In this document: one piece after another, positions 1-64,000 of the stretch
Layout of the letters: every line of letters starts with the position of its first letter
Numbering within the stretch: the stretch's first letter is position 1
Translations under genes and position numbers: made by a program
The notes under the pieces: model-generated
What the model saw: only the letters and a program-made list of their open reading frames with translations
Database searches by the model: none
What the model was told of the DNA's origin: nothing
Source of the DNA: Lytechinus pictus
Lineage: Eukaryota
Assembly: GCF_037042905.1 (NCBI RefSeq)
Contig: NC_087246.1
Span: 68,200,001 to 68,264,000, forward strand
Length of the DNA stretch: 64,000 nt
Direction of reading: 5' to 3'

Positions 1-194
1 CATAGGACAAGAGCTTGACAACATTCCTCAGGACCTTAGTATCCTCATCCCTCCCGGATTCCTTCTGTTGAATGGCCTCCAGTACCTCACTACCAGTCTT
101 TTTGGGATAGGCACACCCGTCTTCATGCCCCTCCAAACCATGGTGTGGTCCTTGCCAGGAACAACCAATCTGATAGTACTTACACTTTGTTACC
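1..194 (-). CDS. CYHR1: CYHR1 coding exon 3 (runs off window)
   Basis: Acceptor AACAG|G; encodes [30 protein letters not shown]...LLSY (TRAF-type Zn finger); open frame to window edge. Confidence 0.9.
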
Positions 195-3100
195 CTGTTC
201 ATATGCATTTTAGTCAACGATTCATTACAACATAGCAAAGAAAACAAGTAAAAGAGGAAAAGAATGGGAGGAAAAGGGGGAGAAAATGAGAGAAAATTGA
301 AATTAGATGCTTGTATTTGATTACTTTTGCCTTGAACAATCAATATGAAACAGTACTAAGTTTTCTTAAATGATGAAAATGAAATAACAATCAACATCAC
401 TTACCTTTCCTTCAGGAACACTAGTATATATACCTGAGGCATGTAACATCAAGTTTAGTACATTGATCATAGGGCTAATTTTTATGATTGATAACACATG
501 AGAATCAATGCAATCAATCAAATAAATCAGTGCTATGATCAATTACTAAATTTGATGTTACAGGGCTCAGATGTAGAATATGAAATTGTATATTCTTAAA
601 AGTATTTATTGTGAAATAATGATATTAATGCATGTTGATGTTTAAATTACTGCATACTTTCATTATTTACTGTCATCATTATTTCTCTTATTGTTATAAT
701 TTCTTCCTGATATGAACTGGGTTTTTTTTCTTATTAATATTCTGCTTCGACAATGAAACCTTATATCTCAATAATAGGCTCAGTGGCTTAATTTCTTCAG
801 ATAGAAATCTTGAATTTGGAACTGAAAACAAGTTATCATGTCATTTAAAAAAACATTTTCTCATAAGTTTGAAATACAAGATTTCTTGCCCTAGCAACAA
901 TGTAGTTTCCCTTTTTTCATTATATTTGTTTCCTTTAAATTGGTACAAAGTGATTCATTTGTGTATTATCTGATACATTTGAAACATTTATGTTGATGTA
1001 GAAGAATAAGACAAATCCATATATCTCAAGTATATCAGGAATCAAACCAAGCTGTTTTCAAATAAATATCAATCATATTGATATTGGAAGGCAATCTCAG
1101 AAGGAAAAAGTTATGAGATGATATTCAATCATTTTTCTATATTTTCTTCTATATATGATTTCAATTACAGAAACTCAGAAAATGTATGGATTTGTTTTAT
1201 TTCATCTGAAAGTAAAAGACATTACTAAGTGTTTTTTGTTGGTTGAATTGTGTCAAAGTTTGAGGATATGATTTTCCCCCCATTTTTTTCCGACACAAAC
1301 CCAGACAAAAACCGATTTAATCTGCTGATGAAAGAGAGTGCAGAGAAGGGAGAGATGGAGGAAGAAGAGTAAGAAAGGGGAACTTGGGGAGAGGGAGCAA
1401 TGGAGGAACAGAGAGAAAGGGGAGAGAAAGAAAGGAGAGAGTGATAGTTAAAGTTATTCCCAAATCAGGATAATACTACATTTGTGTACGTGTACATTAA
1501 TGGAGCCCTATGAATTTTAATACTGTTTAATTAAAATGAAATCATGAATAAATATGTGTGCCTTTAAATGTGTACATGTGTAGGGGATCTATGTAATAAT
1601 GCTTGTGTAAAATTGCAAAGTAATCTGAAAATACCAGAGAAAAATTCTTTGGAGAATAGAAGGGGAGGAATTCAAATATAATTATTGGAAATCCACTCAG
1701 CCCATCCTTATATAAGCAGATACTCTACATATAAGATCCTAGATTACATGTGGATATCTCTATTAAAAAATCCAAATAAATAACTGCAAAGATTCTGCAT
1801 GAACGATTTACAGCTTAATAACACTTTTTTTTTTCTAATTATGAATATTTTTGTATGTATATTGGTGTAATCAGTCATTATGCAACAGTGATTACATTAT
1901 AAAATATCAAACCATGATAAACGAACTGAGTAATAATTGAGATGCAATTTACCTCGCATAATTCCCCTGTATGTTATTCCATTTTCCAGACGGTGTATTG
2001 CTGGCCAGAAAATGAACTTCTAGTTTTCACCACAGTACAGATTGGCAGTGTAAAGAATTATATAAAAACTGTGAAATTATTGATTTAATAACTAATAGCA
2101 GTTATGAAATCTGTGTGTAAAATTCATATCAAGTCCCCCCTCCCTCCCCCCCCCCCAAAAAAAAAAAGGAAAACAAGACAAAGAAATCTCTATTAGCTTA
2201 ATGCATATGGGTGCTCGTACCGGTACTGTATATCTCATGAGCGATGGTAGTACATTTTGTACATTATTTAGTATGTATGGAGATCAATGCACATCTGATT
2301 ATCAGACTAGAAAGCAAGTATATTGCGACGTTTGCAATATTCATGGCGAGCATCAACCAGTATTTGAAATTAAACAGATCATAAATTTTGATTCATCCAG
2401 GAAAATAGTTAATTACATATATGAAAAAAAGATATCTTTTCATGTGGATTTACAATTCTTCAGAGAATATGTTTTATGTGCGATCTTGGTTGTTTCTTCC
2501 ACATGTCTTGAGTTTGAAAATTACTTTGAACTCAAATTCTGTTGATGGATGATGCAAGTTGGCTTTATACTCCTCCCTTTAAAAGTGGAATTAATTAGCC
2601 TTACAGTGTATATTAATTGGGGGTTGTGGATAAGTATTTTATCAATAACCTTATATCCTAATATCAGAAAAGACTTGTGAGTAAATTTTCTCTTATAATA
2701 TGCCCCAACTAATAAATTGAGCACTATTCTAAGATGCCAAGGCTGGTTTAATATTTCCCTTTAATTGTGTCAGAGCGCTCATATTTCCCGTCTGGCTATC
2801 ATTACTCACTGATGTTACCTCCATAGGAACTCCATGGGTACAGTTTAATTTCCATCACTTCCCCATAGCACAGTGCTCAGTGCTTTTACTATAATGTGCA
2901 ATAATGATATGCATGGTGATGAAATATCTTTTCACTATACTTGTGGGCTAGCTCACTGATAAAAGATATTAACATCTCTTACTGAACTTATGATTTCATT
3001 TGAAATGTAGATGGATTTCTAGTGTATACCATTTTATATCATTGAATATCATATTCTAAGTCTCAGAATAACTCATAATTAGATATTGATATGTTATATC

Positions 3101-6100
3101 AAAACCTTTGATTATTTTGCAAATCATATCATATTCTGTATGAGAGCTATTAAATAGTTTATTGAGATTTATGAATTTACATGTATAAGGGCTAATTTTC
3201 AAAGCTATTTTCATTTTGAAGAGGGAGGGGCTACTTTCATCATTTCAATGGCTACCTACTTCTTCATTTCACATTGTATATTATTCAATTTTTCACTTTG
3301 CATTATATGCTTATGTTCATTATTTTACTATAAAAAGAAGCAAAGCTGTTTTTCAATCATGAATGGTTATATTTTGTAGCAAAGTGAATTTGGAACCATA
3401 CAAAAAGAAAATGAATACCCAAAAGAATTTGTTTTTCAGGAATATAGGGGATGATTTAGGCTGTATTTCAAGGCAAACTGTACTGTCCCCCTCCCCCTCT
3501 GTAAATTACTTAATTTGTATTTTTAAAACCTTATTATCCAATATGATTTCCTACTAATTTATACACTGTATACCTACCTACATTTTTTGCAATTGTTTCA
3601 TCAAATTAAAGTGCAAAGTGAATGAATTCATTTAATTTACTCCTCTTATATGTATAGTTGGTGTAATGTTGTTTCAGTATGTGTGAGTCAGTATGTTTCA
3701 TTTTCAATATGTATATGCAAATTTCAGTATCTCTATTTCTTTCTATCATACCTGTATGATTCACCATACATATTCATTCTTTGTTTAACCAAAGAAATTT
3801 ATGAATGTATATAGTACAGTCTGCAATCTAAGAACTAGTTTGCATTGATGAATAGCACTCTAATTAAAGATAAAAGAATGCATGTAATCATATTTTGACA
3901 CAAAATCACCAATCAACAGAGTACCCACAAGTTTTACATCTTCTTTCCCCATATTTTGAGCTATATTCATTCTTGATTTTTTTTTTCTTTTAATTTTTTT
4001 TCTGGTTCATTTTTGTCATTTTAATTATTGTGTTATACAAAGTTTGGAATAGCAATCCTAATAAAAATCTCTGAAAACACATAAATGGCATAAAATACAA
4101 TAAAATCTTATTTATGATTTGCACTATGATTGTGGTTAACATCGAATATGGTATACTTTTGCATAAAAATATGATCACAGCATTATTAACATTATTTAAA
4201 AAATAAATGTTTACATATTTGAAACACACACACAAAGCAAAATGAAAAAAGCTTTATGATGATAAGAAACTGTTTCCTTTGAGCTTTTTCAGCAATTTCA
4301 CAGAAAAATGCTGGTAGTCATCGTATAAAATAAAGGCAACTGAAATATCATTCATGACTGACAATTATATACAAAAAGAAAAACCCAAACAATTCTTCCT
4401 TCACACTTAACCAACAATATGATTTTTAAAAATAACAATTTTTTTCAATTCTTCCCAAGTTACAAAATTCCCACTTATATGAAACAATCTCCATTTTTAA
4501 TAACAAATATAAAGATTTAATAATGGATGGATTGGTATTAAAGTTTCAAATTGTTCTCTGATAATGGTCATGGTATAATGTTTGATTGGACTAAGTGGGT
4601 AATATTTTACATATTGCAGAATCATCATAAAGAAAAAAAAAAGGAGCAAATTTAGATTTGATTTTAATGACCTCTGAACAATGTAGATGAAATATTTCAT
4701 GACAGAGTTAAGTGTAAAAGAAAAATGTCTTGAATAGGAAAATCATTTTGCATATAATTTTCTCAATCACATAAAAGCAATATTTGTAAATGACCATTCC
4801 TTTGTTCAAGAGGATTACCAGCAAATTCTCTGTTAATCTAAAATAAAATGTAAAATAAACAAAAAGAATAATATAATTGTCTCAATGGAAGCTGGCTAAA
4901 TGTATTTCAGGTAGTACTGAACATGTAGATGTAGAACTACCAGTATCCAACCAATTAAATAAATAATCTTAATAAAGACAATTATTTAGAGAAGAATGAA
5001 AATAATGTAGAATGACAATTTTGTTCTGTCAACTCCAGACAATTCCAATTAAAATCAGGATGTGTCTGCATGTTCTTGTGGACATCTGTTCCAGTCCTTT
5101 TGATAAAAGTTTTTAATAAAGGAGGCGGGGGCATCTCTGCAAGATAGCACTTCTAGATCTTCCACTGGTCATCGTGCATGGCACTGCTTAAAGGGCAAGT
5201 ATACCCCAACAAAGAGTAGACTCGATTAAATAGAGAAAAATCAAACAAGCATAATGCTGAAAAATCATCAATATCGGCAGTAAAATATGAGTGTTATGAT
5301 TTTTCAAAGTACCTTTATTTTTCACAAAATAGTTATGTGATACGCAAATGAGAGCCGATGATGTCACATACTCAATACTTTTTTGTATTTTTTTATATGG
5401 AATACATATATCTTCTTTTTTTTCTTCATATTTTACAATTCAGAAGCATCTTCACTGTATCACAATAGGATGATTCAAACCCCTTTTCATTATAAAATGA
5501 GGAAAACATAAAGATGTTTCACACTTCATACAATAAAATACAAAAAAAAGTGAGTGGGCGAGGCTAGCAGTTTCCTCATTTGCATACCAACCAGTACGTG
5601 CACTGTGCATATAACTATTCCTAAATTAAGCAGAACTTTATTAATTGCCATGGAATATCCGACTTTGATTAGTTTCTCACATTATGCTGGTTTGATTTTT
5701 CTTTTTTAATTCATATCAACATTTTGTAGGGATGGACTTGCCCTTTAATAGATGCAGATTACCAGGACAGAGAGAGAGAGAGAGAGAGAGAGAGGCATCT
5801 CAAATATGACATGTGCGAAGGGAAAGTATCAGTTTCATACAGCCTAAAGAAGATGCACTGCTGCTGATGTTGCATACTACATCCCTTCTCTCCTTGCCAA
5901 ATGAGATGTTTGAAGGCCAAGGGAAGACAAGCGTGCATCTGCAACAATTTCTTTTTTCCCAATCCAGTATATGTCGTTGCTTTGCCCAAGTTCAAGCATC
6001 AATATATACCCATCTGCACTAGAAGCTGTATCTGCAGCACTTAGTATAATGAATTTGACCTTTCTTATTATGGTTGAGCTACCATGCTCGTCCCTGTTGA

Positions 6101-9100
6101 TATTTTGGAGGTAATCAATTGGGCAGGATGGAATGTCAATTGGGCTTATGTACAATTAACATAAATTGACTATTTAGGTTCATTAAGAATGCACAGAACC
6201 CACAGTGAGAGCTCCCCCTCTATTCATACATATTTCCAAAACATAATTATCATTGGTAAAAAAAAGGAGAGGTGAAAAAACTGCTTGTATATTTGGTAAG
6301 GGGGGGGGGGGTAGGATTCTCAGTTTCAACCCTTTCATGCTCTCAACAAACCAAAGGATCGATGTACATGTATGTAGGTGAGAATATAGTTTGTCAAATG
6401 CACATCTCAAAATTCCACTTTATCCACCCACATGATAACCCCTTTTTCTTTCATCTTATTTTCATTTTATTTGTCTTTGTTGAAAAAAAAATATGTAGGC
6501 ATCTGTCACTACATGTATTTAAAATTGCTGTTTTATTTTGTTTCAAATTGCACCTTAACAATTTCTAGACGCGAGCAGGATTAACACCAGAGCAATTTTT
6601 AGAGCTGGGTAAATTGTGAAGTGTAGCAAGCAGAGCTCTCGCCCCATACACACCAAGCCTCCATTGGCCGACTTTGGGGCCCTTGGTGGGGTCCAGGAGC
6701 CTGTTTAAATGCTTTAAAAGTTAAAATATCATAATCCTGAATATTTAAGTCCTGAATACAGGTGCTTCATTGGCTGAAAATCAAATTGCGCAAGATTTTT
6801 TGAATTGCTTGTGGTTGCAACTCTTTCTGCAACGGGCCCCAGGTGTTGTAAAAATTTGTACAAGGAAAGTCAGGAAAAACAAGGAAAATTTATGGCCCAT
6901 AAAACATGGGCCATGTTTTATGTAGCTTATTGGTGTTTATAAAATAGAGTTACGCACCCTTTTCTGAATTCAATTTTTTTAACCGTAAGCTTGTATCTGG
7001 CAAAGCCCTACCCATTTTTAAGTTAATAAAAAGATCAGTAATCCTGATAGCCTCGGATTTCACAGGCAATGACCTAAATTCACAAAACAAAAATCTGCTC
7101 ACATGATCGAGGTCAACAAAAAGTCACATGTCATGCCAGCCAATACTAATTTTTTTCCACCAGCCCATATTTGTGACTTGTGTACATGTACCTAATTAGT
7201 ATTCCAGTCCATGCACATTATTACATGTGAGATCAGATGTACATGCTAGGGTCACTGTTATCTTGTTAATGAGGACATTTTTGTATTTTTTTTTCTTGTC
7301 AATAATCATTTCTGAAGGGAAAAGTATAAGATTATGGGGGTCAAAATTATTTGTGGGTTAAAAAATGTAATATACCATTTTGACAAAAGGTACCACAAAA
7401 TGTCAATTTTCAAGATAAAATTTTTGAGTATTAACATAACATACACATGACATTACCTTACACATAGTTTGCTATCAGTAGGGTGGAGTGGAATGTAGAG
7501 AGAGCATGATAATTGATTTAAGTTTTTCCCTCCAGGCCATTTTGTTTGCACAGGTACATACATGTACATAATAATTATGATAAAGATCACCTCTGCTTAA
7601 AACAGATTTCTCATCAACTGCAAATGGGTATATATTGAGCTACATTTAGTCTCCTGCTAATACTGGATCCTTTGCTTTTCTGTAACCCACAGAATAAAGA
7701 AGGTACAAGAAAAATCAATAATAATAATAATAATAAAATAAAAAATTGCTGAGCCACAACGCTCCATTGATGCTAAGAAGAACATGGTCCAAATCCAGCG
7801 AGCGCATTAAAAAAAAAAATTGAGACAGGAAGCATGCGATGACGCTCACTTTAATTTTTAGTCTGCAACAAAGGAAGAGACTTCTTTCCTCCTTGAAAAC
7901 ATGGCTCCCACACATCATGGTGAACTTTGTTTGCTGCAAGTCTTGGTAACATTTTTACAGAGTTAAGATTTCTGAAAAATCTGGTGTACCATATTTTCAA
8001 ACCACTTTATTTCACACACAATGCTTGTTACTAATAAAAGAATGAAAATTAAAGAAAGAAGGGAAAATTTGTTCAAACATACTACCAGTCTTACTATTGT
8101 GGTGTGTGTGTTAAAAAAGCTGCATGTGACTGAATTTTTCAGAAAACCATTTATCAAGTTCACATTTTGTGTAAAATAATTGTCAAAATTTTGTTCTCTT
8201 CAGAAATCAAACGGTTTGCTGTCATCAAAATTTCAAAATTTCTTAAAGGAATATACAAAAATATTTAGAAAGTTCAATTTTATTGAAGTTTTCATAACCA
8301 AAAACTCTGATATATGTGTATATCTTTTTTAAGAATGTAATAGGATAATAATCAATTTTCATGTTAATTCTTCGTTTGGACAATAATTGCGCTTTACGAT
8401 TTATCAGGTGCACTGACAATTTTCATTGACATGTAAGTTAGAAATTTGTGAACAAAGATCAGTTGAACAGCTAGCTGCACCTATTCCTCATAAAATTAAA
8501 AAATTATAATTCTAAAGCCCAAAGAACACAGTTAAGGGCCCGATATATGCTGGATGCAGAAAACATATATTTGACACATCATAAAGCCTCCATTGAATGT
8601 TATAGTTTCACAGGAGTGAACTCTTTCAATTATGACAATATCACATGTTAAATACACCCATTGCATCAGGCACAGTGGCCCTTGACAGAGCACTTTTATG
8701 CTTCCATCAAAGTACTTTCAATATTTGATTTTAAAAAAGCCAGTGCACATAGAAAAAAAAACAAATATTCAATTATAAAATAAGGGATATCTTTCCTTTA
8801 ATCTTTCTTGATTAAAAAGCTCATAAAATATGAAAAATCTGAGACTGGTATTTTAGTACTATTTTCAAAAAAATGAATCTATCATATGGTTTAGCCCTAT
8901 GAGAAAGCAAAGCCAAATAATGCTTGATGACTGAAGAGACAGCTAAATTATGGAATCACATTTTCCATTGTCGCATTCATCAAAGCAATGAATCTATTGA
9001 CATTAAGGTTTAATATCTAGCCTTGATAGCACATATTTTTCCCAATATTACTACAGTAGGCACATGACATTTAGCAGAATTATACATGAATTGGCAGGTA

Positions 9101-12100
9101 AAAAGAATGGCTATTTTGGTATCAAAGTTCATGTTATCTCCTACTTTGAGCCATGTTATTTGAATAGATATAAAACTAAGAAAGAATTGTCTCTTTTTCC
9201 CCTTCAAACTGGGCATGTTTTCTCCAAGGCCGTGAAAATCAAATTAATGTGCTGTATTAGGGAGTCCATCTGTCTGACGCTGTTTCGTCTTCACATTCTC
9301 AAGACTATAATAGAATCAATCTCCAAACAAAGCTAATCCTATAGCCAACATGCGTAATGCTTTCACTTGGTAGTTGAACGTCTATGTATGGATTGTTTCA
9401 TGAGAATTGTTACCGATTTTTTTTTACTTCATTACAGTATCTGAGCAAGCCCTCAATGATATAAACATATACAAGAGAAAGACCGCCTTGGTTTACCACA
9501 TATAGAGGCGCCTTACAGAACCTTGTCTTTCATGCAGGAATCCTACAAATATCATTCTAATCCTCACATTGAATAATTTTTTTTTAATGGAATGTGGCAA
9601 AAGCCACTGTGAAAGATTTATAGTGCCTTGATAATAGGATCCTGGCTGAGAGACATAGCCTTAACTTCTGATAAGGTTCCCTATACTTCCCTGTCATAAA
9701 GCTGTACAGTTTTTTTTATCCAAGGCCATAATTTTCATTTTTTGGGGTCAAAAGTTCATTTTAGGATAAAAAATATTGTGGTTGGCATTTAAATCCCCCT
9801 GTTTCTTGGATAACGAATACATGATTTTTTTGTGTGATAACTAAGGAAATTTCTTTAATACATTAATCAAAATTTTCTGTCTTTTTCCCCCAAAAAGTCT
9901 CTGCAGATATCCATGCCTGATCACAAAATTAATGTCACAATTCTGTCTCCAAACCAGCAACATTTAAGGTATGTCAATCTGACCAATTTATTGAATTTCT
10001 TCTCTCAAGATTCTAAATAGTAAATTGAAAAAATATCAGTGACAATCAATTGTGAGTACTGTGTATCTACTAAAAAAATATATGAAGAAAGAGAGATTAA
10101 ACAACTATCGTCATATATTCAGAAAACGCTGATTTATGACAGAAAAATACTCACGGCTGTTTATACATTTTATTTGTGATCAAGTAATGCTATAGGACAG
10201 AGCTACTTAAAGCTAGATATCAAAATATAATAATGTATATTCCCTAAATTACCCATCAATGAATATAATAATTACTCCAATTCATTAAGGGCTTTCAAAA
10301 AAGACTCAAAATCATTTTCTGATATTCCTTTTCTTTTTTTTTCTTTTGAACACTGCCCTAACACTTGCCAAACCAGAAAGTTGGAACTGCAACGATGACT
10401 TGCTCATAAATACTGATTTTTTTTTTGTAAGATTAAATCTGAAAATGAGGAGAGAGGAAAAAAGCAGCATTCAAAGGCAAGGTGCACTGGAAGCCATGTT
10501 TCCAACATGAGGAGTGTACGAGGAGTACACCATACTTACCCGTTACCAAACCTTGCAAACGTTTGCACATCAGGGGCACGAAAAACATGTAGCTGACATG
10601 TACTGCCACCACTTGGTCGGAGCTAGGACAATGGTTGGGGATCCCGAAGAAAGAGCTGCGTGAGCAATTGAAACAACATCACATTGAATAAAACTTGAGG
10701 ACATTCTTGGTAATTCATGCCCTAGCCTATCCTATCCTAGCAAATGTCCTTACTCTACGGCCTTAACTAAACCCCCGACTACCGCGACCTACATCCCTAC
10801 TGGGGGTTGATACTTACTCCCTATGCCTATGCCCCGCAGACGGAGCTGGTTACCTTTCTGTACAGCCTTGTCTTTCGTGCTGGTCCAGCAAGTATCGTGG
10901 AAGCTTACACGTGCAGTATCGGCAGCTGGCTGGAAGCTCACTGACGGCCTTCTCCACAGCCAGGTTACGGCTGCAGAGGTTTTTGCTGATCTCGCAACGG
11001 CAGTTGGGACATGTTGGCTGCTCGTCTTTTAGTCTCGAGTCTGCTAGCAGATGGGTGAAGCAACCAGCACACATCAAATGTCCATTGTTACACTGTATGC
11101 AAAAGAAAATAAATGTAGATTTTTCATCAACTCAATGAAAGGATGACATCATATTAGCTATCACTTCCTTAATATTATAACTGTCTCTTCAAACAGTAAT
11201 TCTACCAGCCCTAATACAATCATTCCATTATAAAACAAGAGTGTCACTAAGGCGAGCACATAATACACCTGCCTGTAACACGAAAAATTGAGTTATTGGT
11301 CAAGCAAGAAAAGTGGAAGGTGGTGACTTCACCTTTGACCTTCTGACCTCAAAATCGATAGAATTGCTGAGATCTATGCCAGTATCATACACACCAAATT
11401 ATATGAGCCTAGGTTAAGTTCAACTAAAGTTATCGCATTAAAAAGGACTTCAGAAGGGTAAGATGAAAACATGTCAGTATGACCTAGACCTTTTGACGTC
11501 AAAATCGATAGGATTCCTGGGATCCATGCTAGTATCATACACACCAAATTATATGAGCCTAGGTTAAGTTAAACTGAAGTTATCGCGTTTACAAGGACTT
11601 CAGAAGGGTAAGATGAAAACATGTCCGTGTGACCTTGACCTTTTGACCTTAAAATCAATAGGCTTCCTGGGATCCATGCTAGTATTATACACACCAAATT
11701 ATATGAGCCTAGGTTAAGCTAAACTGAAGTTATCTTGTTTAAAAGGACTGCGGAAGGGCAAGACGAAAACATGTTACTGTGACCTTGACCTTTTGACCTT
11801 AAAATCAATAGACTTCCTGGGATACATGCTAGTATCATACTCATTAAATTATATGAGCCTAAGTTAAGTTAAACTGAAGTTATCGCATTTACAAGGACTT
11901 CAGAAGGGTAAGATGAAAACATGTCACTGTGACCTTTGACATTTTGGCCTCAAAATCATAAGGCTTCCTGGGATCCATGCTAGTATCATATACACCAAAT
12001 TACATGACCCTACATGTAGGTTAAGTAAAACTGAAGTTATTGCGTTTACAAGGAAAAAGTTAATGGACAGACGGACACCAAGCGTGATACCATAATACGT

Positions 12101-15100
12101 CCCGTCTAGGGGGGTTTATAGAAAGTAGCAAATTTTGTTGCTATTTTACAAATGCAATCCATTTCATGTCGTAAGGTCAATGAATTTAGTGGTATTTGTC
12201 TTTTCTTTTTAGTTTCAAGACTTAAGTGGTTATGACTGTAGAAAAAAAAGGAATGCATATGACGTTACTAATTTAAATATTGTGGAATTAGGCAAACACA
12301 TTAATTGCATAGCAAAAGGACACAAACATTGTGGCCTTTTTGCAGTTAAACAATACGCTCTATTCTGTATGGGCGCAACCATTTATTGTTATGCAGTCAT
12401 TTCTTCTGGGCTTTTTTCCTTTTGACAAAGACAAATGATACTCTACGTTGAGGTGATGATGAGTAATGGTGTGCTTTCTATCAGACCACTGTTCATGTAG
12501 TACCAGGTACACCTCAGCAGGCGAGTAGCCAGGGGGCGGTCGCCCCCCCCCCCCCCCAAAAAAAAAGGAGGAAAAGGAGAAAAAGAAAAAACGAAAGGAG
12601 AAAAGGGAAGAAAGGTATAGTTTCGTTGTTTTTTCCTTCTTTTTTTGTCAAAAGAATAAAAAACCGAAATGAAAAGTTGATCTCTCTTCATACAAAATTT
12701 TGCTTCTGCGCGGGGAAAATATCAAAATCGCCTTTCCCTTTTGTTTCCCACACCTTTTTTTCTACTCCGTTTTCCCCCTTCCCGGCTGTGGGAGTCGTAT
12801 ATTCTTGCCAGAAATTATACATGGGTGTATTAAGGAGTATACAATGGATTTTTTTTTTTATTGCATTGACACAAACTGTCGGCTCTTCTGTTCAGAGCGG
12901 GTAAACTTTACCGTCACTTCCCGACTCCCCAAATGATATTTCTTTCCGGAGCTTTTAAGAAAGTAGTTTTTTGGCAAAGTATATCTGCTCAAAAGGGGAG
13001 GCATTATATTTGGGCCGTGCTACATGCAAAAGTATGTACGATATAAAACTTTATTCCATATCGTTGCACATCCATCTCCTGTCTTGTTTTGTGCCATTGA
13101 TTTAAAAATTTTAAGTTCTGTGTAGTTTCTTAATCAAACAAGAGGAAGCACTTAATATGAGCGAAATTACACAATTTCATTTCTTCCAATATAAATCACA
13201 AAGGTTTCCGTGCTTCGCGAGCATGGGAAAGGAAAATCAAGTCCCTCTTCTAGCTTGCATCATCCCTTATGGTCTAGAAATGTCAAAATTCTAAGAGATT
13301 AAAGTTTCAGAGAAATTCCTAAAATTCAGTTTCAACGCCATTCGCGGGAAGGAAGGAAGGAATAGGGCCTATTTCCTTCCTGCATATATATACACGTCTT
13401 CTATTCCGTTTTGCGACTTGAGTTAACTTCAGTTAACAAAATTTAAATCAAATCTAATGTGACCAAGGTAGGCATTTTATACCACTTCTGTTCTAGATTT
13501 TTATAAAACGTTTTAGCTTCCGCGCGTAAGAGGAATTATTTCAAATCTTCAAGCTCATAATTTCTTTTGAAAAAAGTTTTTTTTTAATCGCAGCAATTCA
13601 AATAAAATCGAGTTGATAAGGGTACTAGAGACGCAAGAGACACATTCTTTTGATTTGAATTTGATGATATATTAAAAACTTCGCGCTCCGCGCAGGAGGG
13701 GGGAACCTAGCTCCCCCTCCCTGCACCCTCCCCCCTAGGCAATGCCCCTAGGTGTTGGCACCAACGAACGTAGAGGGCAGCAACACACAATACTGCAAAG
13801 TGTTGCTGCCCTCTACGTTCATTGGTTGGCACGCTTCGCGTGCACTTACCGCCCCCTCCAAAATTAAATCCTGGCTACGCGGTTGCACCTCAGTAAAAAT
13901 ATAGCAATAACTAAAGGATTATCGTGCCATCAGTAGGGTGTAGACCTACATATATGCACACAATTTTCAGGGTCATACATGAATCTGTCATTCATAGGGA
14001 GGACAGAAAACCCTGAACAATTTTGTTTACTTCCGTGGAATGCAAAGAATGTGTATGATAAAAGAAATTCTAAATCCCCCAATTCATACCACTTCAAGAA
14101 TTCCAGTCTGTACAATTGAAGGTGGTATCCCAAAATATGTGCATTACGTCCATTGTCTAATCAGGTGAATTTACTTTAAACAGGCTTTCAAGAAATTGGA
14201 TGTAGTAAGAAAAGCATTGTTATTTGACAAGTAGATAGCTGACCTCTGATTCCCTTTATTTGCAATTTGTGCCAAACTATAGTGCACATGAATTTAGAGA
14301 GATTTAGAAACATTTTTTTTTTAAATCAAGGTTCATTTAGGTAAATTATAGACCTGCTGAAATAAAGGCTTTCTCTACCTAGATCTTCATTGTAGAAAAG
14401 TTCTGACAGTCAGAATGTTGTGAAATAACCAAATGCTGAAAACTGCCATGACAAATACATAATACATGTATAACTGATAAACCTATGTGCAGTAAAAACA
14501 TGTTTCTTGCCCTCTGAACTGGGCATAAATATTTACTCATGTCTGGTCTGACTTGTGAAAATTTGACCACAAATAGAAGAGGCGATTGGTGAAAAAAAAA
14601 TGTTCAAATTGTGACAAAAGCGTGAAACTTATAATCAAAATAACATTCTAAAAATTTTCAGCGGGTGGTGCCAAAATGATCTCTAATTAGTATAGCAACG
14701 CTTGCTAGGAAACATATTTTCACTAGCAACCTGTACAAAGGACCAATGATATTAAATGGTTATGATGCAACTTAGCATTTAAAACTTCAAATATCATATG
14801 AAATTTATTTTTTGAAACTGCATTGCCATGGTAACAGCATATTACAATTAATCTGTAAACATATATTGAACTACTTCTTTTTATGACCTGTGCTCGTGAA
14901 ATTTGGTACATACATAGGTCTAGAGCTAGAGTACCTCGAGCGAAGTTCGTGCAGGCTCCACTCCACTTCACTACCGCTACACCAAGGCTCGACATTAGCG
15001 GTGGCCCGGTGGCCCGGGGCCACCAGAAATTCACCTCGGGCAACCATTATTGAAAAAATATTAAGTTTTGGTGGCCCGAATCGGGCAACCAATAATTTTC

Positions 15101-17708
15101 AGAATAGCGCAATTTTTCTCCCCATTTTGCATGCATTTATCAACTTTCTACAGTTCAAATTGCAAGCCAGTTCGTCATGCGCCCTTTTTGTTGATCTACA
15201 CACAAACACACACACACAGTTGGCCTACCGCTATAGCATTAAGTAGCTTTTATCCAGCCGGCCGCGCCGGCCGGCTGGCGTGAGCTTTGCATGCTTGAAG
15301 CAGCTGTGCGTTAGCAGCCTATTCAGACTCAGGGAGCTGCAATACGAAATGTTGCTGCTAAGAAATCTTCCACAGAACTGTGAAAATCCAAGTCAAAGTC
15401 ACATTTTACACCAATGAAATGCCCTTCTACAGACCTTTTAGCTAAAATCTGGTGTATCCTGATTATTTGCAAGCATTAAAAAGAGGAATCATGACCTCTC
15501 TTTTGACTCAAAAAGACCGATTTCCAAATGAAAATAATACAAATAAAAACACATAGGTGAGTACATCACAGTCCCACATGTGCATTTGTATGTATGTTAC
15601 TTGGTTTCTTTCGAAGCTGTGTCTTTTCCGGTCTTTTCTAGCCAAAGATAAACAGACAGTTACTTTCTTTCTTGTTTATAAATGACTTCTTAAGCAACTC
15701 TTGAGAAAGTAAATACTTTGGGAAGGCATTTCATTAATATGAAATGTGAATTTTTCCAACATTTTGGCAAATTTAGGGAAGGAATTTTTTTCACACTCCT
15801 TTTTGCCGTTTTATTATTTTCTTTCATTTTTTTGACAGTGGTTAAACCATTTATACCCATTTATTCATTTTTAATGTTTTTCTTTATATTTTTCGGGCCA
15901 CCAAACTTTAATATCGGGCCACCAAAAAAAATTATTTGAAGGTTTTGGTGGCCCGAACGGGCCACCACCAAAAAAAGTTAATGTGGAGCCTTGGCTACAC
16001 TACGCTCCACTTACCCGAACTTCGAGACCATGAATTCGATCGGATATTCTGAGTGACAAAAGGTGGGATTTTATGGTTGGAAAATATAAAATTCATGCAA
16101 CATCACGATCTTTAAAAACAAGTACAACTAATATTCTTACTTTACACAAAGCTTCACTTTTTTTCCATGCTTCTATCAGTCTCAAAATTGGTGATTTAGA
16201 GCCAACATGAAGTTCCTCACACGTATAAATATTAACGCGCTGCCGAATTCAAAACATCGCATGCTGGAGGCACCGGGTCGTCCGGTCCGAGCTCGGACCC
16301 TCGCGCATGTGATGTTTTGAAATCGGCAGCGAATTGTTTATACGTGTGAGGAACTTCATGTTGGCTTTAAATCACCAATTTTGAGACTGATAGAAGCATG
16401 AAAAAGAAGTGAAACTTTGTGTAAAGTAAGAATATTAGTTGTACTTGTTTTTAAAGATCGTAATGTTGCATGAATTTTATATTTTCCAACCATAAAATCC
16501 CACCTTTTGTCACTCGGAATATCCGATCGAATTCATGGTCTCGAAGTTCGGGTAGGTGGAGCGTAGTGTAGCGGTAGTGAAGTGGAGTGGAGCCTGCACG
16601 AACTTCGCTCGAGGTAGAGCTAGAGATGAAAGCTAGCACACTTTTCGCATTTGTCAAAAATTGTGATGCCATGGTTACCACATAATATGGCCCAAAAGCC
16701 AGGAAAACTCATTGCAGATGAAGTTTGGCACACATATTTTGGTTGAGATTCATGTTTTGGAAACTGCATTACCATGGTAACAGCATAGGGCAGAACCACC
16801 TTCACTTCAGTTATAGTTTGCTTCACAACTGGCACATTTAGGTGGATAGCTTGTTGTACGAATGCCTACCCCATGATAGGCCATACTAGTACTTCACACT
16901 CGATTGCAGGAAATTTACAATAACGCCTAAGTTACTCTACTGTCTGATGATGGCACTGGAGCTGGAAATATGATTGATATTTATTAATCTAAAAAATAGC
17001 AATGCAATTGTGATGCCAATCACATTACAATAGATTTGATGCTCAGAAAATAATAGGCCTATCTTACAGACTACACACGGGTCACGCCCACTTCCAGGGC
17101 AGTACACGGCCACGTCGCCAGCGGCTAGCAGCCAGCGCTGCAGTGCCAAAACAATACACGCAGATGTAAACAAAATGGTTGCGTCATAACGTGTGCCCTT
17201 TATCATGTTCCGTACCGTACCTTACCTTGTTTGTAAGCGACATCAACACACAGGACAAATCTACTCGAACTGAGCTGAGGGTATCTTTAAAGACCTTTGA
17301 AATATATTTAAAATATCTTTTTAAAAAACAAAAACAGTATTATACAATCGCTAATGTTTAACAAATATCTATTACACGACACAATTACGGAATTAGCAAA
17401 ATTACATCCGCAAATCTTGATATTATTGTTATTCTGTGCCAGTGGTTTCGATTGTTTTGGTTTCATCACTGCATGCTGGGTGCGGGGATTTGTGAACTCA
17501 CCTGATATATTGTGAATGTTGGCAGATCCAAACAGACGGTGCAACACAAAATTTCGTTCAGTCTATCTTCCAGATTTTCTTCCTCGAGTTCTGGTGGTTT
17601 CTCTAGCCTTGGTTTTTTCTTCATCGGTTCGTCACATTCGGAACTTTCTCCGATAACATTAACAGACGAACTTGGTTGATGAGGAATTTGCTCTGCAATT
17701 TCAGCCAT
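1..17708 (-). CDS. CYHR1: Cysteine/histidine-rich protein 1 (RING + TRAF-type zinc finger), 3'-partial gene: join(17708-17502, 11092-10854, 194-<1)
   Basis: Spliced translation MAEIAEQ...[20 protein letters not shown]|[54 protein letters not shown]...GCTER|[38 protein letters not shown]... matches the CYHR1/ZFTRAF1 family as recalled. Introns are GT-AG with compatible phases (0, 2). Confidence 0.93.
434..570. mobile_element. Short MITE/foldback
   Basis: ~38-bp imperfect TIRs CTGAGGCATGTAACATCAAGTTTAGTA... / ...TACTAAATTTGATGTTACAGGGCTCAG. Confidence 0.7.
5188..5748. mobile_element. TTAA-flanked non-autonomous DNA transposon (Kolobok-like)
   Basis: TTAA|AGGGCAAGT...ACTTGCCCT|TTAA; related copies at 19355-19907, 33694-33840 (fragment), ~49540-50196. 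Confidence 0.8.
5768..5794. repeat. (AG)n microsatellite
   Basis: Direct observation. Confidence 0.9.
10854..11092 (-). CDS. CYHR1: CYHR1 coding exon 2 (239 nt)
   Basis: Acceptor TACAG|TGT; encodes [11 protein letters not shown]...CPNCR...[13 protein letters not shown]; donor AAG|GTAACC. Confidence 0.95.
11232..12122. mobile_element. Helentron/DINE-like non-autonomous element with ~5 x 150-bp internal tandem repeats
   Basis: ATATGAGCCT recurs at 11401, 11551, 11701, 11851 (variant ~12002); begins AAACAAGAG; GACAGACGGAC and short palindrome near the end. Confidence 0.7.
12518..13885. mobile_element. hAT-like non-autonomous element
   Basis: 8-bp TSD CACCTCAG (12510-12517; 13886-13893); imperfect TIRs CAGGCGAGTAGCCAGG / CCTGGCTACGCGGTTG. 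Confidence 0.8.
14932..16616. mobile_element. Mutator-like foldback element, interrupted by the 14983-15993 insertion
   Basis: 9-bp TSD GAGCTAGAG (14923-14931; 16617-16625); ~320-bp near-perfect TIRs; partial copy at ~41222-41626. Confidence 0.85.
14983..15993. mobile_element. P-superfamily-like non-autonomous element nested in the foldback
   Basis: CAAGGCTCGACATTA...TAATGTGGAGCCTTG termini; 7-bp TSD GCTACAC. Confidence 0.75.
17502..17708 (-). CDS. CYHR1: CYHR1 coding exon 1 (207 nt)
   Basis: ATG at 17708 (ACTATGG), KKKPR NLS-like motif, start of RING (CCTVCLDLP), donor CAG|GTGAGT. Confidence 0.9.
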
Positions 17709-17749
17709 AGTTGTACAGGGACGACCTTCTCTCGCACTTTTCAATTTAC

Positions 17750-18030
17750 ACTAAATCCTCATTCCCATCATGGTGACATCGCATCTAATAATTCCCTCCG
17801 TGCAATCCAATGTCGTACATAATAGAACGGTCTCTTAGCACTGGGTCACGAGCGGCCAATCGAAATTCGTTATGTCATGTTGTCAACCTGGTATTGTCCA
17901 ATCAAATCTCTTATCCGTCTACTTACCACGCCCTACAGACCGATCCACAAGTACAAAAGGGGTGAATAAAAATAAACGAGGGTATCAATGTAGCGATCAA
18001 AATGATGGCACTGACGTGGCCGTGGAGCAA
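17750..18030 (-). promoter_or_regulatory. CYHR1 proximal promoter
   Basis: Three CCAAT boxes (~17807, 17856, 17898), CCACGCCC and TGACGTGG upstream of exon 1. Confidence 0.5.
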
Positions 18031-18312
18031 GATATATCCTGATATCCAGTGATTGTTTTCAATGGAGAAGTGCGTAACGTTCCAGTTCATATTAAATCCA
18101 TGTCATTTTCACCAAATTTGCACAGTTACATTAGCAGTTAGGCTAAATATTCCAAACATGCAAAAATAAATAAATAATGATTATAATATAACATGCAGTT
18201 ATTGATGCAGAACAACCAGCTGATACCTATTACAGATTTCATCAACATTTAGTGTTGAGAGAGAAGAGAGGAGAGTGGAGAAAAAAAGAGAACAGAGAAA
18301 AGCGGAGAAAAG

Positions 18313-18485
18313 NNNNNNNNNNNNNNNNNNNNNNNNNNNNNNNNNNNNNNNNNNNNNNNNNNNNNNNNNNNNNNNNNNNNNNNNNNNNNNNNNNNNNNNN
18401 NNNNNNNNNNNNNNNNNNNNNNNNNNNNNNNNNNNNNNNNNNNNNNNNNNNNNNNNNNNNNNNNNNNNNNNNNNNNNNNNNNNNN
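18313..18485. other. Assembly gap (N run)
   Basis: 173 Ns. Confidence 1.
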
Positions 18486-19354
18486 GAGAAAAGACACAAA
18501 ACCAAACCAAACAAGAACATTAGCATGGCCTATTCCACAAATTCATTTCTTTATGTAGGTCTACTCAATTAATGTTTATTTGGATATATCATAATTCCTC
18601 AGATGTCCATTCAAGCATTTTCGTATGGAGGTCATAAGCAATATACTTCTTACGATAAAAAAAGATAAGCTATCAGGGTTAGTAAGGCAAGCACGGTGTA
18701 AAGAGAACAATGAAAAAGTAAATATTGATCTTTGATGATCACTGAAGTCATGGGTCAAAATAGTACGTGGATGTACCCTTCCCATGTGTGCACTACGTCT
18801 ACCAACGCCAACAATGAAGATTGTAAAAAAACAAACATCCCCAGGTTCATAAACGTATGGGATGGGGTGAAATGATTGAACCCACCATTTTGCATTATTT
18901 TCAAGGATAAAGAATAAAATTATTCTGTGTTTTTATTATAAATGAGACTTTCAGTTTGAGATATGTTGCATCCATATCGGTTGTCTTCTTCAAGTAGGCC
19001 TACAACTTTCTTCTAAAAACATGGCATATTGAAAGTGGAAATGATATTCAATATGCCCTTAATGAAATTTAGGCATAATATAAAGAATATGGAATTTACA
19101 AATAAAAATATCGTCATAAAAACTTCAATAATCAAAATCATTATCGGCTTCGCACTCATTATAGCTAATTGTCTTGTAGCCGTTGACCCTGAATCATATA
19201 TAGGTCGGCCGAATCATGTGGATTTGAGTGGTTTATAGCAGCCATTCTCAATTAATTTTGTTGAAGCGCCAAATTTCTTGTTGAGAATCTGTACTGCTCC
19301 ACTATCCAACACGCGAAGAGCAAAATATTGTGGTATGGGGGTGGGGGGGAGATC

Positions 19355-19907
19355 TTAAAGGTCAAGTATTCCAGAAAATTGTTGATTTGAATAAACAGAG
19401 AAAAATCAATCTAGCAAAACGCTGAAAATTTCATAAAAATCGGATGTAAATGACAAAAAAGTAATATGCACAATTCAAATGAGACAATATTGACGATGTC
19501 CCTCACTCACTATTTCTTTTGTTTTTTATTGTTTGAATTATACAATATTTCATTTTTTATAGATTTGACAATAAGGACCGAGCTGACTGAATCATATAGT
19601 ATGAAACAATGCTCATGCCACATGTTCAGGGAGGAATTAATCGTTGTCTCGCTTGACAATGAGGAGAAAATTAGAATATTCACTATTTCATATAATAAAA
19701 TACAAAAGAAATAGTGAGTGGATGACGTCATCAGTCTCTTCATTTTCATACCCACCAGGATGTGCATATTGTTTTCTGAAATTAAGCAAAACTTTAAAAT
19801 GTCATAACTTTCTTGTTTTACATCCGATTTTGATGAAATTTTCAGTGTTATGCTTGTTGGATTTTTATTCACATCACATTTTTTGTTGGGGTGGACGTGT
19901 CCTTTAA
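19355..19907. mobile_element. TTAA-flanked non-autonomous DNA transposon (Kolobok-like)
   Basis: TTAAAGGTCAAGT...ACGTGTCCTTTAA; internal inverted repeats shared with 5188-5748. Confidence 0.8.
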
Positions 19908-20089
19908 GTAAAAAGCCTTTTAAATGGCCTAGAGGGGTTCTCAATCAACAGAAGATATAAAAATACCAACTACACAATTTATTTAAAAAAATGATAAGTG
20001 ACTTGCTCAAATTAGTGTTAATTATTATGTTTCTGTATTAAATTTTGTTCTTGATGAGGGTCGTGTTTAAAAAGCAAACCGGGTATATA

Positions 20090-20340
20090 TGTTGATTAGT
20101 GGTAGAGCGTCAGCCTCATGAACGGGAGGCCGTGGGTTCGATCCCCGACAGAGTCATACAAAATTATATATATATATATATATATAGGAATGGAACCTTC
20201 TGCCTTCTTGCTTGGCGCTCAGCATTTAGATTGGAGAAGGGTAAATGTACATACATGGAAATGCAGGGCCCGCTGCAGTTCCCTAACCGAAATGGCTACC
20301 CTGAGTAAATAAAACGTAATTATGATTATTATTGTTATTA
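20090..20340 (+). mobile_element. tRNA-derived SINE
   Basis: A-box-like TAGTGGTAGAGCG, B box GGTTCGATCCC, non-tRNA body, AATAAA + (TTA)n tail. Confidence 0.7.
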
Positions 20341-20711
20341 TTCATAGCACTGTTCCCAAATCACATTTATGTACATAGTCTTTGTACCAATCGTAAATGA
20401 ATACATTAAATAGATCCTCCATAATAGGGGTTATCGAATGCTAGATTACACAAAATCAGAGGAAATCAAATAGCATTCAGATTTCAAAAAGAGCTGAGTT
20501 TTTATTTTCCCTTTGTAATTAAATGATCAAACCTCAATTCCAGATTAATAGTAGATCAACCTTTTATTTTCTAATGCTTTTTCTTTTTCTATACCGGCTC
20601 CCACGCGCCACTCCGGAAGGCTCGGTGCGCCACAAGTGGCGCGCGCGCCACCATTTGAGAATCCCTGGTTTATAGTATCAACATATTTGTTTTACTAGAT
20701 AAAATAGTAGC

Positions 20712-21045
20712 ATAGGCGACGGAAGTGGGGGGACGGGGGGGTCCTGTCCCCCCTAAATTTGAGGTGGGGTGACGATCTCCCCCTTAAATTTTTTGCTGAT
20801 AACTTTTTTTTTGCTTGTCCAAAAATTTTGGTGGTCCCCCTAAAAGTTTGGTTGATAACCTTTTTTTTTGCTTGTCAATTTTGTTTCCTGCATCCCCCCT
20901 AAATTCAGGTGGACCCCCCTAAAATTGTTGTGGTCCCCCTAAAGTTTTGGTTGATAACCTTTTTTTTTTTGTCAAATTTTTTACCTGTGTCCATCCCAAA
21001 ATTTCAGGTGACCCCCCCCCCCTAAATTTTTTGGCTTCCGCCGCC
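20712..21045. mobile_element. MITE with internal tandem repeats
   Basis: GGCGACGGAAG/CTTCCGCCGCC TIRs; repeated CCCCCTAAA...GATAACCTTTT units; flanking AATAGTAG duplication. Confidence 0.65.
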
Positions 21046-21368
21046 AATAGTAGTGTACAGTAAACATTGGCTAAGGTTGTGATGCATTGGTATTTTAAAT
21101 GGAGAGAAGTCTGTATGCAGATTGAGAAATCAGCTCGTTAGGTCTGAATTCCAATTCAATATGAAATTTGTATAATATTCAGTTATTTGAATCCGAGTTT
21201 GTATTTTTTTACAAGGACTCACAATTCACTACATGTGCAACTATATGTACCTCTAGGTCTTTGTACATGTTTTAAGTGTCATAAAGCAAAGTTTATCAAT
21301 GCAAGCGATACTCATAGTATATCGTTATTCAAACCTCTATGCAGAGGCGGATCTAAGTGGGGGCCGCC

Positions 21369-22953
21369 CAGCGGCGTAACAGGGGTCGGTGGCCAGGGGG
21401 GGGGGGGGGGGGCAAGAGCCAAAAATTTCCCGGTCATATCATGGAACAGGCAATGGCGTCATAAGGCAAAAATTTTGAGGGGGCGATATGGCGTATCGGG
21501 CAAATATATATATATATATATAAGCGAGCGAGCAAAATTTTTTGACATTTTTATTGCAAAAATCCAATTTTGTGATAGATTTTGACATAATGTTAAAAAG
21601 ATGATATCATATTCACCCTCCTCTTTTTCCTTTTTTCTCTCTTTTTTGTACGCCACGGTGAACAGGATTTTTGTTATGCTTTTTGTAAGCATCAGAGCGA
21701 AGCTCTATATGCTCGAGGGGGCCGAGTATGGCGCTTCTGGCAAGAAGTAGCTAAATATAGGTCCCGAGCGAGCGAAGCGAGCGAGATAAAAAATCATCTT
21801 TTCATGAGAATCTATAACATGAAGATAGATTTTAACGTGATATTCAGAAAAATATGATACACTTTCCTTTCTTTCCTTATTTTTTTTTGTTTGGTTGTAG
21901 AATTTTTGGGGGCCATGGTCCAAACTCATCCATATAACAGTGCTTTATGGGTGGGGTCCAGGGCAGAGCCCCGGAACCTCTTGATATCAAAGCCATTTTA
22001 AACCTTACAGATGGCCACTTATTTTAATCAATTTGCGTGTATATTTATATAGCTTTAACACAACACATAAATTAAATGCAGTTGTGTATCGTAATCATCC
22101 AAATATTGTGAGGGGCACACCATAGCAAATGTGGGAAATTTTGTAAAAAGTCGCCAGCGAGCGAAGCGAGCTAGAAAAAAAATGGCCTGTTAAAATGAAA
22201 TTCTAATTATGTGATAGATATTTACATCATTATAGCAAATATCATGTCATATATTTTTTTTCATTCATCTCATTTCGCTGCCTCCTTTATTTTCTTTTAT
22301 TTCCCCTTGGCTGTGGAACCACCCCCGGTACGCCAGTGCTTCAACGTAAAGCCTAATGCAGGAAGGGTCCATATAGGGGCCCGTTATAGAACCCATTAAA
22401 GGTTACAGATGAAGAGCCCCCACTGCAAGGGGTCTTGACTCTTGGACAGAGCCTTTGGAGATTAAGCAAGTTTATGATAGACTTTCATACGACATTATGC
22501 TTATATACCATCCATTTTTCTTCCCGCTCGGCTCTCAATCCTCGGCAGCCCGGTAGAATACGTTCTCTTGTCCCTATTCTTTATTTTCCAATTTAGATTT
22601 TGGCTAATTCCATTCTGCCTTTTATTTCCCGCTTTTGTTTGCCTTTTTGTCATCTTTAATTTATTTCCCTGTCTTACTAATCATGCTAATGTATTTGTAT
22701 ATCGGGGCGAATAGTTCTTTCTCACTTGTTCTTTTTTCCTTCCTTTTCCCGTTATCTTTCCGTTTTCCCTTTTTTATGTTTTTTCTTAGTTTTCTTTTCC
22801 CTTTTCCTTTCTCTTTCCCCTGTTTTCTTTCCTTTCCCTTTCTTCATCCCCTTTTTTTATTTTTCCCGTTTTTATTTTATTTTCCCGGTGAGCTCCGCGA
22901 GGGGGGGGGGCAGCTTGCCCCCCCTGCCCCCCCCCCCGCCTGTTACGCCACTG
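21369..22953. mobile_element. hAT-like element nested in a larger 21342-24710 element
   Basis: TIRs CAGCGGCGTAAC/GTTACGCCACTG; 8-bp TSD GGGCCGCC; the host has CAGAGGCGGA...TCCGCCCCTG ends and many GCTCGCGCTTCGC motifs. Confidence 0.7.
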
Positions 22954-24867
22954 GGGCCGCCCCCCCCCCCATTGGCGGAGCTAAAAGGGGGGAAGAAAGG
23001 AGGGGAAAGGAAGAGGTAAAATTAAAGGAGGTTGATGACGAGTAAATAAAATAAGGTGAAGGGAAGACTTGGAAAATGAAAAATATGTATAGGGCCTATA
23101 ATATTTCATGTCACTATATAAAATTTTCGCTCGCGCCTTGCGCTCGCATTGCCTGATCGATGAGATAATATCTAGCTCAATAGGCTGATATGGATGTTAA
23201 AATATCAAGTTTTGAAGTCAATATACAAAACATTAATTTGTCAGGTCTGACATCGGGCTCTCATTATTGATTTACAAATTTATTTTTAAAAAACGCTCTG
23301 TAGATGTTTAATGGTCTGAATATCAACATTTTCAGCTCGCGCTGCGCGCTTGCATTATTTGATTTGTCAAGTACCTACTGTCTTCGTGTATTCCATAAAG
23401 TTATCAAAATATCCCTCTTCTGGTCTGATTTTAAAAACGTACTCAGCTAGTGCTGCTCGCTCGCAAGTATGTATACAGTCTACGAGAACCTCTATATCAA
23501 TTTTGACAATCCCCTTTTCATGCTTTTCATGAAAGTTTAAACAAAAAATTCGGCTCGCAATATTACGCTCGCATTAATTTTGTTAAAAAATGCAGTAACC
23601 CATGCATATCCTCCGGGTGCATGCATCCTATTCATAATTTTAAAAGTGCTCATGTCCAGTTTTAGGCCTTACTATCAATAAATTTCACGTTCTCATTAGG
23701 CTTATTAGATTAATAAATAAGATAATGAAATTTTCATGAATTCCTAATACCTAAATTGTCCCCCTTTTCAGAATGGATTATCGATAAGTTTCATCTCGCG
23801 CTTAGAAAGAGGAATGGGAAGATAATCATCATTTTCATACGATTACAAAATGTCCTTAATGTCCCGGTCCTTGATCAAAATTATAAAAAAGTGTATCAGC
23901 TCGCGCTTCGCACTCGCATCATTGATTTTCATGATTAAAAAAAAGGTCTAAATCTAAAACACGCGAACGCATGATATGCAGCTTCTTCTTCTTCTTCTTT
24001 TTTTAAACGTGCTTACATTATCCAGTTACAGATCAAAATATCCAAAATTTTCTGCCCGCGCTTCGTGCTTGCATTATTAATGTAGGAAGACACCTATGAC
24101 CGATTCTTTTCATGATTTACAAAACATGTCATAGAGTGTCCCGTTTTTATATAGGTCTGAAATATCTTTTTTCCGCTTGCGCTTCGCATCGATTTTTAGT
24201 TATATACCTATCCCTTCATGATTACAAAAAGTGCTTAGAATGTCAATATTTAGGTCGGAAATTAAGTCAAAAAATATTCAGCTTGCGCTTCGCGCTCGCA
24301 TTATTTAATTGTTGAAATATATGTATGTCTTCATGGCTATACTGCAAACAATCCTTAACAGGTCCGTTTTCATCAGGCCAGAACGAATATTTAAAATTAT
24401 TTAGGTACATACGCATTTTCTTCAGGATCACAAACATTGCCCAGAATGTTCAATTTTCAGAACATAATACATAAAATTTCCCCCAAAAAAAATCTAGCTC
24501 GCGCTTCGCCCTCTCACTATACAAATAGGGATTATAAGATTATTACATATTTATGTGTTTTATAAGAATAAAGCTAAAAAGTGTCTGTTAGGACTACCCC
24601 TTCAAATAAACAAATAAAAATCAAATTTGAGCGGCCGATAGGGGAAAATAAGGGTGAAAACAATTCAGGCACCCCCCCCCCCCTATTAGTGAAAGCTGGT
24701 TCCGCCCCTGTCTGGAGTACCATTAAACATTATAACGGGTTTTTTTTTATTTGACGAACATTGCGCAAAAAAACCTTTCCTTCAATTGTTTTTTAATATC
24801 CTTTTTGTTCACATGTGTATTGCTCTCTTCAAATGGATTGGACTTATCTCGATCATTGATTACCGGC

Positions 24868-25410
24868 AGCATCATCATCAGAGCCAACACCACCACTACT
24901 ATAATCATTGTCATCATAACCACCACCACCATCACCATCACAATCATCATAACCATCACCACCACAATCATTGTCATTCTAACCACCACCACTGCCACAA
25001 TCATTGTCGTCATAACCACCACAATCATTGTCATCATTACCACCACCATCTCCACCACAATCATCATAACCATCACCACCACAATCATTGTCATTTTAAC
25101 CACCACCACTGCCACAATCATTGTCGTCATAACCACCACAATCATTGTCGTCATAACCATCACCACCACAATCATTGTCATCATTACCACCACCATCTCC
25201 ACCACAATCATAACCACCACCACCATTATCACCACAATCATTGTCGTCATAACCACCACCAACACCACAATCACCGTCATGACCACCACCTCCACCACCA
25301 CCATCTCCACTACAATCCTTATCATAACCACCATCTCCACTACCACAATCATTGTCATCATAACCACCACCACCACCATCATCACCTACATTACCATCAT
25401 CAACAAGCAA
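24868..25410. repeat. Compound (CAC/CAT/ATC)n trinucleotide microsatellite
   Basis: Recurrent ACCACCACAATCATTGTCATCATA blocks. Confidence 0.9.
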
Positions 25411-26542
25411 TGATCACCTAATATGAATGTAAGTATGGAATTCTAAATAAACTAGATGGATTCTTAAATGCAGTCAAAATTCATGCCTTACAAGCTGGCC
25501 TACATTATTGACCATTGCTGAAAACAGACCTTGCAAGGTACAGCTCAGGGGTGTGAGTGGTCACAAATAAAAAGATCTAAAAAAAGCTGAAGTGTTAAAA
25601 AAAGTCTGAAATAGAAAGAGCTCCCATACTTTTTGTACAGAGGAAGGCCAAAATAAAAACAAAAATATCTGAAATCAGATAAAAATCTGAACTCTCACAC
25701 CCCTGGTAGAGCTGTTCACAACCCGACTGTATCAATACTGATCCGAAAACCTCGAACTGTGTACCCAAGATCAACTCCACAATACATCCACATCTCCAAT
25801 ATGACTACCAGTCCCTCCCTTCTGAAATTTTAGCATACATCCAATTATAATTAGAATGTAAAGAACCAGAATTATTCGAGCGATCAAGCAAATAAATGGT
25901 TAGTTCATTTTGTTTTGTTTATTTACTATAGTATCATAAGAAATTTGATTGTAATATCAAACACACCAGTAATGTATGGTTTAATCATAGGAAACTCATT
26001 CTACACTGTATGGTAATACATCGCATGCCCTACAGACCTACACCCTCTTCAATGCACAAGGAAGGTGGATATGAGCTCATTTAGTTACATAGATTGTTTT
26101 GGTTTGACCAGAGAGAGATATCTATTCTCCTTCATACTCATTATATGAAATACATGCAGTTGTCTTTGAACTATCTTGAATGTATAATTCCAATGGCAGT
26201 TGAATTTCAATTAAAAAAAAAACCTTCCCTCTGCCTTTATAATTTGGGGGCTTACAAAAATGTGTTATAACTTTGCACAATGCCCCGTTTTCAAATCTAA
26301 AGAAGGAAAATTCAAGAAACAAATGTTCAGCAGAGAGAAGCTCCACTAGAGATCATACTTGTACTTATCTATGTCCAAATGTTCTACAAGTCAATATCTA
26401 TGAGGAAATACTACTAGAACCCTAAACACTGGTAATACTGCTAAATATCCGTATCAATAATTTAATACATGTAAATGTGAACATGGTACTCCTCACGTTT
26501 TTTTTTTGGTTAAAAAAAGATATATTAGTTTTGCTCAAGTCT

Positions 26543-26548
26543 TTTATT
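26543..26548 (-). terminator. Candidate SSR1 polyadenylation signal AATAAA (another at 25918-25923)
   Basis: First canonical AATAAA I found on the minus strand downstream of the SSR1 stop; ATTAAA variants occur earlier. Confidence 0.4.
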
Positions 26549-26886
26549 AAATTTATATCACAAAAAATATAATTTTAGACATTTGCTCTAAGGCAAGATA
26601 GAATTCCTTCACTACTATATCTATGGGGAGTGGACCATAAAGGAATGAATTCAAAGAAAAAAATATAAGAGATGTACATAAGTATTTACACAAGAAAAGG
26701 AACATATATGTTTAAGTGTTATTTCATAGCATCACTCACATTTCAATTAAGAAAATCAGTACACTTACATGTAATCACAAATCAGGTTTTGCCTGACAAG
26801 CAAATGCATAATATGTTCAAGTTATGTGTATGGGTCGTTACTTCATCAACTCATTACATGTTAGGTTTCTATTTGTACATTGTATT

Positions 26887-27348
26887 ATTTCAATATTTTT
26901 TGTTTCATTTTTCTTGCATTTATCTGCAGTATGCTAAGCCCCGCCTCCTTAAAATCCACTAAATAATTTGTTGCCTCTTGTGATGTCACAGGAGGCAGGA
27001 AAAGCATAATACACAATGCTATGCAACTTGCCATAACTACAAGTATGTACTTACAATGGCATCACAAGTCTTCATACAATACCATATCACAACCATTCAA
27101 ACTGTCATAGTTACTGAATTGTCAAAAATGTTTTCCAAAGAAGTTGTGAGGTGGTAATTTTTTAAGACTTATGATGCCATTGTAAGTACATATTTATGGC
27201 AAGTTGCAATGCATTGTGTATTGTTATGCTTATTACTGCCTCCTGTGACATCACAAGAGGCAAAAAATTATCTAGTAGATTTTAAGGAGGCGGGGCTTAG
27301 CACACTGCAAACAAATGCAAGAAAAATTAAATTAAAAAATATTGAAAT
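26887..27348. mobile_element. Foldback/MITE with ~185-bp inverted arms downstream of the SSR1 stop
   Basis: 26887-27072 is the imperfect reverse complement of 27164-27348. Confidence 0.8.
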
Positions 27349-28807
27349 CACATGATGCACATTTATACCAAACAGGTAATGATTTGGTGTTCAAGCAAAA
27401 ACTCACAATACTTACAGAAGATATTATGCATTTGCATGTCAGGGGACTTTTAATGAGCTCTGAGCTCCTTGGAAATACAGAATTACCAACAAGGATAACA
27501 CACATAATGGAATTTAAATTCAGGTAATTACAAAATACAAAATTGTGCCAAATTCACATTTGCAATATTGAAATTTACTTGTACATTAATGACAATTTCT
27601 GTTTATCACTCAATTATTCTCTTGTTGAGCCAAGAAAAATAAATGAATAGCATTGCATATTTCAAATGCATATTGCAATAGTATTGAATTCTTTGATGAT
27701 CTCTACCCATCACCACCAAAAGAAAGGATAACTGACATATCTAACATTCAAAAAGACAAAACTACATAAGAAATAAAGCATTCCAAAAACATGTCCTAAA
27801 TATTCTAGAGAAAAAAAAGAGGAAAAAACAGTAATTTTTGTATTGAAATCCCATCATGGAAAGCAGAATTTACAAGACAATAAGAGAACAAGGTTTTATG
27901 TCCAAGGTTCCTTATCATAGCTCTATTATGTACAATCAGTGATGACACATTAAGATTTTAATGTGAAGTTTGGGAAAATTGTAAGAGAAAGTCATGATTT
28001 CAACACTGAAATATTACTGCATATGACCATCATGGTTCCTTCATTGCTTCTCTGAAAGCAAGTCAATGCATAAGGGTAGACATATGCACATCTGAGTCCA
28101 CACACTTAATTACAAAATGACACAATAAAACATACAACACGTATGAACAGCTTTGTATTCTCATATTTTACAAAAACAGTTGGATTAAGTCATTTAGCAA
28201 GATGTTCAAACCTTCAAATACTATTATTACTTGTGATGATCCAGTTTGATCAATCTTGTAGGATTCTAATATGTGTGGAATGCTACTTTGATAGCCAGAA
28301 TTCACAAAGGAGGTCCCCACATTGCTAAGCATACTGAAATAGGGATAATGCAAGCTCATATTGCCCAAGCTTACAGGATACCTGTAAGTAGACCAAGGGA
28401 GCATAAATGTATCATGAAAGGGCATGTTGAATTTACTAAAGTTACTAAAGTAACAGTAAGACAATTATGATTCTGAGCCAAAAAACAATGGGGGGGGGGG
28501 GAGCGTGAATTACATGAAAGTTATCATCAATGGCTAAATTATCAGCTGTGACAATTTCAGCTAAATCATTGGTTCTGATTGGCAGAGAAGCACTGGTTTC
28601 TGCCTGTTAGTATAGTAACCGTTAGGAACTATTAGGAACTGTCAGAGAATGACTTTTCAGTGCTGACAAGCTTCATGAAATGGTGCCTATGTTCTAAAAT
28701 GAACCTCCTTTATGAATTTGATTTGATGGGTTCATGCGAGTATCTGGCAATTATTCAATAGTTGTCTAAGGTTTTTCTAATTTGGAATCTACATTATTGA
28801 TTATTGT

Positions 28808-28878
28808 TTACTCATCTCCTGATCCTGTTGATCTCTTTGTGCGCCTCCTTGGAGATCTGCGTGGTGATGGTGTTTTTT
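28808..28878 (-). CDS. SSR1: SSR1 exon 9 coding part (stop TAA)
   Basis: KTPSPRRSPRRRTKRSTGSGDE*; strong polypyrimidine acceptor. Confidence 0.92.
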
Positions 28879-31800
28879 CTGTAAAAAAAAGGAAAAAAAT
28901 AATAAATAAAAATTACCAAAAGATTGGCGATCCCACATGATACTTCATATGTATGTATATATCAAAATACCTTGAATAAAAGGAAGCGTAAACATATGTA
29001 AACAAAGAATCATGCCATGATACTCTGTACATTCACAATGTACGTCTAATTTTTATAAAAATAATTTTTGTTCTGTGAAAATGGCAAAATTTTCTGATAA
29101 TTCTGTTACCATGTTGAACTAAAATATCATGGGAATGTAAGTAGATGTAATGTGATGTTCATCATGAATGTAAGAAGAAAACTGTTGGACTGAAGATACC
29201 AATAGAATTTTCCTCACATCAAATGATGACAGGAAAGGTAAGATTCAAAAGAAAGCTAAGTGTCCTGCATGTAGCTAAAATCAATCAAAATCAAACTAAG
29301 ATGAAAGGTGTGTATGAATAACTGTCTCTGAGACGCATTTAGCTTATGCCCAGTATTTCCCGTATTCAAAAAGTATGTTGGCTGTGTTGACTACCTCCTG
29401 CTGTGTGTAACTCCTATGCACACACTAATATTAGCTACACTGTACATTCAGGGTACATTGTACACACTATACTAGGTTCATCCAGAGTTGATGTATTGTA
29501 TTACAGATTCACTCTATAACGGTAGTCAATGGAACCAACCATCATTCCTTTTCAAACTTTGGTTTACATCTCTAAAGTTTTAAAATAGTTCCTGTACATA
29601 TACTATGAAAATTTCGCACTGGTATTTTTACACTATAAGCCTTACATTCAGCCCATGTCCAAGAACCAAATGATAATTTTTTTAAATGAGTTTAATGAAC
29701 ACTTTATCGCAAGGCGATTCCAAAAAATAATCAACATAACCCCATTTTCCTCCATTATTACTTTATTCCGTTAACTGCTCAAGATAAAATATCATAAGGA
29801 GCATTAACACTTTTCACATGAAAAAGAAAACAAGAGAAATACCCTCTCAGCATGGTCCCACTTATCCAGGGTGAGATATGCATATTTTATGGAATTGCCC
29901 TGCTTTCTTGGACCTCTCAACATGTTAGACATAATTTTACAACACAGGTATCTTACTTGTAACTGCAATATTTTCTTTTGGAATCCAGTCATAATCTACA
30001 TCTGTGTGGTTAGAGGTTCCAGTTTCAACAACTTGTTTTGATGGCTTCTTCTTTTTCTATGGAGAGAAATGTGAAATTTGATGTTTAAAAAAACGTAACC
30101 TAGAAAGGGAATTAATGCAGAAATAAACAATAACAGATTCAAGTTTAAGTATCTTATCACAAATCCTTTATTCTACCAAAACATTCCTCTGTATTATAAA
30201 ATTAAAAGAATGTGATGTCTAGGTATTGTCCAGGGAATACCAAGTGTGATCACAATTGATGCTGAAGAAAAGAAACAAGTGGAATGCCTCTGGCCGTCTC
30301 ACCTGCATCACGCGATTCAATATAGCAGCAGTGCTGATTTTGAAAACTACTATAACTCGCACAAGATGTTCAGTGATACTTGGTTACTCTTATTTCCACG
30401 TTTTATGAACTAGACCAATACACTTATAGAGATATGATGGCAATTCAACAAATACCCCCAACGTGGCCAAAGTTCTTTGACCTTACATGACCTTTGACCT
30501 TGATCATGTGACCTGAAACTCGCACAGGATGTTCAGTGATACTTGATTACTATTATGTCCAAGTTTTATGAACTAGACCAACACACTTTCAAATTTATGG
30601 CTGTAATTCAACAAATACCCCAATTTGGCCAAAGTTCATTGACCCTAAATGACCTTTGACCTTGATCATGTGACCGGAAACTTGCACAGGATGTTCAGTA
30701 ATACTTGATTACTATTATGTCCAAGTTTCATGAATCAGATCCATAAACTTTCAAAGTTATGATGGTAATTCAGCAGATACCCCCAATTCGGCCAAAGTTC
30801 ATTGACCCTAAATGACCTTTGACCTTGGTCATGTGACGTGAAACTCATGCAGGATGTTCAGTGATACTTGATTAACCTTATGTATAAGTTTCATGAACTA
30901 GGTCCATATATTTTCTAAGTTATGATGACATTTCAAAAACTTAACCTTAGGTTAAGATTTTGATGTTGATTCCCCCAACATGGTCTAAGTTCATTGACCC
31001 TAAATGACCTTTGACCTTGGTCATGTGACATGAAACTCAGGCAGGATGTTCAGTAATACTTGATTAACCTTATGGCCAAGTTTCATGAACTAGGTCCATA
31101 TACTTTCTAAGTTATGCTGTCATTTCAAAAACTTAACCTCAGGTTAAGATTTGGTGTTGACGCCGCCATCGCCGCCGTCGGAAAAGCGGCGCCTATAGTC
31201 TCACTCTGCTATGCAGGTGAGACAATGAGAGCAAGTTAACAAAAACTTCAAAATAAGATGAACATGACCTCATATCATTTGACCTTTGACCCCATCATTC
31301 TTATAAGGTCAGATGTAGTATTATGCAAGAATCATATGCACAAAGTATAAACTTCACTGAATTACTGATGCAGAAATAAAGAAATGATACCAAGTTGAAA
31401 AAAATTGACCTTTTGACCCTTAGATGACCTTTGACCCCACCTTCCTCAACAACACACATGTGGTATTACCTAAAGATCATTTTAAATACGTGTGATTATA
31501 ATTGATGCAGAAATAAAGAAATGAGAGGAGGTTAACAAAAACTTCAAGAATGGAAGAACATAACCTTATATAATTTGATCTTTTGACCCCTAAATGACCT
31601 TTGACCCCATCATCCTCATGGGTTCACATGTGGTATAACCCAAGGATCATATGTACCAAGTATGAACTTCATTGTTGTAGAAATAAAGAAATGGGAGGAA
31701 GTTGAACAAAAACTAACATTTTTTACCAGACCAATGGACTAACAGGAAAAGTGATTACTAGGTCTCTGCCGAACTTCATTCAGGCGAGACAAAAAAGGTC

Positions 31801-34800
31801 AAAATATACCACTCACTAGAGGTTCATGTGGCATGTGCGGTGATACATGCCGTAATACATGGCGTGTCACCTGCTGACTAGGGGGAAGCTATTGGTAAAT
31901 CTTACTTCAAACAAAGCAGTGATTTTGGAGATAAAACAGACACTAAACATATTGTTTGTAAACTAAGGTAGGTCTAAAAGAAGCTAAACAAGTTCAGCTG
32001 GGCGAGCTATAAGCTGGGCAAAGATGCCACTAGGGCTCGAATCATGGGATTTTGTTAATGAGGTCGATATGAGCAAATAATTCAGGGTATGGGTCACAAT
32101 TCTCCCCCCCCCCCAAAAAAAAAAAAATAATAATAATAATAATAATTCAGGGTTCAAAGGGTTAATCATTGCTTAGTGGCAGAAATGTAGAACAGGTCCT
32201 GAAATTTTAGTAATATGAACAACGATCTCTTTTTTTTTTAAACTTACCCCAAAGGATGCCATGATTTGTTGTATTACAACAAAAGCTAGAACAATCAATG
32301 CTGCTAGGAACACATACAGGAAAAATCTGTAATGAAAAATAATCAAATAACGATTACAACTCAATTTTTTTTTTTTTTTAACATTAATACTTGATATTCA
32401 TATGAAATACAAAGAACTTTGAGACGCCTCCCTGGTATTAAATCATAGGAGATAATATACAAACAAATAACTAGGAAGTAGAAGTATTGGTCTGTGTGAT
32501 CAGGATATAGAATAGGTAGGTTTTCAAGTTAGGTTTGAAATACAGAATAATCATATATTGACTGGCTTTGAGGAAGATACCACATATTTCCTGAAGTAAT
32601 TGATGTCTTGATGAGAGCAATATGGGTCTACTGAGGAAAGTATAATCTGGAATCTCCCGAAAATTAAAGCCATTCGATAGTATCATTACCTACATGCCTA
32701 CAGTTGTATGGTGTGTATGTCTGTTGGTACTTCTGAATTCATTAACTTTATGAAGTAATCCTAGCCTTGACTAATTGTGACATGAGTGTATACAGCGCAG
32801 GCGCGCACATACACAAGACTTGCGCTTGGGTTTAATGAAATGGGTACACATACATATATTATGGACCGATAATTTACTACAAAGACGCAAAATGACAAAT
32901 TCGAAGAGTAGTGGTGTATGAATATTATGGTCCCCGTCATACAGCTGAATCCTGGCTGGGCCATTGTGACGTATATTGGGTTGAGTTTATCAATCAGACA
33001 GACAAAATATATGTTTTATATCTTGTCTCCAAAATGCCTCATTCAGATGAAAAAAAACAATCAAGGATATGGTATGTATGTGGCATATCTGAACATACTC
33101 CTTGAAAATATGTCATCTTATCTAGAAAAAATAACTTTACCTCCAAAGTTAACAAAAAAATATCAGGTAAAGAAATTTTCTTTATATAATTTTGGTCATC
33201 TGTCAAAATATTTGCAGCATGAAAATGCTTATCGCTAGTTGTCATGCACTGAATCTTCACTAAACAACAAAATCTTCACTTTGTGATATAAAATGAGAAT
33301 GAAAATTATATGATTTCCTATCTTGAATAAAAACCACAAGAATGGAAGTCATGCCAGAATTTTTTTTTTCAAGACTCCACGGTGTCTTCTCAGTTGAGTT
33401 CCAATAATCTCACTGGCAACTTAACAGAGATATCAATCAATTTGAAAAAAGAAAACTAAGAAAAAGTATGAAATGCTGATCCTACTTGCATAGGTTTAAT
33501 TTCAATAAAATAACAATTGAATTTGATTTTTAACATTGGAAGTCTAAAACAAAAATATTGAACGCATAAGGAGAAATTACTTACGTTTCTGTGTCTAGAC
33601 CTTCATCTAATTCAATAAGAGAAACTGTGTCATTGAAAACAGCATCTGAAAAAAGGTTTCCTTCCTGCATTGATAAAAAAGATGACCAGTATATTAAAGG
33701 TCAAGTCCACCTCAGAAAAATGTTGATTTAAATCAGACAAGCATAATGCTGAAAATTTCATTAAAATCGGATGTAAAATAAGAAAGTTATGCATATAACT
33801 ATTTTGTGAAATTAAACGAAACTTAAAAATTTCATAACTCATAGTTCACTTCACACCAATCAACTTTATAGTTCAAATTATAATCCATTTTGTAACTTGC
33901 TTTGTAGCAAAAATACAATTTTTTTTAAAGCCCTCTCACATGAAATAAAAACTATCATGTACAAAGGTGTTCTCAGACTCTGGTTATCTGAAATCATACT
34001 TTCCCTATCTTGCCACAAAGAAGGGGCTTGTCACAGACTGGACAATGATGGATGCCTACAATAACTAATCTCCACAGAAGTACTCTATGTTTATCAGTAA
34101 GAGCAAGCAGAACCATCATGTCCATTAATGTCTAATGACTAAAGCTCAGGGATGGACTCTAAACCTAGTACAATGAATGAAGACAGCATGAAAAACTCAA
34201 TGCTAGTCAACATTAATAGTAAAGGACAGAGACAAACACTCCTTCATTGAAGTCAAGAGAGGGATAGTTCAGACCAAATGCCTTCCAGCTTAACATCATC
34301 GAACAGGCAACTCGATCACTTTCACATCATATTATAATTGGCTTTTATTATATTTCACACTTTGGGTATGTCGAGTATGGGAAAGGGTGCTGTATGATGT
34401 TACGCAACACCTTTTCTGTATCAAACAAGGAAACGGATGATTGAGAATCAACAATGTTTAATTGAAACTTACTGAATCTTTGTATGCGAGCTCAACAACG
34501 AATCCAAACTGACGTGCAGCAAAGACCTCTCCTGCTTGGAATGAATATTCAAATGTTGCTTCTTTGTTGGGTTCTACTACTGTGTTGTATTCTTTCTCTG
34601 TGAACTAGTAAGCAAAATAAAAAGAAAGATATGAAGCATCGTTTCCTGAATATCATTCATTCATTTCCACCTGACATTATATGGCCAGATGGATTTCTAG
34701 AGAAGAAACCTCTTTAAAAAAATGTAAGAATAAAGATCAAAACAAATGTAAATGAGGGAAAAAGCAATAGAATATTAACTTACAAATACAGACTCTGTTT

Positions 34801-37800
34801 AAACCACAGTAATCTGTTGGAATTGGGAGAAATTTGACTTTAAAACAAAGAATAACATGTGTCTTTCATAATCTAGCCTCAAAATTTACTTTGACTCATA
34901 GAAGGTCGACTTATGCAGTGTTAATCATAGAAAAAATACTTAAATATCAATGTGTATAGGAAAATAAATGAAATATTTTGCATGGTCTAAAGTGTTACAT
35001 TATACAAATAAAAATAATGTGTTTTGAATAAGGATAAAAATCTGTATACATTTTCTGCATTAGCAGTTGTACAGAAAAATGTTTTTGACTGCTTCTTCTT
35101 CTTTATTGTATAGGCAATACAATAAAGCTTAAAGGAAAATGAAACTCTTGGAGCAAGTTAGCTTTTGTGAAAGCAGAAAAATCAAAGAATAAGATCAACA
35201 AAAGTTTGAGTAAAATAGGACTAGCAATAGAAGAGTTATGAGCATTTGAATGTCTAGATCACTAATACTATGGAAATCCTCCAATTGGCAACGCAACCAA
35301 GATCTATGATATCACAGATGAACAACTCTCCCCTTTTGGACACTGAAAATATACCCCAAAACATCTCTTTTTGCTCATTCTAATCATATGACAAACGATT
35401 CATCAATGATATAATGTTGTGAAACATCTGTACTTGTCCTCTCATAAAGAAAACACCTCACCTTGTGATAGATTCTATAAAAGTGAGAATATAAGTGAAA
35501 TAAGTACTAAAGCAATGAGGGAGTTGTACGTGTGTGACATCACAGATCTTGGTCGCATTGCCAATGGGAGGATCTACATGGCATTAGTGATCTCAATATT
35601 CAAATGCTCATAACTTTCTTATTATTCATTCAATCTTCCTCAAACTTTCAACAATATGTTTCTTTGATTTTTCTCTTTGATATGGATTCAGCTGGTTTTA
35701 AGGGTTTCATTCTCCTTTAATTCTGCAATTTACTTTGATGAAACTTACATTGTACATGTAAAATGAGAAGTCCTGTGGATACCGTAGAGATGCATGTAGA
35801 CTGTCAATTGTGAAATCAAGTTGGCCATTGTTTGTAAATCCAACCAAGACTTGTAATGGGATAGTCACTGGGATTTCTACAGAGATACAGAAAGATATTT
35901 TATGATTGCAAGTAATAGATGGTAAATCATGTAACAAACGATTTGCATCCCTATGTATGTAATCAACAAAATTTGAAGGTCTCCGTCCTCTGGTTTTATG
36001 AGGGAGACACAACAAAAGTACATCAGAAATAACTTCCTTCTCACTACGGAAACAGAGACCAGCAAATCTCATAGTACATTTAATTACAGTGAAGAAATTT
36101 CATATAACGAAACAATGTAATGCACATGAATTTTGACATACTAGTACCGTGTTTACACTTAATCGGCATTTGAATCGGCTCGCGGTTCTGAACCGCGAGC
36201 CGATTCAGCATCGGCTTTTTCATAGCGTGTAAACGCAAGCAACTTGAATCGGCTCGCGGTTCAGAACCGGCAATTTGCACCACCAAAGTAGTAGGTTCTG
36301 AACCGCGAGCCGATGCAGAATCGGCTTTTTTACTACGTGTAAACAGAAAGCCAATTCTGCACTGGCAATTTGTGCGCATTTCAATTACTTTACCATTGTG
36401 ACGTAATTGTAAGCGCACTGATCCAGCGTTGTCTTTATTATGACGTATATTGTAGGTATGCGTATCATTTCAGGTTTTTGCATCGGCTCGCGGTTCTGAA
36501 CCGCGAGCTGTAACAACGTGTAAACGCAATCCAAATGCCGATTCTGCATCGGCATTTGGTTCAGAACCAATTGCCGATTAAGTGTAAACACGGTATTAGA
36601 CACCCACATTTTGTGGTATTACCGGCATGCAAATGAGTGTTAACACCGAGCACAGTGATATAGAAATACGTATCACGATCCAAAGTATATATCTTAAAAG
36701 ATTTGGGGAGCATTATTGTAGTCACATATTTTTTTTGTAAAACCTGGTAAAAATATATTTTGGCTATTACTAGAGTTTTGAAAAAGCAGTAGATTCTACT
36801 GTAAGGAGAGTAAAAAAAGTGGAAAGTGGTGAGAATGCTTGAAAAGCAGTAGACTACCACCAAAGGTGGTAGAGTTGGCAGCTATGGGTTTTTCCATTTC
36901 CCCCATGTTAAAGGGATGGTCCAGGCGGGAAATATTTATATCTCAATAAAGAGAGTAAAATTCACAGCGCAAAATGCTGAAAATTTGATCAAAATCGGAT
37001 AACAAATAACAAAGTTATTGCATTTTAAAGATTTGCATTATTCTGGTGAAACAGTTCTAGGCACGTCGTTATGGATATTCATTAGGTGGGCTGATGATGT
37101 CATATCCCCACTTGTTCTTTTGTATATTTTTATATGAAATTAGGTTTATTCAAATATTTTCTACCAAGAACTAAAACAATTGGACTGACAATTGATTGAG
37201 TACATTAGTTATTTATTGCTGCAACTTATTTCATTATGATGGAGACACATCATTTACACATGTATGAAAAAATTAAACATTTATGATTTCATGTAATAAC
37301 ATAAGAAAAAGGAAAGTGGAGATGTGACATCATCAGCCCACCTAATGAATATTCATGACGATGTGCATATAACTGTTTTTAAAAAATATTGATAAACTTT
37401 AAAATTCAATAACTTCATTATTTTTTATTCAATTTGATGAAACTTTCAGCATTTTGCTCTGTGAATTTTACTCTATTTATTTAGATATAAATATTTTCAG
37501 CCCGGACCATCCCTTCAATACTCTAGATGAAGAGTCAAAGAGAAGGATCAAAATCTTACCTTTCTCTGAATTTGTAGTGAAAAGAAAGGTTGTGTCAGCA
37601 TCTGGTGATGCCTTCAGTGGGGGCTCTTCCTCTTCATCCTCCTCCTCTTCCCCTTCTCCTGCTTCTACTGCTGTCCCTTCTTCTTCTACATCTTCTTCTG
37701 TCTCAACCTAATATAGTAAAGATAGTAGCCTTATTATATAAGGGAGTACTGTCAGTCAATATTTTTTTCAAGACATAAAATAATGTTTACCTTGACAGCC

Positions 37801-40800
37801 AATCACAGCTCGCTGTTTAACGTCCTTGTCTCTTTCGGTTCTATTACATGTATAAAGTGTTTTGCTCTAGCGTTCGGGTCATTCATACAATTTTACTCCG
37901 ATGAGTGCATGTCGAAAAGCTTCAGTATGTCCGTTTTTAAGCACTTAGAGACATTCTTTGTGATAAGCGCTATATAAATGTTAATTATTATTATTATTTA
38001 ACGCTACAGTTGTATTTTACAAGATATTTAATACATGTAAACTGGGTTCCAAAAGAAACTGATCAAACTTTACAATCTATGCACATGTGGTACTACAGAC
38101 TACTACCCAAGGATCATATGTACCAAGTATGAACTTAATTGATGCAGAAATAAAGAAATGAGGGCAAGTTGAACAAAAACAAAATAATGATGGACATGTC
38201 CTCATACATGTATCATTTGACCTTTTGACCCGTACAGCGTACACGTACATGTATGTAGATGACCTTTGACCCCATCGATGGTACGACACACATGTGGTAT
38301 TACCTACTGATAACATGTACCAAATATGGACTTAATTGATGCAGAAATAAAGAAATGAGAGCAAGTTGGAACAAAAACTAACATTTTGGAACAGACTGGA
38401 CAATGACTAACATACATATCAGCATGAGGGCTTTGAGGAGTAGGCCTATATCTTTTTTTGCACATGTTTTGCACTATTTTGGCTTCTCTAAAATGATGCG
38501 AAGGTGTTTGGTATATCTTCCGATCGCAAATTCAACAACCCGCAAAAGTGTCGGACCCCATGATTCTTAAAAATTATGTACACGAAATTAACAGCTCTTA
38601 CTATAGAATACTAGCTCTGAGAGACATGGCAATTTCACTATTTCACTTGGAGATGGGAGTAAAATCACATGGGATACTTATTATGAACAAAGGTGTTCTC
38701 AGCCTCTGGTTATCTGAAATCATACTTTCCCTATCTTGCCACAAAGAAGGGGCTTGTCACAGACTGGACAATGATGGATGCCTACAATAACTAATCTCCA
38801 CAGAAGTACTCTATGTTTATCAGTAAGAGCAAGCAGAACCATCATGTCCATTAATGTCTAATGACTAAAGCTCAGGGATGAACTCTAAACCTAGTACAAT
38901 GAATGAAGACAGCATGAAAAACTCAATGCTAGTCAACATTAATAGTAAAGGACAGAGACAAACACTCCTTCATTGAAGTCAAGAGAGGGATAGTTCAGAC
39001 CAAATGCCTTCCAGCTTAACATCATTGAACAAGCAACACAATTTCTTTTAAATGATATTTATAAGGTCTCCATATGTTTAAAATAAAAAAGTGATTAAAC
39101 TTATCAAAACTTTTGCACAATGTTGGATCATTTCAAGAAATGATTGCACTATGATCTCTGTTGGATGATTTCAGACTTAGTTCGGAGTGCCTATTAATAG
39201 TGCCCCCTGTAAGTTTAACAGTACATTGTTTTTTTTTAACACCTACTAAACTTCATGAACCTGGTCAAACCTACTTGGGGCTCGTAACACATAGGTTAGC
39301 GATTAATCGCTAAATGAATGGCTTATCAAGATCATCCTTGCATGCGCGTTTTGCCCTGTAGACTGACTAGGAACCAATCACAATTGTTCTTTCAAATTTG
39401 CGATTAACCGCTAATCTTTGTGTTACGGAGCCCAGGAGGAAGTAACATAATTAATATCCATATTGAATTTTCTTTTATTTATTCATTATAATAATAATAA
39501 TACCGCTGGGAAAACAGTTTTCAGAACTGAAGTGGCTTCCCTGGGTAAATATATACCTAAGATCTTATTATTATTTTCATTATGATCAACTTGATTATAA
39601 CCAATTGTATAATCCTTTGTATACACTGCACATTACCCAGATCATATTATACCTGTCCATCTTCTTCATCTTCCTCCTCCTCTTCCTCTATCTCCTCCCC
39701 ATCCAAGATATCTTCAAGGTTGTCACGAGTTTCTCTCTGATCTTTGGCAGCCAGGGCACCTAGTAATAAAATAAAAGTAACAGTTGTCTATGTTTTGGTT
39801 CAAGATACATCAAGTTTATATTTCTTCTCGGAGAACGGGAGTCTATAACAAAAGGTATATGAAATATACTTTAACTCATTACCACCTCAAAACACTTTAA
39901 ATCATGTCCAGACAAAAAAAGACCCCTATAAATTTTGAGATGAACAACAACTTTCCATTCCGATATTTTCGCCGATATCAATTTTCGGTATTGGTGTGCC
40001 CTGCTGATTAAAACAGCATTTCATTGAACTTCGCAGATTGGTAATGAAACTTGACTTTGAATCATAGCGCATGTGAAAATCAAAACATCACATGCAAATT
40101 TGGCCACCACCGAATCGGCAGGTTTCTGACACGCATAAGAAAAATCCTGGCGAGAACGCTGGTCGACTCATCACTGAGAAAACTTCATAAAGTTTGATAC
40201 AAAATTATGCAAATTGCACCTAGAATATGCATTTATTTGCATATTCAAGGTAAATGTAAATCAAACAGTTTTAAAATGTAGAGAATCCCATAAACTTCAA
40301 AACGAATGGTCATGACATAGGTCTACACATGTTATCAGTAGTAGAGTAAAGTCCCCAAACATCGGACAATTCCAAATATCGGACGAAAATGACGACTCTC
40401 TCCTCATAACTACAGGGACCCGCACTGGCAGGGGACTTGCATGCATAAGATACATGAACATACCTGCCATGCGATTACTGCACACACAATTTTTTTAATT
40501 CTTTTTTATTTCGCCAAGACGCATATCGCGATATGCGTGGTGTCATCTTGGCGAAATACAAAGAGATCAAGATGGTGACGTAAACACGGTGGCAAGTTAT
40601 TCCCGTCTTTTCATATTTTTCTTGTTATTTTAATGAATTCTTGTTTAAAAATGAAATTGATAGTGTTGAAATGTCGGAAATGGAGTTGTATCCCATTTAC
40701 ATGATGATTTAGGGCTAGATCTTTCAGAAGTGAAGTAGAAATCTTGGGGGCAAAAACTCCTGTTTCTTGGGCGGTACACGTACATGAATGGGAAGGAATC

Positions 40801-43800
40801 CCTGGCTCTGTGGGGTGCATATGAAACTCTTGCCTTATTGCACCCATGGGTGCATTACTGTTGCCGTGTACAGGAAAAATGAAGGCACGGCGCATGCAAA
40901 ATTGCAGCTAACTCCCGCGAATTTTAGAAGAGGATTTATAAAATCAAGTCCTACGAAATTTACCGAACGATGTGAAGTCAATTCCCCCTAATATGATAAA
41001 AATTTCCCTCAAATAGCGACATTTAAGCGTTGATTTTTCTTCTCATTGACAAAATACGGAGCAAGCTTGATATTTCCCAAATTTTTCGTCTAATGAGCTA
41101 AAGAGGACGCGCGATTTATCTTCATATAAAAGACTAGGCTCAAAAACTATTTTACTTGTAAATCGATGCAAAGCGCAGGGCGCGACAAACCCGCTTGCCC
41201 GGGGCAAGTGAAAATTGAATGTTCCTCACACATATAAATAATTTGCTGCCGTATTGCATGCGATATGCGCGAGGTACCGGGTCTGGTCCGAGCTCAGACC
41301 CTCGAGCGCGCATGCATGTTTTGAAATTGGCAGCGAATTATTTATACGTGTGAGGAAGAACTTCATGTTGGCTCTAAATCACCAATTTTTAGACTGATAG
41401 AAGCATGGAAAAGTGAAACTTGGTGTAAAGTAAGAATATTAGTTTTAATTGATTTTAAAGATCGTGATGTTGCATGAATTTTATATTTTTCCCCCATAAA
41501 ATCCCACCTTTCTCATTCGGAATATCAGATAAAACTAAAAGTTCACGGTCTCGAAGTTCAGGTAGGTGGAGCGTACAGTAGCGGTAGTGAAATGGAGTGG
41601 AGCCTGCACGAACTTCGCTCGAGGTATTTTTTTATATGCTTTTTACATAACAAATATTTGTAAAATTGAAATAGAACGCTTTTCACCAGAAAAAGCCCTG
41701 GTGAGTAGCGGAATGAGTTTCGGCTAACAATATTCGCGTCATGAAGCGATGTTAACTGACAACTCTAAAATCCGTAGCGTAAACATGTATGTGGTGCGAG
41801 GTTAGTACCTAGCATATTACTATTACTAACCTCGCAATAAGTGTGAGTGGTGACGGCCTCATTTACAGTGCAGCCTTTCTCATCAAAATCCCTAGGCTAT
41901 GGCGGAGCCGAGTCTGGCTTAGACAGCTGGCAGCCGTCTGTTTCGAGGAGTTTTTTAACATTTTTAATTTTTTTTAATTTCTCCTCGTACACAGACGGCT
42001 CGCTATCGTGCAGCCACCATTAGGCACTCCTAGTACCAATGAGGTCCAAACATTACATGTATGGACCTCATAGGCGACATCAGTGATAAAACCGGTTAGA
42101 CATTGCCGTTTCTATTTGCACCCAAGAACTTTGGCAAATGTACGCCTTAATACATAGTGGATGGTAACAATTTAGGTATTAATTAGTTTTAAACATGATA
42201 AGGAAACTTCTACGACATTTGAAATTTAATGGATTGAGGTTAAACTTACATTTTCAGTCTTTTTTCTTGAATTCTTGGTGAGCGTTCCAAACGCTGTGGG
42301 GACTGATCAACTACGATGTGATTCACGTACTGGTCAGCTGATCGGTCAGGTGATCGGTTGGTTATCTTTTTGTCAGACGTTCATAATTTATATTACAATA
42401 TATCAATCTTCAGTATCTTGATTTCAAGCATCAGTATTGCAGGGAAAAGTCATTATCGATTGGAATCAATGGCAGATCGGGGGGGGGGGGGTTGAGCATT
42501 TCTGGCCCGTTCCACCTTTTGAGATTCATAGTCAATATTTTGGATGTAAAAAAAAAATGTCGTTCGTACAAAGTTAAGTCCCCCCCCCCCCACCTCCTTA
42601 TGAGAATCACAGCAATATTTGTAATGGGGATATTTTGTTCATATTCTTTGCTCTTTTTTGGTTTTTTCTTTTTTGCTTCCCAAATTTATTTTACTTTGAA
42701 CATATGACTTTCTATATTTAATGACAAACTTTTTTAGGGGGGTGGGGGCTTGCCAAATATAACGCGCGACAAGATGACCTTCTTTTTTTAGTGACAACTT
42801 TTTTTTTATTTGTCAAATTTTACGAGAGACAAAATGACCTTCGATCATTATTAATTAAACCTTTTTTTTGGAGGGTAGGGGGCTCGCCAAATAGTGACAC
42901 ACTTTTTTTTGTAAAATGTTATGCAAGAAAAAATGATCTTCAATCATTATCAGCTACCTTTCATTTTTTTTAGGGGGGGGGGGGGCTTGTCAAATTTTAC
43001 GTGGGACAAATGACCTTCATTTTTTAGTGATTTTTTTTTTATACTTGACAAATTTTAAGAGGAACAAAATGGCCTTCAATCATTTTTAGTTAAAACCTTT
43101 TTTTGGGAGGGGGGCTTGCCAAATATTTCACAAACAAAATGAACTTCAATTTTAGTGACCATCTTTTTATTACTTTTAAAATTTCACGCAGGACAAAATG
43201 ACCTTCACTTTTTTTTAATGTTATGTTATATCGAGATTTTTTACCTGACTGCTAAAAAAGCACGAATGCCTGTGAGCAAGCAACCAGGGGACCAACGGCT
43301 TAAGGTCCTCTCCGAGGGACCTGGTAATGAGGATAAGCCTTAAGGGCACTAGCGCACCACTTGGGAATCGAACCCGGGTCACCGGAATCCGAAACCCCTG
43401 CTCTACCGACTGAGCCATCGCGCCTCCGATATGTTAAACTTGGGGGGGGGGGAGTCTTGCCAAATATTACACGGACAAAATGAGTCTTTTATTTTTAGTA
43501 TAACCATCTTTTCTTTTTACTTGTCAAATCTTACGCGAGACAAAATGACAATTTTTCTGTGATAACCTTTTTGGGGGGGGTTGTCAAATGAAAAAGGTCT
43601 TCAATCGTACCAGAAAAAATTTGACAAGCAAAAAAAAAGTCTTCAAGCTCGCCAGGGGGGGCAAAATAGGTATTCAAGCTCGTCGGGGGGGGGGGGGGGC
43701 AAAATAGGTTTTCAAGCTCGTCAGGGGGGCCGGGGGGCAGAGATATGTAATTTGCATGGGTTTGTGACTCATCGGGGGGGGGGGGGGGCAGACTGCCCCC

Positions 43801-45214
43801 CCCCCCCTAGGTACGCTAGTGCTCGGGACTTACATTACGTAACTTTTATCTTCCACATGCGACATGTACTATGCCCCCTCTTATATACCCCATATGCCCC
43901 TGCACAGACTCGTCTACATTGATTTCGATATTTAAGCGTCATTATAAAATTATAGCAAAAAGAACGCCTTGATTAAAGGCCATTACCCCTAGAGACTCGC
44001 GAGCGTCATGTGACAACTCGCCCTGGATTTGCACGTACAGGATCCTATGGCGACAAAATCCATCGCAAGAGTTGGCCAGAAGAGGCGATGAAAACACAAA
44101 ATTTGGAAAGAAAAGAACCCGTGAGTACCCGTTTTACATTATAATTATGAAATTAGTATATAATTGATAACATAGACCTAAATTTAGGCCGTAATTTTGA
44201 TTAATTTGCTGGAAATTCAAGGCCAAAACGTACCCGTCTGGCGTCGACTTTTCCAACACGCGTTGGAATAGCGGTGTAGCCCCAGAGTGCCATTAGGGGA
44301 CTTGCAATGCAAAATCCCCCCGTCGGGGCTCTTCAATTTTTGTCTTTAATGAATAAACTTTTTGAAAATTAACACGACCAAAATGCAAATTAATATTCCC
44401 TCTTGGCATTAATTGCCAAAAAACAGAGAAAAATCAAGTTAAAAGGAACAAAAACAGTGACTTACCTCGGCTGTCGCGCAAATTCACTTCCCGTTTTATC
44501 CGCTCTTAAGTACATAAACATATGGCCATTGAGTCCCCTGTACAGATCGCGCTAGAACTTCGGTCTCTGTATTTGGTGAGTGAAGCCAACGGAGTTCAGC
44601 TGAACAACCAACATAACAGAGACTGAAGCTTTTGGTCTAAGTCTGGCTATGCATCGCGTCGCGTGCAGAAGAGTGTATGGGTGCGCAGACAAGGGGCACC
44701 ATTTTTTGTTCAATCTGAAAATAACTGCCCAAGGTTTTTTCCGAGAAAATCATATATCTCGTTCAAATTTTCATGAGATATTTTAGATCTAGATTTAACT
44801 CATAGTCATAATCATCATGATCAATGATGACTATTAATTAATTGAGGAACATATCAACTGTAATTTTAAACAGTGTAGGCCCTAAAACTTTGTGAAATAA
44901 AAAGAAATTTGTGTCAATCTTAACTCAAATTGTAGGTGAGCAGACTTGGGGACCGCCATCAAAAATTTGAATTAGATCTAGTCTAGGCCTAGATTAGATT
45001 TGGGGAGATTCTGTTCTAATCTAACTTAACTAAGTCTAAGTTACTAACGTTAGCACTAGCAGACATGCAGTTGCAATATGTTGATCATTCGTGAATCCTG
45101 AATCCATAACTTTAGTTTCGATCATTATTCCTTACCATTATTGCTTGTGAACAGCAGTGTGGATGGGAGAACCAGCAAAAGTAAAAGTAGAAATCTTGAA
45201 AGCATCCTCATCAT
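28808..45214 (-). CDS. SSR1: Translocon-associated protein alpha (TRAP-alpha), complete, 307 aa: join(45214-45136, 39759-39653, 37707-37560, 35876-35749, 34604-34473, 33664-33585, 32326-32248, 30056-29957, 28878-28808)
   Basis: Signal peptide MMRMLSRFLLLLLLVLPSTLLF, acidic N-terminus, ASPDADTT, VLVGFTN...SLRYPQDFSFY, EATFEYSF, DAVFNDT, TM FFLYVFLAALIVLAFVVI, VETGTS..DVDYDWIP, basic tail ...RRTKRSTGSGDE*. All 8 introns are GT-AG with compatible phases; exon lengths sum to 924 nt. Confidence 0.96.
29957..30056 (-). CDS. SSR1: SSR1 exon 8
   Basis: KKKKPSKQVVETGTSNHTDVDYDWIPKENIAVT; donor |GTAAGA. Confidence 0.95.
30273..31225. mobile_element. Helentron/DINE-like element with ~163-bp internal tandem repeats
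   Basis: ATGTTCAGT recurs at 30366, 30529, 30691, 30854, 31046; subterminal IR GTCTCACCTGCA/TGCAGGTGAGAC. Related GACCTTTGACC-rich fragments at 31226-31792 and ~38080-38400. Confidence 0.72.
32248..32326 (-). CDS. SSR1: SSR1 exon 7 (transmembrane helix)
   Basis: FFLYVFLAALIVLAFVVIQQIMASFG; CAG| and |GTAAGT. Confidence 0.95.
32495..32694 (-). ncRNA. Candidate ~200-nt box C/D-like RNA (SSR1 intron 6)
   Basis: GTAATGA (6/7 box C), ~110-nt imperfect hairpin, C' ATGATTA, short hairpin TTTCAA/TTGAAA, guide CCTACCTATTCTATATC, D box CTGA (32503-32500). Confidence 0.5.
33585..33664 (-). CDS. SSR1: SSR1 exon 6
   Basis: EGNLFSDAVFNDTVSLIELDEGLDTET; CAG| and |GTAAGT. Confidence 0.95.
33968..34305 (-). 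ncRNA. Long (338 nt) intronic box C/D sno/scaRNA, copy A (SSR1 intron 5)
   Basis: Terminal stem TGTTC/GAACA; box C ATGATGT (34299-34293); D' CTGA; 15-bp stem closing a long insert; C' ATGATTT; D CTGA (33976-33973). Sense to host; duplicated at 38694-39031. Confidence 0.8.
34473..34604 (-). CDS. SSR1: SSR1 exon 5
   Basis: FTEKEYNTVVEPNKEATFEYSFQAGEVFAARQFGFVVELAYKDS; donor |GTAAGT. Confidence 0.95.
35129..35720. mobile_element. TTAA-flanked non-autonomous DNA transposon
   Basis: TTAAAGGAAAATGAAAC...GTTTCATTCTCCTTTAA with long subterminal inverted repeats. Confidence 0.8.
35749..35876 (-). CDS. SSR1: SSR1 exon 4
   Basis: IPVTIPLQVLVGFTNNGQLDFTIDSLHASLRYPQDFSFYMYN; donor |GTAAGT. Confidence 0.95.
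36144..36596. mobile_element. MITE (PIF/Harbinger-like)
   Basis: TIRs TACCGTGTTTACACTTAATCGGCA / TGCCGATTAAGTGTAAACACGGTA; internal palindromic GCTCGCGGTTCTGAACCGCGAGC repeats. Confidence 0.8.
36908..37518. mobile_element. TTAA-flanked non-autonomous DNA transposon
   Basis: TTAAAGGGATGGTCC...GGACCATCCCTTCAA, long TIRs; degenerate relative at ~60419-60990. Confidence 0.8.
37560..37707 (-). CDS. SSR1: SSR1 exon 3
   Basis: VETEED...PPLKASPDADTTFLF; donor G|GTAAGA. Confidence 0.93.
38694..39031 (-). ncRNA. Long (338 nt) intronic box C/D sno/scaRNA, copy B (SSR1 intron 2)
   Basis: Same as copy A except 3 substitutions and no indels; identity decays just outside the terminal stem. Confidence 0.8.
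39278..39433. mobile_element. Short MITE
   Basis: GGGCTCGTAACACATAGGTTAGCGATTAATCGC / GCGATTAACCGCTAATCTTTGTGTTACGGAGCCC. Confidence 0.7.
39653..39759 (-). CDS. SSR1: SSR1 exon 2 (acidic)
   Basis: ALAAKDQRETRDNLEDILDGEEIEEEEEEDEEDGQ; TAG| and |GTATAA. Confidence 0.9.
43235..43428 (-). mobile_element. tRNA-derived SINE (5' part)
   Basis: GGCGCGATGGCTCAGTCGGTAGAGC...CCGGGTTCGATTCCC followed by GTGCCCTTAAGG body; no acceptor-stem closure. Confidence 0.75.
45136..45214 (-). CDS. SSR1: SSR1 exon 1 (signal peptide)
   Basis: 79 nt, hydrophobic leader, donor G|GTAAGG. Confidence 0.92.
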
Positions 45215-45398
45215 GACGCCTTTTCTAGCTTGACCTCGAAATAAGGAGGATGAAGAGAGATTTGGGGAGATAACTTCACCGTCGCCAAATTTTCCAAGCG
45301 ATGGTGGGTTCAAAAGGTAGATTTACACATGTTTCGCTGCTACTTCTTTCGATTTTAGCTCATATTTAATGCATTGTTGGCACACAGGTCGAATGTGT

Positions 45399-45510
45399 AC
45401 GTGGCAAATCGCGAACGATAGATATGCGTACAAACGGCGGCAACAAAGGAAGCAGCGAAATTATTCTCACTTCAAGCAAGCAAACTAATAACAACATGAA
45501 AGTGACACGT
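45399..45510 (-). promoter_or_regulatory. SSR1 proximal promoter with XBP1/CREB3-type ACGT motifs
   Basis: TGCCACGT (minus, 45399-45406) and TGACACGT (plus, 45503-45510), ~185-295 bp upstream of the ATG in a CpG-richer region. Confidence 0.45.
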
Positions 45511-48500
45511 AAATTTTCCCTTTCTTGAGAATAAGTTTTGGGGTTTGTTCCTCCCATGGCGTCGGGAAGCGGGGGTGCTGGCCTGCTGGGGGTGCTGAAG
45601 CATCCCCAAAAATTTCCTTGGGGGTACTGCGTGTGTAAGGGCCTATATGCAGCATCCCCAGGTATTCTGGAAGATGTGCAAAAATTGAGAAATGACCTCA
45701 GTTCATTTTGTAGTGAAACCCCTTTCTTATAAGTTTTCAAATTTCTCTGGACCAATTTGATATCCATCATTTTGTAGTGAAAACCTTTTTTTCTTCTTCT
45801 TCTTCCTTTTTGCTTTTGAAATTTCTCGGGACCAATTTGAATTCCATTTTCAACTGAAAACCTCTCTCTCTTTTTTTTTTATTCACAGCATCAGCTCCGT
45901 CCCTCGATCAGTCAAAAAATCATTCCCATGGCTGCAGGCCCCGTAGGATTTTTTTTCGGCTGGGTTCTGAATTATCAAAAGTGGACCTTTTCTAGTTTAT
46001 GGTCACGCCCGTACCTATGTCCAGTCAGTTAATTCAAGGGGCGGATCCAGCTTTCCCAACTAGGAGGAGGCGAATTTTCCCCGGCCCATCGGCCGCTTCT
46101 TCTTCTTTGGTTTGGCTGGCAACCAGTCAAAAAATCACATTTTTGCCATTGCTTTTTGGAGCTTTTTGTTTTCCTTGGAAGGAATAATTGCTACGGGTAA
46201 TTGCTTCTTTCCCGGCTTCATTTTTTTCTGTTCTATTTTATTTTATTTTCCTCTTTTCCTTTTTTTCTCCTTTTCTTTCTCCCCCCCCCTTAGTTTTTTT
46301 TCTTTTCTGTTCTTTCTTTTTTCTTTGTGTTGTTTTTCTTTCCTTTTTTCTTTACCCGATCGATCTTTTCTTTTCTTTTCCTTTTCTTTTCTTTTCTTGT
46401 TCTTTCTTTTTAATATTCTTTTTCTTCAGTTTCTTTTATTTTTCTTTCTCTTGAATTTCAAATAGCCGCATATTTCTTTTTTCAACAAGATAAGGCGAGG
46501 TTCTGTTGTTCAGGGAACACTCCACCTTGGCTATTTACGGGCCAGCTATAGCAGAGGCGGCGGGACGTATTTTCGTTTGGTGGGCAAAGCCAAAAAAAAG
46601 GGCATTTAGGCCTATATGTCAAAATTGGCGTTTTGGTGCAAACGGATATTTTTCACCATGATCATCTGCGTGAAGTAGTTGTGTGTTTTGTAATAATTAA
46701 GTTGAGCAAAGCCTTTTTGAAGTGATTTCTGGTTTAGGCATTATTTTTTCCCGCAAGCGAGCATATAGCGAGCGAGCGGTGTGGAAAGTTTTTAAATCTG
46801 AAGTTTTGAAACTCTTTTTGGTCAACTATGGCGCTAATTCCTAGCGAGATGTTGCGAGCTCGAATCACAAGCTCAATTTTTTGGACATTTCATTTGATGA
46901 GACACGAAAATTAAACATTCCACGCAGTTTTTGTTTTCATGAAAAAGCATATGGAAAACTAGCGGACAGAAGGTCCTCGCTGCACGCGCGCACCCTTATA
47001 ACACGCAGAATTCCCTTGCATTATACCCTTTTTTCACAAACAAATGTGTATCAAGTACAAGCGTTGATTCAGATAGAATTTCCGCCCCCCTGAAATGAAT
47101 GGTAACAACTTCTTCTATCAGATGACCATATTTTTTTTTACATTCAATTGGTGGGAAATATGGCACTTTATTACATTAAAATCACTAGAAACCATCCATA
47201 GTCAGGAATATGTATTGGGATAATGGGTTTGGGGGACATTTTTATAGTACTTACCCGGGTGGATTATATCCGTCGTCACATCGGTGGGTGGTGGTATCAT
47301 GAATTTCCGCCTAGATTACAATAAAGAGCACATTGTAAGGCAAATATTCATGAAAGAACCATGGAGATTGGTTAATAAGGAAATAGGGCACTTTTATCAT
47401 CAAATCAGAGGAGATTTTCTTTGTGATAGTGATGTCCGAAGAGCAAACCTACACTCGTGACGGGTCCATTATGTATACCAGGGGTGCATTCTAGCTTACC
47501 ACTGCATAGCTAAGTCTGAAAATTAAGTTTTGCTTATTTCTTTCATTTTATAATGATGTTTAAATGTTCAAACAACGATAATTTATGAAAATTGACTCAA
47601 AATATTGCGAATCAACGCTGAAACATTATCTGTGTATACATTTTATCCCTCTGTAATGCTATTTCCCCCATAAAGCCGCAATGGAACATTCCGCACCACT
47701 AGTCATACGATGATCGCGAGGTCTGCAAACGTCGTCTGCTATTTTTTTACATGTCCGGTACACTGCATACAAGTTTTCGATATGTGTGTATCGAACTAAA
47801 GAATTGACGCGAGCGCGAAGCGCGAGCTGAAATTTTTGATATGCTGACCAGAAAAGGGATCTGATTGATCTGCATTTAGTGGCTGATATAGGATACGCAT
47901 CTCACCAATCGATAATGCGAGCGCGAAGCTCGAGCTGAAAATTTGTGATATTCCATTTCAATTAATAGATCTATGTATAATAATATGAAAATTATGAAAA
48001 ATGTATATGAAAACAATATTAATAAGCCTATAATGTTAAACCAGCTTATGACCCTGCATGCTTTGTGTCGTGATTTAATAAAAATTTCTCTTTCAACGAT
48101 CTGTTAAACAGACAAAAGGAACAGATCTCCCTGGTTGAAAATGATAAAAATATTGGTGAATTAAGACTTGACGCAATATGCCTACATCAAAGAATAAAAG
48201 AAATGTGATATTGTACAGTTCTTATAAGAACCCGCGACGTCAACAGCGATATGCCATGTTAATCCCAGTTTAATATTTCTCGTTCAGGACGAATTATAAA
48301 ATACTTAACTTCCCTTAATTGCTATGAAATTGTTATTTTAAATGAGTCGTATTACTTTTGTCATGTACCTATTTCTCACAATAAAACCAGAATTCAAATA
48401 TTTAATGAATGAGCAGGTAATACCAAAGAAGACCTAAGATGGATTTTTTTAAATAACATGTTGAATTCATGATTAATATGATAAGATCGAGCCGCTCGTA

Positions 48501-49539
48501 TGAATTTAAAAAGATAAAAGCCTTAAAAATCCGTTATCGTTGGACAGGTTTTCGCCAGATCGACCTCTATAATTTTTGCCATTATTACCCAATTTGAGGT
48601 ATACCAACTTTGATCAAGTCACTATAGGCCTGAGCACTTTTTTTTAAGTTTAGGTAGTCAGTTTACTTGAATTTATATATCAAGTTAATTCAGTTGAGAA
48701 AAAATATAGGTCAAGTCCATTCCATAATTTTTTTTGTATTGAGTAGTTTTTATTGACAACTTCAATTCATATACAAAATAAAATATATATAACAAATAGA
48801 AGTTTGATGTCTTTACAAATTGATAAAGACCTTGACAACTTATAAATTTAATATAATTTTTTTCTTGAATGTTACAATAGCACACAATGTCAGACATCTT
48901 CTAATACATAATTATAAATAACATTGATAATAATAATATGCATTAAGAATAAACTTCTACAATAAATTCAACATATTGATTTTTTTCAGTGTCAAATAAA
49001 AACACAGAGAAGAGATTTTCCAAATACACAAAAATGAATCATTAATAAAACCTAACGAATTGAAGCCATCAGCATATTTTTTTTTAAACCCATCGCCTCG
49101 GCCTCTCACTCAAATAAAATCAATCTCAATAACAAACTCAGCCCTGGACCGTACCCCCCCCCCCCCCCGACCCTCCCTAAAACACCCCCATCCCCTATCC
49201 GGTGGAGAACTGGCTCTGGGCTCCAATAAATGGTCTAATATTTAAGTTTTCCCATTTAGAGAAATGGATTGTAAGAGTCCCCCTCTTTGTTGCTAAATTC
49301 TTTTCTTCTCTTTGATCCCCCTAATACTATTTTTTATTTCATTCAATGAAGGAGGTTTTTCAATTCTCGGTTTTTGTAAATAAGATATTTAACTAAAATC
49401 AAGACATGATTAATTAATTGATATTTACCGTTACTTTTCTCCTGCTTCCCGAAAAGAATTTCCTGCCAACTAAATTTATTTATTTTAAAATTTAAACTTC
49501 TGCACACAGATCCCAAAGTGATTTTGAAAATTCACAAGT

Positions 49540-50196
49540 ATAAATCAAGAAAAATGATGATTTGAATCGATAGAGAAAAAAATCAAACAAGCATATCGCT
49601 GAAAATTTCATCAAAGTTGGATGTAAACTTGTTGTTGTTGATTTGGTTTTTAACGGCGCTTTCCTTCAAAAAAAAATATATGCGCCAAAAACTAAGAAAG
49701 ATATGACATTTTGAAGTTTCCCTTGTTTTTCACAAAATAGTTATATGCTGAACTCAATGATATGCAAATGAGAGAGTCGATGATGTCCCTCACTCACTAT
49801 TCTTTTGTTTTTATCGTTTTAATTATACAATACTTCAATTTTTTACAGATTTGGCAATTAATTATACACTTTTAATAATGGTAATTCTACATGTTCAGGG
49901 AGGAATTAAAATTTTATGTCATTGAGGAGAAAATTTGAATTTTTCATATTTCATAATTATAATGAAATACAAAAAGAAATAGTGAGTGGGTGACGTCATC
50001 AGTCTATCATTATTTTGTATGCCGACCATCAAGATGTGCATAACTGTTTTGTGAAATTAAACAAAACTTTAAAAAGTCCTAACTTTTCAGTATTTGACAT
50101 CCAATTTTGATGAAATTTTCAGTGTTATGCTTGTTGGATATTAATTTCTCCTTTTATTCAAATCAACCTTTTTGTTGTGATAGACTTGTCCTTTAA
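49540..50196. mobile_element. Kolobok-like MITE (left end degenerate)
   Basis: Same internal sequence as 19355-19907; ends GACTTGTCCTTTAA. Confidence 0.7.
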
Positions 50197-51052
50197 GTAA
50201 ATAATCATTGTACTTTTCTCTTTTTATTAATAGAAAGGGAAAGGGGATATTTTAGTACGAAAATACATTACTTGTCTGTCTATAATCTCTTTTCAGCTTA
50301 ATCCTTTAAGCCAAATTACTATGAGCGGATCAGGGGAGACAAAGCGGTCGAGCATACCCCCTAATGCACAAAAATAAGAAGGAAAAAAAAGAGATAAGAG
50401 GATGATGCCGGGGTCTGAGATGATGAAAGGTGAATGAAACAAGTGGGGGATTGGTTGGAAAAAAAAAATATGAATAAAACTTTCAGGTCATATAAAACTG
50501 AAACTAAAAATCTGCTCAAGAGTATGCTGTACCGTGTTTACAAGTCAATATGAACAAAATTATTCTGCTCGGGATTCGAGTTTGCATTCTATTTTTTCAG
50601 CGAGTTATTCATCTTGTTCATGATTACAAAAATTGCAAATTACAAATATGATTCAGCTCACGCTACGAGCTCGCTTAGCGAGATACATACCTTCTTCATG
50701 AAATCCCAGAAACAATCATTGGAATGCCCCCTTTTCAGGCTATATTATAGGCATGGGTGTCGATCGGCATTCTTGGTTGGGGGGGATGATTGACACAAAA
50801 GTTCTTGTGGATGGGGATCTTTCAACATTACCCCCACTAAAATCACAAGTTAGGACATTTTGGAGTAATTGATATGCATGGTGTTCTTGAAAATTCCTTC
50901 ATTGTTGTAGTGTACTGTACTTATATATTTTTTTTTTGAAAATTCAATTTGTGTTACAAGTAAGCCTATTCTAAACTCATACGAAAGAAAAAATGACACA
51001 AATTGTCTGGACCATGTGCATAGTGATCTGTTTATTGAGCATGATGTATACA

Positions 51053-53928
51053 CAGGGGCGTCGATCCATTTTTCAGATGGGGGGGGGGGCAAAATCATGA
51101 ATCAACGTTCCAAAGGCGCTCGATCATACAAAACGAACAAACTCACCCACACACCCCTACACCCCCCACCCTCACCAACAATGCGAGCGCGAAGCGCGAG
51201 CTGAAATTTTTTAGTATGACATGAAAACAGGAAAAATGTACCTGTGTAGGTTTGTTTGTAGTAACTCATGAGGAGCATAAATAGATGTATCTCACTAGAG
51301 AGCGAGCTAAAATTTCTTTATATTCTGACGTGAAAGCTTGATATTCTAAGCATTTTTGGTACCAATGATTAAGATGGGTATAATATACACAACAAAAAAA
51401 GTAAGTCCCCCCTAAATCAAATTGCTGTAACTTTTGAACCGAGTTATTTTGAGATATGATATTTCGTAGGTGGTTTTCTACACTCATTAAGCAACTCCCG
51501 GTGAAAATGAGATTGATCGGTTGAGTCATGCATGAGTAATTAAAGATTGAATTAAAAATGACAATTTTTGAAAGTCACAAGAGTCGTTTTTCAGATTGTG
51601 CAAATACAAAGTTGGGCAAAAGTTGTTTTAGGTGAATTTTATGGTGTTATGCTGTTTTACTATCCATCATTTAGCCACTCCACACACAATTTTGATATCG
51701 TATGTTCATGGTTGAGTGAGCACAATATCGCAGGGGCCGCGGAAGCGGGGTGGGGGCCCACTTTTTTCCAAAAGCATGTACAAAAGTGTAAAAATTACCA
51801 TACGATTGTAATTTTTTGCATGGTCAGCCCCCACCCCCCACCTTTGGCTCAGCCCCTCCCCCACACTTTGAAAACCGTTCCGCGGCCCCTGTATTGTGAC
51901 GTATCATCAAAGGGGTTTTTGGTAGTATCCTCTACAACTTGTTAGGTCATATTACAATTTGAAAATGTTGGTGGCTCCCCCGATTATAAGCCCCTCCCCA
52001 ATTTTTTAATTCTGGACCCACCACTGATTTGTCCATAAATTAAACTGATCATGAGAAATTGTTAGGAACAGAATACATTTATGCAGTATAAAGAGTATTC
52101 ATTCCTAAGTTTTCGAATGTGCTCGCTTAACCATGAAAATGTTAAAAGTTCGGAAAGTGTGTGGTGATAGAAATGATGGATGATAAAAACAACAGTAATT
52201 AAAGTCACATTTGAAACCGAATTTACCCCCAATATTCACCTTATTACCCTTTAAAATGAGTCTGTGACATTGAAAATACAAATTTTCCCACTTTTATGCG
52301 TGCTCACTCATCCGTAAATGAACAAATCGATTTCATTTTTGCACAGAATTCTGCCCATAGGTTGATAAACATTACTGCCAAGTGACATTGCTAAAGACAG
52401 CCTTGAAAAAAAGTTCCACCATATTGAATAAGGGGTTACTTATTTTTAAACATATGCACCCATAATGTACACAAGTCTATGAGAGAGGAAGTCAAACTTT
52501 TAACAAAAATGAATTAAGGGGTTTGTTTCATGGACGGTTTTTGTTACTTCTGCCAACAGTTATTTCATGAAACTTCGCACATGGCTTAAGAGTAACACTA
52601 TTCAAAAGGTGCGCACACCAAAATAACAATTCGATACGGCACAGAGTGGGGCCAAGTCCTTGAACTTTCTTCTCATTTGCATAATTTTTTAATATTGTGT
52701 GCTTACTGATGCATTAAACATCGGGATTTTCATAGAAATCAAATCAAATGAACCATGCAAGGAGGTGTGTGACAGATATCCATAGTTACAAATTGCATTT
52801 TTTCCAATAACGTAAAAAAGAGCTCATCACATTCCACATGTTCATTTAAGCGTGAATGCTTAATTAAACGCCTTTGAATCATTGAAGCGTGTTAACTGGT
52901 CATGAACATAACGAAAAAGTTGATAAAAGATCAGTTTCAGTTACCAAAATGAAACAATACTTGCCTATGATATTTGAAAACCGTATTTTTTGTTTTCAAT
53001 AAATGTTCATTGAACCGTGAAACGATTAATATTGTTGAAGATACTCTTCCCCAAAATAACTGTCATCATATTCTATCATTTTTATTGATGAAAATGTGTA
53101 AAAAAAATCAAATTATAGCAAATTTGGACTTGTGTTTATTCAACCGTGAAATTTAGCCAAAAAAATGTTTCGTCTTTTAGAAAGTACCTTTTACAAGCCT
53201 TCTGACTATTTTTCATGATGAGAATGTGGAATCAGTTCCAATAAAATGGAATCAAAGTCATGATTTTTGGCTTGTGACTTTTGAAAAGTGACATTTTTGC
53301 CTTCTGACGGTGCTCACTGAAGCATGACGTAAAATACATCCATAACATTTACTCAGAGGGTAGCTTATAAAATTACCTACACGCTCATGTAAAAATATAT
53401 CAAAAACTCGTATTGGTTCGGAAATTATTGATGTTTGTTCAAGGGGGGACTTACTTTTTTTGTTGTGTATAGATGCGAGCGCAAAGCGCCAGCTGAAAAT
53501 TTTGATATTTCGATCTGGAAAAAAAGACAGTTTAATGGACGCTTTTAATAAAGAACAAGATATATATCCAACAAAAAATTATTGCAAATCGAAGCGGGAG
53601 TTCTTTTGAGGTATAGAACTGAAAACGGGACACTCTATTCACCTATTTAATCATGAAAAGTATGGGGTTTTGGTACAGAAATGATGCGAGCGCGAAGCGC
53701 GAGCTGAAAAATTTTATATTCCAATCTGAAAAGCAGACATTTTGAGTACGATTTTAAATCAAAATCGAGTTGGAATCTCAATCTCGCTTGCTGCTGGTTT
53801 CAGTGTAGCATTACAATCTTATTTTTTAGTTGCACATGCGGAATTATTGGGAGGGGGCAAAACGATATGTTCCCCCAAAATATTTTCATTGGTGGGGTGA
53901 TCGCCCCCCCCCCGGATCGACGCCTCTG
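51053..53928. mobile_element. hAT-like non-autonomous element containing nested insertions
   Basis: TIRs CAGGGGCGTCGATCC/GGATCGACGCCTCTG; 8-bp TSD TGTATACA. Confidence 0.85.
51388..53467. mobile_element. TA-flanked non-autonomous DNA transposon
   Basis: TA|CACAACAAAAAAAGTAAGTCCCCCC...GGGGGGACTTACTTTTTTTGTTGTG|TA; no transposase ORF. Confidence 0.8.
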
Positions 53929-54632
53929 TGTATACAACTTCTCTCTTAAATCTTACCCGACTGGCAATATCTTTTTTCTTAATGCATGATGATAACATGC
54001 AGATTCGGACCAATAATCTTATTAAGACTAGCACAAATGACAAACTGTGTGGCTTCTCGTGCGCCATCGGGCTTACCGTCATTCCATAGAGCTATTACTG
54101 TATGTAATAGCTGTATGGTCATTCCTTAGACGATTTATCTTGCCACCCTTTTACTCCCGTTTATTGTCCACCCTTTTGAATTACTCATTGATGTATTAAA
54201 ATCAATTTATTCACCACTGGTGGGATGGAACACCCTATCCACAAAAGTTGTTTTTCGTTGGGGTCCTTTTATGTCATGTGTTAAAAATATCATATACAAA
54301 AACATTTCACTCTTTTTCATCTTGAACCTCCACCCATCTGTTTAATAGTCCTGAAAAAGAATGTTTTATTTAATAACAATATACACAAATTGCGAAGGAA
54401 ACAAACTGATTGATGGCATAATCATCACTATAATCATCATGATCAAACTTTTCATTTTTTCATCATCATTATTATAATTTGTCTACCCTAAATTATTGGG
54501 GGGGATGATAATACAGGCCACCCCCCCCCCCACTTGAAATATTGGGGGGGATATATCCCCCCCATCCCCCCCGTGATCGACACCCATGAATTTATAGGTC
54601 CAATATCTTCAGCGCATTGCATTTACATTAAT

Positions 54633-56741
54633 TGTTAAGTTATACGCATCCGAGTGTTAATGATTACAAATTGAGCTTAAATATCCCGTTTTAGGTCTAA
54701 ATGACCCCCCCCCAAAAAAAAAGTTCTTCCAACTCGTATTACGATATACATTTTTTTGTTTTTAAGAATAAAGTTAAGATGCCTGGCCTGTACTTTTTTT
54801 TTAGTTAGGACTACACCCGCATTATAACAGCAAAAATCAGTTTTTATAGCAGTCACGATCTTGAAAAATTTGGATGAAAATATTTTCGGCCTCCATGTCC
54901 CTATTGGCGACAGCTGGATCCGCCATAAAGGCATGCCTAACTGACATTCATATTGCGGTGCGTGCACATTCGAAAATAAAACAGCGGGAATTAACATATT
55001 CCTAAAACGTCAATAGGCCTATTATCATGATTATAAGGGAGGGTAATGACCATTGAGACTTAGGCCTATTTTTATGCTGAGATTTTGTGTTTTTAGAGCA
55101 CTTAATTTTGTTTCTCATGCCCCCCCCCTCCCCTTGGCAGTTGGGGGGTAAATACCTTTTTCTTCTTCCGCTTTTGGCGCAAGTGACTTCATCCCATTAT
55201 ATGCACTCTCTCGATCCAAAACAATATATACGTTTACAAAAACCTACTGCTTTCGACGTAATTTTCCTCTTACCCACGGCCAACGTTTCAATTTCTCACT
55301 CTTTCTCATTTTGACCCTCTTTCTCCCTCGCCTGTTAAGTTATACGCATCCGAGTGTTAATGATTACAAATTGAGCTTAAATATCCCGTTTTAGGTCTAA
55401 ATGACCCCCCCCCAAAAAAAAAAAGTTCTTCCAACTCGTATTACGATATACATTTTTTTGTTTTTAAGAATAAAGTTAAGATGCCTGGCCTGTACTTTTT
55501 TTTTTAGTTAGGACTACACCCGCATTATAACAGCAAAAATCAGTTTTTATAGCAGTCACGATCTTGAAAAATTTGGATGAAAATATTTTCGGCCTCCATG
55601 TCCCTATTGGCGACAGCTGGATCCGCCATAAAGGCATGCCTAACTGACATTCATATTGCGGTGCGTGCACATTCGAAAATAAAACAGCGGGAATTAACAT
55701 ATTCCTAAAACGTCAATAGGCCTATTATCATGATTATAAGGGAGGGTAATGACCATTGAGACTTAGGCCTATTTTTATGCTGAGATTTTGTGTTTTTAGA
55801 GCACTTAATTTTGTTTCTCATGCCCCCCCCCCCTCCCCTTGGCAGTTGGGGGGTAAATACCTTTTTCTTCTTCCGCTTTTGGCGCAAGTGACTTCATCCC
55901 ATTATATGCACTCTCTCGATCCAAAACAATATATACGTTTACAAAAACCTACTGCTTTCGACGTAATTTTCCTCTTACCCACGGCCAACGTTTCAATTTC
56001 TCACTCTTTCTCATTTTGACCCTCTTTCTCCCTCGCCTGTTAAGTTATACGCATCCGAGTGTTAATGATTACAAATTGAGCTTAAATATCCCGTTTTAGG
56101 TCTAAATGACCCCCCCCCCAAAAAAAAAAAAGTTCTTCCAACTCGTATTACGATATACATTTTTTTGTTTTTAAGAATAAAGTTAAGATGCCTGGCCTGT
56201 ACTTTTTTTTTTAGTTAGGACTACACCCGCATTATAACAGCAAAAATCAGTTTTTATAGCAGTCACGATCTTGAAAAATTTGGATGAAAATATTTTCGGC
56301 CTCCATGTCCCTATTGGCGACAGCTGGATCCGCCATAAAGGCATGCCTAACTGACATTCATATTGCGGTGCGTGCACATTCGAAAATAAAACAGCGGGAA
56401 TTAACATATTCCTAAAACGTCAATAGGCCTATTATCATGATTATAAGGGAGGGTAATGACCATTGAGACTTAGGCCTATTTTTATGCTGAGATTTTGTGT
56501 TTTTAGAGCACTTAATTTTGTTTCTCATGCCCCCCCCTCCCCTTGGCAGTTGGGGGGTAAATACCTTTTTCTTCTTCCGCTTTTGGCGCAAGTGACTTCA
56601 TCCCATTATATGCACTCTCTCGATCCAAAACAATATATACGTTTACAAAAACCTACTGCTTTCGACGTAATTTTCCTCTTACCCACGGCCAACGTTTCAA
56701 TTTCTCACTCTTTCTCATTTTGACCCTCTTTCTCCCTCGCC
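54633..56741. repeat. Tandem triplication of a ~700-bp unit
   Basis: Units start TGTTAAGTTATACGCATCC at 54633, 55333, 56038 (700/705/704 bp); they appear to differ only in homopolymer lengths. Confidence 0.95.
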
Positions 56742-56799
56742 TTTCCTTTTTTTTTCTCATGTCGTTCATGAAACGGTAATTTTCGAGCTCAGTATAAAG

Positions 56800-57110
56800 T
56801 CATGGCCACGCCCATTGTCTTCGGAGATTCCAAATTTATTGGGGGAATCCCCTGTTTATTTTTAAAGTGCGCCATCTTTCTCGTGGTTGGAATGCGGAAA
56901 TAACATTACATGGGCATTTGCTGCAGATTGCCTGTATTGTTTCCACCTTTTTGTATTGTTCTCATTGGCCGATACGTGTGCGCTTCGAGTTTCTTCCTTG
57001 GTTTCTTCCCATAATATCATGCGAACGTATAGCTGCTGAGTCTGAGCTGACATAGTATTCCAGTCATTGGCTTTCCACAGTGCAGATACTGACTGAGTAA
57101 CTAAAATTAG
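56800..57110 (+). promoter_or_regulatory. CYBA proximal promoter with NF-kB site
   Basis: GGGGAATCCCC at 56842-56852, CCACGCCC ~56807, two ATTGG (inverse CCAAT) boxes, 200-460 bp upstream of ATG. Confidence 0.5.
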
Positions 57111-57269
57111 AGTCAATACCAAAGAGCCCCAAGCTGTTGCGTGTTGCCTGTTGGTGAGAGTCTCTTCTTAGCAAACTTGGCTTACTGCAGAATACGGCCG
57201 CAGGTCTTGGACTTGGATTTTTTTGGAGTTTCTTTAATCGGAGTAAATTGAACTAATTTGATCACAACT

Positions 57270-57342
57270 ATGCCGGAGGAGAAGATGATGACCAACGAAT
57301 GGGCGATGTGGGCGAATGAGCATGCTTTCGTCAGTGCAGTTG
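57270..57342 (+). CDS. CYBA: CYBA exon 1
   Basis: EWAMWANE motif; donor G|GTAAGT. Start may instead be one of the downstream in-frame ATGs. Confidence 0.9.
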
Positions 57343-60300
57343 GTAAGTAGAGTGTAACTTTTTTAGACCCAAATCTAGGCTATCTAGAATCTTCTTCCAT
57401 TGAGTACAGTCCTCGATCTTTACAGAGTACCGGTATTACTATACAAATAATACAGTAGTTGTACTTTACTGAGGACGCAATCACAAAAACACATGACATT
57501 TGGTGCAGTTGAACAAAACTAAACTAAAGTACAAGTAAAGATTTAGCTGGTCACTTGTTCACTGCAAACACTGGCACCTGAACACACACTTAAAAAAAAA
57601 ATCTTTAAAATATCACTTTTGTAACCAAAAATACTTATTTCCATACACAGTTGTGATTATTAGTCATAATCATGATATCGTTAGTTGGTCTTGGGCAGGG
57701 AATCATGTTTTATGTTGCATGCCAATGGCCCATTTCTCAACACCATCATAAACTTCTTGGCTAAATTGGAGATACATGTAGAGGTCGAGCGCTTTACTTG
57801 ATTTGCTTGTACACTTTGCTTGTTACGCTTTGCCTTTTACAATTTGCCAGGCACTAAAATCTAGCTAGAGCACTTTACCAAGCAATCATCAAATTGGCCA
57901 CAAATAAGCCTACTTATAAGTACTTGAGATATGAAAAAATGTATAGCAATGCCAAGGTAAAGAATTTCTAAAGAGCAGAGGTATAAAGGCCATTTTAATA
58001 ACTCTTGATTCTGCCGACAATTGCTTGTGGTTGGTTGTCAGACTCGGCGTCAGATAAAAGCTACACACTGTCTGAATGGGTTTTATAATTTGATAAAAGT
58101 ATACTGTTGATTTGACTATAAATTAATGGTCCTGCAGATTTTGTGGTGGCTGGGCAGTGGGCATAACAAAGTTTGCCCAATTTGTTAACCTGTAAACCAG
58201 TCATATAAATTGTCAAGGTTGGAACTCATATCTTATTAGTAGTACAATACATCACAAAATGGAATCTCAGCAACAGTTTGCTGTCTGTAGGATTCTTATT
58301 TTGACACTTGTTTTCCTTGTATAGTAAAGTCATTAACAGTTCCAGCTTTGGTATTTACTTCAGCTTTGTAAACATTCTTGCTTCTGTTGTCATCATTTCC
58401 ATTTGACTTCTTCTCTTGTCTTTCTTTTCCTATTCAGATGTGTTCATTCTTCACATTCTCACATCTGATTCTTTTGTTCAACATTCTTATACATGTACAA
58501 TCATCCCAACATTTTATTCATCTCCATCCACCATCTCTTATTGGTTATTGAATAGGACTCCTACACTTTTAATTGGCTCCTCCATTATTTTCATTTTCAT
58601 TGGTTAAATATGATTTAACTTTTACGTAGGCAAAGTAGCCATCGTTATAAATCAGTGCATTACCATACTCCATTGAGTTCAGTGCTATTATGTTGTGTGG
58701 ATTTCTTATCAAATCTGTAGTTCATTACATATTTGACAAGCTTGGACAAGCCAAGGCAAGCATTGGTAAATCTCATGCCCCTTTTCAACTGAAAAAAATA
58801 TGAAAAGTATGATGGAGGTCGGAGGAGCTGCATGAAACACTGCTCATCAGTTGTTAATGATGGAACTAGCAGACATAAATCCTTTGCCATTGCAGTCATA
58901 TATTTTATGCCATTGTGTTGCATATAGGCTCTTGATATCACATTTCTCTGATACAGTACCGGTATTCGAATTGCACACGAGCCAAATATTTTGGTACAGG
59001 CAAAAGCACATTATAGAACCGAACATTAATATTTTGTAATCTTATGACTCAATATTATCATGTGTGGCAGAGTGATGATTATAATCTGTTAAATATAAAG
59101 AGTATAATTGGAGTAACATGGCATCCAAAAACATTTCTCATGGTTTTTTTTTCCATTTCAGTAATGCTGATGGGTGGAATAGTTGGAGTGTTTGGATTTG
59201 ATGGAGCAGCATTTGCCTACTACACTATGTATCCTTTCATCCTGATATGCGCATAAAGTTCTTCTTCTTTGTAATACACTGTAGCTGTGATGTAAAAAGT
59301 CAGAAATAGGTTATTACATTTAATTAGTTCACAGTTCCATGGTTTGCATCCTTGCTTATTTTCATCTAAACAACCTTTTAGATGCCAATCCTACACTTAC
59401 AAAAAGGTATGTTTCAAAACATCATTTCTCCAGAGTCAGTTTTCTTCTGGGGGGATATAAACAAGACCACGGTTATAAATGCGTTTGATGTCATTTGTTA
59501 CAGGCTTCCAGTTTGATGAAATTCCATGCGCAAAATGCCGCAAATAAAGTCGCATTGGTTCAATAGGGAGTTATCTCCCAACTTTTTGGTTCTGATAAAG
59601 GCCAACAATTGCATGTGATTATTGAATTAATACTTATTATTAATACTAAAACTTGTGCGGAGCGTGAGTTACTGTATGATGAGGAGACATTGCTGAGTCA
59701 TTAGCACAAAGAAAACCATAACTGATGTATTACTATTTTCTTGTTACTTTAAATGTACTTTATTCTGTCTTTCATTTATCCTCACCATGATGGAAATTCT
59801 ATGGCTATGCCACGTAGCCCCATGATATTACTAAAAGATTGGACATTGTTCGATATCAAAATAATAGTCGACCATAACAACACTTGGAACAAACATTTTG
59901 AAAATTTGCACCCAATTTGACCTAGCTTTCCTGCTCAACAGAAATTATGATGCGAAGCCAGCTGCAGATCGTAATTTGGCCTCAGCAAATATAAGCATAA
60001 ACATCACTCCCAAGACCCTGTTTGTGAATGTGATTGTCCTGATGAAAAAAACGTTTGAAAACACCGATTCTGTTTTTGCAATGGAAGCATTAAAAGACCC
60101 TTAATCAGCAAATGGTTTTAATAGTTTTTTATGATAAAACAACATGAACACAAAGAAAAGAATTGTTTGTGGTTTTGCAAAAATCTATTCATGCTAAATC
60201 TTAAAGCTTTAATTAAGACTGTAACAAACTAAAGAACTTTTTTAATAAGATAAGTGGGAATAAATTGATTGAAATCACATTCACAAGGCAGTTTTCCAGT

Positions 60301-63300
60301 AGACATGATATGTTCCATAGCCTCAGTGTAGATAAATTCTATACTAAACTTTAATTCTAGTTTTGTAGAGAATTTGATTTGAAAGAGTAGCCTACTCCAG
60401 GTTGAAAGTACATCCATAGGTTAAAATTCACCAACTAAAACATTGAAAGTTTCATCAAAATCTGTTAACAATGAAGAAAGTAATTGAATGTAAAGTTAAG
60501 TAATATTTTGTGAAAACAATTATATTTACATCATCATGAATATTCATTAGGTTGGCTGATGATTGTCAACTTATTTTCACATCCCTACTTTCCCTTTTCG
60601 TACATTACATGAAATCATAATTTTATCATATTTTCATATTTGTGTATTATGCATGTATGTCTCCAATTTTGTAACAAAATAAATGCAGCAATGAATATTT
60701 CACACATTCAATACGGAATTCGAATGAATATAATTTCATATAATGTACATATAGGCCTACATGTAATACGAAAGAATAAGTGGGGATATGACACCATCAG
60801 CTTGCTCATTGCATATTCATTAAAACATGCAGAGAACTGTCTCAACCGATTAATGATAAAACTTGAAAATATCATGTTTTGTTATTCCTTGTCTGATTTT
60901 AACAAAATTTCCATTATTTTGTCTGTCTGATTTTACCTAAATCTGTTCCATTTAATTCCATAAATGTTATGATATTTCAGGCTTACACCCAGAATATGTA
61001 TTTTTTTAGGGGAATCTTTTTTTTTATTCTCATAAATATGGGATCCAGTCAATCATTCCTTGAAATTAATGATATTTTGTTGTATTTTGGGGATGAAATT
61101 TCTGAATTTCCATCAAATGTGTTATAATCCGATATTGAAACCTTTTACAGTACATGTACAACTTCCTGGTAATTCTGTGATACTGAAACCTCTCACAGCA
61201 GAGAAGAAAAAAATAACATTTGGTAAAGATTCCACAAAGACAACTCATTTTGTTTTGTAAAAGTATAGCATTATTTCCTGGTTCTGTGATTACCAGAAAT
61301 GCCTACTGGATACAGTGATACATTATACATGTATATACACCAATGCCCTGTCACTGCTGTCAGGAAATGATTGGGCTATTTTGATATTGGTCTGAGGAAA
61401 TTAGAGCAGATAGAATTTACATTGTCCATTGGGTAAATGAATGTTTGCACGTATACATGATGGCAGAGATTCTGCACAATTATTATTAAAGCATGATTTT
61501 GTGTGTGTGTTTTCCAAATTATGAAATAAAAATAAAGAAAGATAAATTGATAAAAATGGGTATTCATTAATTGTGGCAAAATATTGATTTCGATGATAAA
61601 TGGAGGTATCAAATTAGGAAATGAATGATGTACATATATCTGCAAAAAATGTCAAGTTTGTTTTGGGCTCCAGTAAATTGTACTATGTACACCTTTAATA
61701 ATATCCTATTCCTGTGTCATTATAGGCCTTGAATTTTAATATTTTTAGGGAAGGTCTCTCCTCTACTTTTAAAACTACATGTAACTGCACATCCTACATG
61801 TATATTGAAGCATATAAAAAATAGAAAGTGGCAAATAATTTCCAAAGCCATCGAGGTCAGTGCAATGACATTTATGAGCATAATCTTTGATAGCTTGAGA
61901 TTGATTTAAGCTTTATTACTGTAAAGATGCAATTCTTTAGGCAAATGCCTGTCGTCAGGCTCTGACAACCTCCCATTTCAGGCTTTATATTGTATTTTTT
62001 TAATATGAATTAAATGTGCCTTTAACCACTGTACAGCATGGGCTTGTAAACTCTAATCCACTCTAACAGACATTGTGATATATATATAACTTGTTTCAAA
62101 TGTTAGGTGCAGGAAAATATTTCACACATTGGATGAATAAAACCATTCTAAAAAAGAAATATTTTTTCTAATGTTGTGAAAAAAATTGTAAAGTTTTTGC
62201 CTGCAGAATCTTCATTTGTAGGAGTGTGGTCACAATCGTTTGGTGATGTGTTTTTTTCTTCAAATTCTACTGATCCTTGACTAATTAACATCAGAGTTGC
62301 CAGTGTACTTGTTATCATTATTGAATACCCTAGAGGAATGAGGAGAAAGGGAAGTACAGTTGAAAGAAGGTAAATATGATTCTAGAAATAAAAATTCTTA
62401 ATGTGATATTTTTACAAGATTTGTTCATTTCAGAGTCTCAGACAGGTCACAATAATGTACATTTCTTTTACAATAACCAAGAAGGAATATATTTGAAGAT
62501 TACTCATAGTTTTCATTGAAAAAGAACAGAAAATCCATAACAGCTTGTTAAAGTGTTTTACTAATTAATATACATACAGGGTGTATACGTAGTTGTGAGT
62601 AAAATTTATCAACAAGTCTTCTCCAGTACCTTTCCTTCCCTTATCCTTTCTTCCCCACCTCCCTTCTCCCGTCTCCCTCCTGGCTTCCTCCTCCTGGCTT
62701 CCTCCTCCTTGCTCCCTCCTCTCGTCTCCCTCCTCTCGTCTCCCTCCTCCTTGCTCCCTCCTCCTTGCTCCCTCCTCCTTGCTCCATCCTCCTGGCTCCC
62801 TCCTTGCTACATCTCCACTTCCTTCCCATTCATTGTCCCCCCCCCCCTTTCCCCCATTTTCTTTCCTCCTGTGCATGTCCACATATTCTCTCCCCCCTCT
62901 CTCACCTATCTCTCCACCCCCTTGCCCCCTCACTCTCCCACTCCCTTACCCTCCCCTCTTTGCTCCCCTGGTCATCCCTTTCTGTCTTCTCTTCTTCCAC
63001 TCCCTTCCCCTTCTCTCTCCACTCCTACCATTACCACTCTTCTCACTCTCTCTTATCTACTTTTGATCTTCTAGAAATGGCATGTAATTGTGTTTTGACT
63101 TGATGATACTCTGTACCTTGCACATGTAGAACTTTGTAGAAATAATCCAGATATAGTAACTAGTCAATTCAAGTTAAAGTGGAATTTCTGTGCAATGTGC
63201 TGGCAGAGTGACAGTGCATGCTTGATGAAGACTTGAAAAAGTTTATATCTTTTGAGGTTGTGTTTAACTCTACTTTCTATTCTGCATTATATTCCATAGA

Positions 63301-64000
63301 TTTCAGACCATCTTTCATCCTGTTTTGCTAACCTTATCTCCAGTCACAACCAATTATTTCATCAGATTCATCCTATATCTCCTGTAAGTATAATGAAGAT
63401 TCAGCTCAATATGAGTACTGAAAATTATTATTTTTTCTTAGAACTGCTTTTTAACTTGTAGAAATACATGAGATTCTTTTAGAACTGTACACAAGTTTGA
63501 TGCATTCAATTTCAATCCATTATAAAATGTGATAGTTTAAACCTAGTGAAATTGAATACTTTTAGAAAGCCTGAAAGGTAATAAAGGGTTGACTCTGTAT
63601 ATACACATGATCTTATCTGGACATTGCTGTACAGTATTGTCATCTGGATATGGTGCTGCTAGTACATGATGTGGCTACATGAGTTTAACAGCTGGTTGGA
63701 ATGAAATATTTAAAAAAAAATGTTTTTTTTTGGTGGGGCCAATAAGGCATCATTAGCAGAGGGTTTTAAGACTTTTGAAATTGCATATTTTCTACAACAT
63801 GTATCCTCACAATTATAAAGTGTCCCTCTCTTCCAGAACAAAATAAATGAATCAATAATAGTTCAAAGGCATTAATTACATAGTCATTGTGTGGATACTA
63901 ATAAGGTATTTTGTATATTTTTACAGGATGAGTGTTCCATGCATTTTCCAGTTCCCTACTCTCCTCGGAGGCATCTGTCTCTTTATTGCATCTCTCATCT
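57270..64000 (+). CDS. CYBA: Cytochrome b-245 light chain (p22phox), 3'-partial gene: join(57270-57342, 59162-59228, 62295-62369, 63300-63383, 63927->64000)
   Basis: MPEEKMMTNEWAMWANEHAFVSAVVMLMGGIVGVFGFDGAAFAYYTIVASVLVIIIEYPRGMRRKGSTVERRFQ...TTNYFIRFILYLLMSVPCIFQFPTLLGGICLFIASLI. Hallmark EWAMWANE and EYPRGxRxKGST motifs; intron phases compatible. Confidence 0.95.
59162..59228 (+). CDS. CYBA: CYBA exon 2
   Basis: MLMGGIVGVFGF...AYYT; followed by U12 donor GTATCCTTT. Confidence 0.92.
59229..62294 (+). other. U12-type (minor spliceosome) GT-AG intron, CYBA intron 2
   Basis: 5' end GTATCCTTT; branch site TCCTTGAC at 62274-62281, 13 nt before the intron end; no polypyrimidine tract. Confidence 0.92.
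62295..62369 (+). CDS. CYBA: CYBA exon 3
   Basis: VASVLVIIIEYPRGMRRKGSTVER; preceded by U12 branch site TCCTTGAC. Confidence 0.95.
62620..63060. repeat. Polypyrimidine low-complexity tract in CYBA intron 3
   Basis: CTCCCTCCTCCTTG-type repeats, nearly purine-free on the + strand. Confidence 0.85.
63300..63383 (+). CDS. CYBA: CYBA exon 4
   Basis: FQTIFHPVLLTLSPVTTNYFIRFILYL; TAG| and |GTAAGT. Confidence 0.92.
63927..64000 (+). CDS. CYBA: CYBA exon 5 (runs off window)
   Basis: TTTTTACAG| then MSVPCIFQFPTLLGGICLFIASLI. Confidence 0.9.

What the first reader, a model, noticed from the sequence alone, without database searches (positions are those of the whole stretch)
29316..39031. SSR1 as host of a set of long structured intronic RNAs
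Seen: after subtracting transposons, introns 2, 3, 5, 6, 7 and 8 each retain one 150-340-nt self-complementary island. Each begins on the sense strand with an ATGA(T/G) box-C-like word (ATGATGT, ATGAGAT, ATGATGT, GTAATGA/ATGATAC, ATGATTC, ATGATGG). Established: one RNA per intron is the classic snoRNA host-gene layout, usually in ribosome and translation genes. Inference: a translocon gene may co-express a family of unusually large guide RNAs, linking ER-translocation capacity to ribosome modification. Only the intron 2/5 RNA is well supported.
Basis: inference. Interest (0 to 1): 0.7.

Follow-up and report, generated by a model that had tools for sequence, protein, structure and literature searches.

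The report
One old guide RNA, not six
Only one of the six proposed intron RNAs in this sea urchin's SSR1 gene is real: an abundant, unusually long (about 330 bases) box C/D guide RNA present in two introns, and it belongs to an undescribed family that sits in SSR1 introns from sponges to sea urchins.

Summary
The host is TRAP-alpha/SSR1 on the minus strand (nine coding exons). The "set of six long structured intronic RNAs" does not hold up.

The islands in introns 3, 6, 7 and 8 fold no better than shuffled sequence (z 0.0 to -1.6). They are dispersed repeats, with 50 to 348 or more look-alike candidates in the genome. Their ATGA(T/G) words occur at chance density. The intron-3 island has zero RNA reads; introns 6-8 could not be tested with reads.

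The duplicated element is real (38694-39031 and 33968-34305, minus strand). It has only two copies in 812 Mb and folds at z -5.9. In rRNA-depleted RNA-seq it is about 70-100 times deeper than the SSR1 exons, on the sense strand, with sharp ends. It has box C, box D, an in-register 5-bp terminal stem, and D' and C' boxes. An 11-nt guide pairs with 28S rRNA at the A equivalent to yeast Am2280. A structured insert of about 270 nt lies between D' and C'.

The same module lies in SSR1 introns of two sea stars, an octocoral, the annelid Owenia and the sponge Sycon. Stem and internal hairpin both covary. Rfam has no matching family; SNORD15 is the nearest relative. The scan's reader had flagged this RNA separately (s1-324875).

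The parts
38694..39031 (-). Long box C/D snoRNA gene, copy in SSR1 intron 2 (338 nt from terminal stem to terminal stem)
   Evidence: One of only two copies in the genome. RNA-seq depth is 560-1275 against exon depth of about 4-18. Read ends are sharp at 38698 and 39020/39021, in the same strand sense as the spliced exons. It is one of the only two loci in the window with box C, box D and an in-register stem.
33968..34305 (-). Second copy of the same gene, in SSR1 intron 5. It differs from the intron-2 copy at 3 of 338 positions.
   Evidence: Depth is 126-287. Flanks are about 63-70% identical for 40 nt and unalignable beyond that.
39027..39031 (-). 5' half of the terminal stem (UGUUC). It pairs with 38694-38698 (GAACA).
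   Evidence: The register is correct for a kink-turn: one unpaired nucleotide (39026) lies before box C. The stem covaries with GUCC/GGAC and GGCC/GGCU in other species.
39019..39025 (-). Box C (AUGAUGU)
   Evidence: UGAUGU is invariant in 12 family members from 6 species; the first base is A in 11 and G in Acanthaster.
38999..39009 (-). D' guide core (AGGCAUUUGGU), complementary to 28S GCCAAAUGCCU. The fifth nucleotide upstream of D' pairs with 28S A2629 (own numbering), which corresponds to yeast A2280.
   Evidence: Yeast numbering was checked against PMC4174444. AGGCAUUUGG is invariant in all 12 members.
38995..38998 (-). Box D' (CUGA)
   Evidence: The sponge copies have UUGA.
38727..38994 (-). 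Structured insert of 268 nt between D' and C': a closing rod plus three arms
   Evidence: The insert alone folds at -100 kcal/mol, z -8.1. The three variant positions seen in all reads (38860, 38861, 38868) lie here.
38909..38931 (-). Conserved apical hairpin with a GUUUU loop (loop at 38918-38922)
   Evidence: Present in all 12 family members with covarying stems. 85% of cells are paired against 53.5% in shuffles, and the covariation score is 0.93 against 0.29 (0 of 500 shuffles). A similar GUUYU hairpin occurs in SNORD15.
38717..38723 (-). Degenerate box C' (AUGAUUU)
   Evidence: A UGAU core lies at the equivalent place in the other species.
38703..38716 (-). D guide (CAGAUAACCAGAGG); no convincing target found
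   Evidence: No clean complementarity to the urchin's own 18S, 5.8S, 28S, U1, U2, U4, U5 or U6. It is not conserved between classes.
38699..38702 (-). Box D (CUGA)
   Evidence: The RNA 3' end falls one nucleotide downstream, at 38698.
37560..37709 (-). SSR1 exon 3 (acidic region)
   Evidence: Spliced reads and a spliced contig; translation.
35749..35876 (-). SSR1 exon 4
   Evidence: Pfam TRAP_alpha, profile positions 24-58; splice joints.
34472..34604 (-). SSR1 exon 5
   Evidence: Pfam TRAP_alpha, profile positions 59-99; splice joints.
35895..36072 (-).
   Evidence: z -1.4. At least 128 genomic candidates at 81-91% identity. RNA-seq depth is 0 over 35931-36117.
32400..32690 (-).
   Evidence: z 0.0. 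At least 50 candidates cover 32555-32690. There is no terminal stem, and the 17-19-nt GU-rich match to 28S lies within the chance tail. Nothing in Rfam. Expression was not tested.
31760..32047 (-).
   Evidence: z -1.6. At least 187 candidates. Expression was not tested.
29316..29546 (-).
   Evidence: z -1.1. At least 348 candidates. Expression was not tested.

Best explanation
SSR1 (TRAP-alpha) in this sea urchin hosts one intron-encoded box C/D small nucleolar RNA gene, present as two near-identical copies in introns 2 and 5. It does not host a set of six different RNAs.

How it most likely works:
- The RNA is released from the spliced SSR1 introns and trimmed back to a box C/D kink-turn, formed by box C (AUGAUGU), box D (CUGA) and a 5-bp terminal stem. 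Release from the intron and trimming are inferred.
- It accumulates as an RNA of about 325-338 nt. This is shown.
- Its guide, immediately upstream of box D', pairs with the universally conserved 28S sequence GCCAAAUGCCU in helices 70/71. That places the A equivalent to yeast Am2280 at the fifth paired position, where fibrillarin would 2'-O-methylate it. The pairing is shown; the methylation is inferred.
It extends as a rod from the internal kink-turn and carries an anciently conserved hairpin with a GUUUU loop whose role is unknown.

The family is old. The same box C, guide and D' module, the same terminal stem and the same hairpin lie in SSR1 introns of sea stars, an octocoral, an annelid and a sponge. 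Length from box C to box D grows from about 155-169 nt in the annelid and sponge to 327 nt in the urchin.

The other four islands are fragments of interspersed repeats.
For: Host gene:
- Exon translations match Pfam TRAP_alpha in consecutive profile segments.
- Spliced reads define introns 3-5.

The element in the urchin:
- Only 2 copies in 812 Mb, while a control MITE returned 5791 candidates.
- Fold z -5.9; the insert alone gives z -8.1.
- In three rRNA-depleted RNA-seq runs, depth is 560-1275 against 4-18 on exons and about 0 in the flanking intron. All reads have the exon strand sense. Molecule ends cluster at 38698 and 39020/39021.
- An independent contig that includes unique intron flanks carries two of the three variant letters seen in the reads, which ties the RNA to this locus.
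- The two copies are the only loci in the 64-kb window with box C, box D and an in-register stem of 4 bp or more. Chance expectation is 0.1-0.4 per window.
- The copies are 335/338 identical from stem to stem. Flanks are about 63-70% identical for 40 nt and then at chance level.

The guide:
- 10 Watson-Crick pairs plus 1 GU to the urchin's own 28S, covering position 5. Six of 1000 shuffles reach this.
- The target corresponds to yeast A2280, a known methylated site.

Other species:
- The module lies in SSR1 introns of an unnamed asterozoan (2 copies), Acanthaster planci (1), an octocoral (1), Owenia fusiformis (2) and Sycon ciliatum (4).
- Taxa of the unnamed contigs were inferred from neighbouring proteins.
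- The guide and boxes are invariant, and the terminal stem shows compensatory changes.
- The apical hairpin covaries.

The other islands.
Against: - At 338 nt the RNA is two to four times the usual size of a methylation guide.
- The guide duplex is only 10-11 bp. Among 458 control CUGA sites in the window, 16 (two of them the element's own copies) reach 10 Watson-Crick pairs, so the complementarity alone is weak evidence.
- Read ends at 39020/39021 would place the 5' end inside box C. This may be an artefact of end clipping or library loss, but I could not resolve it.
- Box C ends in U rather than A, and box C' is degenerate.
- In the unconstrained fold, the guide is partly paired with the D-guide region.
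- The genome also has canonical SNORD15-like genes aimed at the neighbouring A (the yeast A2281 equivalent), so the site region is already served.
- Neither methylation nor snoRNP proteins were tested.
- Reads were laid only on 33500-39100, so expression of the islands in introns 6-8 is untested.
- No second echinoid genome was available.
Confidence: 0.8

Rival explanations
1. One reading: introns 3, 6, 7 and 8 also encode distinct large structured guide RNAs, so SSR1 hosts a family of about five different RNAs.
For: Each island carries an ATGA(T/G) word. The intron-6 stretch has a 17-19-nt GU-rich complementarity to 28S ending at a CUGA. Introns 6-8 were not covered by the single read-laying run.
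Against: Fold z-scores are at chance. All four islands are dispersed repeats with 50 to 348 or more candidates. None has box C, box D and a terminal stem. The intron-3 island has no reads. The intron-6 complementarity lies within the tail of 458 control sites. Rfam finds nothing. None of these sequences recurs in the SSR1 loci of other species, whereas the real RNA does.
Confidence: 0.04
2. The duplicated element is a low-copy foldback transposon or a plain intragenic duplication. Its RNA is only a stable hairpin by-product of intron turnover, with no snoRNP and no guide function.
For: It forms a long imperfect hairpin. It is duplicated within one gene. The window is full of MITEs that also fold strongly.
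Against: Only two copies exist in the genome. The ends of the high-identity core and of the RNA coincide with a box C/D terminal stem. The same boxes, guide, stem and hairpin are kept in SSR1 introns of five other species in four phyla, while the rest of the sequence diverges.
Confidence: 0.03
3. It is a box C/D RNP that does not methylate. Instead it acts as a folding or processing chaperone for the 28S helix 69-71 region, as U8 or U14 act elsewhere. The conserved GUUUU hairpin and the insert would then be the functional parts.
For: The duplex is short (10-11 bp). The internal hairpin is anciently conserved and has no role in ordinary guiding. Canonical SNORD15-like genes already cover the adjacent nucleotide. 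The D guide is not conserved.
Against: The guide keeps exactly the same register relative to D' in all 12 copies, which is what a methylation guide requires. The target is a site methylated in yeast. No extra complementarity of the hairpin loop to rRNA near the target was found.
Confidence: 0.12
4. It is a composite Cajal-body RNA (scaRNA) that modifies spliceosomal snRNAs, like the roughly 330-nt composite C/D-H/ACA or tandem C/D-C/D scaRNAs described in vertebrates (recalled from memory, not checked here).
For: The size is similar. It has internal extra CUGA and AUGAUGG words. One arm gives a weak Rfam hit to a C/D family (SNORD103, E 2.8).
Against: No guide shows convincing complementarity to the urchin's own U1, U2, U4, U5 or U6. 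The internal AUGAUGG is buried in a perfect stem and has no matching box D. No ACA lies in the position required after a hairpin. The shorter orthologues lack these extra words.
Confidence: 0.03

Closest known systems
Intron-encoded box C/D methylation-guide snoRNAs in general
   Same: Sense-strand intronic location. Box C near the 5' end, box D near the 3' end, and a terminal stem in kink-turn register. Internal D' and C' boxes. A guide ending next to D' with the target at the fifth position. Accumulation as a discrete RNA far more abundant than the host mRNA. Paralogous copies in different introns of one host gene.
   Different: The length is 338 nt rather than about 70-150 nt, because of a structured insert of about 270 nt between D' and C'. 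The host is a translocon gene rather than a ribosomal-protein or translation gene. No Rfam 15 family matches, even at E up to 10.
SNORD15 (U15) / yeast snR13, Rfam RF00067
   Same: It targets the same 28S helix 70/71 sequence, CCAAAUGCC. snR13 guides Am2280 and Am2281 in yeast (PMC4174444), and SNORD15A guides A3764 in human (PMC5389715). It is long for a C/D snoRNA (146-nt model). It has a central hairpin with a GUUYU loop, seen in the Rfam consensus and in the urchin's own SNORD15-like genes. It occurs as multiple copies in neighbouring positions of the genome.
   Different: The covariance model gives no hit on the SSR1-hosted RNA. Here the guide lies upstream of D', not D, and is shifted by one nucleotide (A2280- rather than A2281-equivalent). 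There is no second guide for the G2288-equivalent. The urchin has separate canonical SNORD15-like genes elsewhere.
Miniature inverted-repeat transposons (the neighbouring hairpins in introns 3 and 4)
   Same: Strong hairpin-like self-complementarity in an intron.
   Different: MITEs here have thousands of copies, reads on both strands that run into unrelated flanks, and no C/D boxes. The element has two copies, sense-only reads with sharp ends, and cross-phylum conservation.

Membership tests
Box C/D snoRNA | Box C (RUGAUGA) near the 5' end and box D (CUGA) near the 3' end | tested here: met
   AUGAUGU at 39019-39025 and CUGA at 38699-38702. Both are conserved in 12 members; the last box C position is U, not A.
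Box C/D snoRNA | Terminal 5'-3' stem in kink-turn register | tested here: met
   Five Watson-Crick pairs with one unpaired nucleotide before box C. The two copies are the only such loci in the window; 0.1 are expected for a stem of 5 bp or more. Compensatory changes are seen between phyla.
Box C/D snoRNA | Antisense element of 10 nt or more, ending 1-2 nt from box D or D', with the target at the fifth position | tested here: met
   An 11-nt duplex (10 Watson-Crick) with the urchin's own 28S. Six of 1000 shuffles reach it. The register is identical in all 12 members.
Box C/D snoRNA | Internal D' and C' boxes | tested here: inconclusive
   D' is a clean CUGA (UUGA in the sponge). C' is degenerate (AUGAUUU), though a UGAU core sits at the equivalent place in all species.
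Box C/D snoRNA | Accumulates as a discrete stable RNA processed from a sense intron | tested here: met
   depth 560-1275 against about 0 in the flanking intron, sharp ends, and the same strand sense as the exons.
Box C/D snoRNA | Typical size of about 60-150 nt | tested here: not met
   338 nt in the urchin; about 168-240 nt in the other species.
Box C/D snoRNA | Bound by fibrillarin, NOP56, NOP58 and SNU13, and the target nucleotide is 2'-O-methylated | not testable with these tools
   Needs immunoprecipitation and RiboMeth-seq.
SNORD15 (RF00067) | Scores at or above the Rfam gathering threshold (75 bits) | tested here: not met
   No SNORD15 hit at E up to 10 on the urchin, Acanthaster or Owenia copies. 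The urchin's canonical SNORD15-like genes score 59-60 bits.
SNORD15 (RF00067) | D guide for the A2281-equivalent and D' guide for the G2288-equivalent | tested here: not met
   The guide is upstream of D' and aims at the A2280-equivalent. There is no G2288 guide.
SNORD15 (RF00067) | Central hairpin with a GUUYU loop | tested here: met
   Whether this hairpin is a defining feature of SNORD15 is my reading of the Rfam consensus line, not a documented criterion.
Interspersed repeat / MITE (for the intron 3, 6, 7 and 8 islands) | Many dispersed, diverged copies in the same genome | tested here: met
   At least 128, 50, 187 and 348 first-look candidates, with 40 scored hits each at 68-91% identity on many chromosomes.
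Interspersed repeat / MITE (for the duplicated element) | Many dispersed copies | tested here: not met
   Two candidates and two hits, both in this gene.

The most novel reading that the evidence does not exclude
The SSR1-hosted RNA may be more than a routine methylation guide. It has stayed in the translocon gene SSR1 from sponges to sea urchins. Its internal GUUUU hairpin is equally old and is shared with SNORD15. Together these could mark a dedicated module that acts on the 28S helix 69-71 intersubunit-bridge region. Its dosage would be tied to the expression of an ER-translocon subunit, giving a physical link between secretory load and ribosome make-up. The large urchin-specific insert could add a further, lineage-specific function.
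Probability: 0.08. Interest if true: 0.75.

Novelty: new variant of a known kind. Interest (0 to 1): 0.45.

Why it matters
For the finding as written, the result is mostly deflationary. Five of the six islands reduce to one gene family, and four are ordinary repeats.

What remains is still useful:
- It is a box C/D snoRNA family absent from Rfam 15 and from the searchable literature.
- Its host-gene association appears to span animal evolution (sponge, cnidarian, annelid, echinoderm). It is missing from the single SSR1 loci examined in a limpet, a brachiopod and a lizard.
- Its architecture tolerates an insert that grows from roughly 110 nt to roughly 270 nt between D' and C'.
- It gives a testable prediction of a methylated A next to the SNORD15 site in the helix 70/71 region, which helps form intersubunit bridge B3 (PMC4174444).
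- It offers a natural series for asking how much extra RNA a C/D snoRNP can carry.
- It corrects annotation: two unannotated RNA genes lie in SSR1, and canonical SNORD15-like genes fall just under the Rfam threshold.

Tried and rejected
- Rfam at gathering threshold on the whole window, and at E up to 10 on 29000-39400, on the intron-6 stretch, and on the urchin, Acanthaster and Owenia copies. Only sub-threshold noise came back: MITE hairpins resembling miRNAs, SNORD103 at E 2.8 on one arm, and SNORD10 at E 0.9 on Owenia.
- Targets for the other three CUGA-adjacent stretches in the long RNA. A 14-nt, 4-GU match to 18S G250 is broken in the intron-5 copy, and nothing convincing was found in U1, U2, U4, U5 or U6.
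- H/ACA or composite scaRNA reading. No ACA lies in a valid position, and the internal AUGAUGG is buried in a stem.
- Complementarity of the conserved hairpin loop to rRNA near the target: none.
- Pattern scan of JGI metagenome contigs for the box C, guide and D' module: two identical bacterial coding-sequence hits, which are chance matches.
- SOCS-SSR1 synteny as a route to further loci. It worked for Acanthaster but not for Asterias or the urchin.
- SSR1 loci of Lottia, Lingula, Varanus and two unnamed contigs (L022, L025): no copy of the module.
- Direct Rfam LSU/SSU searches of the genome failed several times. I obtained rDNA through 5.8S instead.
- Literature searches for SSR1/TRAP-alpha as a snoRNA host found nothing.
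- Which of the two copies is expressed could not be resolved. Reads fit both, and the diagnostic sites vary between individuals.

Full report
**Host gene.** The finding's stretch lies in a gene on the minus strand.
- Translations of the candidate exons read as translocon-associated protein alpha.
- Two consecutive exons match Pfam TRAP_alpha at profile positions 24-58 and 59-99.
- Spliced RNA-seq reads and a spliced contig fix exon 3 (37560-37709), exon 4 (35749-35876), exon 5 (34472-34604) and the upstream edge of exon 6 (33663).
- Six-frame reading places the signal-peptide exon near 45140-45220, exon 2 near 39650-39740 and the last exon near 28811-28880.

**The six islands.**
- The word itself carries no information. 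ATGA(T/G) occurs 495 times in the window, about once per 260 nt per strand.
- On the sense strand, only the duplicated intron 2/5 element folds better than dinucleotide shuffles (z -5.9).
- The others give z -1.4, 0.0, -1.6 and -1.1.
- A 200-nt sliding scan shows structure only at known MITEs, at a repeat end near 31000-31300, at 33000-33200 and at the duplicated element.

A control MITE (36908-37518) returns 5791 first-look candidates in the 812-Mb assembly.

| Island | Candidates in the genome | Identity |
|---|---|---|
| Intron 3 | at least 128 | 81-91% |
| Intron 6 (5' half, 32555-32690) | at least 50 | 68-88% |
| Intron 7 | at least 187 | 70-78% |
| Intron 8 | at least 348 | 74-88% |
| Duplicated element | exactly 2, both in this gene | 99-100% |

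The four "non-transposon" islands are therefore interspersed repeats, and the "duplicated element" is the only unique sequence.

**Expression.** I laid three rRNA-depleted total-RNA runs of the same species on 33500-39100.
- The intron-2 copy has mean depth 1275, 873 and 562 in the bin 38736-38922.
- Exon bins lie at about 4-18, and the neighbouring intron at 0.15-0.5.
- All reads have the same mate orientation as the spliced exon joints, so the RNA is sense to SSR1.
- Molecule ends pile up at 38698 and at 39020/39021.
- The intron-5 copy shows depth 126-287. Its reads are clipped at 33978, next to a difference between the copies.
- The intron-3 island bin (35931-36117) has depth 0.
- The MITEs show two-stranded coverage with loose ends, meaning reads from other copies.
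- Every read differs from the reference at 38860, 38861 and 38868. A contig from another data set spans unique intron flanks (33762-34501) and carries two of these letters. The RNA therefore comes from this locus, and the differences are polymorphisms.

**Anatomy**. Reading the minus strand from 5' to 3':
1. Terminal stem half UGUUC, then one unpaired base.
2. Box C, AUGAUGU.
3. A 20-nt spacer ending in AGGCAUUUGGU.
4. Box D', CUGA.
5. An insert of 268 nt that folds on its own at -100 kcal/mol (z -8.1).
6. A degenerate box C', AUGAUUU.
7. A 14-nt spacer.
8. Box D, CUGA.
9. Terminal stem half GAACA.

The stem is in the exact register a box C/D kink-turn needs. In the whole 64-kb window, on both strands, the two copies are the only places with box C, box D and an in-register stem of 4 bp or more within 50-400 nt. 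Chance expectation is 0.1-0.4 per window.

The copies differ at 3 of 338 positions from stem to stem. The next 40 nt on each side are about 63-70% identical, and beyond that the similarity is at chance level. This pattern fits an old DNA duplication with the RNA itself held constant by selection or gene conversion.

**Target.** I took the urchin's own rDNA through a 5.8S hit.
- The D' guide forms 10 Watson-Crick pairs plus one GU with 28S GCCAAAUGCCU.
- The fifth guide position lies opposite A2629 in the urchin's numbering.
- Six of 1000 shuffled guides do as well. Among 458 CUGA sites in the window, 16 reach 10 pairs, two of them being the element's own copies. The pairing alone is therefore weak evidence.
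- The site matters, however. Using the yeast landmarks in PMC4174444 (m5C2278, Am2280, Am2281, Gm2288), the target is the A2280 equivalent in helices 70/71.
- The urchin also has canonical SNORD15-like genes: one on C7 and three at 1-kb spacing on C10, scoring 59-60 bits, under Rfam's cut-off of 75. Their D guide puts the neighbouring A (the A2281 equivalent) at position 5, and their D' guide puts the G2288 equivalent there. This matches what PMC5389715 discusses for human SNORD15A.
- The long RNA's other CUGA-adjacent stretches have no convincing target in rRNA or in U1, U2, U4, U5 or U6.

**Conservation.** An HMMER search with exon 4 and look-ups of the encoding contigs gave SSR1 loci of other animals.

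| Species or contig | Locus and coordinates | Copies and SSR1 intron | Box C to box D (nt) |
|---|---|---|---|
| Unnamed asterozoan (neighbouring SOCS protein 58% identical to Asterias rubens) | L014:8713-8941 and 11493-11725 | 2, in introns 4 and 6 | 218 |
| Acanthaster planci | L027:4218-4457, minus strand | 1, in intron 4 | 227 |
| Octocoral (neighbouring protein 78% to Dendronephthya, 75% to Xenia) | L023:8609-8831 | 1, in intron 1 | 210 |
| Owenia fusiformis (annelid) | L031:2848-3015 and 4982-5151 | 2, in introns 1 and 3 | 155 |
| Sycon ciliatum (sponge) | L028:3105-3284, 5866-6040, 7160-7336 and 7575-7751 | 4, in four introns | 164-169 |

Across the 12 sequences:
- UGAUGU of box C, AGGCAUUUGG and its distance to D' are invariant.
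- The terminal stem changes by compensatory pairs: GUUC/GAAC in the urchin, GUCC/GGAC in sea stars, coral and annelid, and GGCC/GGCU in the sponge.
- The D guide is not conserved between classes.
- No copy was found in the SSR1 loci of Lottia, Lingula, Varanus or two unnamed contigs.

**A conserved internal hairpin.** All 12 members carry a hairpin with a GUUUU-type loop near the middle. On a 23-column alignment:
- All six stem pairs show changes on both sides.
- 85% of cells are paired, against 53.5% in shuffles.
- The covariation score is 0.93, against 0.29 in shuffles (0 of 500) and 0.14-0.33 for slid partners.

One caveat applies. I chose each window as the best-stemmed G-N-N-Y-U loop in the central region, so part of the pairing is there by selection. 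The recurrence of the loop itself is not.

The Rfam SNORD15 consensus and the urchin's SNORD15-like genes have a similar GUUYU hairpin. With the shared target region, this makes SNORD15 the closest known relative. The covariance model does not detect the SSR1-hosted RNAs, however, and the guide sits at D' rather than D.

**The intron-6 candidate.** Another note of this scan (s1-325017) proposed a second long C/D-like RNA at 32495-32694.
- It has a 17-19-nt pyrimidine-rich stretch ending at a CUGA that pairs with 28S 2798-2816. Five of those pairs are GU, and the run lies within the extrapolated tail of the 458 control sites.
- There is no terminal stem, box C is degenerate, and the 5' half is a dispersed repeat.
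- I regard it as unsupported, though its expression was not tested.

**Verdict.**
- The single real RNA is a new, oversized variant of an ordinary kind of gene. Its notable feature is a host-gene association that appears as old as animals.
- The link between translocon expression and ribosome modification remains an idea without evidence beyond that association.

Noticed in passing
G000:C7:32207185-32207336; G000:C10:21875121-21875276, 21876042-21876197, 21877179-21877334 (loci L006-L008): Four canonical SNORD15-like box C/D genes match the full Rfam model at 59-60 bits, under the 75-bit cut-off, so an Rfam-based annotation would miss them. Three lie at about 1-kb spacing, probably in consecutive introns of one host gene. 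Their guides aim at the yeast G2288 and A2281 equivalents.
   Followed up: partly
L028:3105-3284, 5866-6040, 7160-7336, 7575-7751 (Sycon ciliatum); L031:2848-3015, 4982-5151 (Owenia fusiformis): The sponge SSR1 gene carries four copies of the same snoRNA in four different introns, and the annelid gene carries two. Copy number and intron position differ in every lineage, while the host gene stays the same.
   Followed up: partly
window 30354-31131, 31280-31711 and 38105-38380: Tandem repeats of about 163-192 nt and about 170 nt, sharing a TGACCTTTGACC motif, fill much of intron 7 and recur in intron 2. RNA reads on 38100-38360 show joints with foreign inserts, meaning they come from other copies.
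   Followed up: no
Its copy number and expression were not checked.
   Followed up: partly
window 35125-35720, 36141-36599, 36908-37518: Three MITE-like inverted-repeat elements lie in introns 3 and 4. The first is heavily covered by RNA reads on both strands, with loose ends at 35128/35129 and 35720/35721. This marks its boundaries and shows transcription of copies elsewhere.
   Followed up: partly
window 38860, 38861, 38868 (and 34134, 34135, 34142): All RNA reads of three runs carry T, G and C where the assembly has A, A and A in both copies. One run is about half-and-half at the third site. These are probably alleles shared by both copies (concerted evolution) rather than editing.
   Followed up: partly
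window 18313-18485: A run of 173 N (assembly gap or masked stretch).
   Followed up: no

What the first reader, a model, noticed from the sequence alone, without database searches (positions are those of the whole stretch)
33968..39031. Duplicated, oversized (338-nt) box C/D RNA in SSR1 introns 2 and 5
Seen: 33968-34305 and 38694-39031 are identical apart from 3 substitutions, with no indels, while the flanks diverge just outside. The host-sense strand reads TGTTC-g-ATGATGT (C) - guide TAAGCTGGAAGGCATTTGGT - CTGA (D') - ~270-nt insert - ATGATTT (C') - CAGATAACCAGAG[T/G] - CTGA (D) - GAACA. The TGTTC/GAACA stem sits in exact K-turn register. The insert closes with ACTATCCCTCTCTTG/CAAGATAGGGAAAGT and hand-folds into a Y with two long hairpins (GGACATGATGG/CCATCATTGTCC; GACTAGCATTGA/TCATGCTGTC). 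Two of the three differences are at tolerant positions (nt before C, nt before D). There are no long TIRs or TSD, so it is not a MITE. Established: C/D snoRNAs are usually 70-120 nt; 240-420-nt forms (SNORD17, U85, U90, SCARNA2/9) are rare. I do not recognise this as any of them and see no H/ACA domain. Inference: a functional, possibly undescribed long C/D RNA kept by selection or gene conversion. An alternative tandem reading is possible (extra ATGAAGG, CTGA, ATGATGG, CTGA boxes inside).
Basis: partly seen in the sequence, partly recalled or inferred. Interest (0 to 1): 0.9.

Follow-up and report, generated by a model that had tools for sequence, protein, structure and literature searches.

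The report
Giant duplicated box C/D snoRNA
Two introns of the TRAP-alpha (SSR1) gene each release an abundant, discrete RNA of about 335 nt that looks like an ordinary rRNA-methylation guide (box C/D snoRNA), except that a 271-nt folded insert makes it three to four times the usual size.

Summary
Window 33968-34305 and 38694-39031 are 338-nt copies with 3 substitutions and no indels. They are the only two copies in the 812-Mb genome. Both lie in sense orientation in introns of a TRAP-alpha/SSR1 gene.

rRNA-depleted, strand-specific RNA-seq shows a stable RNA. Depth is 226-1306x over the element, 0-1x in adjacent unique intron and 4-12x on host exons, on the host-sense strand only. Read ends fall within about 10 nt of the predicted termini. 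A second species yields a 343-nt RNA contig about 97% identical.

The anatomy is that of a box C/D snoRNA:
- terminal stem UGUUC/GAACA in K-turn register
- C box AUGAUGU and D box CUGA
- internal D' CUGA and C' AUGAUUU, clamped by a 23-bp stem that opens into a Y of two long hairpins (fold z = -6.7)

The D' guide pairs 11 bp with 28S GCCAAAUGCCU. It places the second A, equivalent to yeast Am2280, at the methylation position. Four canonical-size U15 copies elsewhere in the genome aim at the neighbouring A. The D guide has no target in rRNA, U2, U5 or U6. Rfam has no match.

Verdict: a real, undescribed, oversized C/D snoRNA, which is a new variant of a known kind. Methylation, snoRNP proteins and any role of the insert remain untested.

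The parts
33968..34305 (-). Copy A of the 338-nt box C/D RNA. It lies in the intron downstream of exon 34472-34604.
   Evidence: RNA-seq depth is 226-338x (X20) and 177-265x (X21), host-sense strand only.
38694..39031 (-). Copy B of the 338-nt box C/D RNA. It lies in the intron upstream of the exon that covers at least 37560-37709.
   Evidence: RNA-seq depth is up to 1306x (X20) and 886x (X21). Read starts at 38698 and read ends at 39020/39021. A 343-nt contig from a second species aligns to 38706-39030.
34301..34305 (-). Copy A, 5' half of the terminal stem (UGUUC, RNA positions 1-5). Copy B equivalent: 39027-39031.
   Evidence: It pairs with GAACA at 33968-33972, with one spacer nucleotide before box C, which is the K-turn register.
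34293..34299 (-). Copy A, box C (AUGAUGU, RNA positions 7-13). Copy B equivalent: 39019-39025.
34273..34283 (-). Copy A, D' guide (AGGCAUUUGGU, RNA positions 23-33). Copy B equivalent: 38999-39009.
   Evidence: It forms 11 bp (10 Watson-Crick plus 1 G-U) with 28S GCCAAAUGCCU at 28S positions 2625-2635 of this genome. The fifth pair from the box falls on A2629. Only 8 of 1000 shuffled spacers do as well.
34269..34272 (-). Copy A, box D' (CUGA, RNA positions 34-37). Copy B equivalent: 38995-38998.
33998..34268 (-). Copy A, 271-nt insert between D' and C' (RNA positions 38-308). Closing stem 38-65/282-308 (23 bp); arm 1 at 66-158; arm 2 at 161-280. Copy B equivalent: 38724-38994.
   Evidence: The stretch 33997-34268 (the insert plus the first C' nucleotide) folds at -98.8 kcal/mol, against -65.1 +/- 5.0 for shuffles (z = -6.7). 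Helices are listed. All 10 listed between-species differences fall in the two arms.
33991..33997 (-). Copy A, box C' (AUGAUUU, RNA positions 309-315). Copy B equivalent: 38717-38723.
   Evidence: TGATT starts at position 310, with the A at 309.
33977..33990 (-). Copy A, D-side spacer or orphan guide (CAGAUAACCAGAGU, RNA positions 316-329). Copy B equivalent: 38703-38716, ending in G.
   Evidence: No duplex of 9 bp or more abutting the box on 18S, 5.8S or 28S. Best is 8 bp on 18S. At most 7 bp on U2, U5 and U6.
33973..33976 (-). Copy A, box D (CUGA, RNA positions 330-333). Copy B equivalent: 38699-38702.
33968..33972 (-). Copy A, 3' half of the terminal stem (GAACA, RNA positions 334-338). Copy B equivalent: 38694-38698.
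   Evidence: The lowest read starts are at 33972 and 38698, which is RNA position 334.
35749..35876 (-). Host-gene exon (TRAP-alpha/SSR1) between the two copies. Neighbouring exons are 34472-34604 and 37560-37709; the latter extends further upstream.
   Evidence: Pfam PF03896 hit at 27.9 bits, above the cut-off. Spliced reads join 34604^35749 and 35876^37560, with GT..AG on the minus strand. Translation.

Best explanation
Each copy is an intron-encoded box C/D small nucleolar RNA. After the TRAP-alpha/SSR1 pre-mRNA is spliced, exonucleases trim the intron back to a particle assembled on the terminal C/D K-turn (UGUUC-N-AUGAUGU ... CUGA-GAACA). This leaves a stable RNA of about 335 nt.

The 271-nt insert sits exactly where C/D RNAs tolerate extra sequence, between D' and C'. 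Its 23-bp closing stem brings D' (CUGA) and C' (AUGAUUU) together, so the two box pairs keep normal snoRNP geometry despite the size.

The guide upstream of D' pairs with 28S rRNA at GCCAAAUGCCU in the H70/H71 region of domain IV. It should direct fibrillarin to 2'-O-methylate the second A, the equivalent of yeast Am2280. The canonical-size U15 snoRNAs of the same genome aim at the adjacent A (yeast Am2281, human A3764). Two RNAs would then divide a job that the single snR13 does in yeast.

The D-side guide has no identified target.

The two copies are kept nearly identical by purifying selection on the RNA, probably helped by gene conversion.

Shown: the duplication, the copy number, the stable strand-specific RNA, the box anatomy, the fold and the complementarity.
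Inferred: the snoRNP proteins, the processing route, the methylation, the division of labour with U15 and the gene conversion.
For: Only two copies exist in the genome, 99.1% identical, while the flanks decay to background within 50-100 nt.

Expression in rRNA-depleted stranded RNA-seq from two samples:
- 226-1306x over the elements
- 0-1x in adjacent unique intron
- 4-12x on host exons
- all reads in host sense
- read starts at RNA position 334 in both copies, and read ends about 10 nt inside the predicted 5' end, as expected for this library type
- the poly(A)-type run X23 gives 0x on the element and 90-178x on the exons, so the RNA is not polyadenylated
- in the second species, run X11 has no unique-intron coverage but holds a 343-nt contig at depth 153, with 8 substitutions and 3 indels

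The boxes and stems are in K-turn register.

The minus strand folds far better than shuffles (z = -5.1; insert stretch alone -6.7). The plus strand does not (z = -2.0).

The D' guide forms 11 bp abutting the box. Only 8 of 1000 shuffled spacers match that. The target is a documented conserved methylation site. Residue identities for U2268-G2288 given in PMC4174444 match the numbering used here. SNORD15 is assigned to 28S A3764 in PMC5389715 and PMC6461891.

Four canonical U15-like loci end in ...GAGGCAUUUGU|CUGA and so aim one nucleotide further along.

The 10 listed between-species differences all lie at RNA positions 85-208. None is in the boxes, guides or closing stem.
Against: - There is no direct evidence for fibrillarin, NOP56, NOP58 or SNU13 binding, or for methylation of the predicted A.
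- An 11-bp guide is near the lower end for methylation guides.
- The D-side guide is an orphan.
- Box C ends in U rather than A, and C' (AUGAUUU) is degenerate. The C'/D' motif is one nucleotide off ideal K-turn register.
- Neither snoRNA sits at the roughly 70-nt distance from the 3' splice site seen for vertebrate intronic C/D RNAs. Copy B is about 985 nt from it and copy A more than 268 nt.
- The 5' end is not mapped to the nucleotide.
- Reads from the identical parts of the two copies cannot be assigned, so separate expression of each copy rests on a few discriminating positions.
- Comparative data cover only close relatives, and no covariation test was possible.
Confidence: 0.75

Rival explanations
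1. It is a real box C/D snoRNP, but the 28S match is not used. The RNA would be an orphan snoRNA whose job lies in the large insert or in the untargeted D guide. Examples are an RNA chaperone or scaffold role, or a target among mRNAs, tRNAs or snRNAs that were not tested.
For: - The genome already has four canonical U15 copies covering this rRNA segment.
- The guide is only 11 bp.
- The D guide is conserved between the copies apart from its last nucleotide, yet has no rRNA, U2, U5 or U6 target.
- The insert is unusually stable.
Against: - The guide abuts D' exactly and places a known conserved Am site at the fifth position. Only 8 of 1000 shuffles give such a duplex anywhere on rRNA, before asking that it hit a known site.
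- The insert has no rRNA complementarity beyond chance: 3 duplexes of 11 bp or more against 1.9 expected, and two of its 11-bp rRNA matches, including one of those three, are broken by substitutions in the second species.
- The between-species changes pile up in the insert arms, not in the guide.
Confidence: 0.15
2. It is a stable intronic RNA of another kind. It might be a highly structured stable intron fragment, a precursor of small RNAs from its long hairpins, or a composite of two degenerate snoRNA-like halves. The C/D-like strings would be incidental.
For: - The RNA is dominated by long helices.
- Several very small RNA-type runs of the second species hold 35-53% of its sampled words.
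- Internal C-like and D-like strings exist, and positions 180-259 give a weak SNORD103-like Rfam alignment at E = 3.7.
Against: - The ends of the RNA-seq signal coincide with the terminal stem and C/D motif in both copies, although the flanks are unrelated.
- All four boxes are in the correct order, spacing and register.
- The internal box-like strings are buried in perfect helices, such as GGACAUGAUGG/CCAUCAUUGUCC, and have no partner D box or terminal stem.
- The Rfam hit is at chance level.
Confidence: 0.06
3. It is a low-copy mobile element or a recent segmental duplicate with no function of its own. The coverage would then be retained intron or a mapping artefact.
For: The surrounding introns are full of dispersed repeats that attract reads from both strands, for example 33700-33886, 35009-35756 and 36879-37626.
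Against:
- Coverage is strictly one-stranded and 20-300 times that of the host exons, with zero signal in adjacent unique intron.
- The flanks have decayed while the element stays 99% identical.
Confidence: 0.02

Closest known systems
SNORD15 / U15 (Rfam RF00067) and yeast snR13
   Same: - It is a box C/D guide complementary to the same 28S/25S segment (GCCAAAUGCCUC, H70/H71 of domain IV).
- Yeast snR13 guides Am2280 and Am2281 (PMC4174444). Human SNORD15A/B guide A3764 (PMC5389715, PMC6461891).
- It is longer than an average C/D RNA, with a structured internal region.
- Like U15A/U15B in RPS3 (from memory), it is present as two copies in introns of one host gene.
   Different: - There is no covariance-model match, even at E <= 10. 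Four other loci in this genome match RF00067 over its full length at 59-60 bits.
- The guide lies upstream of D', not D.
- It aims at the second A of CCAAAU (yeast A2280), not the third.
- It is 338 nt, against about 150 nt.
- The host is SSR1.
Long single-domain C/D snoRNAs such as human SNORD17 (about 240 nt), and yeast snR190, snR4 and snR45 (170-190 nt) (sizes from memory)
   Same: They have one terminal C/D motif, with extra structured sequence accommodated inside the RNA.
   Different: - There is no sequence or Rfam relationship.
- This RNA is about 100 nt longer than those examples.
- Its extra sequence is a single Y-shaped module inserted precisely between D' and C'.
Tandem C/D-C/D scaRNAs (SCARNA2, SCARNA9, SCARNA17; 350-420 nt, from memory)
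   Same: The overall length is similar, and several C-like and D-like strings are present.
   Different: - Those RNAs contain two complete C/D domains and guide snRNA modification.
- Here the internal box-like strings are buried in helices without terminal stems.
- Neither guide matches U2, U5 or U6.
- The one good target is rRNA.
sno-lncRNAs (intron-derived RNAs capped at each end by a complete snoRNA; from memory)
   Same: It is an intron-derived stable RNA whose ends are protected by snoRNP elements.
   Different: Here the two ends pair with each other to form one C/D motif. There are not two complete snoRNAs.

Membership tests
Box C/D snoRNA (2'-O-methylation guide class) | Box C (RUGAUGA) near the 5' end and box D (CUGA) near the 3' end, flanked by a 4-5 bp terminal stem in K-turn register | tested here: met
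   UGUUC-(G/A)-AUGAUGU ... CUGA-GAACA in both copies. The last box C position is U instead of A.
Box C/D snoRNA (2'-O-methylation guide class) | Internal D' and C' boxes in the order C, D', C', D | tested here: met
   D' is CUGA at positions 34-37 and C' is AUGAUUU at 309-315, held together by a 23-bp stem. The register is one nucleotide off ideal.
Box C/D snoRNA (2'-O-methylation guide class) | A guide of 10 nt or more ending at D or D', complementary to rRNA or snRNA, with the target at the fifth pair | tested here: met
   The D' guide forms 11 bp on 28S 2625-2635, and the fifth pair is A2629, equivalent to yeast A2280. The D guide has no target.
Box C/D snoRNA (2'-O-methylation guide class) | Accumulates as a discrete, non-polyadenylated RNA in host sense, with ends set by the C/D motif | tested here: met
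   226-1306x on one strand, 0-1x in the flanks, absent from the poly(A)-type run, and a 343-nt contig in a second species.
Box C/D snoRNA (2'-O-methylation guide class) | Bound by SNU13/15.5K, NOP56, NOP58 and fibrillarin, and located in the nucleolus | not testable with these tools
   This needs immunoprecipitation or CLIP, and FISH.
Box C/D snoRNA (2'-O-methylation guide class) | The predicted target nucleotide is 2'-O-methylated in a way that depends on the guide | not testable with these tools
   This needs RiboMeth-seq or RTL-P, with and without the RNA.
SNORD15/U15 (RF00067) | Match to the family covariance model | tested here: not met
   There is no SNORD15 hit in the element even at E <= 10. 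Four other loci in the genome match the full model at 59-60 bits.
SNORD15/U15 (RF00067) | A D-box guide aimed at the human A3764 / yeast A2281 equivalent | tested here: not met
   The guide is at D' and the fifth pair falls on the neighbouring A.
Tandem C/D-C/D scaRNA | Two complete C/D domains, each with its own terminal stem, and guides to snRNAs | tested here: not met
   The internal boxes are buried in helices and lack stems. No complementarity of more than 7 bp to U2, U5 or U6. Other snRNAs were not tested.
MITE / dispersed repeat | Many genomic copies in either orientation, with terminal inverted repeats and target-site duplications | tested here: not met
   There are two copies only, both in host sense. 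Terminal inverted repeats and target-site duplications were not searched for with a tool, and none was noted at the ends.

The most novel reading that the evidence does not exclude
The 271-nt Y-shaped insert is a functional module in its own right, for example a protein-binding or localisation platform, or a source of smaller RNAs. That would make this a bifunctional RNA and the founder of a lineage-specific class of giant C/D snoRNAs. It would also show that the doublet methylated by one snoRNA in yeast (Am2280/Am2281) is split here between U15 and a dedicated giant partner.
Probability: 0.2. Interest if true: 0.7.

Novelty: new variant of a known kind. Interest (0 to 1): 0.55.

Why it matters
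This adds an undescribed snoRNA family with direct expression evidence. At about 335 nt it is, as far as I know, at the extreme upper size for a single-domain, intron-encoded methylation guide.

It shows how far the D'-C' linker of a C/D snoRNP can be expanded when a long helix restores box geometry. That bears on models of snoRNP architecture and on snoRNA gene finders, which usually cap length near 150-200 nt and would miss it. Rfam missed it.

It also gives a testable case of two snoRNAs aimed at adjacent nucleotides of a functionally important rRNA cluster (H70/H71, where loss of methylation destabilises yeast 60S subunits; PMC4174444).

The class, the biogenesis route and the type of target are all conventional, so this is an interesting variant and not a new principle.

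Tried and rejected
- **Rfam.** Gathering threshold over the whole window gave nothing. At E <= 10 on the element there were only chance-level hits, SNORD103 at E = 3.7 and mir-463 at E = 7.5.
- **U5 as target of the D guide.** From memory of vertebrate U5, the D guide seemed to match ACUCUGGUU at its 5' end. This genome's U5 genes start differently and give at most 6 bp. Rejected.
- **U2 and U6 as targets.** At most 7 bp and 4 bp.
- **18S as target of the D guide.** Best is 8 bp (UCUGGUUA), starting two nucleotides from the box and not at a known site. This is chance level.
- **Extra rRNA or spacer pairing by the insert.** Three duplexes of 11 bp or more were observed against 1.9 expected from shuffles. 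Two of the insert's 11-bp rRNA matches, including one of those three, are broken by substitutions in the second species.
- **Tandem or twin C/D reading.** The internal boxes are buried in helices.
- **MITE or repeat.** Two copies only.
- **A third copy.** The exact 15-mer AGGCATTTGGTCTGA also occurs on contig C19, but with no C box or similarity around it. This is chance.
- **Homologues in metagenome contigs.** Two pattern scans came back empty.
- **Taxon from an exon.** The protein atlas search gave no useful hit.
- **Host gene of the canonical U15 copies.** The ribosomal protein S3 search failed on a tool error. The ORF list of the C10 locus shows no obvious coding exons. Left open.
- **Covariation from the between-species differences.** There are too few changes, one substitution is unlisted, and the changes do not map cleanly onto the MFE pairs. 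The one suggestive case is position 171: C in the other two species and U in the window, which turns C-G into U-G in helix 167-172/271-276.
- **Literature.** No paper links SSR1 with a snoRNA, and nothing useful turned up on sea-urchin C/D snoRNAs.

Full report
**Observation**

Window 33968-34305 and 38694-39031 were read directly and aligned on the minus strand. The two stretches are 338 nt long and differ by three substitutions with no indels. In RNA sense these are position 6 (G/A), 151 (C/U) and 329 (U/G).

Outside the element, similarity decays quickly. In the first 10 flanking nt, 7/10 and 9/10 positions are identical. In the first 25 nt the figures are 17/25 and 16/25. By 50-100 nt it is at background.

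A search of the whole 812-Mb assembly with the element returns exactly these two places. It is therefore not a dispersed repeat. The duplicate cannot be young, because the flanks have decayed while the element stays 99.1% identical.

**Host gene**

A Pfam TRAP_alpha (PF03896) match above the curated cut-off lies on the minus strand at 35728-35877.

Spliced RNA-seq reads join 34604^35749 and 35876^37560, with GT..AG on the minus strand. The joined exons translate to an acidic tract followed by ...[43 protein letters not shown].... From memory, this is the TRAP-alpha/SSR1 signature.

Both copies are in host sense. Three exons lie between them, so they sit in introns n and n+3.

**Is it an RNA?**

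Two rRNA-depleted, stranded total-RNA runs (X20 and X21, 'organism A') were laid on 33700-39300.

| Region | X20 | X21 |
|---|---|---|
| Copy A bins | 338 and 226 | 265 and 177 |
| Centre of copy B | 1306 | 886 |
| Unique intron beside the copies | 0-1 | 0-1 |
| Host exons | 4-12 | 4-12 |

- Every element read is in the orientation also shown by the host exons (first mate on +). The RNA is therefore on the minus strand.
- The lowest read starts are at 33972 and 38698, which is RNA position 334 in both copies, one nucleotide past box D.
- Reads end at 39020/39021, about 10 nt inside the predicted 5' end. That is the usual 5' loss of second-strand-based libraries (established knowledge, not tested here).
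- A poly(A)-type run of a second species (X23) covers the exons at 90-178x and the element at 0x, as expected for a non-polyadenylated RNA.
- A contig set from that second species (X11) has no coverage of unique intron. It holds a free-standing 343-nt contig, depth 153, that aligns to 38706-39030 with 8 substitutions and 3 indels.
- The element's sampled words occur in runs of seven studies from the two organisms.

**Anatomy, in RNA positions**

| Feature | Positions | Sequence or note |
|---|---|---|
| 5' terminal stem | 1-5 | UGUUC |
| Spacer nucleotide | 6 | G/A |
| Box C | 7-13 | AUGAUGU |
| Spacer with guide | 14-33 | 20 nt; last 11 nt are the guide |
| Box D' | 34-37 | CUGA |
| Insert | 38-308 | 271 nt |
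| Box C' | 309-315 | AUGAUUU |
| D-side spacer | 316-329 | 14 nt |
| Box D | 330-333 | CUGA |
| 3' terminal stem | 334-338 | GAACA |

The terminal motif has the K-turn register: stem, three-nucleotide bulge (N, A, U), tandem G-A/A-G, then U-U. The variable positions 6 and 329 are ones the motif tolerates.

The insert folds into a 23-bp closing stem (38-65/282-308) that opens into two long hairpins (66-158 and 161-280). The stretch folded (positions 38-309, the insert plus the first C' nucleotide) reaches -98.8 kcal/mol, against -65.1 +/- 5.0 for dinucleotide shuffles (z = -6.7).

The full RNA gives z = -5.1 on the minus strand but only -2.0 on the plus strand. This asymmetry is expected of an RNA that uses G-U pairs.

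The closing stem begins directly after D' and ends directly before C'. The large insert therefore leaves the C'/D' pair juxtaposed, although one nucleotide off ideal register.

**Guides**

An rDNA unit of the same genome was fetched and delimited with Rfam.

*D' guide.* AGGCAUUUGGU forms 11 contiguous pairs (10 Watson-Crick, 1 G-U) with 28S GCCAAAUGCCU. The duplex starts at the nucleotide next to D', and the fifth pair falls on the second A (28S A2629 here). Only 8 of 1000 shuffled spacers reach such a duplex anywhere on 18S, 5.8S or 28S.

The site is part of the conserved methylation cluster of H70/H71. PMC4174444 gives yeast Am2280 and Am2281 (snR13), m5C2278 and Gm2288. The residue identities it mentions (U2268, U2269, U2274, A2275, C2278, G2283) fit the numbering that makes the predicted target A2280. 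SNORD15A/B are assigned to human 28S A3764. From memory of the human U15A sequence and of m5C numbering, A3764 corresponds to yeast A2281.

The genome also contains four canonical-size matches to the SNORD15 model: one at C7:32207185-32207336 and three in tandem at C10:21875121-21877334. They are 152-156 nt, cover the full model and score 59-60 bits. They end in ...GAGGCAUUUGU|CUGA|GAGG, which puts the third A at the fifth pair.

The giant RNA is thus not the U15 orthologue. It is a second guide for the adjacent nucleotide.

*D-side spacer.* CAGAUAACCAGAG(U/G) has no duplex of 9 bp or more on rRNA. It has at most 7 bp on this genome's U2, U5 and U6. It is an orphan guide.

**Conservation**

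Relative to the window, organism A reads carry three fixed differences, at RNA positions 164, 171 and 172. They appear at the corresponding places of both copies (34142/38868, 34135/38861, 34134/38860). The second species shares them.

If the mapping to each copy is trusted, the window's lineage changed the same three positions in both copies. That points to gene conversion. The caveat is that reads over the identical parts of the two copies cannot be assigned uniquely.

All 10 listed differences between the window and the second species lie at positions 85-208, in the two distal arms. None is in the boxes, guides or closing stem. One further substitution is not listed in the output.

Divergence of the element (about 2.5% plus 3 indels) is similar to that of the neighbouring coding exons (0-2.3%). 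Neutral intron divergence could not be measured.

**Mechanism**

The best-supported reading is a conventional intron-derived box C/D snoRNP that methylates 28S at the yeast-A2280 equivalent. It carries an unusually large, self-contained structured module in the D'-C' linker. I put this at about 0.75.

The snoRNP proteins, the exonucleolytic processing and the methylation are inferred from the class. They are not shown here.

Rivals:
- A genuine C/D RNP whose rRNA match is unused, with its function in the insert or the D guide: about 0.15.
- A different kind of stable structured intronic RNA: about 0.06.
- A functionless duplicate or repeat: about 0.02, already contradicted.

**Comparison with known families**

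- It works like U15/snR13 but fails membership. There is no covariance-model match, the guide is on the other side of the RNA, the target is shifted by one nucleotide, and the host differs.
- It is not a tandem C/D scaRNA, because the internal box-like strings are buried in helices.
- It is not in Rfam 15.
- No paper in the searchable library links SSR1 to a snoRNA.

Other notes of this scan report multi-intron snoRNA copies in several genes of this genome. The duplication as such is therefore ordinary. The size and the insert are the unusual part.

**Verdict**

This is a real, expressed, undescribed and oversized box C/D snoRNA, a new variant of a known kind. Interest is moderate at 0.55. It is noteworthy for snoRNP architecture, snoRNA annotation and the H70/H71 methylation cluster, but it is conventional in class and likely function.

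Noticed in passing
L010:1501-1652 (G000 C7:32207185-32207336, +); L011-L013 (C10:21875121-21875276, 21876042-21876197, 21877179-21877334, +): Four canonical-size (152-156 nt) U15/SNORD15-like snoRNAs score 59-60 bits, below Rfam's gathering score of 75. Three of them lie in tandem about 1 kb apart, with no obvious coding exons between them, which may indicate a non-coding host gene. Their D guide aims at the A next to the one targeted by the giant RNA.
   Followed up: partly
window 16941-17283 (+): A box C (UGAUGAUGG) is followed by ACUGGAGCUGGAA, a perfect 13-nt complement of 18S UUCCAGCUCCAGU (18S about 586-598). This is probably a separate C/D snoRNA on the plus strand. Its D' box and 3' end are unclear. 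The 343-nt C-to-D pairing my script proposed may be chance.
   Followed up: partly
window 32495-32694 (-): Another first-reader note (s1-325017) proposes a second long C/D-like RNA in the next SSR1 intron. I read the sequence only. It lies outside the stretch on which reads were laid, so expression is untested.
   Followed up: no
window 33700-33886, 35009-35756, 36879-37626: These intronic stretches are covered on both strands at 60-540x, with many loose ends and inverted joints. They are dispersed repeats, including the inverted-repeat elements 35175-35335/35514-35674 and 36908-37113/37314-37518. Their reads come from copies elsewhere in the genome.
   Followed up: partly
window 36318-36504: Signal here is strand-biased in the opposite sense to the host gene (about 100x against 10-19x). 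It overlaps the palindromic GGTTCTGAACCGCGAGCCGAT... repeats at 36184-36344 and 36518-36568. It may be an antisense or repeat-derived transcript.
   Followed up: no
window 34134, 34135, 34142 and 38860, 38861, 38868: Both copies in the window carry the same three clustered bases, which differ from the RNA of both other organisms sampled. This suggests concerted evolution (gene conversion) between the two intronic copies. It also shows that the RNA-seq individuals or species are not the assembled one.
   Followed up: partly
G000 C13:21634859-21678634 and C8:33237223-33284622: There are large tandem arrays of U5 genes (about 1.36-kb repeat, some inverted pairs) and U2 genes (about 1.04-kb repeat, at least 45 units).
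   Followed up: no

What the first reader, a model, noticed from the sequence alone, without database searches (positions are those of the whole stretch)
34269..34292. D' guide of the long C/D RNA predicts 2'-O-methylation at the 28S A equivalent to yeast Am2280
Seen: AGGCATTTGG-T-CTGA in both copies. Established: eukaryotic large-subunit rRNA has the conserved GUAGCCAAAUGCCUCGUC segment; yeast snR13 guides Am2280/Am2281, and vertebrate U15/SNORD15 (...GAGGCAUUUG-U-CUGA, recalled) guides the third A. Inference: a 10-bp duplex plus one G-U and the D+5 rule point to the second A, one nt 5' of the U15 site and two nt from the NSUN5/Rcm1 m5C. The D-box guide (AACCAGAG) only gives an 8-9-nt match to the U5 snRNA 5' end as recalled, so I treat it as orphan.
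Basis: partly seen in the sequence, partly recalled or inferred. Interest (0 to 1): 0.7.

Follow-up and report, generated by a model that had tools for sequence, protein, structure and literature searches.

The report
snoRNA guide for neighbouring 28S adenosine
Two introns of a sea-urchin gene each make an abundant, unusually long guide RNA whose first guide should direct sugar methylation of an adenosine in the large ribosomal RNA, next to the one targeted by the classical U15 guide; yeast methylates this site, but I found no report of it in animals.

Summary
AGGCATTTGGTCTGA lies on the minus strand at 34283-34269 and 39009-38995, in two 339-nt copies that are 99% identical while their flanks are unrelated. 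Each copy has the parts of a box C/D snoRNA: a 5-bp terminal stem, C box AUGAUGU, a 20-nt spacer, D' CUGA, a roughly 270-nt structured insert closed by a 10-bp stem, C' AUGAUUU, a 14-nt spacer and D CUGA.

rRNA-depleted RNA-seq covers exactly this stretch at 500-2000x, on the sense strand only. The flanking intron has zero reads and the SSR1 host exons have 5-9x.

This species' 28S holds GUAGCCAAAUGCCUCGUC once. The D' spacer pairs with it by 10 Watson-Crick pairs plus one G-U. Position 5 falls on A2629, the second A, which corresponds to yeast A2280.

The same genome also carries SNORD15-like RNAs (four copies) and an 84-nt RNA (two copies). Both aim at the third A (A2630), and the SNORD15-like RNA also aims at G2637.

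The long RNA's register, box and duplex length match fungal snR13 and Neurospora CD1, not U15.

Methylation itself is untested, and conservation across species is only weakly documented.

Verdict: a sound prediction of an ordinary kind with a modest twist.

The parts
33968..34306 (-). Copy A of the 339-nt box C/D RNA, in an 808-nt SSR1 intron (33664-34471)
   Evidence: Copy A is 99% identical to copy B while the flanks are unrelated. rRNA-depleted RNA-seq gives 500-2000x depth confined to 33959-34315, on one strand only. Fragment ends lie at 33972-33978 and 34294-34295, and the spliced joint is 33663/34472. The fold z-score is -4.1.
34301..34305 (-). 5' half of the terminal stem, UGUUC
   Evidence: It pairs with GAACA at 33972-33968.
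34293..34299 (-). C box AUGAUGU (6 of 7 matches to RUGAUGA)
   Evidence: The box is identical in both copies. The alternative register UCGAUGA is broken in copy B.
34273..34292 (-). D' spacer UAAGCUGGAAGGCAUUUGGU. Positions 1-11 pair with 28S 2625-2635, and position 5 pairs with A2629.
   Evidence: There are 10 Watson-Crick pairs plus 1 G-U, the best hit among rRNAs and snRNAs. Duplex dG is -18.7 kcal/mol, like this genome's U15-type guides. No read variants are listed here.
34269..34272 (-). D' box CUGA
34003..34263 (-). Structured insert between D' and C'. The closing stem is CCCUCUCUUG (34263-34254) with CAAGAUAGGG (34012-34003). Inside are two long rod-like hairpins.
   Evidence: Seen in the minimum-energy and centroid folds. 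All listed differences between the window and the reads, other than nt 330, fall in this insert.
33991..33997 (-). C' box AUGAUUU (degenerate)
   Evidence: Read directly from the sequence. It lies 5 nt after the closing stem.
33977..33990 (-). D spacer CAGAUAACCAGAG(U/G), an orphan
   Evidence: The best matches are 8 Watson-Crick pairs (18S U1315, 28S U1097), which 220 of 1000 shuffles equal. No snRNA match exceeds 5.
33973..33976 (-). D box CUGA
33968..33972 (-). 3' half of the terminal stem, GAACA
   Evidence: The lowest read starts are at 33972.
38694..39032 (-). Copy B of the same RNA. Every part lies at the copy A coordinate plus 4726: D' spacer 38999-39018, D' box 38995-38998, C box 39019-39025, D box 38699-38702.
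   Evidence: It differs from copy A at nt 1, 7, 152 and 330. The RNA-seq reads carry the copy B letters at nt 152 and nt 330.

Best explanation
The stretch is the D' box and upstream antisense element of a genuine, highly expressed intronic box C/D snoRNA. The RNA is 339 nt long and is present in two SSR1 introns.

Proposed mechanism: the RNA is released from the spliced intron and trimmed back to the C/D terminal kink-turn. Its D' spacer pairs with 28S rRNA 2625-2635 (G-CCAAAUGCCU, between helices 70 and 71). The methyltransferase bound at the C'/D' motif then 2'-O-methylates the nucleotide opposite spacer position 5. That nucleotide is A2629, the second A, which corresponds to yeast A2280. 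A long structured insert separates D' from C', and a 10-bp inner stem brings the two boxes back together.

This genome's SNORD15-like and 84-nt snoRNAs cover the third A (A2630) and G2637. The segment would then carry a yeast-like cluster, Am-Am plus Gm next to the m5C position, with the two adenosines written by separate guide RNAs. By analogy with yeast snR13, which methylates positions 5 and 6 from one D' guide, the long RNA may also contribute to A2630.

Shown here: the RNA, its boxes, its expression and the base pairing. Inferred: snoRNP assembly, nucleolar location and the methyl group itself.
For: 1. The RNA has canonical C/D anatomy, and both copies keep it while their flanks are unrelated.

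2. It accumulates as a stable RNA. Depth is 500-2000x on the sense strand only and is sharply bounded at the predicted ends. The flanking intron has 0x and the host exons 5-9x, in two rRNA-depleted runs.

3. The D' spacer makes 10 Watson-Crick pairs plus 1 G-U with a unique 28S site in this species. This is the top hit among 18S, 5.8S, 28S, U1, U2, U4, U5 and U6, and 24 of 1000 shuffles equal it. Its dG of -18.7 kcal/mol is equal to this genome's own U15-type guides at -18.4 to -20.1.

4. The target nucleotide is a proven methylation site in yeast: A2280m and A2281m by snR13 (PMC4174444). Yeast snR13 uses one guide upstream of box D', at positions 5 and 6 (PMC8053127). Neurospora CD1, the snR13 homologue, is intronic and has a D' guide with a 10/0 match aimed at 26S Am2242. 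That site is 8 nt before Gm2250, which makes it the second A (PMC2780460). Box, register and duplex length are therefore all the same as here.

5. Across the whole genome, only these two loci combine GGCATTTGG-N-CTGA with a C box at the right distance.

6. A 376-nt contig from a second organism label is about 95% identical to the RNA. None of its 15 listed differences falls in the C box, the D' spacer or the D' box. Its 3' flank carries two substitutions and an 8-nt insertion within 35 nt.
Against: - No modification data exist for this animal, so the methyl group is not shown.
- The duplex is short (10+1), and a match of this length is reached by about 2% of shuffled spacers.
- The C box ends in U rather than A, and C' is degenerate (AUGAUUU) and about 270 nt from D'. 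Activity of the C'/D' motif is therefore assumed, not shown.
- The target overlaps the binding sites of at least two other snoRNA families in this genome, which could outcompete it.
- Conservation evidence is thin. The two copies are 99% alike over their whole length, so they say nothing specific about the guide. Only one related sequence was seen, and two of its 17 differences are not listed.
- I found no report of methylation at the second A in any animal. Human, Arabidopsis and Dictyostelium tables list only the third A and the G (PMC5389715, PMC8053127, PMC8817022).
- The RNA matches no Rfam family, even at E up to 10.
Confidence: 0.65

Rival explanations
1. The guide pairs with 28S at this site, but the outcome is not a new methyl group on the second A. 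One possibility is that it mainly supports methylation of the third A (A2630) through position-6 activity, as in snR13, which would make it redundant with the U15-type guides. Another is that it acts as a transient folding or timing chaperone for the H69-H71 region, with the large insert providing further contacts.
For: Yeast snR13, U18 and U24 methylate positions 5 and 6 from one D' guide (PMC8053127). Three snoRNA families in this genome have overlapping binding sites on a 13-nt stretch. The unusually long, strongly structured insert (z = -4.1) has no explained role.
Against: The D+5 rule is the norm. The spacer abuts a perfect CUGA, and an inner stem places C' beside D'. Six gene copies already cover A2630 with longer duplexes of 11 Watson-Crick pairs. 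No further rRNA complementarity above chance exists in the insert.
Confidence: 0.17
2. The 28S complementarity is a chance match or a relic, and the RNA is functionally an orphan C/D RNA. It would then have another target (an mRNA, a tRNA or another non-coding RNA) or a non-guide role.
For: About 2% of shuffled spacers match this well. The other spacer is clearly an orphan. The C' box is degenerate. There is no Rfam family. No methylation of the second A has been reported in animals.
Against: The match lands on one of about 100 known methylated rRNA positions and in the correct register. The same arrangement is used by fungi (PMC2780460, PMC8053127). No rRNA or snRNA alternative comes close: the next best has 7 Watson-Crick pairs with 2-3 G-U. 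tRNAs and mRNAs were not scanned.
Confidence: 0.13
3. The RNA is a composite C/D-H/ACA Cajal-body RNA of the U85/U87 type. Those RNAs are also about 270-330 nt long and carry an H/ACA domain between D' and C'. It would act on spliceosomal snRNAs rather than rRNA.
For: The length fits. Two hairpins sit between D' and C'. There is an ANANNA motif (ACAUUA, nt 176) between them, an ACA at nt 276 followed by 3 nt and the closing stem, and a UGAG in the apical loop of the first hairpin (nt 108).
Against: The hairpins are near-continuous rods with no pseudouridylation pocket, and the ACA is base-paired in the predicted fold. No H/ACA or scaRNA family hit appears at E up to 10. No spacer matches this species' U1, U2, U4, U5 or U6 by more than 6 Watson-Crick pairs.
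Confidence: 0.04

Closest known systems
Fungal snR13 (S. cerevisiae snR13; Neurospora crassa CD1)
   Same: - The guide lies upstream of box D'.
- The duplex is about 10 bp.
- Spacer position 5 faces the second A of CCAAAUG. This is yeast A2280, and Neurospora Am2242 lies 8 nt before Gm2250.
- The Neurospora gene is intronic.
- Sources: PMC4174444, PMC8053127 and PMC2780460, compared.
   Different: - The fungal RNAs are about 124-125 nt; this one is 339 nt with a roughly 270-nt structured insert.
- No sequence similarity could be shown, and there is no Rfam hit, so common descent is untested.
- Yeast snR13 also methylates the third A, whereas here dedicated U15-type guides cover it.
- The Neurospora table lists no plant or human homologue of snR13.
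SNORD15 / U15 (Rfam RF00067; plant U15 and SNOR75, Drosophila Me28S-Am2589, Tetrahymena TtnuCD10, Plasmodium snoR21)
   Same: Both are antisense to the same 28S segment, with a shared GGCAUUUG core. U15 is also a relatively long C/D RNA with a structured middle.
   Different: - The U15 guide is GAGGCAUUUG-N-CUGA upstream of box D, so position 5 faces the third A (human A3764). Its D' guide, GAUGACGAG, aims at the G (human G3771, Arabidopsis G2289) (PMC5389715, PMC8053127).
- The long RNA has one extra G, uses box D', lacks the G guide, and gives no SNORD15 hit even at E up to 10.
- True SNORD15-like genes exist elsewhere in this genome, for example L014:1368-1519 at E = 1.8e-12.
One-nucleotide register shifts between snoRNA paralogues
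   Same: The same antisense core sits one base further from the box, which moves the methyl group to the neighbouring nucleotide. An earlier scan note (s1-311590) describes this for SNORD58-like copies in this genome.
   Different: Here the shifted guide sits in a different RNA backbone and at the other box (D' rather than D). Only the termini UGUUCAAUGAUG...CUGAGAAC resemble the 84-nt U15-type RNA. Paralogy is therefore not established.
Composite C/D-H/ACA scaRNAs (U85, U87, U88, U89; from my own knowledge)
   Same: The overall size is similar, and both carry a two-hairpin insert between D' and C'.
   Different: The insert has no pseudouridylation pockets. There is no snRNA complementarity and no family match.

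Membership tests
Box C/D snoRNA (2'-O-methylation guide) | C box (RUGAUGA) near the 5' end and D box (CUGA) near the 3' end, joined by a short terminal stem | tested here: met
   The C box is AUGAUGU (6 of 7), the D box is CUGA, and the 5-bp stem is UGUUC/GAACA, in both copies. The seventh C-box base, U, can pair with the G before box D in copy B and in the reads.
Box C/D snoRNA (2'-O-methylation guide) | Internal D' and C' boxes brought together | tested here: inconclusive
   D' is a perfect CUGA. C' is a degenerate AUGAUUU. The two lie about 270 nt apart but are flanked by a predicted 10-bp stem with one mismatch. Function of the motif cannot be tested here.
Box C/D snoRNA (2'-O-methylation guide) | Accumulates as a discrete stable RNA excised from an intron, sense to the host gene | tested here: met
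   Depth is 500-2000x within 33959-34315 on the host strand only. The flanking intron has 0x and the exons 5-9x. The intron joint is 33663/34472. The host was confirmed as SSR1/TRAP-alpha.
Box C/D snoRNA (2'-O-methylation guide) | At least 9-10 nt of contiguous antisense directly upstream of D or D', covering position 5, against an rRNA or snRNA | tested here: met
   The D' spacer makes 10 Watson-Crick pairs plus 1 G-U with 28S 2625-2635, and position 5 pairs with A2629. The D spacer does not meet this (8 Watson-Crick pairs).
Box C/D snoRNA (2'-O-methylation guide) | Bound by fibrillarin, NOP56, NOP58 and SNU13; target nucleotide methylated | not testable with these tools
   This needs immunoprecipitation or CLASH and RiboMeth-seq.
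snR13 family (fungal) | D' guide with position 5 on the second A of 25S/28S CCAAAUG | tested here: met
   See, compared with PMC8053127 (positions 5 and 6 upstream of D') and PMC2780460 (Nc CD1: D', 10/0, Am2242).
snR13 family (fungal) | Sequence and structure homology to family members | tested here: not met
   No Rfam family of any kind matches the locus at the gathering score or at E up to 10. No fungal sequence was available for direct comparison.
SNORD15 / U15 (RF00067, clan CL00045) | D guide GAGGCAUUUG-N-CUGA (third A) and D' guide GAUGACGAG-N-CUGA (the G 7 nt downstream) | tested here: not met
   The guide lies at D', is shifted by one nt, and there is no G guide. This genome's true SNORD15-like genes show both guides.
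SNORD15 / U15 (RF00067, clan CL00045) | Match to the covariance model | tested here: not met
   No SNORD15 match appears at E up to 10 in 33800-34500. By contrast, L014 scores 60 bits with E = 1.8e-12.
Composite C/D-H/ACA scaRNA | H/ACA domain with pseudouridylation pockets, single-stranded H and ACA boxes, and snRNA targets | tested here: not met
   Motif strings are present, but there is no pocket and the ACA is paired in the fold. No snRNA complementarity was found, and no Rfam hit.

The most novel reading that the evidence does not exclude
Echinoderm 28S would carry tandem Am-Am at the second and third A of CCAAAUG, as in yeast, but written by two separate guide RNAs. The 339-nt RNA would be an animal counterpart of fungal snR13, which the Neurospora table lists without a plant or human homologue. 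That would mean the snR13-type D' guide is either ancient in opisthokonts and lost in insects and vertebrates, or reinvented by a one-base shift. Its large structured insert could add a second, non-catalytic role in folding the H69-H71 intersubunit-bridge region.
Probability: 0.2. Interest if true: 0.6.

Novelty: new member of a known kind. Interest (0 to 1): 0.4.

Why it matters
The target lies between helices 70 and 71 of the large subunit, beside intersubunit bridge B3. In yeast this methylation cluster (m5C2278, Am2280, Am2281, Gm2288) supports 60S stability and translational fidelity (PMC4174444).

If the prediction holds, a sea urchin would be the first animal I could find with a methyl group on the second A. 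It would show how a one-base shift of the same antisense core adds a neighbouring modification. It would also give a clean case of three snoRNA families competing for a 13-nt rRNA stretch.

The prediction is directly testable in a classical embryological model. It also gives a concrete function to an otherwise puzzling 339-nt intronic RNA. It does not reveal a new kind of system.

Tried and rejected
1. **Rfam.** Scans of the whole window at gathering scores and of the locus at E up to 10 gave no family. The only hits were a weak SNORD103-like match (E = 5) on an internal AUGAUGG...CUGA pseudo-unit and unrelated noise.

2. **U5 as target of the D spacer.** This species' U5 lacks the CUCUGGUU 5' end. 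U1, U2, U4, U5 and U6 were scanned with all four CUGA-adjacent spacers, and nothing exceeded 6 Watson-Crick pairs. U12-type snRNAs, tRNAs and mRNAs were not scanned.

3. **Whole-RNA complementarity to pre-rRNA, spacers included.** Nothing was longer than the 10-mer. The 9-mers found, including AGAUAGGGA against 28S 2685-2693, are at chance level.

4. **Unconstrained duplex search.** It finds gapped duplexes of similar energy elsewhere, but these do not obey the C/D geometry.

5. **Composite H/ACA reading.** Rejected; see the rival explanations.

6. **Conservation in other echinoderms.** I searched protein representatives with SSR1 exon 4, where the best hit was 62% identical. I looked up encoding contigs for two hits; one had no DNA and the other was cDNA. 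A homologue search with exon 5 found nothing, and one with a full-length hit listed only lophotrochozoan SSR1 proteins in its top 120. A metagenome pattern scan gave 120 loci, the ones read in context looking like chance matches and none similar to the RNA. None of these routes reached an echinoderm SSR1 locus.

7. **Literature.** The Arabidopsis paper says the position-5 site of snR13 is the one kept in plants. That does not fit its own numbering (A2282 lies 7 nt before G2289, which makes it the third A), so I relied on the numbering.

8. **rDNA search.** The first search with the LSU model failed on the server. I used a pattern search instead.
Full report
**Observation**

The 15-mer AGGCATTTGGTCTGA occurs twice in the window, both times on the minus strand, at 34283-34269 and 39009-38995. 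Read on that strand, each occurrence sits near the 5' end of a 339-nt unit. The two units differ at 4 positions (nt 1, 7, 152 and 330), while the sequence on either side does not align. The genome holds only these two copies.

**Anatomy** (copy A; RNA nt = 34307 minus the window position)

- Terminal stem: UGUUC (34305-34301) with GAACA (33972-33968).
- C box: AUGAUGU (34299-34293).
- D' spacer: 20 nt, UAAGCUGGAAGGCAUUUGGU (34292-34273).
- D' box: CUGA (34272-34269).
- Inner stem: CCCUCUCUUG with CAAGAUAGGG, enclosing two long rod-like hairpins.
- C' box: AUGAUUU (33997-33991).
- D spacer: 14 nt (33990-33977).
- D box: CUGA (33976-33973).

The whole RNA folds much better than shuffles of itself: -112.5 kcal/mol, z = -4.1. 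Copy B is the same, shifted by +4726.

**Is it a real RNA?**

I laid two rRNA-depleted RNA-seq runs, one cDNA run and one set of contigs on 33500-35000. In the rRNA-depleted runs, depth is 500-2000x across 33959-34315. It comes from one read orientation only, the same orientation as the host exons. Depth is zero in the intron on both sides and 5-9x on the exons at 34469-34621 and 33602-33652. Fragment starts cluster at 33972-33978 and fragment ends at 34294-34295. That is what a 339-nt RNA ending just past box D would give in a randomly primed library.

Spliced reads join 33663 to 34472 (GT..AG on the minus strand), so the RNA lies in an 808-nt intron. tblastn of fetched TRAP-alpha proteins gives colinear minus-strand exons, and one exon hits PF03896 weakly. 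Earlier notes of this scan call the genome a sea urchin. I did not test that.

**The target**

A pattern search found the conserved LSU segment in tandem rDNA units of about 14.3 kb. I fetched one unit and delimited 18S, 5.8S and a 3764-nt 28S with Rfam. GUAGCCAAAUGCCUCGUC occurs once, at 28S 2622-2639.

An ungapped scan that enforces box C/D geometry gives, for the D' spacer, 10 Watson-Crick pairs (spacer positions 2-11 with CCAAAUGCCU, 2626-2635) plus G2625-U at position 1. Position 5 lies opposite A2629. The runner-up has 7 Watson-Crick pairs with 2-3 G-U.

With strict criteria (contiguous duplex, at most one G-U, starting by position 3, covering position 5), 24 of 1000 shuffled spacers do as well somewhere in 6.4 kb of rRNA and snRNA. 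The duplex energy is -18.7 kcal/mol, the same as this genome's U15-type guides.

The match by itself is thus modestly significant. Its placement against a perfect D' box, and on a known modification site, is what makes it convincing.

**Numbering**

In yeast the modified residues are m5C2278, Am2280, Am2281 and Gm2288, and G2283 stacks on C2278 (PMC4174444). Those residue identities fit C-A-A-A-U-G-C-C-U-C-G only if A2280 is the second A and A2281 the third.

Human SNORD15A guides A3764, and G3771 is also methylated (PMC5389715). The 7-nt spacing makes A3764 the third A. Arabidopsis U15 guides A2282 with its D guide and G2289 with its D' guide (PMC8053127), which is the same pair.

A2629 therefore corresponds to yeast A2280.

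**What else in this genome aims at the segment**

Searching the genome for AGGCATTTGNCTGA and reading the contexts uncovered two further snoRNA families.

1. A 151-155-nt RNA, with one copy on contig 7 and three clustered copies on contig 10. Its D' guide GAUGACGAGG aims at G2637 (10 Watson-Crick pairs), and its D guide CGAGGCAUUUG aims at A2630 (11 Watson-Crick pairs). It matches Rfam SNORD15 end to end at E = 1.8e-12, below the gathering score.
2. An 84-nt RNA with two copies on contig 14. Its D guide aims at A2630, and it resembles plant SNOR75 and Drosophila Me28S-Am2589.

The Rfam consensus lines for SNORD15, SNOR75, Me28S-Am2589, Tetrahymena TtnuCD10 and Plasmodium snoR21 all read GAGGCAUUUG-N-C(U/A)GA. 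The third-A register is therefore shared across these five families from distant eukaryotes.

The register GGCAUUUGG-N-CUGA occurs 14 times in the genome. Only the two SSR1 copies have a C box at the right distance.

**Closest known**

Yeast snR13 methylates A2280 and A2281 with a single guide upstream of box D', at positions 5 and 6 (PMC8053127). Its Neurospora homologue CD1 is intronic, 125 nt long, and has a D' guide with a 10/0 match aimed at 26S Am2242. That site is 8 nt before Gm2250, which makes it the second A (PMC2780460).

Box, register and duplex length thus match the sea-urchin RNA. Size does not (339 against about 125 nt), and sequence similarity could not be shown. The RNA works like snR13. 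Whether it is a relative is open.

The 84-nt RNA and the long RNA share the termini UGUUCAAUGAUG...CUGAGAAC. This hints at, but does not prove, an origin within the local U15-type family by a one-base insertion.

**The other spacer and other targets**

The D spacer reaches only 8 Watson-Crick pairs (18S U1315, 28S U1097), which 220 of 1000 shuffles equal. No spacer next to any of the four CUGA motifs matches U1, U2, U4, U5 or U6 by more than 6 Watson-Crick pairs.

**The insert**

Because U85-type composite scaRNAs are of similar size, I looked for an H/ACA domain. ANANNA, ACA and UGAG strings are present. However, the hairpins are near-continuous helices without pockets, the ACA is paired in the fold, and no H/ACA family matches. 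I rate this reading as unlikely.

**Conservation**

A 376-nt contig from a second organism label covers 33933-34299 with 17 substitutions. Fifteen of them are listed, and none lies in the C box, the D' spacer or the D' box. The 35 nt of 3' flank carry two substitutions and an 8-nt insertion.

The rRNA-depleted reads differ from the assembly at several insert positions. They carry the copy B letters at nt 152 and nt 330. At nt 330, G rather than U can pair with the last base of the C box.

This is weak evidence for constraint on the functional ends. All attempts to reach other echinoderm SSR1 loci failed.

**Verdict**

- That this is a real, abundant box C/D snoRNA is close to certain.
- That its D' guide methylates A2629 I put at about 0.65.
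- The main alternatives are redundancy with, or a chaperone action at, the same site, or an orphan RNA whose 28S match is a chance match or a relic.

It is a new member of a well-known kind. The modest twists are a fungal-type register in an animal, a division of labour with U15-type guides, and an oversized backbone.

Noticed in passing
L014:1368-1519 (G000 C7:32207185-32207336); L018:1364-1518, L018:2285-2439, L019:2501-2655 (G000 C10, about 21.875-21.877 Mb): There are four SNORD15-like genes of 151-155 nt, three of them clustered within about 2 kb. The D' guide aims at 28S G2637 and the D guide at A2630. Rfam SNORD15 scores 60 bits (gathering score 75), E = 1.8e-12. No obvious exons lie around the cluster, so the host is unknown.
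   Followed up: partly
L022:1435-1518 and L023:1435-1518 (G000 C14:12374367 and 12382406): Two copies of an 84-nt C/D snoRNA lie 8 kb apart. The D guide CGAGGCAUUUG aims at A2630. The RNA resembles plant SNOR75 (E = 1e-4) and Drosophila Me28S-Am2589 (E = 0.035). It shares the termini UGUUCAAUGAUG...CUGAGAAC with the 339-nt RNA.
   Followed up: partly
window 33653-33856: A high-copy repeat lies in the same intron. It is covered on both strands at hundreds to thousands of reads, with many opposite-strand joints and loose ends. It is probably a transposon with inverted repeats, sitting between the snoRNA and the 3' splice site.
   Followed up: no
window 33977 and 34155 (RNA nt 330 and 152): RNA-seq reads carry almost only the copy B letters: 95 of 101 at 33977 and 1530 of 1531 at 34155. 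Either only the copy B type accumulates, or the sequenced animals have it in both copies. U330 of copy A gives a U-U where G330 can pair with the last base of the C box.
   Followed up: partly
window 34269-34283 against 33977-33994 (RNA nt 24-41 with nt 313-330): In the minimum-energy fold, the D' guide and box pair with the C'-to-D spacer: UCUGAA with UUCAGA, and UUUGG with CCAGA. This could be a coincidence or an internal mask of the guide.
   Followed up: no
window 34047-34126 (RNA nt 182-262): The second hairpin contains an internal pseudo C/D' unit, AUGAUGG followed by 15 nt and CUGA. It gives a weak SNORD103-like Rfam hit (E = 5.3). Its spacer has no rule-compliant rRNA match: the best, 28S G1371, pairs only from position 5 outward (9 Watson-Crick pairs with 3 G-U), with positions 2-4 mismatched. 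The motif is mostly base-paired in the fold.
   Followed up: partly
It reads AAUGAUAC ... CCUGAUCAC. It was not covered by the reads I laid and was not analysed here.
   Followed up: no
G000 C13:21.634-21.679 Mb; C8:33.237-33.285 Mb; C2:31.961-32.010 Mb; C14:25.097-25.120 Mb: There are large tandem arrays of snRNA genes: U5 in units of about 1.36 kb, U2 about 1.04 kb, U1 about 1.4 kb and U4 about 1.2-1.5 kb. The rDNA units of about 14.3 kb are spread over many small contigs.
   Followed up: no
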